A stretch of 44,678 nucleotides of DNA, filler included, from Jimgerdemannia flammicorona (taxonomy: Eukaryota): NCBI GenBank assembly GCA_003990765.1. It is 2 parts of 2 records of this genome, joined end to end, with 100 filler letters (N's around TTAATTAATTAA, not from the genome) between each part and the next. Parts side by side here need not be neighbours in the genome. Positions count along the whole stretch, not along the records: positions 22,395 to 44,678 come from RBNJ01001311.1; 1 more part is not named here. The stretch is one strand, 5' to 3'. The translations under genes were made by a program, and so were the position numbers. Below, one piece after another: positions 1 to 44,678 of this stretch. Numbering within the stretch: position 1 is the first letter of the stretch; each line of letters begins with the position of its first letter. Under the pieces are notes generated by a model. That model had not been told where the DNA came from. It searched no databases and saw only the letters and a list, made by a program, of their open reading frames with translations.

Positions 1-27
1 AAAAAAAAAAAAAAAAAAAAAAAAAAA
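1..27 (+). repeat. poly(A) tract, possibly the 3' tail of a further LINE copy upstream of the window
   Basis: 27 A at the window start; the other LINEs here end in similar tails. Confidence 0.45.
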
Positions 28-125
28 GAGATTTCAAAGAGATTCTGAAAGATTTTGAAGAGATTCCAAAAGAACTCCTGAAAGAGATTTCAGAGAGATT
101 CCAAAAAGGCTTCTGAAAGATATTA
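28..125. repeat. degenerate ~11-12 bp tandem repeat (AGAGATTTCAAA-like)
   Basis: repeated gagatttcaaa / gagattctgaa / aagattttgaa / gagattccaaa units. Confidence 0.6.
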
Positions 126-299
126 TAGCTTTTGAACATTTAAGATATCAAAAGCTTAATTTCACCTCTCATTCTTTTCACCTTGTCCTTTGCTTTTCCT
201 CATCCTTTGCTTTGCCTTGTCCTTCACTTCATCTCACTTAATTTACTGCTATGTTGAATGTAGATATGACTGCTTGGCCAATAAGTATTTACTTGACCC

Positions 300-788
300 C
301 CTCTAAGCTTGACATACTTCAGCTTACTGTCCCAAAGCTCAGCACCCTAAAGATGCCCAGCTTGCCAACACTAAGTCTGCCAAGCTTGCCAACACTCAGC
401 CTGCCTAGCTTGCTGACACCCAGCCTGCCAAGCTTGCCAACACCCAGCCTGCCGAGCTTGCTGACACCCAGGTTGCTGAGCTCACCGACTCCCAGCTTGC
501 TGACCCACAGCTCCCTGACCCTCAGCTCCCTGATCTCCAGCTTGACCACCAGCTCACTGCCAGTCTGCAAGCACAAGGTCCCCAACCAGATCCCAATAAC
601 ACAGCTCAAAAAAGTCAGTTTTTTTTTTTTTTTCTTTTTAATCAATGTCTATATTTTTTTCCTAATAACATTCAAAATATACATATCCTCTAGCTTCTAA
701 GCCTGGGCCAGAGTGCAAATCTTACTACAATTGCCATTTTTGCCATCAAGTTTGCCCAAGTACTATCTGGAAAGATTACCAAACCAAT
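300..788 (+). pseudogene. 5' part of a decayed, probably spliced gene of unknown function (24-bp coding-like repeats, candidate intron 614-693), split by LINE-a
   Basis: the frame from 358 reads repeated PA(K/E)LA(N/D)TQ; GTCAGT...poly-T...CTAAT...TAG looks like an intron; the sequence resumes after the TSD at 6707. Confidence 0.4.
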
Positions 789-874
789 CAGGTAACCTTT
801 CTCAGCTAACATTCACATTATACACACTTTACAACATACTCTCAAGTCATTTATTGGAGAAAGGTGATAAGGAA

Positions 875-2889
875 ATAGCAAACAACAAACATTCCGGGGT
901 ATATACTGAGCAGGGTGGCCCTAGTGCATTCGACTGGCAGCAGGTGGGGAGAGGTTCTGGCCTGGGGAGTGGCATGAGAGGGCTGTTGGCAAGAGGATGA
1001 GGAGGAGGTGGAGGCGGCAGTGGAGGACAGGGGTCTGGGAGGGCGAGCTTTGCAGAGATGGTGAAGGGGAGGCAGCAGATGATAGGGCTGGAGGGTTGGC
1101 TGAGAAAAGGCAAGGAGATGGAGATGACAACAGTTTACAGGGGAGCAGCACTTGAGGGTGAGGGCAGTTCAAGCTGAGGGAGTAGTGGCTGGGGGGGGTG
1201 TAATGACTGATAGAGACAGGACTGCCAATCTGGAAAAAAATCCAAATGTGATGGCTGATGGTGTGGCTGAGCAACTGAGACTTAGAAGGCAGGGAGATTT
1301 GGCAGATGGTGTGATGGGCCTGGTGGTGGCACTGTTACTCAAGAAATCAATCTCGGTATTCATGGTGATATTGTGCTTCCAGGGTCTGGCAGTGACAGCA
1401 AAAATAGTACTGAGGCTTATTACTAAGCAGGTGGCTGGAGCAGCATCTGTGAAGTTCCTGAAAGGATTAGAGGGAGTAGAGGTGAGTTCTGAGGAGACTG
1501 AGCTCCTGGAGGAAGTGCTGAAAGTTGGATTGATTGTTGGAGAAGTGTGTGTTCTGATGGTGTACTGTCTGAAATGGGACCCCAGGGTGATCCAACTACT
1601 GGTGAAAGGAGTGTCCATGGTGATGGCAGTGGAGATGAGAAGGAGAGTCAAGAAGGTTATGGCAGAGTATGGCAAGATAGTAGATATCGGGTTCAGGGTC
1701 TGGGAAGGGACCTCACTCAGGACTGGAGATGTGGATGTGTGGATTCGGCTGGCAGGGAAAGAAGCCACAGGGAAGACAAGGGACTGGCCTTCGGTGATGG
1801 TCTGGAGGGCAATATTATGCTAGGTAATAACGGTGAAGGGGAGTGAGGAGGAGGAAGAGGACTTGCTGGAAGCACTGGAAGAGATGAGTGGAGTGATGGA
1901 GTGGCAGGCAAAGGCTTGGAAGTCTTTTGTAAAGTCAACACACTTGGAGATAGTGGATAGGAAGAGGATCAGGGTGGACAAGGGGCAATGGGAAAGAGCT
2001 CAGGGCTGTAAATGTCAGAAGGAGTTACTGGCTAAGATGGAGAGTCAACTACTAAAGGAGGCAGATGGAATGGTGGAACTGGGGGGTGCTAAGGTAAGTG
2101 TCTGGGCTGGCGATAATGGTGGGAGTATAGGGAAAGAAACAGAGGAGGATGGGAAAGCAGCTGGTGGTGACCTGTATGCTGATGGTATGCTCAAGGTCTG
2201 GAAGGAGGACTGGGAGGGGTCACCTACCCTACCCCTCTCATCAGGTGAGGGCGGGCTTACTGAAGCAGAGCAGGAGAGGATGTGCCAATGAAGGGGGCCC
2301 AGTGAGTGCAATTTGGCATACCTGAGGTAGCAAATGGGAGACAGGTGGTGGTGGTTAGAGAGGAGGAATTGGTGGATATTCCAGAGGTGTGGGATGAGGC
2401 TGCGAGTGTCAGAGCTGATACTATGATATTGGATAGTGGAAGACCAGTGACCCTGAGAGGGAAGGAGGTGGGAAATCTACTTTGGATGTGCAGGATGCTG
2501 AATTACCTGGTAGCTGAAGAGCTTGGAGAGGTGGACTTAAGGGAGATAAGTGATGAGCATTGGGCACAGGTATTGTAGGGAGATGGTGTGGAGTTGGCAT
2601 TGAAGGCAGAAATCCTTGTGGTGTATCTGGAGGAGGAAGGGTATGAGGTGGATAAGAAGCAAGAGGCCAAACTAGCAGAGGTTGCTGGAGAGAGGGCCAA
2701 GTACTGTTGGGCCAAGTGATATGGGTTGCAGCTCTGGCAGGAGGCCTGCCTGAGGAGTTTGAGGAGAAGGCAGATAGAGAGATGAATGAGCTGTTGGCTG
2801 GATTGGAGGCTCAGAGGGCTGAAGAGAAGGTAGTGACTGCAGAACATAATCTGGACATAGTGCAGGAAGAGATGAACTTGGAGCAGTAG
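875..2889 (+). pseudogene. LINE-a ORF1 (Gly-rich N-terminus, RRM-like core, acidic C-terminus), disrupted
   Basis: fragments align by eye with the near-intact ORF1 at 42957 (LLKKS, EYGKIVDIGFRVWEGT, EEEEDLLEALE). Confidence 0.85.
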
Positions 2890-2921
2890 GGATGGACTGG
2901 ATAAAACCACTATACTTCAAT

Positions 2922-5900
2922 ATGAATAGTATAACTAATATTTTTTCACTGAATGTAAATGGGTTACAGGGTGCTTCTAGACAAAGGAACATTTTTACTT
3001 AGCTGAAGAGATTGGAGGCTGATCTCTTCCTCTTGCAGGATGTCAGATGCAAAGATGATTTGGATAAACTGAAATGGATGAAGAAATGGAGAGGTGAGGT
3101 AGTTTGGATGGGCAAGGTTGGGATTCTGATATGGAAAGGCAGAGGGGAGATAAGGGATATGCAGAGCTGGGGGAATAGACTGGTCTGGAGCAAGTGGATA
3201 CATACTGGATGAGAGCCAATTACAGTGGGATCTTATTACTACCCTGCTGTATAGGGTGATTATGTGGACTGGGTGAAGGGTCTTCAAGAGAGTGGGACAC
3301 TTGCAGAGGCTGGGTGGATGTACTAGGTGGAGACTTTAATATGGTTCAAGAGGTACTGTTAGACAGAACAGATAGAGGACAAGGAGTTGAGGGTCAGAGT
3401 GGAGGGCTGGTAGTATGAGAGGAAGTGGAAAGGCTGAGTGCTCTAGTGGATGTAGATAGGAAGTGCTGGGGGGATAGGAGGGTATACATGCATTGGGCAG
3501 GAGGCTTGGGGATGAGAATTGATTGGATTCTTATGGCCAGCTGCTGGGGTTTGAATATTTGGAGTTCACTGGATGTGGAATGATGTCCTTGGTCGGATTA
3601 TTGGGGGAATCTCAGATAAGGTCAGTTTGGGGGGAGTGGGGATGGGCCTGAACATTGGTGCCTCAATTCCTCATTGTTAGATGATAGGATCTGGTGGGAT
3701 GGGTGGACTGCAGACATAGCTACAGGTAGAGTATTGGAGGCAGGAAGGTACCCCAGTGGGTATTTAGTGGATGAGGATAAAGGAGATGGCCAAGACATAC
3801 TGGAGTGAGACTGGTAAGAAGGCTGAGAAACAGAGGAGATGAAAGGTGAGATGGGCTTCTAGTAGACTATCTAGGCTCTTAGGAGATTGGGCAAGACTGG
3901 TGACATTGGAGGGAGAGGAGAATTGGAGGTTCATAAGGGTGAAAAAGGAGGTTGGTGAACTACAACAGGTGCTGCAGAAGGAGGAAGAAGTGAGGGTAAA
4001 GGGCTTGGCAGCTAGGCTACATTGGCAGGGATTGAAAGAAGGGGAGAGACCCTCTAAGTTTCTCATAAGGGCCCTTTGGGTAAGGAGGGTGCAACAAAGG
4101 TAAGAGGGGGTACTTGACTCTGATAGTGTCCTGGTCAATGGTATTCAAATCATTCTTGGATCTTTAAAGGAGCACTGGAGTGGATTGTGGAGTGAGGAGG
4201 AGGGTGGGATAGATACTGATGCAATTGGCCATGTATTAGAAGATTGGCAACCCCTACAAGTAGATGGGATGGGTGACTTGATGTTGCCAGTCCAAGAGGA
4301 GGAGATCTGCCAGGCTCTCACTAGGTATAGTACCTGAAGAAGATGTGTTGCCCTGGGATTTCTGGAAGAAAATGGTCAGGATTCCAAGAGTACTGGGTGA
4401 GATGATGGCATTGTGTGATCTTATTCTACAGATAGTGAGATGGGTGGAGGAACAGAATCTGGGGTTAGTGATATTACTCTACAAGAACAAAGGAAGGCGA
4501 GAGGACTGGAAGAACTGGAGACCGATTATGCTCTTGGATATAGACAGAAGATTGGTTACTAAGATGGTGGTTGCAAGGCTACAAATAGTGGTACAGCAAA
4601 TCTTGAGTATTGAGCAGAGGGGCTTTGTAGGGAGATGGCTCATTAGGAATAGCACAGCCTGGGTATATAGAGTTATTGAAGGGGTATGAGCTTGTGGATT
4701 GGATGGGTGCCTGGTCTTCTTGAATCTGGAGAAGGCTTATGACCAGGTGAGGCGAGTCTGGCAGGCAAAAGTTTTCGATAGGGCTGGGGTTCTACACCAG
4801 TTTCAGTCAGTGATGGTCAGTCTACTGGAAGAGAGTAGGGCAGTACTCATATGTAATGGACATCAAGGAGTGGCTTTTTCCCTGGGTAGGGGGGTGTCCC
4901 AGAGGGATCCATTGTCCCCCATTTTGTATGCCCTTTCCCTGGAACTGCTACTGGATAGAATCAGGTGGAAGATAGTGGGGCTCTCCATCTTTGGTATTGG
5001 GTAGAAGATAGGGGCCTTTGCAGATGACATGGTTGTTGGACTGAGATCAATTGCTGATATCAGGGAGCTAAGGAGCAGTGGAGTAGTATGAGGAGAGCTC
5101 TGGGGTGAGACTTAATTGGCATAAGTGCAAAACAACAGTATTAGACAATGGTCTGGTGGGTGGGGAGATTATTGGAACAATTATCCCTGCTGGTGAGGCT
5201 GTGCAGTACTTGGGTATCTATCTATCAGTGTATGGGTCAGTACTATCCAGGCTTTGGTAGGAGCAGTGGATTGGCATCTGGGGGGAGGCCCTGTGGCTGT
5301 CAATTGTCCCTGGCAGGGCATGTTACAATTTTGAACATCTACTGGTTGCCGAAGTTGTGGTATCTGACATATCATCTGGACTTCCCATCCTGGGTAGTGA
5401 AGCAGCTGATGAAGCTTACTAAGGGATGAATCTGGGCTGGAAGAAGGAGTCAGATAAGCTGGGAGGTCATGTCCTTACCAGTGGTGAGTGGTGGACTGGG
5501 ACTGGTTGACTTTCTGAAGAGGCTATACTGCTTGAGGGCTTGGTGGTTGAAGAGAGCCATGGAATTGAGAGGGGGTGGTTGGGTTCCCCTTTTGCAGAAG
5601 GTTTGGGAGAGGTAGTTCTTGCCAAGAGGCTCAACTGGTGATCTCTTATCTTTGGTTAGACTTCAGAACACTAATCAATTGTGGTGTAAAGGATTCTGGC
5701 GGGAGATAGCAGAGGGGGCACACTACATTGAGATCTGTTGGTGGGGGAATGAAGGAGATGAGGATTGGGACCTGACAATGTTGAGATATGACTGGGTACT
5801 ACTGGGTGGTGTCCCATTACTTGAGTTTGACATTAGTGATGGGATAGACTGCCAGAGAGGACCAGGCCAGGATCTGTAGCCCAGTGATTGGTAAGGTGTC

Positions 5901-6568
5901 AGAATTGGCAAGGAGTGGGACTGATGTAGCATTTGGGTATAGAGTGCTGAGGTGAGAAGATGGATGCCACCAAAGTACTGGATAACTTGGTGGTACATGC
6001 TGAGGAGGAATGTCATGCTCAATTACCACTCTGGTCACCTTATTGAGGGGGGTTGTTTTGACTGCAAGGAGTGCTATAATGTAGGACAAGAAGGGGGTTA
6101 TGTACAGATGCCTGAACATTGGCTAGGGGAGTGTGAGGTACTTAGTGACTTTTGGCAGACTATTGGGGATCATTTGGAGGTAAGGGGCAGGGGAACTGGC
6201 ATGCAGGGGCAGTGGGAGGATTTGAGAATCAGACTGGTGGGTGGGGTGAGAAAGGAATGACTCATGCTAGGCCAGGCTCTGGCCATTTGGGTCGGGTTGG
6301 CCAGCCACTGGTTATTTGTTTTTGAGAATGGGAGGAGACTGAGCTTGGAGGTCTGGCTGTGGCAGTGGCATAGCCTTATGGAGGACACCTTGACAGGCTG
6401 ATGGCTCGGTTGGGGGATACTGGAGGGTTAGAGGCATCATCTGGTGGAGAAAATTTGTAAGCAGAGTGGGAGAAGGGTAGGAGTAGTGGGGGAGAAGGTG
6501 GGCTTTGTTTGGGTTAGGGTGGAGAGAGGCCCCCCTATGGGGATTGGATAGTGGGAGGAAGACTGTAA
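2922..6568 (+). pseudogene. LINE-a ORF2 (APE endonuclease, reverse transcriptase, C-terminal Cys motif), disrupted
   Basis: LNVNGL, LLQDV, GDFN, RIDW, KNWRPIMLL, EKAYD, DPLSP, FADD, YLG, GGLGL, CFDC...EHWLGEC. Confidence 0.92.
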
Positions 6569-6610
6569 ATTTAACAATAGACTGATAATAAATGGCAGAG
6601 TCTGAGTGAC

Positions 6611-6693
<83 letters not shown>

Positions 6694-6706
6694 TTACCAA
6701 ACCAAT

Positions 6707-7525
6707 TTCGCAGATGCCCCAAACCTCACAGAGAAACTTATAAATTCGACATTAGGCATGCTTTTGCTGCAGCCAATAAATGTATTAAGAAAGTATATGA
6801 TGACTAACTGTGACAAGAAGTCATAAAAGTGATAGAAAACCATGCAAAAATCATAGAATGTTTATCATACCACATCAGCTTCAAGGTGAATGCCAAAGCA
6901 TGGAACAAGTGAGGTTGTCCAGATGGAATTGTCATCATGGATGAACACAAAAAACTGCTGTCCATATTTGAATGAGTACTGGTGAAGAATGGCAAAACAC
7001 TTTATATATGACTGATAGATGGCAGACTTGTGCATTTTGTTGAGAGGGGTGGTGGTGGAGGAGATAGAGAGGTGGGAGAGGTCAGTGCTGGTAGAGGAGA
7101 CAGCACTGGGAGAGAGGTTGGTGGAGAGGTTGGCATGGGAGAGGTTGGCATAGGGGAGGTCAGCACGGGGGAGGATGGCATAGAGAAACATGAGGAGGTT
7201 GGTATGGGGGAGGTTGGTATGGGATAGGTTGATATAGAGGAATATGAGGAGGTCAGTGTGAGGGAGGTCAGTGTGGAGGAACATGGGGAGGTTAGTGTGG
7301 GGGAGATTGGTGTGGAGGAACATGTGGAGGTTGGTACAGAGGAACATAGGGAGGTCAGCACAGAGGAGGGTATGGAGGAGGAGGATATAGAGGAAAGTGG
7401 TTCAGAATATATAGAGAAAGATAGTTCAGAATATGAGAAGGAGGAGGATCAGTTGGTTTATAGCGATGAAGAGGAGGAGGATAAGTTGGTTTATAGCAAT
7501 GAAGAGTAAAATCTATTCATACTGG
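6707..7525 (+). pseudogene. 3' part of the decayed gene split by LINE-a; 15-bp EVGxG tandem repeats and acidic tail
   Basis: long frame broken only by TGA/TAA/TAG stops explicable by single transitions; GAGGTTGGCATGGGA-type repeats at 7075-7380; GTAAGT...TAG intron-like segment 7526-7630 follows. Confidence 0.4.
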
Positions 7526-7649
7526 TAAGTTCTTTATTTTCCTGATTTGCTTCCTATTTATTTCCAATTTCATTTTGATTTCTGATTCCTAATTATGTTT
7601 CTATTTGTTTATTTTAATTATATATCTTAGATGTGAAATATATTTTTTT

Positions 7650-7946
7650 TAGTGCCTTGTAGCTTAAAGACAGATTAAAGACAGGTCTGTGTCAAGCTAA
7701 ATATGGGTCAGGGTCAGGTCACATATATTTCTCAGATTGGGTTAAAGATGGGTTATGTATAATTTCAGATTGGGTTAAAGATAGGTGATATATAATTCCA
7801 GGTCAGGTTAAAGATGGTTGATGTATAATTCCAGGTCCAGTTAAAGACAGGTGATATATATTTCCAGAATAGTTTAAAGATGGGTGATATATAATTCAAA
7901 GTTGGGTTAAATATATATATAGGTCAGCTCAGGTTACAATGCACTA
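7650..7946. mobile_element. possible small non-autonomous TIR element with internal ~33-bp tandem repeats
   Basis: left end TAGTGCCTTGTAGCTTA and right end CAGGTTACAATGCACTA are 13/17 inverted; internal GGTTAAAGATGGGTGATATATAATT repeats; no TSD found. Confidence 0.35.
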
Positions 7947-8062
7947 GGTGCCTGGCAGGGGTCAGGAGTCAGGAGGTGTGACAGTTGGGACTGGTATTTC
8001 TGGGGCTGAGCCAGTGGCTGGTGGGGGGACTGCTGGTGGGCAGGAAGAATGACCACCAGCAG

Positions 8063-11000
8063 ACCTTTCACCAGTAATATTCAGATAACACAAGACTCAG
8101 ACAATACTTTCTTCAATGTTTTTAATAAAAGGTGACTAGTAAAATAGATAGCAACAAATGTACTAGTGAGGGCATCAGCCATGGGGGCAGCAGTGCCTTC
8201 AACTGGCAGCATGTAGGGAGGAGGAGTAGTGATGGTTTGGGAATACCAGGGCCTTCTATGGCTGGCCATAGTACTGGAGGAGGAGGAAGAGGCAGATTGA
8301 GGCAATATGGAGAAGAGAGGATAACTTTTGCAGATAAGATCAAGATAGAGAGAATAGCATCTGGTCAGGATAGTTGGTTAGGCCTGGGGAAAGCATCAAC
8401 AGCTGCTGCTGGGAGACAGACAGGGGCCCCCATGGGAGGGACAGACAGTAAGAGAGGGGGGAGAGTAGGGGCTGGAGATGTGACTGCTGATGGAGCTGTA
8501 ACTGGGGATCTGGAAAAAAATCCAGATATGATGGTGGTTGGTGGTTCAGGATAGAGAGTGGGCATGAGGCCCAGAGACCTAGCAGATGATGTGATAGGTA
8601 TGGTGTCAGCACCATTACTCAAGAAATCAAAGTTAGAATTCACTGTCACATTGTGTTTTGAGGCTTAATAGTGACTGCCAGGATGATCTTGGGACTGGTG
8701 GTGCAGGAGGCAAAGGGGGCAGCTTCAGTGAGGTTCTTGAAGGAGAAAAAAGGGGTAGAGTTGGGTTCAAGAAGAAGGCATCATTATTGGAGACTATGGA
8801 GAAGGGGGTAATAGTGGGTGGAGTTGTGGTCCCTATGGCCAGGTGTATGCACTGGGACCCCAAATAGTACTGTTGACAGTATTGGATCTTCCTATGGTGT
8901 TGAAGGAGAGGGCCAGAAAGTTGATTGTGGAGGTAATCAAGGAGTATGGCGAGATTGTGGATATCAGGTTCAGAGTCTAGGAGAGCACTGAGCTCCAGAC
9001 TAGTGACATTGATATCCAGGTAAGGCTGACTGGAAAGGAGAACATGGGGAAGATGAGGGACTGGCCAGTGACTCTTAAGTGGGGAACAGTAGAGTGCAAA
9101 GTCTCATGGGTGAAAGAGACACCAGAAGAGGAGGAGGATTTGCTAGAGGCTCTTAAGGGAGTGGTTGAGAGGAGGAGATTGGCTTAGAAGAAGTATGAAG
9201 CCAAGACAGTGGTGGAAATGATGGATGGAAAGATGATCAGAATGGACTGGGTGACTGGGAGAAGATGCAGGGGAGATATATTCAGAAGGAGCTACTAGAG
9301 AAGTTGGAAGACAGTAGGGTTGGCAGCAGTACAGGAGAAGATGGTACAGGATTGTGAGAGAGTGCCTGGGCTGGGGAACACAGGATGGACCAAGGTTGGG
9401 CCCAGGGTGGATCAAGGGATGAGAGACAGGGTGGCATGGAGGCAGATGTGGAAATGAGAAGGAAGTATACCCTCAGTATGGTGTCCCAGATAGGGCAGGG
9501 GGTGAGGAGAAACTACTGGATATATCAGAGGAGGAGTGGGATGAGTCAGTGAGGAGGAGCACTTTGGTAGACCCAGAGGTGGGGGTTGAAAGGGTTGTAC
9601 AGAGTGTTGCAGAGATGGTGGATAAGGAGAAGTGACTTTAGAAGACTCTGGAGTGGAGGAGCTGGGGGGAGAGGACTTCTGGGTTATGGAAGAGAGACAT
9701 TGGGAGGAAATTCATTATGGTGAGGAGGTATCAAGGAAGGTTAGGAATGAATTCTGATGGTACTCTTGGAATCAGTTGAATATCAAGTGGATGATCAGAG
9801 GGAAGAGGGACTTTGGATAATTGTGAATGAATAGGTGGTATACTTGTGGTGTTCAAGGAAGGGGTTAGAGAAGTAGAAAGTGGTCTGTGTGCATTATTGG
9901 GCAGAAATGGAATTGGTAGATAGGGTGGAGTATCAAGAAATCTTAGAGGCATTGGATGCTCAGGCTGTAGTGGAAGGTGACCTGAAAGTAGAGTGGCACT
10001 TGGATCTGGCTGGGGATGAGATGGGCATGGAATACTAGGCTAGGTTCTCAAAATCAAATATTATTCAATATGAACAGTACAACTAGAATATTCTCTTTGA
10101 ACATAAAAGGGTTGAGGGGTGTAGCTCAGCATAGGTACATATTTGATTGGCTCAAGGGTTTGGATGTAGATCTCTTCTTATTGCAGAATGTATGTTATAA
10201 GGTAAATGTAGACTTACAGGATTAGACTAGGGAATGGAGGGGGGGCAGTAGTGTGGACTGTGTGGGGGGGTATTTTAATTAGAAAGGAGATGGAGGACAT
10301 TGGCAATATTGGACATTGGGAGAGTAGGTTGGTGTGGAGAGTGTGGAAGTGGCCTGGATGGAGCCCTTTGACTTTTGAGTCATGTTATTGCCCAGCAGAG
10401 AGGGGGGAGCAGGTAGATTGGATCAGAAATTTGAGAGGGGCCAGTGTGATGAGAGAGGCAGAGATTGAGTGCCTGAGGGGTGATTTCAATATAGTATGGG
10501 ATAGTGTGGTGGACAGGACCAATGGCAGGAGAGGAATGAGGGATAGCAGTGACAGGTTGAAGGATTGGATGAAGATAGAGAGGTTGAGTTCTTTGGTGGA
10601 CTTGAGGAGACAGTTCTGGGAAGATTGTTGAATTTATACTCACTGGGTGGCAGGGCTGGGCTCTAGGATTGACTGGATATTGACAGTGAAGTACTGGGGA
10701 GTAGATGTCAGAGCTGCACTGGAGGTGGTTTAGTGCCCATGGTCGGATCACTGGGTTCTGATAGGGACAAGGTTTGGGGGAAGTGAGGATGGGCCTGGAC
10801 ATTGGTGACTGAATTCTTCTTTATTGGAGGATAGTGCTTTATGGGCAGACTGGGAGGTGGAGGTTATTGGGAAAATTGGTAGATGGTGGGAGCAGGGCTT
10901 GGTGATTGGGGATCATTGGCAGAGACTGAAATTGAGTGCTCAGAGGTACTGGAGGGAGGCAGGGAAAGGAAGGAGTGCTCAGATGTAGCAGTGAATGCTA

Positions 11001-11784
11001 TGGACTTCATAGTGATTAGTGGCACTCCTAAAGAGATGGGTGGGGGTGCTAGAGGATTGGGAGGTGGCTGACTGACATATTCTGTGGATTCCAAAGGAAG
11101 TTGATAAGCTTAAGGAAGTGATATGAATAGAGGAAGAGGTTCAGCTGAAGGGGATGGTGGAAAGGCTGTAGTGGTAAGGGTTGGAGGAGGGAGAGAGGCC
11201 CACTAGATTTTTATTGAAGTTACTACTAGTGCAGAGAACTAAATAACAGTGAAATGATATCTTGGATGAGGATGGGGAGATGGTGGTGTAGACTCTGGCA
11301 ATTCTAGGATTGCTGAGGAATTACTGAGAGGATTTATGGAGTGAGGAAGAAGGGGGTGAGGATGTCTTAAACATTGAACAACAATTGGAGGATTGGCATC
11401 CAGACCCAGCATTGGGCCTGAGGACGCTAGGGGACCTAGTGTGGGGAAGGAATTTGTAAGGTTTTGGCTTCAATAATCAAGGAGATAGCTCCAGGAGAAG
11501 ATGGGCTTCCCTAGGATTTTTGGAAAAAGATAGCTGGGGTAGAGGTGATATTGGAGGAGATGTCAGCGATGTGTGGTGAGGTTCTTTGGTCTGGAACTTA
11601 GATTGGGGGCCAGCATCTAAGGCTGGTCCCCTTGCTCTATAAGGATAAGAGGAGAAGGGAAGATAAGAACTAGCAATCAATCATGCTCCTTAACATGGAC
11701 CACAAGCTAGTGACAAAGATCTTAGTAACTAGACTGCAGAGAATCACTCAGCAAGTACTAGGAGTAGAGCAGAGAGAGTTTGTG
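8063..11784 (+). mobile_element. LINE-b: subfamily B, 5' intact, 3' truncated in early RT (ORF1 ~8144-10038, ORF2 from 10070)
   Basis: 5' ACCTTTCACCAGTAATATTCAG; ORF1 similar to the 42957 ORF; MNSTTRIFSLN, GDFN, WSDH; ends at EQREFV. Confidence 0.9.
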
Positions 11785-14700
11785 CACTCAGGCAGTTCCA
11801 TCTCTGATAAGCCGACCTCCCACAAAACCCTGCTGTTCTTCACCCAGCACCTGTTGAGCCACCTTCTGCAGCCTTGCAACAATTACTTTTGTCACCAACT
11901 TCCAGTCTATATTCAAAAGCATGATTGGCCTCCAATTCTTCCAGTCCTCTCACCTGCTCTTATCCTTATATAGTAAGGCTACCAACTCCAAATCCTGCTC
12001 TCCAACCCACTCACCATGCAGGAGAACATGGTCACAAAGGGCAGCCATCTCACCTAGCATTCCAGGGACCTTTGCCATTCTCCTTCAGAAGTCCCAAGGT
12101 AAACCATCCTCCCCAGACACTGTCCCAAGGTTAGTAGCAGCAAGGACCCTCTGGATCTCCTCCTCTTGGACTGATAAGATCAAGTCACCCATGCACTCTA
12201 TCTGCAGCAGTATCTACTCCTCTAGTGTAATTCCAATTGCCTCTGCATCCACACCCTCTTCTTCCTCACTCCACAGACCCCACCATCACTCCTTCAATAC
12301 CCCCAAGATCTGTTGTATGCTATGGACCAAATCCCCCTTGGCATCATAGACCCCATTCCACCGATGTCACACCCTCCTAGCTATGAGAAGCCTAGTCAAA
12401 TACCTAGTAGACCTCTCTCTCTCCTCCAACCCCTGCCACCATAGCCTGGCAGCCATCTCTTGCATATGGATCTCCTCCTCCTCCCGCAACACCTGCTGTA
12501 GCTCCACAGCCTCCAATCTCACCCTCTCAAGCCTCCAATCCTCCACCTCATCAGAGTCCAGCAAATCCACCCATTCCATCTACAATCTCATCAGCCTATT
12601 AGAAGCACACCATATGCACTTCCTCTGCTATCTTCCAGCCTCTACCAGCGCCTCCCCAATAGGCCCTTGCAGCCTCTTTTAACCTCACACACCAGGCATC
12701 TACAGACAGACCCTCATGTCTCCAGATAGGAACCTTCTCCTGAATGTCCACCACCCATGAGTCCCACAACTCCTTCTCAACCAGCAGGGAGGAGATAAGG
12801 TGCCAATGTCTGGGTCCATCTCCACTCCCCCCAAACTGCCCCTGCCCTAACAATCCCCAGTGATCAGACCACAGATACCACACAACCTCCAAAGACTTCC
12901 AGACATCAGCACTCCAATATTTGGCCATCAAAATTTAGTCAATCCTCATGTCCAATCCATTTACTCAATGGGTGTAGACCCTGGTGTCACCCCACTATAC
13001 TTGGCCCATATCTCCCAAGGAGCTAAGGTTTTCTACCTCCTCCCATACATCCAGTCCACCACTTCTCCCACCAGCATTCCTCCCTCCATCAGTTCTATCC
13101 AGTCATAGATCTCGAATCATATTAAAATCACCACCAAGAACATTGACACCTTCCTTCAAGAGAGGACCCTCCTCCAGTAGCTCTCTGATCCATGCAATCC
13201 TCTTGCCCCTAGCAGCTGGACAGTAGCAAGAGCCCACCCTCATCAATTCCCACCCCAGCCTATTCCATTCTCCCCAGACCAAGCAATCCCCCCAGTTCCT
13301 GATTTCCCCCAAATCCCCTCTACCCTTCTTCACCAGAATTGCCACCTTTCCAAACAAAGCAGTAGCCCCACCCCATTCCTAGTCCACTTCACCCTATCAT
13401 CCTTATCCTCACACCATACATTCTGCAGTAAAATGAGATCAGCCTCCAATCCCTTGAGCCAAGTAAAAATGTTCTTACACCACCCAGAACCCCAGAGCCC
13501 ATTCATATTAAGTGAGAAAATGTTAGTTATACTGTTCATAAGGAATACTGTTATATATCAAACTCATCCTCTATAACTCCATGTTTAAGTCCTCCTGTGC
13601 CAAGTCCAAGACATGCTCTGCAGCCAATTCCCACTTCTCAGCTTTCTGTGCCTCCAATCCCCCCAGAAGTTCAACCATTGGCCCATCCTCTTTCTCCTCA
13701 AAGTCCTCATGATACTCCAGACAGGCCTCTTGCCATAGCTGCAAACCATGATGCTCAGCCCAACAATAGGTTGGCTGTTCACCAGTGACAACCACCAGCT
13801 CTGCCTTCCTCACCTCATCAACCTCATATCCCTCCTTTTCCAGGAAACTCGTAAGAATCTCCCCCTTCAGCACCCCCTCCATTCCATTACCTCACAGAAT
13901 ACTTGCTCAATGCTCCTCAGGTATGGCTTGTAGGTCCACTTCTCCCAATGCCTCTACTGCCAGGTTATCCCTCAACTTGCTCATCTACAGTAGGTTCCCC
14001 ACCTCCTTCCCCTCAGGAGTCCCAGACCACCCTATATCCAGCATCGCAGTATCAGCTCCTACACTAGCAGCCTCATCCCACTCCTCCTCTGGGATATCCA
14101 CTAGCTCATCCTCACCAACTACCACCACCTGGCCCCCCTTTGTTACATCCGGGACCCCAAAGTGAACATGCTGGGCCCCCTGCATCGGCACATCCTCCAC
14201 TGCTCCTTGCCTCCCAACTGGGCCCCTCCTAATAAGTGGGGGGGGAGTGCCATCCAATTCCTGCTCCCACACCTCAAAAATACCATCAGCATATGAATTC
14301 TTGGCCAGCATCTTCCCAGCTTCATCCACATTTGCCTCCACCTCCTCAACTCCCTTGCCAGCCCAGACACTGGCCTCAACGCCTCCAGTCTCCTTGGCTC
14401 CAGCCAACTTCTTCTTCACTCCTCCTATCATACTCACCAACAACTCCCTCTGCCTCCTGCGCCCCTGGGCCCACTCCCACTGTTTCTTATCAGTATGGAT
14501 ATATTCCCATCCACAACCTCCAGATGCATCAACTTCTCATTTCTCTTCCAGGCATTCGCCCTCCTCTCCACAGCTCCACCCAACTCCTCCAGAACCTCCA
14601 GCAAGTCCTCCTCCTCCTCATCACTCCCTTTTACCCTCAACACCTTACAGATGAAGGCCCCCCACATCAGCACTGAGAGCCAGTCACTCACCTTCCCTAT

Positions 14701-15685
14701 GGGCTCCTTACCCACTAGCTGAATCCTGATATTGACATCATCTATCCAGATCGTCATCCCCTCCCACACCTGAAAGCCAATGTCCACCACATCACCATAC
14801 TCCAACAATACCTCCTCCACCCTCTTCCTAGTCTCCTCCTTAGTTACTGTGGGCACCCCCCTAACCAGAAGCTGCACCACTCTGGGGTCCCACCTCAAGC
14901 ACCTCACCATGGGAACCACCACCTCCCCAACCACTACTCCAGTCTTCAGTGCCTCGTCCAGTGGGTCTGCCTCCTCAAAGCCCACCTCAACCCCCTCCAG
15001 ACCCTTCAAGAATCTCACCAAGGCTGCCCCAGCCACCTGCTTTGAAATAAGCCCCAGAACCATCCTCACTGTCACCACTAAGCCCTGAAAGCACAAGCTT
15101 GCTGCGAACTCCGAAATTGACTACTTGAGCAATGGAGCCACTGCCAGTCTCATTACACCATCCACCAGGTCCCCCTTCCACATTGGGAACCCCTGTCCCC
15201 CCTGGCCATCAGCTATCACATCTCTTTTTTTTTCTAGATTCGCTGTCATGTCTCCATCAACAGTCCCACCACCACCTCCAGCAGCTACTCCACTCCCTCT
15301 ACCTCCCACCAGCGAAGGCCCAGCACCCCCAGCATCCCCAACCTTCTGCTTCCCCTTCCCTTCTGCCCATCCATCACTGGTACCCATCAGCCAACCCCCA
15401 TTCCTCAGCATGTTCACAAAGCTCCTTCTCTGCTGCCCTCCAGCCCCCCCACCAGCACTGCCTCCACTGCCCACTCTGTCCTGCCCTCCTGAGCTACCCA
15501 AGGACCCCAACCCCAGCCCATACCCTCTCCTGACATGCTGCCAGTTGAAGGCCCCAGGTCCACCTGACCTAGTACATGTGTTGGCTTACTTGCTAGTCGA
15601 TATTGCCTTAATATCTTTCTCTAATAAATGATTTGAAAGTGTGTTGTAAAAGCATGTGTAATGTTAATTGTAGTGGAGAAAGATG
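11782..15685 (-). mobile_element. LINE-c: A-related copy on the minus strand, 5' intact, 3' truncated in early RT (ORF1 ~15603-13571, ORF2 from 13539)
   Basis: minus-strand CATCTTTCTCC... leader; LISKQVAGAALVRFLKGLEG; MNSITNIFSLN, GGDFN, WSDHW; ends at EQQGFVGGRLIRDGTA. Confidence 0.9.
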
Positions 15686-18600
15686 TCAGAGGTAATTTAT
15701 GTTGGAGGACAGGAGTGCAAGGTGTGGTGAAGGAAAGGATCTGAACAAGAGGAGGAGGAATTGTTACTGGCACTAGAGGAGAGAGAGGCAGCAAAGGAAT
15801 TGTAGAAGAGGAGATAAGAGGAGTTTGCCAAGGACTATATCTGGATTCTGATAGATAGGAGGAGGAAGAGGTAGCAGAAGGTGAACTGGGAGTGCCTGCA
15901 GACAGTCCTCCAGAGTTCAAAAGTAGAAGAAGAAGTGAGGGCAGAGATAGCCAAGAGTCAGTTGGAGGGAGTAGAGACTGCTGAGGTGTCCTTTTCACAA
16001 CTGAGAGGTGTGGAGAACTCAGCTCATACACCAGTGAAAGGAAAGTGGGCTGATAAGGAGGGGGAAGGTGAAGGGGGTTTTGAGGATATCACTGAGATAA
16101 TACCAGAGACTCAGTTGGAGGATGTCCACATAGCAGGGGTGGTGAATGTCCATTGGGAATATCTGGAGGCAGACAAAGTAGTATGGCTAGAGAAGGGTGC
16201 TGAGGAGGATGATATGGTGAATATGTCCTCTGATGTTTTGGCAGACAGAGAGATGCTGCAGGAGTTGGATAGGACCCTGAGGCCTGCCACCCCTGGACCT
16301 TGATAGCCGATGACTGATATCAGGCAGTGCTTGGGGAACTTGCAGAGGAGGATATCAAGGAAGTTGATATATTTAATGGATCTCAAGAGGCTTGGGAGAG
16401 ATTCCTCAATATTGCAATATAGGTGCCAAAGTTGGTAATGGTGATGGTGGTGACACTTCTGGATAATGAAGGGTATGAGGTAGATGAGAACTGAATGGCC
16501 AATATTAGGAAAGTGGAATCTGAGCATGTGGATGTCTTCTGCAGTGTAAACAGTGCTCATATTTGGAGGGCTATCTGTAAGGAAGGAAAGGAAATAATCT
16601 GTGCTCAGACTGAGAAGGTGGTGGCAATTCCTATGGAACTTTAACATTTTTATTTTTGGTAATGAACAGTCTATATATCTTATCATTAAATATCAATGGT
16701 CTGTATGATGGAGTGAAGCAAAGGCATCTGTTTCATTGGCTAAAGGTCATGAAGTATGATGTGGTATTTCTTCAGGATGTGCAAGTCTATGGTGAGCAGG
16801 ATTATGAGGAATGGAGCAGGGAATGGTATGGCAGTATAGGTTGGAATGGGCAGGTAGACATCCTGGTTGATTTGGGAAGAGGTGAGCTGGTAGAGGTTGA
16901 GGTTTATGGGAATTGATTGATTTGGGGGAAATTGAAAGGAGGAGCTAGAGATGGGTTGATTGTAGGCTCTACTTATCTGCTGGTAGTTGGCAGAGAGCAA
17001 AACCAATGGGTGGAGGGCTGGCTGACTTGGAGAGACCAATAGGGGGTTGGGCTGAATATTCTGGGGGGGGACTTTAATATAGTATATAATAGGACATTAG
17101 TTAGGTCAGATGGTGGGATTGGTGTGGCAGTTTCAGTGAGGCTCTCATGATGGCTTCAGGTTGGGAGGGATATGGGATTGGTTGATGGGGTATGATGATA
17201 TTAGAGAGAGAGGCCAGGGCCCTTTACTAGGTGGCACCCTATTGGGGAGGGCTTGGTTGAGACAAGGATCAATTGGATTCTGGTAATAGAATACTGGGGC
17301 AATGTATTGGATAGAGCAAAATTACAGTGGTGTCCTTGGTCAGACCACTAGAGAGTAGAGGTATATGGAAGATTTCAGACAGTTGGTGAGAGTAGAGGTT
17401 GCTGGCATATCAATGTGGCTCTACTACAAATAAAGGTTGAGCAGGAATATTTTGTGCAAATTGCAAGACAGGAAGTGATGCAGTGGAAGAATGGTAGACA
17501 GCCAATTAAGCAGTGGTGGGGTAAATTTAAACATTTGGCAGGTGCCTATTGACATGATGTAGGGGAGGTTGCTGGAAGAGAGCAGAAGAATAAAGAGAGG
17601 AGGGTTGAGTAAGGGCTATAATGGTGGCTGACAATGTTGGAAGGGGAGAACTTATCAAGATTGCAATGCTCCCAGTTGGCCAAGGAGGTGGCTGAGTTGA
17701 AGTGGGATATAAAGGCTACTGAGGATAGAGTAGTAGATGGTCTGTTGGTGAGACTGCAGGCAAGGTGGCTGGAATAAGAAGAGTGGCCCACTAAATATTT
17801 ATCTGAAATTCTGAAAGCCAGGAAGGTGTGACACAGCTGGGCTTCAGTGTTGCAAGAATGTTACTGGAATTGCTGATATGCTGGGAGAGGTCACTGGACA
17901 ATGGCATGCTCTCTGGCAAGATGATGGAGGGCCAGTGGGGGGAGAGATGTTACAGGAGGATAATGATAATTTGGTGGGCAGCTGGCCAGTGGAGGCAGGA
18001 CCTGAGATAGGTAGGGCAGTGATGGGCCCAGTGGCCCTTGAAGAGGTGTTGGAGGTGCTGAGGAATGTGCAGGCTGATTCATTACTGGGAGAGGATGGAT
18101 GGACTGCCTTGGGAATTCTGGAAGGAATTCCAGGTTGAGTTTGGTGGATAGTTAGTCAAAATGGCAAACTTTGTATTGAGAGAAGGCTGCTGGATTGGCA
18201 ATGGTTTCTTAGGGTTGGTCTCTCTACTATATAAAGAGAAGGGGGATTGGTACATATGGCAGAATTGGCAGCCTATCATGTTACTGAATGTGGACAGGAA
18301 GTTGGTGTCCCAAATTCTGGCTGGGAGGATACAGTAGTGGATTGGCCAATTGGTGGCTGAGGACCAGCAAGATTTTGTGAAGGAGAGGCAGATTTGAGAT
18401 AGTACTGCCTGAGTGCAAAATGTTTTGGAGGGCTGTAGTAGCTGGCAAGTGGATAGGTGAATGGTCTTCTTAGATCAAGAGAAGGCATATGACAAGATGT
18501 AGTGGAACTATTTAGAGGCAGTATTGTGGTAAGTAGGATTTGGTACAGTGGTGGCTCAAAGATTGATGGGCCTGGTGCAAGGCTGCCAAGCAGCAGTATT

Positions 18601-20395
18601 GATGAATAAGTAGTGTGGCCCAGAGTTCACCTTGGGGAGGGGTATACTACAGGGGGATTCTTTTTCTTCACTGCTCTATATTTTGTCCTTGGAGCCTTTG
18701 TTGGCTTGGCTTAAGAGAAGGCTGACTGGGTTACAGATAGGGGATGTGGTCTAGAAGTTGGGGGCCTTTGCTGATGATATAATGGTTGGATTAGATTGTA
18801 TGACAGATGTTAGTAGTCTGCAGGAAGGGGTGGGACAGTATGAGAGACTAGTAGGGGCAAAGTTGAATTGGGGCAAGTACAAGACAATGGAGCTTAGAGC
18901 TGGTCTGGGAGAAAATGGATGTTTTGGATGAACAGTGGGTATAGAAAAAGCAGTTCAATGTTTGAGTATATGGTTTTCAGTATATGGGACAGTGCTGCTG
19001 AAGGAATGGTGGTGTGGCATGATACAAAGTAAAAGAATACATTGAAGGATTGGTCAGAGAGGGGTTTCTCCTTAGTTGGAAGGGTTATAGTATTGAATGT
19101 ATACTGGCTGCCTAAGTTGTAGTATTTAGGATACAATCTGGACTTTTCTGGATAGGTGGTAAGGAGATTGAAGAAAGCAGTAGAAGATTGGCTGTGGTAA
19201 GGGAGACAGCCACAGATTAGTTGAGAGATGGTGGTGATGTAGACAATAGATGGGAGCTAGGGCTGGTGGACTTTAGGAGGCAGTTGAAGGTGCTCAGAGG
19301 CTGGTGGAGTTGTTGATTGGCAGAATTAGGAGTGGATGGTGGGGGCAGACTAGCTATGGACAATTGGGGGGTCAGGTTCTACCCCTATAGAGAGATTTGG
19401 AAGGATATGCAAGGTTTGCTTCAGGTGGGAAGGGTCAGCAGACTGCATTACAAGGGGTTCTGGTGAGGCTTGACTGGTAATGAGACTTACAGGATTAGGG
19501 CCAGGAGAAGGGGAGGACTCTGAGCAACAATGGTAGCAGCTTGGAGATCTTCATATTGGTGGCCACTGGTTGGCAGAGTACTCTCTGTCTGGAGTGATGG
19601 AATGGACCAGGATAGGCCCACTTGAGAGATGGTTGGTTGGTTGGCAGAAGGTGGGGTTCAGTAAATACTGGGAGTGGGGTCAGGTCTGGAGTTGGGGGGC
19701 CACTCTGCTCAAGGTTGTACTGCCAAAATATTGGGTTGTATAGTAGAGATTCTTGAGAAGAAATGTGATACTGGAGTACCAGACAGGATGGATGGAGGTA
19801 GTGGGTGATAGGGAATATGAGTGGTGTTATGAGATAGATAGCAGTGTGGTTTAGACTCGAAAGCATATCTTGGCTGTATGTCCAGGGGTATAGGGGTACT
19901 GGCAGATATTGGAAGGTTATTGGGAGTATGAGGGTAGACAGTCAGATGGTCCCACTAGTCAGGTGGTCAAGCAGCAGCTGGTGGGAGAGACTGGAAATGT
20001 CTGGGGTGGCCTGGGCCATATTCTTGGCATCTGGGTCCTAATGACAGTACACAGGTAATGGGTGTTTGAGGGAGATCCATAGATGGGGATTAGTGAATTA
20101 GTAGAGCAGTGGAGGTGGTTACTTTAGGAAGTTGTGCAAGGGTAGTGGTTTCAGGAGAAGAGACACCAGTTAGGGGTCTTGGGAAAGGTACTGGACATTG
20201 TACTGAGGAGTCAAGGGCACTTGGTGCTTGACAATTGAGAAGTATAGTGGAAGAAAAGTATAGGCTGATGGATCTTTCTGATCTTCTCTGTAAATAACTT
20301 AGTACCAGTTGGGGTGTGGGATTCATTGCTGTATTAGATTCTAGGTAATAAAGGAGTCTAAGAGACTATAAAAAAAAAAAAAAAAAAAAAAAAAA
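15686..20395 (+). mobile_element. LINE-d: divergent subfamily C, begins mid-ORF1; ORF2 16662-~20345; poly(A) 20370-20395
   Basis: KGSEQEEEELLLALE ORF1 remnant; MNSLYILSLNINGL, FLQDV, GGDFN, DQEKAYD, QGD, FADD; AATAAA then tail. Confidence 0.9.
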
Positions 20396-22294
20396 GTTAT
20401 GCAGATATCAGAAATTGACACATTGGTTTTTCTGGTTATCTCAACCATTCATATTTATCTTTCTCGACTCAACTAGCAGTTCAACTAGAAACTCAATTTC
20501 ATAGAATAATTATAATCAACCTAAGGCCACAATTACCATTAAACATTACTTTATGTCAGCCATATCTACTCTCCAACCTTCTCAATGATGTCACTATCAA
20601 CTTTGCCAGAAGTAATTAATTTTTTTTTAACTATTCTTCATTAATAAAAAGGGGGGTTGCTGGGGTTCTTCTCCAAATCACAATTCAATATTTCTTTTCA
20701 CCCACTGTCTCTATCAGATGTATGCCCCTATCAGGTGCATGCCCTTGAAGCCTTCAACCTCTTAGATACTTGTGTCTGTATTGTCTTTTTTGCTGGCATT
20801 ACTATCTTACTCATCCTTCCTAACTCAGACCCTGGTCATTAAGCTTCAACCCATTGGACCCTTAGTATTGAAGTTATATAGATCACTACTGATATTACTG
20901 ATGGAAAGAGTTGATGCTACAGAAAGATAGTATGTAATAGAAACCAAAGCTCATTTATGAGACAATGGTGCTATACTCATATTATGTAGTTAATATAGTA
21001 AACTTTACCCTGAGTCTATAAAGGGCCATCATACCAAGACATCTGGCTTATAGTTTTCATTATCCAACCTCTCTACATCCAGATGCATACCATTATGTCA
21101 TAGCAAGTAGATCAAAGAGACGGATGATTCTGACAATCCAGTCAGTACCTATGCCATAAAGGTCAATATAGTTAATAAGAAGAAATAATATCAAGGAGGA
21201 TTTTATGATCAAGAGAAACTTGCTGCCTATTGGGGGATATAGCAGGAGTACAGCTTCTTTGGAGACTTCTATGAGACAAACAACATATTCATTAAGAGCA
21301 ATAAAATATCCTCTGGAGAAACAATGACAGAGTGACAAGCTCCAGGAGTATTGCAGAAGAAGGGACTGTGAGGAGGACATGAACATCAAGAGTAATGAGG
21401 ATCATGATGAGCACAACCATGATAAAGGAGATCTTGAGACCACAGGATGGCAGAGAAGCCAGCAGCTGATCAGCAAATTAGTCATCAAGATGGGCAATAG
21501 AGATAAGATGATGCACAGGTGCTGCCTGGAGGGCAGTGACCCATACAATAATGAGAATGAGCCTACTACATTGCCAGACCCAGTATCAGATTGCCTACAT
21601 ATATCTTGCAAACCAGTTATAGTCTGTACCCATAACTCAAGATCAATTACAATAATTTTTGCTGTAACAGAGCCACAGGCCAATGGGTACAGATAAGGAG
21701 ATATTGATATTATCATATAAGTAGTTGTGTATGAGCAGAGATACTTCCAAGATGGCTAATGATGGTGAGAGTGAGGAGGGTATAAATGGTAAAAAATGGA
21801 ATCAAGGCTAGTGAGGAGCAAGAAAAGCACAAAGCAATGTATTAACTACTTCTTGGTCACAGATGTAAGCTTGAGGAGTCTACATCATAATAGAGGACAG
21901 TAAGTACTTTATACCTGTAGTTTGGATCTTATCATGCACATTATAATATTCAACCAAGTTGGCTAGTTAGACAATTATATCTAATATAGTCATCCTACTA
22001 CTACTATATCTAGAGATATATACTTATTTCCAGATAACTTCACTAAGGGGTATACTGTTCTATAGTAAGTTCTCTTTTTGGATTGGTTTTATTTATTTAT
22101 TTTATTTGTATATAATTTTATAAGAGGTGAAGAAGATTCAGTACTCACACCAAAGTTATATATCTGTCTTTAGTAATAAGTAAGAATTTTCTGGCATTCA
22201 CTTTAGCCTATAGCTGCTTGATGGAGGTGACTATTTGAGAAAGCAAAAGCTTGGCTATTATTGATGAAATCAATAGTGAGTTTCATAAGTACAA

Positions 22295-22394
22295 NNNNNN
22301 NNNNNNNNNNNNNNNNNNNNNNNNNNNNNNNNNNNNNNTTAATTAATTAANNNNNNNNNNNNNNNNNNNNNNNNNNNNNNNNNNNNNNNNNNNN
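22295..22394. other. assembly gap with artificial TTAATTAATTAA six-frame-stop linker
   Basis: 44 N, TTAATTAATTAA (22339-22350), 44 N. Confidence 0.95.
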
Positions 22395-25300
22395 CTCCAG
22401 TAATATTCAGGTTATACAATCTTTTGGCAATACTTTCAATATAGTTTCTAGAGAAAAGCTACTAGTATCATAGTAACTAATAAGTATTCCAAGGTACATA
22501 TTAGGCAGGGTGGCTTAGGTATATTCAACTGGCAGTATATAGAGAGGGGCTCTAGCTTGAGGGGAAGCATGAGGGGCCTGCTGGCAGGTGGATATGTATG
22601 ATAGGAGAGAGAGCAGTACTGGAGGTCAGAGAATAGGAAAGGTAAGCTTTGCAGACAAGGTGAAGAGAGATCAGCAGGGAGTTGGGCTGGAGAGCTGGCT
22701 TAGAAGAGATAAGAAGACAGCAAAGACTACAGGGCAGTAGCCTCAAGAGGGAGTCTCTCTGGGGGGCCAGAGTAGTGAGGCTGGTAGTATAGAGGCTGAG
22801 GGAGTGACTGCTGATATATAAGAGTATGATAGGTGATCAGAAAAAAATCTAGATGGGACTGCTGATGGTGGACCAAACAGTGAGAAAGGTATGAGGCCTA
22901 GTAATCTGGCAGATGGTATAATAGGACTGGCAGTGGCATTGTTACTCAAGAAGTCAATCTTGGAGTTTGCAGTCATCTTATATTTCTGGGGCTTAGCAGT
23001 AATAGTGAAAATAGTCCTAGGGCTAATTGCTAAGCAGGTGGCTAGAGTAGTGTCTATGAAGTTCCTGAAGGGACTGGAAGGAGTAGAGGTTGGCTTTGAG
23101 GAGGTTGGACCATTGGAGGAGGCTCTGAAGGTAGAGTTGACAGTTAGAGAGGTGTGTGTTCCAATGGTACATTGCTTGAGGTAAGACCCCAGAGTGGTGC
23201 AATTGCTGGTGAAGAGGGTACCTATAGTGACTGCTGAGAAGACAAGGAGGAGAGTTGTGGAAGTTATAGCTGAGTATAGCAAGGTAGTTAATGTTGGGTT
23301 CTGGGTCTGAGAGATATTGATGTTTAAATTCAGTTAGCAAAGAAGAAAGCTACTGGAAAGACTAGGGACTGGCCTTTGGTAATAGTCTGAGAGGCTTTCT
23401 TGTATAAGGTGATGAGAGTAAAGGAGAGTAAGGAGGAGGAAGAGAATCTGCTAGAGATACTGGAAGAGCTGAGCAGTGCTGTAGAGCAGAGAGCAAAGAC
23501 TTGGAAGGCTTATATCAAGTTGATATATTTGGAAGTAGTAGATAGAAAGAGGATTTAAGTAGATAAGAGGTGGTGGGAAAGATCTCAAGGATATAAGAGA
23601 TAGAGAGAGTTGTTGGTGAAACTAGAAAGTAGGGCAAAGAAGGATGCTGGTAGTATTGAAATCATGAGGGGAGCTAAGGAGAGTATCTGGGCCAGTAAAG
23701 ATAGAGAGAATGCAGAGAAGGGGCCAGGAGGTAAAGAGAAATGACCCTTATACAGATGGCACCTTTGAGGTCTGGAAGCTATCCCTGATCTCTACACCAC
23801 TTATTAGATGAGATCCAGCTTCAAGGGGCAGGGTAGTGGAGGATATATCCATGTGGAGAGCCCAGAGGGTACACTTTGGAGTTCTGAAGGTAGTAAAGGG
23901 GGAGCAGATAGTAGTAGTGGGTGAGAATAAACTAGTGGATACTCAGGAGGAGGAGTGGGATGAGGCTGTAAGTACAGGGGCTGATATCTCAATGCTGGAT
24001 AGAGAGTGGCCAGCAACTCCTGAGGGGAAGAAGGTGAAAAATCTGCTATAGATATGCAAGATGATGAACAACTTTACAGTGGAGGAATTGGGAGAGGTGG
24101 ATCTGTGAGTGATGAGTGACAAGTATTGGGCATATATTCTGTATAGAGAGAGAGTGGTGGAGGTACTGAAGATAGAGATTCTTGTAGTTTTCCTAGAGAA
24201 GAAAGGATATGAGGTTGACAAAAAGAGAGAGACTGGGCTGGCAGTTGCTGCTGATAAGAGGGCTGCTTTCTGTTGGGCAGAGCAGCATGGGTTACAGCTC
24301 AGGCAGGAGGCCTGTCTAGAATATTATGAGAAATTTAAGGAGAAGAAGGATGGAGAGCTCACTGAACTTCTGGTGGAACTGGAGGCTCAGAGGACTGAAG
24401 AGGAGGTGGAAGCTGCAGAATATGATCTGGACCTGACTTAGGAGGAGATGAACATAGAGCAATAGAGGATATGATTACTATTATACATTATTCCTTATGA
24501 ACAGTATAACTAATATTTTCTCTTTAAATGTAAATAGGCTCTGGGGTTCATTTCATTAACAGAATATTTTTTCTTGGCTGAAGGGATTGGAGGCTAATCT
24601 CTTTCTTTTGCAGGATATCAGGTGCAAGGATGATTTGAATAAACTAGAATAGACAAAAGAATGAAGAGAGAAAGCGGTTTAGAAGGGCAAGGTTGGGATT
24701 CTGGTCAGAAAAGACAGAGGAGAGATATGGAATATGCAGAACTGGAGAGACAGGCTGGTCTGGGGCAAGTGGATTTGCACTGAGTGAGAACTGGTTATAG
24801 TTAGATCCTGCTACTATCCTGTAGTGAGGAGTGAATAGGTAGAGTGGGTGAAGGGTCTCTGGGAGGAAGAGACTCTGATAGGGGCTGTAGTGGACATGCT
24901 TGGTAGAGACTTTAATATAGTCAAAGATATACTGTTAGATAGAACTGATGGAGGATGGGGAGTAGAGAGAAGGAGTGGAGATTTGGAGATATAGGAGGAG
25001 GTAGAGACTGAGTACTTTGGTGGATGCTAGCAGGGAGCTATGAGGTAACAGAAGGATATATACTCATTAGACAAGTGGCCTGAAAATGAGGATCAATTGG
25101 ATTTTGACTGCAGACTGCTGGGGTCTGGATATTTGGAGGTCTCTGAAAATGGAATGGTATCTATGGTCTAATCATTGAGGACTGCTGGGTCAGGGACATT
25201 TTGGGGGAAGTAGGGATGGATCAGAACATTGGTGCCTCAACTCCTCCTTGGTGGACAACAAGGTACTATGGGACAGATGGATTGAGAATATTTTTGGCAG

Positions 25301-28300
25301 AGGGTAGAGGGGTGGATAAGAGAAGGGCCTCAGTTGGTATTAGGTGAATAAGGCTGAAGGAGGCTACTAGGGTCTATTGGAGAGAGGCAGATGTGGTGGC
25401 TGAGAGATAGAGGAAGAAGAAGAGGGTGTGGGTCTCTGCTAGATTGATAAGGCTGTTGAAATATTGGGCAGGTTTGGTGGCCCTGGAGGGGGTGGAGGAT
25501 TGGAGATTGCTACAGGTGAGAAAGAAGGTTATGGAGTTACAACAGGTATTACAGGAGAAGGAGGAAGTACAGGTACAAAGTATGGCAGCACATCTCCATT
25601 GGCAGAGGCTGGAGGAAGGAGAGAGACCTTCTAAGTTTCTCACAAGGGCTCTTCAGGTAAGGAGGGTTCAGCAGAGGTGGGAGGGGGTTCTCAATTCTGA
25701 GAGGATATTGGTACATAGTATATAAGATATTCTCAGGTCACTGAAGAAGCAGTGGAGTGACTTGTAGAGTGAGGAGGAGGGTGGAGTAGAAGATGCCTCT
25801 ATTGGTATTGCCTTGGAGGATTAGCACCTGCCACAGGCAGAAGGGCTGGGCAACCTGGTGATATCAGTACAAGAGGAGGAGATTTGCTAGATTCTTGCTA
25901 CAACTATGTTGGGTATAGTACCAGGGGAGGACAGCTTGCCCTGGGCTTTCTGGAAGAAGATGGTAGATGTCCTTAGTATACTGAGAGAGCTGAGGGTACT
26001 CTGTGACTTAGTACTGCAGTCTGGGAGATAGGTAGGGGAGCAGGATCTGGGGCTGGTGTGCTGCTGTATAAGAACAAGAGTAGGAGAGAGGACTAGAGGA
26101 ACTAGAGGCTGATCATACTACTGGACATAGATAAGAAGTTGATTACTAAGATGGTAGTAGCAAGATTGCAGAAGGTGGCCCAGCAGGTCTTAGAGATAGA
26201 GCAGTGGAGATTTGTCAGAGGCTGACTCATTTAGAATGACACAGCTTAGGTATATGATATTATTGAAGGGGTATGAGTCTGTGGATTAGATGAGTGCCTG
26301 GTCTTCTTGGATCAGAAGAAGGCATATAACTGTGTTCAGAGAGTCTGGTTGGTAAAGGTACTAGACAGGATTGGAGTCCCTCATTAGTTTCAAGCAGTAA
26401 TGGTTAGCCTACTGAAAGGGAGCAGGACTGCACTCATATATAATGGACATTGAGGGGTGGCCTTTTCTCTGGGTAGGGATGTTCTCCAGAGGGATCTGCT
26501 ACATATCTCTCATTTTGTATGCACTCTCCTTGGAGTCCCTAATGGATAGGATTTGGTAGAAGATAGGAGGGATTTCAGTTTATAGTATTGAGTGGAAAGT
26601 TGGTGCTTTTGCAGATGATATGGTAGTTGATCTGGGTTCAATTGCTGATGTTAAGAAACTCAAAAAGACTGTTGAGTGGTATGAGGTACACTCTGGGGCT
26701 AAACTCAATTAGTACAAGTGTGAAACAATGATACTAGGTAATAGCCTAGTAGAGGGGGAGGTCATTGGAACAATTGTCTCTGCTGAAGAGACAGTAAGAT
26801 ACTTGGGTATCTATCTGTCAGTGTACAGGTCCATTCTTTTAAAACTTTGGTAGAAGCAGCAGGTAGTTATCTGAGGGGAGGCCCTGCAAAGCTGGAGAGA
26901 CTGCCACTTGTCTCTAGCAGGGTGTGTTTCTATCTTGAACACTTACTGGCTGCTGAAGTTATGATACCTAGTGTACTATCTGAACTTCCTGGCCTGGGTA
27001 GTGAAGAGACTACTAAAACTGGCCAAGAGATGGATCTGGGCAGAGAGGAGGAGTCAGATTAGCTGGGAAATTTTATCCCTACTGGTGACTAGAGGGGGAC
27101 TTAGACTGGTTGACTTCCCAAAGAGATTATACTATCTGAGAGCATGGTGGCTGAAGAGAGCTGTTGAGCTGGGGGGAGGCAGCTGGGTTCCTCTATTAAA
27201 GAAGGTTTGGGAGATAAGATCCTCACTGAGAGGATCTACAGGAGATCTTCTGTCCTTAGTTGGGCTTCAGAATAATAAACATATATAGTTTAAGGGCTTC
27301 TAGTAGGGAGTTGCTAATAGGGCACACTACATTAGCATTTGTTAGCAAGGAGATAAAGGAGAAAGGCCTTGGGACCCAGTGATGTGGAGATGGGACCAAG
27401 TGTTACTGGGGGGCACCCCCCTTGGTGACTTTGATATTTATGATGGGATTGATTACTAGAGAGGATTGGGGCAGGATCTGTAGTCCAGCAGATAGCAGTT
27501 AATAGGTATTGTTAAAAAGTAGAACTGGAACAGAATCTGAAACTAGAGCACTGAGGTTTAGCAGTAGATGTTACTGAAGTATTAGGTGGTCTGATAGTGT
27601 ATGTTGAGGAGAAATATCATGCTCAACTTTTGCTCTGGCCATCTGGTGGAAGGGAGAACCCTTGACTGTGAGAAGTACTATAATGTTAGACAGGAAGAAG
27701 GTTTTATACAGATACCTGAACATTGGCTAGGAGAGTGTGAGGTACTCAGTAATCTTTGGATAGTAGTTGGAAAGAGGTTGGATGTCATACAGAAGGGAGA
27801 TAGTGTGAGGAGTCAGTGGGAGGATCTGTGGAATAGACTGGTGAGAGGGGTTAGAAAGGAATGGCTTACTTTAGAGTAGGTGCTAGCTATATGGATAGTT
27901 AGTACTCCTAACAAGTCAATTTAATCCGGATTGGATTCGGATTGATTCGGATTGAATCCCATCCAAATCAACTCGGATGGGATTCGAATCCCATCTGGAT
28001 CAACTTGGATGGATTCGAATCAACCATTGTTTTGATTTCCAAATTAGATAATTAAATGTTTACATCAATAACTCAATGAATAATCATCCAAATTTGATGA
28101 TCTTGGTGTCATTTGAAAGCCTTTAATAAGACCTATCTAATGATACCAAGAACATTAAAATCCGATCATGCATTGCTGAGTTATGAAGGAACCCGTCTGA
28201 ATCGCCGATTTTGGAAATTCTTTGATTTGCTGATTTTGGAAATTTCGTCAAATAGAACGTTTTCCTTAATATCTTGGCAACGCATAATCCTATTTTAATG

Positions 28301-28877
28301 TTCTTAATATCATTAGAACGGCCTTATTAAGGGCTTTCAAATGACACTAAGATCATCAAATTTGGATAATTATTCATCGAGTTATTGATGTAAACATTTA
28401 ATTGTCCAATTTGGAAATCAAAACAATAGTTGATTCGAATCCATCCAGATGGGATTCGAATCCAATCCGAGTTGATCTGGATGGGATTCGAATCGATCCG
28501 AATCCCATCCGGATTGACTCATTCAGAGCACTATGGATAGTATTGGTAGGATACTGGCTATATATATTTGAGAATAAGAGATATCTGAGCTCAGAGGTGT
28601 GACTATTGTGATGGGAAGGACTGATGAAGGATACTCTGATGGGTTGGTGGTATGGGTGGGGACTATAGAGTGGTCAGCAGCATTGTTTGATGGAGAAGAT
28701 ATGTATGTAGACAGAGTGGGGGAAGAGTTGGGGTTGTGGAAGACAGAGTGATTTTCAAGTATAAAGAGATAGAGAAGGGAGAAAGAGTTCCCCTATAGGA
28801 ATTAGATAGTGGGAGGAGATAATGTAAATGTATTAATAAATGGCAAAGTCTAAGTAACTATAAAAAAAAAAAAAAAA
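22395..28877 (+). mobile_element. LINE-e: essentially full-length, strongly decayed subfamily A copy (ORF1 ~22470-24465, ORF2 24497-~28827), interrupted by a MITE
   Basis: starts CTCCAGTAATATTCAGGTTA like LINE-g; APE and RT motifs (LLQDI, EGERPSKFL, DQKKAY, FADD, EHWLGEC); AATAAA at 28835; poly(A) 28862-28877. Confidence 0.92.
27900..28533. mobile_element. hAT-type non-autonomous element (MITE), copy 1, relatively young
   Basis: perfect 8-bp TSD TGGATAGT (27892-27899, 28534-28541); termini TAGTACTC...GAGCACTA; ~290-bp inverted arms; GGATTCGAATCC subterminal repeats. Confidence 0.9.
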
Positions 28878-31800
28878 GAAGAGAACTTAGACTATATAGG
28901 CCAAAACTTTTCCCTATCACTTCACTAGACATTATCTCTCTATTAATCTAAACTACTGAATTATCCTACAGTAGCTATATATATTAAATATGCTAACTCT
29001 CACTATATAGATTAGACTTATCTATTTACTAGAGCTAGATTATCATGACTATTATATGTGAGAGTATACTAATATATTAGATTTAACAATACTGAGACTA
29101 AATAAAAAATAGTCCCCCAAACTCCAAACAAAGGTTTAAGATAAAGAAAACCCCCCAACTAGCCAATAGAAGATAGAATAGATTTAAAGTAGATGAGTAA
29201 AGAACTTACATACAGAACTCTCTCAAAAGGACTAATACATATATATATAAGCTAAGGCTTAAACAAGCTCTACTCCTACTTCTTGAGCCTGTGGGCCTTG
29301 ATCACATTATTATATCAGCTCTTAGTTCTAGTTAGATACTACTAAATAAGAGAGAACCCACTCTTCAAGCCTGTAGATCTCAATTGCATCACTATGTTAG
29401 CTTCTGATTTCAGTTAAATATAGCCAGAATACTAGTCTCTGTACTACTTTAGTCAATCAAAAGGCCCTACCAAGATAATGCCTGCACCAACTCTAATGAC
29501 TATCCTCAGCTTAATACCCTACTGGTTCACTATTATTACCCTCCTATTTATCAATAACAGCTATCTTCTCTCCTATTTCAACTCTATCTAAAAAACAGTC
29601 ACTTATATCAGAACTATACTTGCTGAAAAGCTTACTAAAGCTCAGAGGACTCCACTATAGATACTAGAGATCTGTAGGTAATCTATACTAATACTTGAAT
29701 ATAATAATATCTTATTAAAAATAGTAAAAGAAAGAAAGTACTATACCAAAATAAGTAGTACTCCAAATGAGTCAATTTAATCCAGATTGGATTCAGATTA
29801 ATTTGGATTGAATTCCATCTGGATTGATTTGAATTGATTTTCAAATTAGACAATTAAATGGTTATATCAATAACTTGATGAATAATTATCCAATTTTAAT
29901 GATCTTAGTGTCATTAGAAAGCTCTTAATAAGGCCTTTCTAATGATACTAAGAATGTTAAAATCGGATTATGCATTGCTGAGTTATTAAGGAAAATGATC
30001 TTTTGATAAAATTTCCAAAATTGGCAAGTCAAATAATTTCCAAAATCAGTAAGTCAGACATTTTCCTTGATAACTCAGCAACACACAATCCAATTTCAAT
30101 GTTCTTGATATTATTAGAAAGGCCTTATTAAGGGCTTTCAAATAACACTAAGATTATCAAAATTGGATGATTATTCATCAAGTTATTGATATAAATATTT
30201 AATTGTCTAATTTGGAAATTAAAACAATGGTTGATTCAAATCCATTCAGATGAGATTTGAATTCTATCTGAATTAATCCAGATTGGATTCAAATCTGATT
30301 CAGATCAACTCATTCAGAGTACTAAAAACAAGTATATCTCAGATGTAGTCAAAAATACTAAAAACTGCAAAAAAGTGAAGTAAATACTAATCTGATACTG
30401 ATAAAGGAGTAACTCACTACTATTGCCTTTCTCCCATCATATCTCTGCAGGCACAGTAAACCAACCTGAGGTAGAGGGGAGAAAAGTAGGGGAAAGAGGA
30501 CTCAGAAGGTTATCTACCAAATCTTGTAATCAGTAAGATAGTAGAGAAAGAAGCCTATATAGACTACTCTCAGTAATAGTTTTAGATAGAGATCTCAAAT
30601 TTATAAGTACTTTCTGAAAAGCATTCTTTGAAATGATAAATAATAAGTTATCATTCTCTACTATCTACTATCTACAAACTGATAATCAGATAGAAAGAAA
30701 TAACAGAACTCTCAAACAAATATTGAGAATATTCTGTAGTTACAAATAGAATAACTAAGACTAATATCTCCTATTAGCAGAATTTGTCTATAATAATACT
30801 AAATAGTTATTTACTTAAATGATATCTTTCTTTATGAATACTGATCAACACCTATAAACTCTAGTAACTATAGAAAATCTATAGTACCTACAGTAGAAGA
30901 CCTTGTAGTAACTATTGAGAATATTATATAAGTAGTATAAAAAGAATTATAGAAGACTCAGGAGCAATAAGTCAAATATATCAATCAATATAGAAGAGAA
31001 GTTCTCTTAGAAGCCTCTAATATAACTATAGCAAATCAGACTAGATATCCAAAATAAAGTCTATATCTAAAATATACTAGATGCTATCTAGTTAAAGAAA
31101 TAATATCTAATATATTATATCAATTAAAACTCTTTCAAGATATGAAAATATATAATATATTTTATATCTCACTACTTAAGCAGTATACTTCAAATCTAAT
31201 TCCTAATTGAGAAATACTCCTGCTACTACTAATAATAATTAAAGGACAATTAGAATATATTATAGAATAAATTTTAAACTGCTAAGTTATAAAAAGAGAT
31301 AAAAAATCTCTTTAGAGTATTTAGTAAAATAGAAAGACTACTATTTACATAACTCTATCTAAAAACTAGAAAGAAATCTCACTAATATTAAAGAAAAAAA
31401 TTTTAGAATATATATTTAGTATAATAAGAAAAAAAAACTATAATCTTACTGATATATTACTTATATCTCCTAGTTTAAGAAAAATGAATAGATATAATAG
31501 GTCTAGATGATATAGACTAAAAATATATATAATCTACTGAATTTGAGAAAGTTGAACCTTTAACTTATAGTCTTGAGATTAACCTATCATCTATTGTACC
31601 ATAAGATACTAATTGCTAGAATAAAATAAGTGAATACAGAAAAAGTTACAAGAAAATTTTTCACAAACTAAGACTAATAGTCTAAAAGAGTTGACCATAA
31701 GAATGATAATAAGATTAAGATAAAAAATATATAAGCTTTCTAAGAAAAAACAGCAAAACTAAAAGTCAGTCTATTCTTCCTATATCACTGATGGGAAATG

Positions 31801-32404
31801 AGATATAGAAATTTAAGAAGATTGTAGTGGTTGATGTCAGAATTACTTCTAATATATAGTATTAAATATATAACTCTTTAATATATAAATTTAATATATT
31901 AAACAACTATACTATGAATATACTACTTTCTGAAAAAAAAAAAAATATTTTCAGACTTTTGACCATCTAAATAGTATAACAACACTATACCCAAATAAGA
32001 AAACTCAATAAGAATATTGAAACTCTATAAGACTATTTAACAAGAATATTAAATCTTAAAAAAGGAATAATGTAATAAAATTATATTCCAATATTATAAA
32101 GGATGATATCATCAAGCTGACATTATTGAATTCATGTTATCAGTAAGGTTATATATTAGAAAAACTAAGAATATTAGTAAGATTATAATGATTTTACACT
32201 AATTTCAGTCCTCTTTAACTAGCAATATCATAGTAGTCACATTAGTCTCTATACTAATTTAATATATACTCATATTGATATCACTATGAATATATCTCAG
32301 AAATAGACTAAGAATGCTAAAAATAGTATGAGACTAAATTAGTCTATAGTTATATTGATGTTATAAACTAAAATAGTCTATAATATTATAGAAACTAGAG
32401 TATA
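28878..32404 (+). mobile_element. very eroded Ty3/Gypsy (chromovirus-like) LTR retrotransposon relic: integrase core ~30570-30800, chromodomain ~31250-31385, possible PPT and 3' LTR from ~32071
   Basis: DRDLKFISTF* and STIYYLQTDNQIERNNRTLKQILR...LLLAEFVYNN resemble STAYHPQTDGQTERTNRTLEQ...LPLAEFAYNN; EYIIE*IL...EYLVK*KDY resembles a chromodomain; boundaries uncertain. Confidence 0.75.
29756..30324. mobile_element. hAT-type MITE, copy 2, older and in opposite orientation to copy 1
   Basis: termini TAGTACTC...GAGTACTA; TSD AAAATAAG (29748-29755) versus AAAACAAG (30325-30332); the central loop is the reverse complement of that in copy 1; CpGs lost. Confidence 0.88.
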
Positions 32405-34121
32405 CACCTTTCACCAGTAACATTCAGGTGACACAAGACTCTGACTACACTTATTACTATGTTTTCGGTATTTAGTGACTAGCAATATAGATGGCAATGA
32501 TCGAACTGGTGAGCGTACTGGTCAGGGGAGTGACAGCGCCTTTGGCTGGCAGCAGGTGGGGAGGAGGGGAGATGGTTTGGGATACTAGGGGCCTTGATGG
32601 CTAGCCAGGATATTGGTGGTGGAGGGAGGAGAGAGCTGAGGCAGAGAGGAGGGGAGAGGTTGACCTTTGCTGATAAGGTCAGAATGGGCAAGATGGCCTT
32701 GAGTCTTGATGGCTAGCTGAACCTGGAGATGGCATCGACAGCTGCTGCTGGGGGACAGAGAAGTGTACCCAGGGGAGTCTCAGGTGGCAGGGGAGGAGTG
32801 GGAGTAGGGGCTAGAGATGTGACTATTGATGGGGCTGTGGCTGGAGATCTGGCAAAAAATCCAGATGTGATGGTGGTTGGCAATTCAGGACTGATCATGG
32901 ACACAAGGCCTGGGGACCTGGCAGATGGAGTAACAGGCATGGTGTTGGCCCCGTTACTCAAGAAGTCGAGGTCAGAATTTGTGGTCACAATGTACTTCCA
33001 GGGCTTGGTAGTGATGGCGAGGATGATTTTGGGGCTGGTGGTGCAGGAGGCTAAGGGAGTGGCATCGGTGAAGTTTTTGAGGGGAAAGGAAGGGGTTAAG
33101 GTGGGGTTTGAGGAGGAAGACACCTTGTTGGCAGCCATGAAAAAGGGGATGATGGTTGGTAGGGTCATGGTCCCTATGGCCCGGTGCATGCACTGAGATC
33201 TGCAGGTAGTGCAGTTAATGGTGTTGGATCTCTCTACCATATCAAAGGAGAGGACCAGGGAGTTGGTTGTGGTGGCAATCCAGGAGTATGGTGAGATTAT
33301 CGATATTGGGTTCAAGGTCTGGGAGGGAACAGAGCTTCGAACTGATGATGTTGATATCAGGGTGAGGCTGGCTAGAAAGGAGAGTATGGGGAAGTCAAGG
33401 GACTGGCCAGCAATGTTGAGATGGGGACCGGTGGAATATAAGGTCACAAGGGTGAAGGGGACCCAGGAGGAGGAGGAGGACCTGTTGGAGGCTCTGGAGG
33501 ATCTGGAAGAGGTGGTTGCAAGAAGGAGGTTGGCCTGGAAGGAGTTTGAGGCCAGGATGGTGGTGGGGGAGGTGGATGGGAAGAGGGTCCAGATGGAAAA
33601 GGGGGCCTGGGAGAAGATGCAGGGGAGGTGGATCCAGAAGGAGCTGTTGGTGAAGTTGAGTGGGGGTAGGGCTGGTGGAAGCTCAGGGGAAGGAGTTGCA
33701 GGGTTACAGGAGAGTGCCTGGGCTGAGGGGAGAGAGATGGCCCAGGGTGGGGCTCAGATTGGAGTGAGGGAGGAGAGGGAGGGCAATGTGGAGGTGGATG
33801 CCGATATGGGTGAGGGTGGGCACCCTTAGTATAGTGTTCTGGATGGGGCAGAGAGGGGGGAGGAGTTGATGGTGTGCCAGATGAGGAGTGGGATGAGTCA
33901 GTGAGGAGGATCACACCAGTGGACCCCGAGGTGGATGGGGGACAAATTGCTCAGGGGGTGGCAGAGGCAGTGGATGAGGATAAGTGGATGTGGAAGACCC
34001 TAGAAAGGATAGCGGCTGAAGAGCTGGGGGGTGAGGACTTCCGGGTGATAGAGGAGAGGCACTGGGAGGAGATCCTATGGGGGGAGGAGGTGCTGAGGAA
34101 GATGAGGAATGAGATCCTGGT

Positions 34122-34621
34122 GAGGAGGAAGAAGGCCCAGTGGGAGTCAAGGGAGCAAACCCAGAGCCAGTGTCAAAGCGAACAGAAGACATGTGGAAGA
34201 GCATATATAAGGGGGATGAACAAAGAATGTAACTGAATGCATCAGCCATTTATTGCCATATAAAAACGCAGTCCTTATATACAAAATGCAACGTCCCAAA
34301 AGGGAGGATGCACCACAACTCAGGGCAAACTGAATTAGGAACCACATGACCACCAGAGATAGGCAGAGATAAAGGGGGAGCCAATCCCAGTTACAGGATA
34401 AAAATCACAAACAAACACAAACAAAACAAATCCAAATCGAGATTAAAAAACATCCGCAGACCCTGGAGGAGTGAGTGCGAGCAAGGGGTGAGGCCAAAAT
34501 GGAGTGAGCCACAGCGAGCCTGAGTGAAGCGAGGGGCCAAAGGCAGCGGAGGGGAGCAGAGTGAGGCTGAGACCCTGGAGCAAGCGCGAGACCCCAGAGG
34601 GGGCAAGGATGTTTTTTAATC
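34122..34621 (-). repeat. 3' pseudo-LTR with a tail extending into the start of ORF1
   Basis: near-identical to 37779-38278; the minus strand carries TATATAA, AATAAA and the ORF1 N-terminus (MSSVRFDTGSGFAP). Confidence 0.9.
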
Positions 34622-36701
34622 CTCTCCAGCAGAACCAGAGGCACCAGAAGGTGATGAAAACGCAAAATGAGAGTAATGGATTGAAGAAGAAATAGAAGGA
34701 AGACATGAACGAGCAATCAGAGGGCGTTGGAAAAGAGATGAAAGTCCATGGCATGAAAGAGAAGAGCGCAGGATGGTATCAGGGCATTGAGCAACCTAGC
34801 GAGCATGATCAAATGGTATGACAAGAATCAGGGGAGGGAAAGAAGAGGGGGTATGGAGAGGGTAAGGGGGGAGAGAGGGAAGGGAGGGGGGATAAAGAGG
34901 AGAGAGAAGGATAGAGCAAATAACAGACCATTCAACAGAAGCAAGCAGATCACGAATGATAGAAATAGGGTAGGCACGATGATGGACCATGAAGTTGCCA
35001 AGAACCCGAACAGCAGACACCCAATCAGAATGATGGGAGCAGCATAATGCAAGACAATGAGCCTCACCCCGAATATATTCAAGAAGAGTGCGATAAGGAT
35101 GATTGGACAAGAAGTCAGGGAACTGTTGGGAATGGGGAAAATGAGAATAAACAATAGTTTGGAAAGGAGAAAGAGAAATGGAAAGATCCAAAAAAAGGAA
35201 TACTAGTCATACTGCACACCCAGGTAATAGAATGGTGGGGAGGGTAGATGCTCAGGAACACACTAGGGATATCAACACCAGCAACAGCAAAGACAATAAA
35301 GTCATCGATATATCGGCAAAAGAAGATATCCCCAGCCCAGAACGCAATGGAAAGAGGTGAAGTAATATCACATAATGCATGCAATTCATGGGCCAGGCCA
35401 ACGAGGTTGGCAAGGGTGGGGGCACAATTCGTTCTCATGGCAATACCAGAAGTCTGGTGGAAGGAGCCAAGGGCCAACTCAAAATAATTAGAGCTGCAGA
35501 CGAGGAGTGTAAGCTCAACAATGGAAGCCAATGAAACTGGGGAATCCAAAGGAAAAACAATAGAACCCAAGAAACGAAGGCAAGCATTGATCTCATCAAA
35601 ACGAATAGTAGTATAAAAGAAAGAGAAGTCACCAGAGGCCAAGTGGGAAAAATGATGAACAGGCACAATGGTGGAGCAGAGAAAGGCGAGCTCCTGAGTA
35701 TCATGAAGAATAGTATACTCAGGCCCAAGATGGTGTTGTAAGAGAGCCATCCAGAAGAGAAAGAAGTGGGATAACCACTTTGAAATCTCAGTGGTAAGAG
35801 AACTATAAGTAGCTGTAATAGGATGCCAAGCCAAAGTAGGCTTGTGAACTTTAGGAAGAGTATAGAAAACTGGAAGAGAAATATCCGGGGAGGACAAAGA
35901 GTCTTGGAAGAAGTTAAAAATGGGGTTCACGAACAGAGAATCTGAAAGTGATCTAGCATGAGCCAGAGATACCCGAAGAAGAGTGAGAACCTCATCCAAT
36001 CCAAGAGTACTAGGCTTGTAAGCCATGGCTCGAAAGAGGGCAGAAAGGCCATCAAGGTAGAGCGACTTAGGAATAAGTGCAAAACCCTGATTCTTATCAG
36101 TGACTATGAGCAAATGCATAGGTAATTGCTTGACCGATTTAAGCATAGTACGCATGGCACAGTCCAAAACCAAGCAAGAGTGAGCACGTTCAGAAATGGA
36201 CAATGAGCAAGCTATGTTAAGAAATACGCAGTGTGAAGAGACATTGGGAGGGGGGACCCAATTGCTAGGAACAAAATAGTGAGAGGGCATCTCACTGTGA
36301 TCTTGAAAGAAAATGACAAGGTCAAGAGCACAACAAAAATGTGTGAGATGAGCCAGATCAGTAAAGGAGAATTGTGAGGGAGTCACAGAAAAAACAAAGT
36401 GAGGACTCAAGAATAAGGCAAAGACTTGAAGGGGAGAAAGGGGGCAGTCAGCTAAAGAAAAAGGAGGAGACAAAAGAGCTCCAAGAGAAGAATAAACCTG
36501 AAAGTTCGGGACAAGCAACTGGGAAAGGTGAAGGGGAGACAGCATGAGGAACCACTCAGAGTGCACCAGAAGTGATGATGGAATCTGAGAAGGGATGGGG
36601 ACACTGGGGGAGAACCATGCCAGAGGGAAGTTTAAGAGCAGGAGGCCTTCCCCTTCCCTCTGACTTTTTTTGAAGGTGGTGAACTCAACAAATAAGAGCA
36701 C
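34616..36701 (-). pseudogene. PLE ORF2 reverse transcriptase (one extra base in the T7 run at 35190-35196, premature TAG at 34796-34798)
   Basis: TDKNQG, FYTLPKVHK..WHPI, GDFSFFYTTI, GIAMRTNCAPTLANL, RYIDD, IPF(L)D, FLSNHP..GEAH, RAYP, LVIPF, RPLIA; ends ...SAGED* at the pLTR edge. Confidence 0.9.
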
Positions 36702-37906
36702 ACCCCGTCAGAGTGCCAGACCTTGTGGCCACAGACATTCATGCAGCCCTTACATTTAGGGGCACAGAGGGAGGAGGCGGAGGAGGAACCAGCAGAGAAG
36801 GCCGAAGGCGAGCGAGTAGCCAAAGGGGCAGCAGCATGAGGAACACCACCATGAGGACAGACGGACTTGGCCAGGTGCCAGTAGGCATGGTGGAGGCGAC
36901 TGGAGCAGATAGCATAGGGCCAAGCCCCAACAGGGTGAGAACCAAGTTGGCAGCCATACTTGGGGGCAGGAGGAACAGAGGAGGAAGCCTTGGCGGGGGA
37001 GGGGGACCGAGAAGAGGCCAATGAAGCCTGATTGGGCTTGGTGGGGGACTTGGCGGGGGTCTTGGAGGGGGCCTTGGTGGCAGCAGTGGCAAAGGAACGA
37101 ACCTTGGTACGGACAGCAGCACGAGTCTCAGCACAAATGGCCTCGGAGACCAAAACCTCAGGGGAGGTAGGCAGGGGAGTAGTGGCGGCAGTGCGAGCAG
37201 CGGTGGCAGTACATGACATCTCCTGCTTGTGAAGACGAGTGACAAAAGAGATGCCGGTGAGGAGGAAATGACATACAGCATTGATGTCAGCAGCAACAGA
37301 AGGAATGTCTTGGATGGCGAAGCCACAGAAGGGGGCAGTATCTGAAAGGCAGGAGGAGGTGAAGGCCATGAAGGCAGCACAGGCATGTTGGAAGGAGGCA
37401 GAGGCAGTGGCAGCGGAAGCAGCAGTGACATCAGTGGCAGCGAGCTTGGCAGCAGCAGTAGTGGCACAAACCTCTTCAGAAAGGGCTTGGCGGTGGGCCT
37501 CAGGGAGAACAGAATAGCAGATGATGGGTGGAGCAATGATGTCAACGTCACGGCGGAGACGAGCCTCCTTGGTAGAGAGGGCAAGAACCGACCGGAACTG
37601 GGAGAGGAGCGGATGACCAGAGGGACAAAGGTCCAAGGGGAGGGAAAGGATGGCAGACAAGATGTAGGCCTCGAACAAGACAGTGGCAGGGGTGAAGGTG
37701 GGGGGAGGGGGAGGAGGAAGTTCCTCATCCATGAGCTCATCGATGAGGATGGTGGCCCCGAGGGCAGGCGGTACAGTAGAAGAGGAAGAAGGCCCAGCAG
37801 GAGCCAAGGGAGCAAACCCAGAGCCAGTGTCAAAGTGAACAGAAGATATATGGAAGAGCGTGTATAAGGGGGACAAACAAAGAACATAACCAAATGCATC
37901 AGCCAT
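36632..37906 (-). CDS. PLE ORF1, 424 aa, unknown function (Ala-rich helical middle, Pro/Ser-rich linker, basic C-terminus)
   Basis: open frame starting inside the 5' pLTR and overlapping ORF2 by 70 bp; C-terminal PPSKKVRGK is NLS-like. Confidence 0.65.
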   Translation of the reverse strand: MADAFGYVLCLSPLYTLFHISSVHFDTGSGFAPLAPAGPSSSSTVPPALGATILIDELMDEELPPPPPPTFTPATVLFEAYILSAILSLPLDLCPSGHPLLSQFRSVLALSTKEARLRRDVDIIAPPIICYSVLPEAHRQALSEEVCATTAAAKLAATDVTAASAATASASFQHACAAFMAFTSSCLSDTAPFCGFAIQDIPSVAADINAVCHFLLTGISFVTRLHKQEMSCTATAARTAATTPLPTSPEVLVSEAICAETRAAVRTKVRSFATAATKAPSKTPAKSPTKPNQASLASSRSPSPAKASSSVPPAPKYGCQLGSHPVGAWPYAICSSRLHHAYWHLAKSVCPHGGVPHAAAPLATRSPSAFSAGSSSASSLCAPKCKGCMNVCGHKVWHSDGVCSYLLSSPPSKKVRGKGKASCS

Positions 37907-38278
37907 TTATTGCTACATAAAAACACAGTCCTTATATACAAAATGCAATGTTCCAAAAGAGAGGATGCGCCACAACTCGGAGTGAACTGAATTAGGAACC
38001 ACATGATCGCTGGAGATAGGCAGAGATAAAGGGGGAGCCAATCCCAGTTGCAGGTTAAAAATCACAAACAAACACAAACAAAACAAATCCAAATCGAGAT
38101 TAAAAAACATCCGCAGACTCCGGAGGGGTGAGCGCGAGCAAGGGGTGAGGCCGAAATGGAGCGAGCTGCAGCGAGCCCGAGTGAAGTGAGAGACTGAAGG
38201 CAGCAGAGGGGAGCAGAGTGAGGCCAAGACCCTGGAGCGAGCATGAGACCCTGGAGGGGGTAAGGATGTTTTTTAATC
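37779..38278 (-). repeat. 5' pseudo-LTR (direct repeat of 34122-34621)
   Basis: direct sequence comparison. Confidence 0.9.
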
Positions 38279-38766
38279 TCAATTTGGATTTGTTTTATTT
38301 GTGTTTGTTTGTGATTTTTATCCTGCAACTGGGATTGGCTCCCTCTTTATCTCCACCTATCTTCAGTGGTCATGTGGTTCCTAATTCGGTTCGCCCTGAG
38401 TTGTGGCGCATCTTCCCTTTTGGGATGTTGCATTTTGTATATAAGGACCACGTTTTTACATGGCAATAAATGGCTGATGCATTTTTGGTTACATTCTTTG
38501 TTTGTCCCTCTTATACACGCTCTTCCACATGTCTTCTGTTCACTTTGACACTGGCTCTGAGTTTGCTCCCTTAGCTCCCGCTGGGCCTTCTTTCTCCTCT
38601 TTTGTATATAAGGACTGCATTTTTACATGGCAATAAATGGCTAATGCATTTTCAGTTATGTTCTTTGTTCATCCCCCTTATACATGCTCTTCCACATGTC
38701 TTCCATTCGCTTTGACACTGGCTCTGGGTTTACTCCCTTAGCTCTTGCTGGGCCTTCTTCCTCCTC
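38264..38766 (+). repeat. two tandem inverted, truncated pLTR copies (38264-38599 and 38600-38766)
   Basis: reverse complements of 34122-34455 and 34122-~34286; the first forms a ~335-bp-arm palindrome with 37779-38112. Confidence 0.92.
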
Positions 38767-41263
38767 TCCTAGAGTCAGTTGAATATCAGGTTGATGATCA
38801 GCATGAGGAGGAACTTAGGAAGATTGCAAGTGACAGGGCACTTTTCTTGTGGAATTCGAGGAAGGGACTGGAGAAGTGGTATGCAGTCTGCTTGGACTAC
38901 TAGGCAGATATGGCAGAAGTGGACAGGGTGGAATGTCAGGAAATCTTGGGGGCACTGGATGCTCAGGATAATGTGGAGGGTGACTTGGAAGCTGAGCGGC
39001 GCTTGGATCTGGCAGGGGATGAGATGAGCATGGAATTATAGGTTGGGGTCTCTATTACAACTTTTCTTCAATATGAACAGTACAACTAGAATATTCTCAT
39101 TGAATGTTAATGGGTTATGGGGGGTGGCTAGGAGGAAGTATATATTTGGTTGGCTTAAGGGACTGGATGTGGACCTCTTCTTGTTGCAGGATGTCTGTTA
39201 TGAGGTGGATGTGGACTTACAGAATTGGACTAAGAAATGGGGGGGTACAGTGGTTTGGAGGGGGAAAGTGTGTATTCTCATTTGGAAAGGAATGGGGGAC
39301 ATTGGGGACATTGGACATTGGGGGTCTTGGGTGGTGTGGGGAGTGTGGAAGAGGCCTGGATGGGGCCCACTGATGGTTGGGTCCTATTACTGCCCAGCTG
39401 AGAGAGGGGAGAGGGTGGATTGGATTTGCTAATTGAAAGAGGCTGGTATATTGGGAGGAGTTGGACTGGACTGTATGGGGGGTGACTTCAATATGGTACG
39501 GGATAAGAAGTTTGACAGAACTGATGGAGAGAGAGGTGAGCAGGGTGAGAGTGGTGGGTTGGGGGACTGGTTGGAGATGGAGAGGTTGAGTTCTCTAGTG
39601 GACTTGGGGAGACATTTTTGGGCTGATTGGTGGGTGTACACCCACTGGTGGCAGGGCTGGGCTCCAGGATTGACTGGGTTCTAACAGCAGAGTGTTGGGG
39701 AGCAGATGTCTGGTCAGGGCTGGAAGTTGTATGGTGTCCATGGTCTGATCACTGGGGGATACTTGGAGGGGGGAGGTTTGGGGGAAATAAGGATGGGCCT
39801 GGACATTGGTGGCTAAATTCTTCCTTGTTGGAGGATAGGGTGTTGTGGGAGGGTTGGGAAATAGAGGTGGTGGGTAATATCGGCAGGTGGCAGGAATAAG
39901 GACTGGAAATTGGGGACCACTGGAGAAGACTGAAGGCGAATGCTCAGAGGTATTGGAGGGAAGTTGGGAAAGAAAAATATATCCAGTGAAGGTAGCAGGT
40001 GTGGTAGGCCTCACGGCATCTGGCAGCACTCATGGAAAGATGGGCAGGTGTGCTGGAGGATGGGGAAGTAACTGATTGGCATATTGTGAGGATCTGGCAG
40101 GAGGTGGAGGAGCTTAAAGGGGTGCTATGTAGGAAGGAAGAGGAGCAGTTGCAGAGAATGGTGGTCTGCCTACAGTGGTAGGGACTTGAGGAGGGGGAGA
40201 GGCCTACTAGGTTCCTGTCATGGTTGTTACAAGTACAACATATAAGGCAGTGGTGGGAGGGAGTTTTGGATGCAGATGGCAAGCTGATGGTGGGGACTCC
40301 AGCGATTCTGGGCCTATTGCAAACCCGGTGGAGGAATCTTTGGAGTGAGGAGGAAGGAGGATTGGATGCTATAGATGTTGAAAGGCAGCTGGGAGATTGG
40401 CACCTGAACCCTATATTGGGACTTGGGGTATTGGGGGACCCAGTGAGTGGTGAGGAAATTTGCAGGGTTGTGGCCTCAACGAGTAAGGGGACAGCCCTGG
40501 GAGAGGATGGACTTCCCTGGGATTTTTGGCAGAAGATGACTGAGGTGGGCGAGGTGCTAGAGGAAATGACTGCTATGTGCGATGGAGTTCTTCAGTCTGG
40601 TGTTTGGATTGGGGGACAGTACTTAGAGCTAGTCTCCTTGCTCTATAAGAATAAGGGAAGAAGAGAGGACTGGAAGAACTGGTGGCCAATTATGCTTCTT
40701 GACATAGACTGCAAACTGGTGATGAAAATTTTGGTGATGAGGCTGTAAGGAATCGCTCAACAGGTGCTTGGTATGGAACAGCATGGGTTTGTCAGTGGTC
40801 AGTTGATTTGAGATAGGACAGCCTGGGTTCATGGAGTAATTGAAGGTGCCTGGGCAGCAGGGGTGGATGGCAGATTGGTGTTTCTGGACCAAGAAAAGGC
40901 TTATGATAGAGTGCAGAGAATATGGCTAGAGGGTGTGCTAAAATAGATTGGTATCCCTCTGGGGTTCCGAGGATCATTGATCAGCCTCTTGGAGGATAGT
41001 CAGGTGGCATTAGTCATCAATGGCCACAGGGAAGTGACCTTTCCCCTAGGACATGGGGTACTACAAGGGGACCCCTTGTTGCCCATTTTGTATGCCCTCT
41101 CTCTGGAGCCACTACTGGACAGAATTTAGCATCAGATTGGAGGTTTGGACATTTTAGGGGTTAACTGGAAGGTGGGGGCCTTTGCTGACAATATGGTGGT
41201 CGGGCTGGGCTCCTTGGTGGATGTGGGAGAGTTGCAGAGGACTGTGGAATGGTATGAGAGGGG

Positions 41264-42874
41264 CATGTTCCTCCGGTAACATTCAGGTTACACAACCCTT
41301 TGGCAACACTTTCAACACAGTTTCTGGAGAAAAGCTATTAGTATCATGGCGACCAACGAGCATCCGGAGGTGCGTACTGGGCAGGGTGGCCCTGGAGCGT
41401 TTGAATGGCAGCAAGTGGGGAGAGGCCCCGGCTTGGGGGGAAGTATGAGGGGCCTGCTGGCAGGGGGCCATGGTGGAAGAGGGGGTGGAGCTGGAGGTCA
41501 AGGGTCCGGCAGAGTGAGCTTTGTGGAGAAGGTGAAGGGGGGTCAACAGGGAGCTGGACTGGAAAGCTGACTGAGAGGGGGGAAGGTATCGGTGACGGCT
41601 TCCAGGCAGCAACCACTTGGAGGTGCATCTCTGGAGGGCCATAGGAGTGGAGCTGGGGGGGTAGCGGCTAGGGTGGGGACTGCTGATGGGGGTATGACAG
41701 GTGATCTGGAAAAAAATCTAGATGGGACTACTGATGGTGAGCCGAGCAGTGGGAAGGGCACGAGGCCTGGGGACCTGGTGGATGGTGTGATGGGACTGGC
41801 AGTGGCTCCGTTACTCAAGAAGTCGATCTTGGCGTTCGCAGTCACGCTGTGCTTCCGGGGCTTAGCAGTAACGGCAAAAATGGTGTTGGGGCTTATTGCT
41901 AAGCAGGTGGCAGGAGTGACTTCGGTGAAGTTTCTGAAGAGACTGGAGGGGGTGGAGGTGGGATTTGAGGAGGTGGAACCACTAGAGGAGACACTGAAGG
42001 TTGGGTTAGTGGTTGGGGAGGTGTATGTTCCGATGGCGAGGTGTTTGAAATGGGACCCGAGGGTGGTCCAACTGCTGGTGAAAGGAGTACCCATGGTGAT
42101 GGCGATGGAGATGAGGAAGAGAGTGGAGGATGTCATGGCGGAGTATGGCAAGGTGGTGGACATCGGATTCAGGGTCTGGGAAGGGACCATGCTCAGGACT
42201 GGGGATGTGGATGTGAGGATTCGGCTAGCTGGGAAAGAGGCTACCGGGAAGACGAGGGACTGGCCTTCAGTATTGGTCTAGGGGGCTTTCCTGTGCAAGG
42301 TGACATGGGTGAAAGGGAGTGAAGAAGAGGAGGAAGATTTATTGGAAGTACTGGAGGAGCTGGATGGGGCTGTGGAACGGCGAGCTAAGGCCTGGAAGAC
42401 TTTCGAGGAGTCGACGCTCCTGGAGGTAGTGGATGGAAAGAGGATTCGAGTGGACAAGGTGCAGTGGGAAAGGGCTCAAGGGCGGAAGAGGCAGAAGGAT
42501 TTGCTGGCCAAGCTGGGGGGTGGTCATCAGAAGGATGCGAGCATGAAGACGGGTACAGAAGGGGCCGGAGCGAGTGTCTGGGCTGGTGAGAGGAGTGGGA
42601 ATGAAGGGGCAGGGTCCGGAAAGGCTAAGGAGGTGGAAATTAGAGACCTATATGCTGACGGCACCTTGGAGATTTGGGATGACGGCTGGGAGAATTCTCC
42701 CACCCCTTCCCCTCTAATCAGGCATGGCCCGGCTTCCAGGAATAAGCCTGGGGAGAACGTGACGATGCTGGGAACCCAGCAGGTGAAATTCAGTGTTCCG
42801 GAGGTGTTGGATGGGGACCAAGTGGGGGCAGCAGGAGAGGAGGAACTGGTGGATGTCCCAGAGGTGTGGGATGA
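41264..42874 (+). mobile_element. LINE-g: young subfamily A copy nested in the LINE-f RT; ORF1 from 41346 (two TGG-derived stops), cut by LINE-h
   Basis: CATGTTCCTCCGGTAACATTCAGG leader; MATNEHPEVRTGQGGPGAFEWQQVGRG; many CpG retained. Confidence 0.92.
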
Positions 42875-44678
42875 CACCTTTCTCCGGTAACATTCAGATT
42901 ACACAAGACTCAGACAACACTTTCTACAATGTTTTTGGTGTCCAACGACTAACAATATGGATGGCAACGATCGATCTGGTGAGCGTACTGGCCAGGGGGG
43001 TGGCGGCGCCTTTGGCTGGCAGCAGGTGGGGAGGAGAGGAGATGGTTTGGGGATGCCAGGGGCCTCGATGGCTAGCCAGGGCCCCAGTGGCGGAGGGAGG
43101 GGAGGTCTGAGGCAGAGAGGAGGGGAGAGAACGACCTTTGCTGACAAGGTCAGGATGGGGGCGATGGCTTCTGGGCTGGATAGTTGGCTGGGCCTGGGGA
43201 AGGCGTCAATTGCTACTACCGGGGGTCAAGGAGGTGCACCCCAGGGTGCTTCTGGTGGTAGGGAAGAGGCCGGAGTAGGGGCTGGAGATGTGACAGTTGA
43301 TGGGGCTGTGACTGGGGATCTGGCAAAAAATCCAGATGTGACAGCAGTTGGCAATTTGGGACTTGGAGTGGGCACGAAGCCCGGGGACCTGGCGGATGGG
43401 GTGACGGGTATGGTGTCGGCCCCGTTACTCAAGAAGTCAAGGTCTGAATTTGCGGTCACAATGTGCTTCCGGGGCTTGGCAGTGACAGCGAGGATGATTT
43501 TGGGGCTGGTGGCGCAGGAGGCTAGGGGAGCAGCATCGGTGAAGTTTTTGAGGGGGAAGGAAGGGGTTGAAGTGGGGTTCGAGGAGAAAGATGCCTTGTT
43601 GGCAGCCATGGAAAAGGGGGTGATGGTTGGCGGGGTTGTGGTCCCTATGGCTCGGTGTATGCGCTGGGACCCCCGGGTGGTGCAGTTGACGGTGTTGGAC
43701 CTCCCTACGGTGTCGAAGGAAAGGACCAGGGAGTTGGTCGTAGAGGCGATAAAGGAGTATGGCGAGATTGTGGACGTGGGGTTCAAGGTCTGGGAGGGCA
43801 CTGAGCTTCGAACCGGAGATGTCGATGTCAGGGTGAGACTGGCTGGAAAGGAGAATACGGGGAAGTCGAGGGACTGGCCAGCAGCGCTGAGGTGGGGACA
43901 AGTGGAGTGTAAGGTCGCTAGGGTGAAGGGGACTCAGGAGGAGGAGGAGGACTTGCTGGAAGTGCTGGAGGATTTGGAAGGGGCTGTTGCAAGGAGGAGA
44001 TTAGTCTGGAAGGAGTTCGAGGCCAGAACAGTGGTGGGAGAGGTGGATGGGAAGAGGGTTTGGATGGAGAAAGGGGCCTGGGAGAAGTTGCAGGGGAGGA
44101 GGATTCAGAAGGAGTTGTTGGCAAAGTTGGACGGGGGTAGGGTTGGTGGAAGCTCCAGGGAGGGGGCTGCAGGGTTGCAGGAGAGTGCCTGGGCGGAAGG
44201 AGGAGAGATGGCCCAGGGCGGGGCTCTGATTGGAGGCGGGGTGGAGAGGGAGGTTAACCTGGAGGTGGATGCCGATATGGGGGATGATGGGTGCCCTCAG
44301 TATAGTGTGCCGAATGGAGCGGGAGGCGAGGAGGAGCTGATGGATGTGCCGGATGAAGAGTGGGATGAATCAGTAAGGAGGAGCGCGCTGGTGGACCCCG
44401 AGGTGGATGGGGGATGAATTGCTCAGGGGGCGGCGGAGGCGGTCGATGAGGAGAAGTGGATGTGGAAGACCCTGGAAGGGGTAGCAGCTGAAGAGCTGGG
44501 GGGTGAGGACTTCAGGGTGATGGAGGAGAGGCATTGGGAGGAGATTCTACATGGGGAAGAGGTGCTGAGGAAGATGAGGAATGAGATCCTGGCGGTCCTC
44601 TTGGAGTCGGTTGAATATCAGGTTGATGATCAGCGTGAGGAGGAGCTTAGACAGATTGCGAGTGAGAGGGCACTTGTC
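42875..44678 (+). mobile_element. LINE-h: youngest subfamily B copy nested in LINE-g ORF1; runs off the window end
   Basis: CACCTTTCTCCGGTAACATTCAG leader directly after GTGTGGGATGA of LINE-g. Confidence 0.93.
42957..44417 (+). CDS. LINE-h ORF1 protein (486 aa open; the TGA is probably a CGA>TGA mutation and the frame continues to the window end)
   Basis: longest open LINE ORF1; LINE-f has CAA at the homologous codon and homology continues past the stop. Confidence 0.85.
   Translation: MDGNDRSGERTGQGGGGAFGWQQVGRRGDGLGMPGASMASQGPSGGGRGGLRQRGGERTTFADKVRMGAMASGLDSWLGLGKASIATTGGQGGAPQGASGGREEAGVGAGDVTVDGAVTGDLAKNPDVTAVGNLGLGVGTKPGDLADGVTGMVSAPLLKKSRSEFAVTMCFRGLAVTARMILGLVAQEARGAASVKFLRGKEGVEVGFEEKDALLAAMEKGVMVGGVVVPMARCMRWDPRVVQLTVLDLPTVSKERTRELVVEAIKEYGEIVDVGFKVWEGTELRTGDVDVRVRLAGKENTGKSRDWPAALRWGQVECKVARVKGTQEEEEDLLEVLEDLEGAVARRRLVWKEFEARTVVGEVDGKRVWMEKGAWEKLQGRRIQKELLAKLDGGRVGGSSREGAAGLQESAWAEGGEMAQGGALIGGGVEREVNLEVDADMGDDGCPQYSVPNGAGGEEELMDVPDEEWDESVRRSALVDPEVDGG

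Follow-up and report, generated by a model that had tools for sequence, protein, structure and literature searches.

The mechanism by which Penelope-like elements (PLEs) retrotranspose is poorly understood, and those of them without an endonuclease are usually described as limited to chromosome ends. Coprina and Athena, which are endonuclease-deficient PLEs, were reportedly described by Gladyshev and Arkhipova in 2007.

In the available text of Craig et al. 2021 (PMC8557442), a partial tandem copy (pseudo-LTR) with an inverted 5'-truncated upstream copy is the standard PLE layout, proposed there as a product of the GIY-YIG endonuclease, and a hammerhead in the pseudo-LTR is attributed to all PLEs but Naiads and most Chlamys. 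The same text places endonuclease-less PLEs away from telomeres, namely PLE-X of Chara and Selaginella, related to Chlamys, and the Neptune-like MjPLE01, and according to its authors these elements depend on 'alternative means of securing 3'-OH groups'. In the available part of PMC13159263, Coprina-1_Alen and Athena are described as having two ORFs.

The locus described here lies in a window of 44,678 nt from Jimgerdemannia flammicorona (the whole stretch of DNA analysed, filler letters included), whose minus strand carries a decayed 3,657-nt PLE unit. With a probability of roughly 0.7, the locus is read as a fossil insertion of an endonuclease-deficient PLE in a LINE, primed from the 3' ends of a pre-existing break. 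The element, old and broken, belongs to a known PLE type and is not a novel kind of element, and published precedent exists for each of its component features. The original prediction had regarded the setting as unusual, which did not hold, as endonuclease-less PLEs off telomeres (PMC8557442) and a two-ORF Coprina (PMC13159263) already appear in the available texts of these papers.

As far as they are characterized in the available sources, Coprina and Athena share with this element an RT without endonuclease that ends past the thumb, a DKN-type motif and flanking direct repeats, to which Coprina-1_Alen and Athena add the two-ORF form; the comparison was based on their descriptions and not on named sequences. 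Some metagenomic relatives of the window RT also resemble them in bearing C-strand telomeric repeats. Unlike Coprina and Athena as described, the window element is interstitial in a LINE, its 3' end is free of reverse-complement telomeric repeats, and it has no detectable hammerhead. PLE-X and MjPLE01 are, in the text cited above, likewise devoid of endonuclease and found genome-wide or at other internal sites. What sets PLE-X apart there is its CxC motif, together with a distinctive extension at the N-terminus (CxCX1-8C), hammerheads of the canonical type and, for Selaginella, targeting of 28S rDNA. In an alignment of 16 sequences inspected by eye, the window clade showed no conserved CxC or Cys motif upstream of the DKN block. 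Canonical PLEs (Penelope/Poseidon, Neptune, Nematis and Naiad) have in common with the window element the composite insertion form and the RT motifs, but it is without a GIY-YIG domain, a target duplication or a detectable hammerhead, and neither of its junctions shows a 30-40 bp 'tail'.

Layout and reading frames of the element

The full-length unit (34122-37778, minus strand; 5' end 37778, 3' end 34122) was delimited by the spacing of the direct-repeat starts and by the tandem joint 37779/37778, and comprises ORF1 and an RT ORF. Along the minus strand come first two inverted copies, truncated at the 5' end to 336 and 167 nt, then a 500-nt direct pseudo-LTR and then the full unit. Only one copy of the family was retrieved in a blast search of the window.

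The RT core ORF (35118-36707, minus strand; 530 codons stop-to-stop) contains the motifs TDKNQG, LPKVHKP and YIDD, and the segment with RT motifs 6/7 and the thumb (34799-35206, minus strand; FLDL..., SNHP..., RAYP...) is in a different frame. Translation located the frameshift near 35195-35206 and an in-frame stop at 34796-34798, beyond which the last 59 codons of the ORF (34619-34795, minus strand; ...RPLIARS...GED) align with the C-terminal tails of the related proteins P0001, P0176 and P0006. The final TAA (34616-34618) borders on the terminal repeat, whose first base is 34621, so that an RT with one frameshift and one stop, ending at the terminal repeat, was confirmed as predicted. A tblastn search with P0001 traced the same path, with the same frameshift and the same stop.

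Searched against 1.8 billion library proteins, the window RT matched P0001 best (E = 1.0e-57, 49% identity), well past anything attributable to chance, and 1,047 library proteins matched at E <= 1e-3; its fungal relatives come from Gigaspora, Racocetra and Puccinia, and it clusters with fungal and amoebozoan sequences. The PLE motifs TDKN.G, LPKVHK, RYIDD, FLDL, SNHP and GYP align between the window RT and its relatives, the window reading RAYP in place of the last; the motif names (DKG/DKN block, hPKxHK, thumb S.HP and GYP) follow the available parts of PMC8557442 and PMC13159263. The Gigaspora relative P0176 aligned with P0118, which bears a GIY-YIG domain, at E = 6e-28, and this alignment was counted in favour of PLE homology. 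By its motifs and closest homology, the window RT is thus assigned to the PLE type.

ORF1 (36635-37906, minus strand; 424 codons) is rich in Ala, Ser, Thr and Pro, with a Cys/His-rich C-terminus, and shares about 70 nt with the RT ORF; the searches found no homologue or domain for it. Its first ATG (37906-37904) sits within the upstream pseudo-LTR. Two overlapping ORFs also recurred among metagenome relatives, at 16 of their 48 loci (15 contigs).

Target site and source of the break

The element is inserted in the spacer separating ORF1 from ORF2 of a LINE copy, LINE-f. The empty site is preserved in the paralogous LINE-h (44588-44606, plus strand; ctggcg gtcc tcttggag) and in an older LINE paralogue at 9.7 kb (9754-9772, plus strand; ctgatg gtac tcttggaa), and the filled site reads ctggtg[element]tcctagag. 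The gtcc of LINE-h (44595-44598) is absent from LINE-f. The original prediction of about 3 lost host bases with about 1 bp of microhomology stood as regards the loss and the 1-nt microhomology at each junction, but the loss is now read as 4 bases (3-5, given one ambiguous base per junction). No target duplication was detected on comparing LINE-f with the paralogous empty sites of the window, and no telomeric or telomere-type tandem repeats were detected in or beside the element (TRF), which agrees with the interstitial insertion proposed beforehand.

Endonuclease-bearing retroelements also make small target deletions, and the missing duplication is therefore not proof of endonuclease independence. 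A nuclease supplied in trans may also have taken part. The break could have been cut by a LINE endonuclease, or by the nuclease of another retroelement acting in trans, and then used by the PLE RT, as the insertion lies within a LINE, the window is almost wholly made up of LINE copies, and LINE ORF2 has an N-terminus (...LNVNGL...) that we take, from its motif, to be AP-endonuclease-like. However, the target LINE is passive inserted DNA, and there is nothing to connect its own endonuclease with a site inside itself; any insertion in a LINE-saturated window is likely to hit a LINE, and where the cuts fall implies 5' overhangs, or resection that lost sequence, instead of a target-primed footprint with duplication. 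This origin is considered unlikely, and a LINE endonuclease as break source found no support.

The use of pre-existing breaks, as originally proposed, is a reasonable inference for this one fossil copy; with a single copy in the window, the insertion mode rests on one junction pair. The locus is accordingly regarded as a lead to internal break-capture insertion and not as a demonstration of it.

Absence of an endonuclease among relatives

No nuclease was detected by Pfam in 69 stop-to-stop pieces of at least 40 aa on both strands, in line with the prediction, in a scan of little power because Pfam misses even this decayed RT; the case thus rests on the relatives. Among the 148 scanned out of the best 150 representatives, GIY-YIG was found by Pfam in one, P0118, which served as positive control, and none contained Exo_endo_phos, integrase, recombinase or RNase H domains. 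The affinity to DIRS or LINE RTs, which had been raised as a point to check, was not observed either (LINE-type or DIRS-type domains in 0 of the 148). Of 161 proteins searched with a regular expression for GIY-YIG, 1 matched.

The Y[IVL]DD motif was present in 102 of the 150 representatives, 78 of which end 150-265 aa past it, and the window RT ends about 235 aa past its YIDD. Another 13 of the 102 extend 266-464 aa past the motif and possibly have C-terminal domains that went unrecognised. The complete 554-aa Gigaspora margarita protein P0176, as well as P0006 and P0001, end at a tail homologous to that of the window RT.

In the trees, the window RT grouped with P0001 (support 99-100) within a six-sequence clade with Gigaspora and Racocetra (support 98), both trees being quick analyses built with no named Coprina or Athena references and with the window sequence flagged for aberrant amino-acid composition. 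This clade was nested in an assemblage whose sequences, outgroups aside, are all without endonuclease; telomeric repeats are present at some of its loci.

It is quite improbable that the copy instead arose by deletion from an endonuclease-bearing PLE, or is a non-autonomous relative of one, and was mobilised in trans by a family endonuclease. The tail ...ILRSS..HGL..F.RPLIARS... before the stop resembles what we assume to be the linker preceding the endonuclease in canonical PLEs, the GIY-YIG domain of P0118 starts about 170 aa past the end of its alignment with P0176, and the composite layout is shared with endonuclease-bearing PLEs in the available text of PMC8557442. Against it, the closest relatives, including the complete G. 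margarita protein, stop at the same point, the window stop falling 10-30 residues or less from their ends, a poor fit to random deletion, and 147 of the 148 scanned relatives are without GIY-YIG. Since the ORF ends as those of intact relatives do and GIY-YIG is found in 1 of 148, the lack of endonuclease is supported as a trait of the lineage, and the window element is placed in an endonuclease-less lineage and not among deletion derivatives. The predicted combination of a PLE-type RT, an ORF upstream of it and no endonuclease was thereby borne out, by the motifs and these relatives.

Repeat copies and proposed mode of insertion

The 3' UTR of the unit (34122-34621, minus strand; about 494-500 nt) is the 500-nt sequence repeated as pseudo-LTR (blastn and alignment). 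The upstream direct pseudo-LTR (37779-38278, minus strand), a copy truncated at its 5' side to the unit's final 500 nt, is 89% identical to it over 500 nt (blastn). The first inverted 5'-truncated copy (38264-38599, plus strand) corresponds to the last 336 nt (90.5% identity) and the second (38600-38766, plus strand) to the last 167 nt (90.4%); the 3' end of the latter adjoins host DNA. The partial tandem and adjacent inverted copy that characterize the PLE class are thus present. The inverted identical ends noted originally do share the same 3' nucleotide, but they are the 3' ends of the full copy and of inverted 5'-truncated copies, as in the standard layout in the available text of PMC8557442, and not terminal inverted repeats of one element.

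All four copies end in ...GGGCCTTCTT(C/T)CTC(C/T)TC, and both outer junctions therefore fall at one element nucleotide, as predicted; this defined 3' terminus is without poly(A) or telomeric repeats. Rfam gave no hammerhead match, either at gathering score (the window, and 40 of 48 loci of relatives) or with the limit relaxed to E = 10 in 34000-38900, in a test whose power is reduced by decay and by the short, minimal hammerheads of PLEs. Decay could have removed a hammerhead or short terminal repeats from this copy; the agreement of all four 3' ends argues against lost terminal repeats.

The 3' UTR contains a 15-nt internal inverted repeat, with arms at 34441-34455 (GATTAAAAAACATCC) and, 151 nt apart, at 34607-34621, the second overlapping the RT stop. 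The inversion point of the locus falls exactly on this native palindrome (38098-38112 / 38264-38278), and the first inverted copy joins the direct pseudo-LTR in the arm 38264-38278. It is very improbable that the inverted and tandem structure stems from an assembly artefact or a later rearrangement: such structures do cause assembly problems according to the available text of Craig et al. (PMC8557442), but the position of the inversion point and the four copies, which diverge by 10-12%, mostly at CpG sites, and each of which has CpG-type changes of its own, fit old, real paralogous segments and not collapsed or duplicated reads. It is extremely improbable that the element was first added at a chromosome end, broken or telomeric, in the manner of Athena and Coprina, and became internal later. 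Sense-strand C-rich telomeric repeats, (CCCTAA) at least twice, do occur in 3 of 48 relative loci (G-strand orientation in 0 of 48), and at one locus (L020) a degenerate C-strand array spans about 380 nt past the RT ORF, but here a single LINE copy makes up both flanks, uninterrupted except for the missing 3-5 nt, and telomeric repeats are absent in and next to the element.

Under priming from a pre-existing break, the element would not cut DNA; its RT would prime on both 3'-OH ends of the break, or of closely spaced nicks, each cDNA beginning at the exact 3' end of the element RNA and jumping once onto the 3' end of another RNA, which would give the tandem joints 37779/37778 and 38599/38600. 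The converging cDNAs would then anneal via the 15-nt palindrome, forming the foldback centre, and repair synthesis would finish the duplex; the repeat divergence and the RT frameshift and stop would reflect later decay. The upstream pseudo-LTR could alternatively derive from terminally redundant RNA of a tandem master copy instead of a template jump.

Twin priming in L1 yields an inverted structure through priming on both strands, as in the mode proposed here. The window element differs from L1 in its RT class, the lack of poly(A), the exact priming at the RNA 3' end and the repeated end-to-end template jumps. A break site, a small target deletion and no target duplication are shared with endonuclease-independent L1 insertion in the available part of PMC1920257.

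It is tentatively suggested that a lineage sister to elements of Glomeromycotina fungi has lost telomere attachment, is without C-strand repeats and hammerhead, and captures internal double-strand breaks via both 3' ends. If break capture is true, the tandem/inverted pseudo-LTR layout of PLEs would be a product of the RT (exact-end initiation, end-to-end jumps and palindrome annealing) and not of the GIY-YIG endonuclease, contrary to the proposal of Craig et al. 2021, and the start codon of ORF1 would come from the upstream pseudo-LTR. Confirmation genome-wide would mean that the PLE architecture follows from RT behaviour and that such elements are able to fill DNA breaks. As a single example, the locus is useful for insertion at internal sites, offering a before-and-after view of an endonuclease-less PLE with both junctions resolved to the nucleotide and the full tandem/inverted architecture present without an element-encoded nuclease.

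RNA folding of the 3' UTR region gave only the terminal stem of the internal inverted repeat (whole-region z = -0.48). The 3' UTR also carries a (TTTG/TTTGTG)n tract (TRF) and, on translation, an ATG-led frame open up to the 3' end.

Structure and age of the locus

A single retroelement locus, with the minus strand as its sense strand, occupies 34122-38766; self-comparison resolved it into four parts with a common 3′ end. These are a full unit of 3,657 nt (37778→34122, minus strand), a direct copy of its last 500 nt placed immediately upstream (the pseudo-LTR; 38278→37779, minus strand, 89% identity), and a pair of copies in inverted orientation (plus strand), the first (38264-38599) corresponding to the last 336 nt of the unit (90.5%) and the second (38600-38766) to its last 167 nt (90.4%). 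All four share the terminus ...GGGCCTTCTT(C/T)CTC(C/T)TC; thus, the inverted identical ends described in the original prediction are present, and, rather than terminal inverted repeats, they represent the 3′ termini of two copies, one full and one inverted and 5′-truncated. A second copy of the element was not found by self-comparison elsewhere within the window.

The mutual divergence of the four repeat copies is 10-12%, with CG/TG/CA alternations accounting for many of the differences, and the CpG observed/expected ratio of the whole window is 0.15. As judged from sequence, the element is an old insertion and the genome a methylated, CpG-decaying one.

A 15-nt palindrome has its native arms in the 3′ UTR, at 34441-34455 and 34607-34621, 151 nt apart. 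RNA folding of the segment that they bound yielded the terminal stem only (z = -0.48). No hammerhead was matched in the element by Rfam even at E ≤ 10, and a CUGAUGC in the pseudo-LTR was rejected as a hammerhead core, since the conserved core is CUGAUGA and Rfam support was absent.

Coding content and relatives of the reverse transcriptase

Three-frame translation gave an ORF1 of 424 codons (37906→36635, minus strand) and, overlapping it by about 70 nt, a reverse transcriptase (RT) frame of 530 codons (36707→35118, minus strand), which continues in another frame (35206→34799, minus strand) to an in-frame stop at 34796-34798 and a final TAA at 34616-34618. The predicted single frameshift and single stop were thereby recovered, and tblastn with the closest relative took an identical path. 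The RT stop codon lies within a palindrome arm that is also the start of the 500-nt repeat, which makes this repeat the 3′ UTR.

No significant Pfam match was obtained for the window's own ORFs or for eight LINE ORFs, a result attributed, for the former, to the decay and extreme composition of this copy. At E ≤ 1e-3, a full-library HMMER search with the window RT recovered 1,047 relatives, headed by P0001 (E = 1e-57, 49% identity), and the motif set of Penelope-like elements (PLEs) was recognized in the alignment with the relatives (TDKN.G, LPKVHK, GIAMGT.CAP, RYIDD, FLDL, SNHP, GYP). Named relatives belong to Racocetra fulgida and Gigaspora margarita (Glomeromycotina), Puccinia sorghi (a rust fungus) and Stenamoeba stenopodia (Amoebozoa).

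Trees were built with FastTree (79 rows) and IQ-TREE (LG+G4 quick, 35 rows), neither including a named Coprina, Athena or TERT reference. Both paired the window RT with P0001 (support 99-100), within a clade of six rows (support 98) formed by this pair, two Glomeromycotina proteins and the relatives P0004 and P0006; the window row was flagged for odd composition in both trees. The clade is nested in an assemblage in which, save for the outgroups, no row carries an endonuclease.

A metagenome scan with P0001 alone gave zero confirmed loci. With a four-sequence alignment, 48 distant loci were obtained, at 23-38% identity and with none from the nearest clade (P0001, P0004, P0006, Gigaspora, Racocetra). 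An upstream ORF overlaps the RT ORF in 16 of the 48 (15 contigs). One contig of 11,827 nt (L025/L026) contains three or more full two-ORF endonuclease-less PLE units arrayed head to tail and repeating every 3,196 nt, and five others (L002, L006, L007, L011 and L012) have identical ends of 123-150 nt, assembler-size terminal overlaps suggestive of units 3.3-5.3 kb long that are tandem or circular. Three of the 48 loci carry (CCCTAA)≥2 on the sense strand, and none carries it in the G-strand orientation; looser C-strand units occur in seven. In L020 (2588-2968), from an endonuclease-less relative, a degenerate C-strand telomere-like array of about 380 nt, with CCCTAA, CCCTCA and CCTAAA variants, directly follows the RT ORF. 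The wider group therefore takes in elements that bear telomeric repeats, as Athena and Coprina do. Rfam, at its gathering score, matched no hammerhead in 40 of the 48 loci.

ORF1 is rich in Ala, Ser, Thr and Pro, with a Cys/His-rich C-terminus. It had no Pfam domain and no homologue among the ORFs of the 48 metagenome loci or the stored proteins; its best Atlas score was 0.88, with low recognition. Thirteen upstream ORFs of relatives were likewise devoid of Pfam domains. An overlapping frame of 440 codons (36742-38061) was rejected as coding, being the CNN phase of the NCN-rich (Ala/Ser/Thr/Pro) true frame, read as Leu/Pro low-complexity text. In many relatives, namely representatives of 900-1,200 aa (P0008, P0014, P0018, P0025, P0031 and others), the DKN block is preceded by an N-terminal extension of 350-500 aa that lacks a Pfam domain and may represent an ORF1-RT fusion or an unannotated domain.

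The first ATG of the ORF1 frame (37904-37906, minus strand) sits in the pseudo-LTR, from which the frame (MADAF...) is open across the tandem joint into ORF1. From the equivalent ATG of the 3′ copy (34247-34249, minus strand) the frame exits the element into host DNA, and the two inverted copies do not preserve it in frame. Translation of ORF1 may thus start in the pseudo-LTR, as read from a single decayed copy; this would agree with the transcription start in the pseudo-LTR reported for Penelope and Chlamys-3 in the available text of PMC8557442.

Absence of an endonuclease

A Pfam search of 69 stop-to-stop frame pieces from both strands detected no nuclease and had little power, so that the main evidence is carried by the relatives. 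Among 148 scanned proteins of the 150 best representatives, one (P0118, E = 2.5e-4) has a GIY-YIG domain, showing that the test was able to see a PLE endonuclease, and none has LINE-type or DIRS-type domains. The GIY-YIG pattern matched one of 161 stored proteins. P0176, the complete 554-aa protein of Gigaspora margarita, aligns with P0118 as far as residue 703 of the latter, whose endonuclease begins at residue 871.

The motif Y[IVL]DD is present in 102 of the 150 best representatives. Of these, 78 end 150-265 aa past it, 11 are shorter fragments, and the 13 that are longer (266-464 aa) include no GIY-YIG match. The window RT has about 235 aa beyond YIDD; P0176, P0006 and P0001 end within 10-30 residues of the window stop, past the common tail ...P(L/I)(I/V)...(N/S)(L/I).... 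The original prediction of an RT lacking an endonuclease was thus borne out, with relatives ending at an equivalent tail and 147 of 148 devoid of GIY-YIG, which places the element in an endonuclease-less lineage. The evidence from the relatives for a genuine absence is strong, and the probability that the element is a fossil of an endonuclease-less PLE is estimated at 0.85-0.9.

Insertion site and formation

One LINE copy, broken after its ORF1 and before its ORF2 begins, provides both flanks. The empty site, ctggYg gtcc/gtac tcttggaR, is preserved in two paralogous LINE copies within the window. Its four central bases (gtcc/gtac) are missing from the filled site, and at each junction one base can be assigned to either partner; duplication, a 30-40 bp "tail", poly(A) and telomeric repeats are all absent from the filled site. 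The small host deletion, the microhomology of about 1 bp and the lack of duplication and of attached telomeric repeats had all been predicted correctly.

At both outer junctions the element meets host DNA precisely at its 3′ terminus, as if a host 3′-OH had been extended on each side on the element RNA from its last nucleotide. The internal joints (37779/37778 and 38599/38600) also begin at the last element nucleotide, which would be a signature of end-to-end template jumping. Alternatively, the direct pseudo-LTR could have been reverse-transcribed from a terminally redundant RNA whose transcription began within the pseudo-LTR of a tandem master copy. The point at which inverted copy gives way to direct copy coincides with the palindrome, whose arms at the foldback centre (38098-38112 and 38264-38278) enclose the 151-nt segment once. 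Two converging cDNAs with complementary arm ends may have annealed there. Snap-back self-priming of one cDNA was rejected as the origin of the foldback, because its product would not finish at the exact 3′ terminus of the element with a further 3′-terminal fragment next to it. The relative positions of the priming sites would imply 5′ overhangs or resection, and hence a small target deletion; a pre-existing break would be the simplest source of primers, given that the element encodes no nuclease. For this mechanism as a whole the odds appear roughly even.

In the available text of Craig et al. 2021 (PMC8557442), a partial tandem with an inverted 5′-truncated copy is the typical PLE form, and endonuclease loss "is not unusual", with endonuclease-less families that are genome-wide (Chara PLE-X), rDNA-specific (Selaginella) or Neptune-like (MjPLE01). 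The tandem/inverted layout of the window element is that of a typical PLE, whereas both endonuclease and tail are absent. For Ascochyta lentis, the accessible part of PMC13159263 describes a Coprina that has two ORFs and is flanked by direct repeats, features shared with the window element, and PLEs scattered in other isolates. As far as these texts extend, every feature stressed in the original prediction has a published precedent; its observation was confirmed and its interpretation supported in part only. The locus contributes a single, cleanly resolved instance of the full architecture without endonuclease, telomeric repeats or tail. Craig et al. 2021 (PMC8557442, available text) suggested that endonuclease cleavage properties set the tandem/inverted structures and the tail; the present case is mild evidence that the RT, rather than an endonuclease, builds this architecture. 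For a specialist it is a neat illustration and not a surprise, important only if the whole family were shown genome-wide to behave so.

A single LINE family makes up almost the whole window, in decayed copies (for example 8960-10598, 32000-34121 with 38767-41000, 41500-44678, and 13188-15120 on the minus strand) with pairwise identities of 66-90%; no host genes or tRNAs were seen. The ORF1 of this family looks RRM-like, and the N-terminus of its ORF2 resembles an AP endonuclease. An unbroken run of 78 A at 6614-6691 (plus strand) probably marks the poly(A) tail left by a LINE or SINE. Alongside CpG depletion, the window shows an extreme strand asymmetry (29.7% G and 16.3% C on the plus strand), the LINE sense strands being G-rich (36-42% G, 13-16% C) and the PLE sense strand pyrimidine-rich (about 36% T, 32% C). 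The skew is reversed in the 12-16 kb block, so the asymmetry tracks element orientation and not region.

What the first reader, a model, noticed from the sequence alone, without database searches (positions are those of the whole stretch)
38264..38766. Right end looks like independent capping of the second broken DNA end, with template jumping
Seen: read on the minus strand from the right junction, there is a 167-bp copy and then a 336-bp copy. Each starts at exactly the same base as the left terminus. The second stops at GATTAAAAAACATCC, the complement of the last 15 nt of the long copy. Both short copies share a 2-nt insertion (AAC[C/T][G/A]AAAATGCAT versus ...AATGCAT) and GAGCTAAGGG, which are absent from both direct repeats. 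The long inverted copy also matches the left repeat (CAGGATAAAA) rather than the adjacent one (CAGGTTAAAA). Simple fold-back onto the adjacent repeat would not be expected to stop at that exact base. Inference: each end of a break primed reverse transcription from an RNA 3' end, one of them twice in succession, and the two cDNAs were joined through the built-in 15-bp inverted repeat. This would be RT-mediated break repair.
Basis: partly seen in the sequence, partly recalled or inferred. Interest (0 to 1): 0.75.

Follow-up and report, generated by a model that had tools for sequence, protein, structure and literature searches.

The report
Nuclease-less Penelope retroelement, two-ended insertion
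This is the end of one dead copy of a common jumping gene that has no DNA-cutting enzyme of its own; its back-to-front repeats are the known layout of this class, and related copies suggest they arise because both ends of a chromosome break are extended by the element's reverse transcriptase and then joined.

Summary
The structure is real. Window 34122-38766 is one copy of a high-copy Penelope-like retroelement (PLE) whose reverse transcriptase lacks the GIY-YIG endonuclease. It sits inside a LINE with a 5-nt target deletion and no duplication. The 336-bp inverted copy joined through a 15-nt overlap is the known Penelope layout, here in 65 of 72 centre joins. The extra 167-bp copy is specific to this locus; similar re-starts occur at 10 of 72 joins. 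Two-ended priming is the best reading. All arms start at one base, with the same 1-4-nt microhomology at both outer ends and at jumps. In a sister family, 3 of 3 short inverted arms begin with oligo(T) copied from poly(A), which the adjacent repeat lacks. Corrections: the '2-nt insertion' is a deletion in both direct repeats, CAGGATAAAA is uninformative, and inverted arms group with the adjacent repeat (5 of 28 loci), never the far one. Snap-back at the join is not excluded, no reads were available, and a host repair function is not shown. Earlier notes of this scan report the same layout and idea on other DNA of this genome. New variant of a known kind.

The parts
34122..34622 (-). 3' pseudo-LTR (far direct repeat); base 34122 is the fixed start of cDNA synthesis; carries the 15-nt inverted repeat at 34441-34455 and 34607-34621
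   Evidence: terminal 25-mer has 400 exact matches in the genome, control 0
34616..36707 (-). ORF2, Penelope-like reverse transcriptase without GIY-YIG endonuclease; frameshifted near 35150-35200 in this copy; its stop codon lies inside the 15-mer
   Evidence: open 696-aa frame in natural copy L031 ends after the thumb; model pLDDT 72.8, best fold match telomerase RT, E 5e-8
36632..37906 (-). ORF1, 424 aa, Ala/Ser/Pro-rich with Cys/His clusters, ATG inside the 5' pseudo-LTR; no Pfam match
37779..38278 (-). 5' pseudo-LTR (adjacent direct repeat), 89% identical to the far one; shares a private 2-nt deletion with it
38098..38278 (.). 181-nt hairpin module closed by the 15-bp inverted repeat (38098-38112 and 38264-38278); axis of the inverted join
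   Evidence: DNA fold z -2.3 here, -3.4 in the less decayed copy L057; 65 of 72 centre joins use it
38264..38599 (+). inverted 336-bp pseudo-LTR copy, from base 1 to the 15-mer; family-typical
38600..38766 (+). extra inverted 167-bp copy, from base 1 to the TATA-like box; read as an aborted first cDNA followed by a re-start at base 1; forms the right junction
   Evidence: this length seen only here among 78 loci
33197..34121 (+). left flank: ORF1 region of the host LINE
   Evidence: collinear with window 44294-44592 (85%) and 9469-9760; 19 of 19 empty copies
38767..41233 (+). right flank: same LINE continuing into a decayed APE-like endonuclease/RT region; 5 nt of target are missing between the flanks, no duplication
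   Evidence: weak PF03372 match E 0.063

Best explanation
An endonuclease-less PLE inserts into breaks or gaps that it does not make itself. Its RT engages both DNA ends. Each 3' end pairs through 0-4 nt with the RNA just beyond a fixed start site (base 1 of the pseudo-LTR) and primes its own first-strand cDNA. A cDNA can let go and re-start at base 1, which gives tandem pieces such as the 167-bp copy. When one cDNA reaches the outer 15-mer (base 500), its 3' end pairs with the complementary inner 15-mer (bases 320-334) of the other cDNA. Each is then filled in on the other, giving a head-to-head join with two RNA-3' ends facing outward. The second cDNA comes from the same donor lineage: often the 5' repeat, at this locus a sister template. 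SHOWN from sequence: layout, fixed start, 15-mer join, lack of endonuclease, irregular target ends, per-insertion origin of the arms, poly(A)-derived tracts on short arms in the sister family. INFERRED: order of events, pairing in trans rather than snap-back, RT dimer, the source of the break.
For: 65 of 72 centre joins in 70 of 78 loci are at the 15-mer; the arm that ends there begins at base 1 in 70 of 72 and has flank (37), a whole element (23) or a jump (10) outside it. Microhomology of 3 nt or more to the bases beyond base 1: 9 of 56 long outer ends, 6 of 50 short outer ends, 7 of 31 jumps, against 0.5, 0.3 and 0.6 expected; so both ends and jumps carry one signature. In 8 of 72 joins the arm with the full 500 nt sits directly on flank. 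Non-decay variants are shared by all three repeats in 18 of 28 loci and differ between loci; the two arms of 14 of 14 head-to-head loci are near-closest relatives. Here the inverted copies lack the deletion that both direct repeats share and share a rare T, so they are not copies of the adjacent cDNA. Sister family (RT 39% identical; same layout): 3 of 3 short inverted arms start with oligo(T); 13 of 13 internal read-through junctions have none; 22 of 26 outer ends have a T tract (2 weak, 2 none); tracts differ between the two ends in the 6 loci read fully at both ends; one tandem jump has T25. Empty sites, 15 informative of 36 tested: 10 deletions (3,3,4,4,5,5,9,11,77,140 nt), 3 flush, 2 duplications (12, 222 nt). 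RT ends after the thumb. In vitro an endonuclease-bearing PLE extends both strands from the same internal RNA site and is predicted to be a dimer (PMC11167929).
Against: The hairpin folds well within one cDNA, so snap-back in cis is physically favoured. Inverted arms group with the adjacent repeat in 5 of 28 loci and are slightly closer to it overall (20.5 against 22.6 differences, p 0.052), as fold-back or gene conversion would give. Arms of head-to-head loci almost never differ by a lineage marker (one clear case, L086), so two separate RNAs are rarely demonstrable. The 'swapped' joins could come from later flipping of the 151-nt spacer. The oligo(T) test is from the sister family, n = 3; for one of the three the adjacent junction is inferred from spacing, and the far-end tracts of these three were not read. 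In L149 both ends show a similar T-ATTA-T pattern. The window's shared deletion could be conversion between its direct repeats. Loci were mostly best hits, so whole copies are over-represented; repeated jumps in L070 are not independent. Four loci are truncated with no inverted cap seen.
Confidence: 0.7

Rival explanations
1. Snap-back in cis: one end primes a full cDNA, its 3' 15-mer folds back on the inner 15-mer of the same strand, the RT copies the repeat backwards, stops at base 1 and the new end is joined to the other DNA end by microhomology.
For: Stable hairpin in the cDNA strand; inverted arm groups with the adjacent repeat in 5 of 28 loci; both arms of whole palindromes come from one lineage; alternative joins lie in the same hairpin.
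Against: No reason to stop at base 1 of the 5' repeat, yet 70 of 72 arms reach it and uninterrupted arms end there or run through a whole element. Snap-back on the far repeat would explain the stop but predicts far+inverted sharing, seen in 0 of 28. It cannot give oligo(T) on short arms or different T tracts at two ends, nor the window's deletion pattern.
Confidence: 0.15
2. Self-priming on an antisense transcript (proposed in PMC3846280) or another pre-formed hairpin/palindromic DNA intermediate, later captured whole at a break by end-joining.
For: Published reading of head-to-head palindromic joins; small deletions without duplication fit end-joining.
Against: Outer ends on both sides look target-primed on sense RNA: microhomology to the sense tail, oligo(T) with repeated re-starts. 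Occasional target duplications of 12 and 222 nt fit priming at staggered ends. No expression data were obtained.
Confidence: 0.08
3. Same two-ended synthesis, but the cut is made on purpose by an endonuclease borrowed in trans (an abundant LINE APE enzyme or an unseen GIY-YIG PLE), so this is ordinary retrotransposition with a helper, not capture of chance breaks. This rival concerns only the source of the break.
For: The genome is rich in LINEs and this copy sits in one; 2 of 15 sites have duplications, a third (L032) may; the search for PLE-linked endonucleases scored only 60 of 423 candidates.
Against: No target consensus beyond the 1-4-nt microhomology; 13 of 15 sites lack a duplication; 60 of 60 scored matches to an endonuclease-bearing PLE stop before its endonuclease; 8 of 43 GIY-YIG hits were fetched and none has an RT beside it.
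Confidence: 0.25
4. The right end is inherited whole from a master copy, or is a misassembly.
For: The 500/334 join is the same in 65 of 72 cases; the assembly is fragmented and no reads were checked.
Against: Arms carry the private variants of their own locus; the outer additions differ from locus to locus; the copies differ at 10-13% of sites and the flanks rejoin one LINE.
Confidence: 0.02

Closest known systems
Typical endonuclease-bearing Penelope insertion, e.g. Pen2a_Av of Adineta vaga (PMC3846280; passages read)
   Same: Two direct pseudo-LTRs plus an adjacent, shorter inverted one that overlaps the direct one by 15 bp; ORF start inside the pseudo-LTR; palindrome at the join.
   Different: Pen2a has one ORF with GIY-YIG, an 8-10-bp target duplication and a 31-bp tail. 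Here there is no endonuclease, two ORFs, mostly small deletions, only 0-4 nt of tail. That paper says endonuclease-less PLEs of fungi and protists do not share this organisation.
Coprina and Athena, endonuclease-less PLEs (PMC8557442 passages and section 9; PMC13159263 passages)
   Same: RT ending after the thumb, DKN motif, upstream ORF1 (as in Coprina-1_Alen), pseudo-LTRs, reliance on exposed DNA ends.
   Different: Those attach to telomeres through reverse-complement telomeric repeats next to a hammerhead and are few. This family has no telomeric repeats, no canonical hammerhead found, hundreds of terminal repeats, interstitial sites and the inverted cap.
PLE-X of Chara and Selaginella, MjPLE01 (PMC8557442)
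   Same: Endonuclease lost, yet intrachromosomal; genome-wide in Chara.
   Different: PLE-X belong to the Chlamys group, keep a CxC motif and hammerheads, and in Selaginella target 28S rDNA; how they insert is stated as unknown. Their junction structure was not visible to me (supplements not read).
PAc Poseidon of Anolis in vitro (PMC11167929; parts 1-2 of 4 read)
   Same: Fixed internal RT start site; both DNA strands extended from the same site; predicted dimer.
   Different: Needs its own GIY-YIG cut; the parts read do not link this to inverted pseudo-LTRs.
L1 twin priming and endonuclease-independent L1 insertion (10.1101/2024.12.14.628481 passages; original papers recalled, not read)
   Same: Both ends of a broken site prime cDNA, then join into an inverted insertion.
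   Different: In L1 the second primer lands at a variable internal site of one RNA and the join is by chance microhomology; here both start at one fixed base and join at a built-in 15-bp inverted repeat.

Membership tests
Penelope-like elements (PLE) | PLE-type RT, telomerase-related, with N-terminal motifs, DKN/DKG and thumb | tested here: met
   best fold match TERT; weak RVT_1 in 3 natural copies
Penelope-like elements (PLE) | pseudo-LTRs, direct and/or inverted, partial tandems | tested here: met
Penelope-like elements (PLE) | hammerhead ribozyme in the pseudo-LTR (absent in Naiad and most Chlamys) | tested here: not met
   no hammerhead in Rfam scans of the window stretch and 5 loci; CUGAUG is present without a GAAA on that strand; a variant ribozyme is not excluded
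EN+ PLE (Penelope/Poseidon, Neptune, Nematis, Hydra) | C-terminal GIY-YIG endonuclease | tested here: not met
   open frames end after the thumb; endonuclease parts of 3 relatives find nothing in the loci
EN+ PLE (Penelope/Poseidon, Neptune, Nematis, Hydra) | short target-site duplication and 30-40-bp tail | tested here: not met
   28 of 30 loci have no direct repeat above the null range; tail at most 4 nt
Naiad/Chlamys/PLE-X | N-terminal GIY-YIG and/or CxC linker motif | tested here: inconclusive
   no GIY-YIG in ORF1 or the RT N-terminus; no reference alignment was at hand to test CxC or the insertion in fingers
Coprina (EN- PLE) | no endonuclease | tested here: met
Coprina (EN- PLE) | reverse-complement telomeric repeats at the 3' junction; telomeric location | tested here: not met
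   none in 3 elements scanned; sites are inside other repeats; a third PLE family of this genome does have them
Coprina (EN- PLE) | RT phylogeny within the Coprina clade | tested here: inconclusive
   tree of 22 mostly unnamed rows: this family, its sister and one metagenomic protein form a starred long-branch group among endonuclease-less RTs; no named Coprina reference
RT-mediated double-strand-break repair as a host function | insertion at induced breaks and benefit to the host | not testable with these tools
   only the junction signature could be read

The most novel reading that the evidence does not exclude
An endonuclease-less, telomerase-related RT has spread through a genome as a dedicated break-bridging machine: it primes at both broken ends from one RNA site, re-starts repeatedly like telomerase, and seals the break through an inverted repeat built into its own RNA. 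The inverted pseudo-LTRs of all Penelope elements would then come from two-ended priming by the RT and not from the endonuclease's cutting pattern or antisense self-priming.
Probability: 0.45. Interest if true: 0.75.

Novelty: new variant of a known kind. Interest (0 to 1): 0.55.

Why it matters
How PLEs make their tandem and inverted repeats is described as still undefined, and has been put down to the endonuclease's cleavage (PMC8557442) or to antisense self-priming (PMC3846280). Two families without an endonuclease that make the same layout at irregular interstitial sites show that the enzyme is not needed. The poly(A)-primed sister family records each priming event, which makes the question testable from sequence alone. 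It also widens the view that endonuclease-less PLEs are few and telomere-bound. The layout itself is known, this copy is dead, and this scan has noted the same thing at other loci of this genome.

Tried and rejected
Rfam scans found no hammerhead or other family. Pfam named neither ORF in the window. No sequencing run was listed, so no reads were laid and nothing is known on expression or RNA ends. Telomeric repeats inside the element: none. A regular target duplication: rejected. DIRS/Ngaro or DNA-transposon terminal repeats: rejected, the RT is PLE-type and no recombinase or transposase frame is present. A circular one-repeat template does not explain loci where the far repeat differs from the two central ones, unless conversion acted. 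Looking for arms of different lineage gave one clear case in 14. One row (second L037 end) was a scripting error and was dropped; redid the counts. L034, L038 and L040 were left out as overlaps of other loci, L128 also; L136 was uninformative (tandem flank). The host was not identified; a fungus is likely by inference (CpG-only decay; TTAGGG repeats; homing-endonuclease-like GIY-YIG frames, label recalled). One paper looked up by a recalled id was not held. Searches for a printed account of two-ended priming in endonuclease-less PLEs found none; most subscription papers, including Gladyshev and Arkhipova 2007 and Arkhipova 2006, were not readable, and no supplements were read (those of PMC8557442 may describe PLE-X junctions).

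Full report
What is there. Window 34122-38766 is one insertion. On the minus strand it reads: 5' pseudo-LTR (37779-38278), ORF1 (36632-37906), an RT frame (34616-36707, frameshifted here) and a 3' pseudo-LTR (34122-34622). To the right lie two inverted copies of the repeat, 336 bp (38264-38599) and 167 bp (38600-38766), both starting at the same base as the direct repeats; the longer overlaps the adjacent repeat by a 15-mer. The flanks rejoin a LINE: 19 of 19 empty copies fetched have 5 nt between the two flanks that are missing here, and nothing is duplicated.

The protein. The RT has PLE-type relatives. A natural copy (L031) has an open 696-aa frame that ends just after the thumb, while three relatives in the same alignment continue into a GIY-YIG domain. 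The model (mean pLDDT 72.8) best matches telomerase RT. An endonuclease-bearing PLE used as query matched only by its RT in 60 of 60 scored places out of 423 candidates. Of 43 GIY-YIG hits in the genome 8 were fetched; none has an RT beside it. So the element has no endonuclease, and no PLE helper was seen, though the search is not exhaustive.

Against 183 repeat copies, the '2-nt insertion' is the family state and the window's two direct repeats share a private deletion; CAGGTTAAAA is private to the adjacent repeat; the T of GAGCTAAGGG is in both inverted copies and 5 of 176 others; a private A>G joins the long inverted copy to both direct repeats. The inverted copies therefore came from a template of the same lineage but not from the adjacent cDNA, unless the direct repeats were later converted.

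The family. The terminal 25-mer occurs 400 times exactly, which by inference means well over a hundred insertions. I mapped 78 loci: 57 chosen from best hits, 20 chosen from the first 100 of the 400 motif hits, and the window. Seventy have a head-to-head join; 65 of 72 joins use the 15-mer. The arm ending there reaches base 1 in 70 of 72 and has flank (37), a whole element (23) or a jump (10) outside it; in 8 joins the full 500-nt arm is the one on the flank. Arms carry the private variants of their own locus: all three repeats share non-decay variants in 18 of 28 single-unit loci, and both arms of 14 of 14 head-to-head loci are near-closest relatives. The structure is made at each insertion.

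Junctions. Both outer ends and the jumps are enriched for 1-4 nt matching the bases that precede base 1 inside the element (3 nt or more: 9 of 56, 6 of 50, 7 of 31; expected under 1 each). Of 36 loci tested for empty sites 15 were informative: 10 deletions of 3-140 nt, 3 flush, 2 duplications of 12 and 222 nt. This mix fits capture of breaks or gaps better than a dedicated nick (inference).

A sister family decides more. A second endonuclease-less family (RT 39% identical) has the same layout with a 700-bp repeat and a join overlapping by about 20 nt. Its arms start with oligo(T), a copy of poly(A). In 40 stretches read, 13 of 13 internal read-through junctions lack a T tract, 22 of 26 outer ends have one (2 weak, 2 none), 3 of 3 short inverted arms have one, a tandem jump has T25, and the two ends differ in the 6 loci read fully at both ends, often with repeated re-starts. 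Fold-back on the adjacent repeat cannot give this. Limits: three short arms only, far-end tracts of those three not read, and L149 shows a similar pattern at both ends.

How it most likely works. Both DNA ends prime first-strand cDNA at base 1; a cDNA may drop off and re-start there; one cDNA reaches the outer 15-mer and pairs with the inner 15-mer of the other; fill-in seals the site. At this locus the left end gave the full element and the right end gave 165 nt, re-started, and was joined at base 334. I put this at 0.7. Snap-back in cis stays possible for this family (0.15) because the hairpin is stable in one strand and two separate RNAs are seldom demonstrable. Whether the break is accidental or cut by a borrowed nuclease is open (0.25 for a helper).

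Against what is known. The layout is the typical Penelope one: Pen2a_Av has an inverted repeat overlapping the direct one by 15 bp, and that paper reads such joins as antisense self-priming and says endonuclease-less PLEs lack the organisation (PMC3846280, passages). PMC8557442 (passages and section 9) calls the inverted copy common, ties it to endonuclease cleavage, places endonuclease-less PLEs at telomeres, and notes PLE-X families that are genome-wide without one. PMC11167929 (parts 1-2 of 4) shows internal initiation and extension of both strands in vitro. PMC13159263, PMC7943196, 10.64898/2026.07.22.740005 and 10.1101/2024.12.14.628481 were seen as passages. Nine searches found no printed account of this combination; key subscription papers and all supplements were unseen. 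It is a PLE and works like a two-ended Penelope insertion. It is not an EN+ Penelope, and it fails the telomere test of Coprina.

Earlier notes. Eight notes of this scan on other DNA of the same genome describe the same layout and idea, one with outward poly(A) tails. I read them; they are not independent support, and I did not check their loci.

Verdict. Observation confirmed with corrections; interpretation partly supported; new variant of a known kind; interest 0.55.

Noticed in passing
L065:3385-3399 (G000:C4094): A truncated copy of this family ends in about two and a half telomere-type repeats (GGGTTA) before unrelated flank, as if telomerase extended the free cDNA end before joining. 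Single case; empty site not found.
   Followed up: partly
L141:619-637 and L142:3364-3382: A third PLE family has three reverse-complement telomeric repeats at its 3' junction, like classical Coprina, yet lies inside contigs next to non-telomeric DNA.
   Followed up: partly
L145-L149, L150-L189: Sister endonuclease-less family with poly(A)-primed ends and stuttered T/ATT tracts; most listed loci are whole 9-kb head-to-head palindromes.
   Followed up: yes
L070: One locus with three centre joins and repeated re-starts of 59, 126 and 329 nt; 126 nt lies about 30 nt from the TATA-like box and may mark an RNA 5' end.
   Followed up: no
L032, L036, L048, L051: The same 66-nt deletion between two short direct repeats inside the hairpin recurs in single repeats of different loci, probably RT slippage.
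   Followed up: no
L071: Insertion flanked by a 222-nt target duplication; L074 has 12 nt.
   Followed up: partly
window 27947-28496 and 29770-30310: Two copies of an AT-rich, about 550-bp non-coding element with long terminal inverted arms and short GGATT(C)GAATCC palindromes; a repeat family that is also a target of both PLE families.
   Followed up: no
window 1-27900 and 32400-44678: The rest of the window is mostly nested, decayed LINE-like copies with poly(A) tails (6614-6691, 20370-20395, 28862-28877) and an assembly gap near 22295-22394.
   Followed up: no
window 34607-34621: The RT stop codon lies inside the 15-mer that makes the join, and the ORF1 start lies inside the repeat, so the join motif overlaps coding signals.
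   Followed up: no
183 repeat copies and 76 internal copies: Decay is almost all C>T/G>A, strongest at CpG (0.2-0.4) with no CHG excess.
   Followed up: partly
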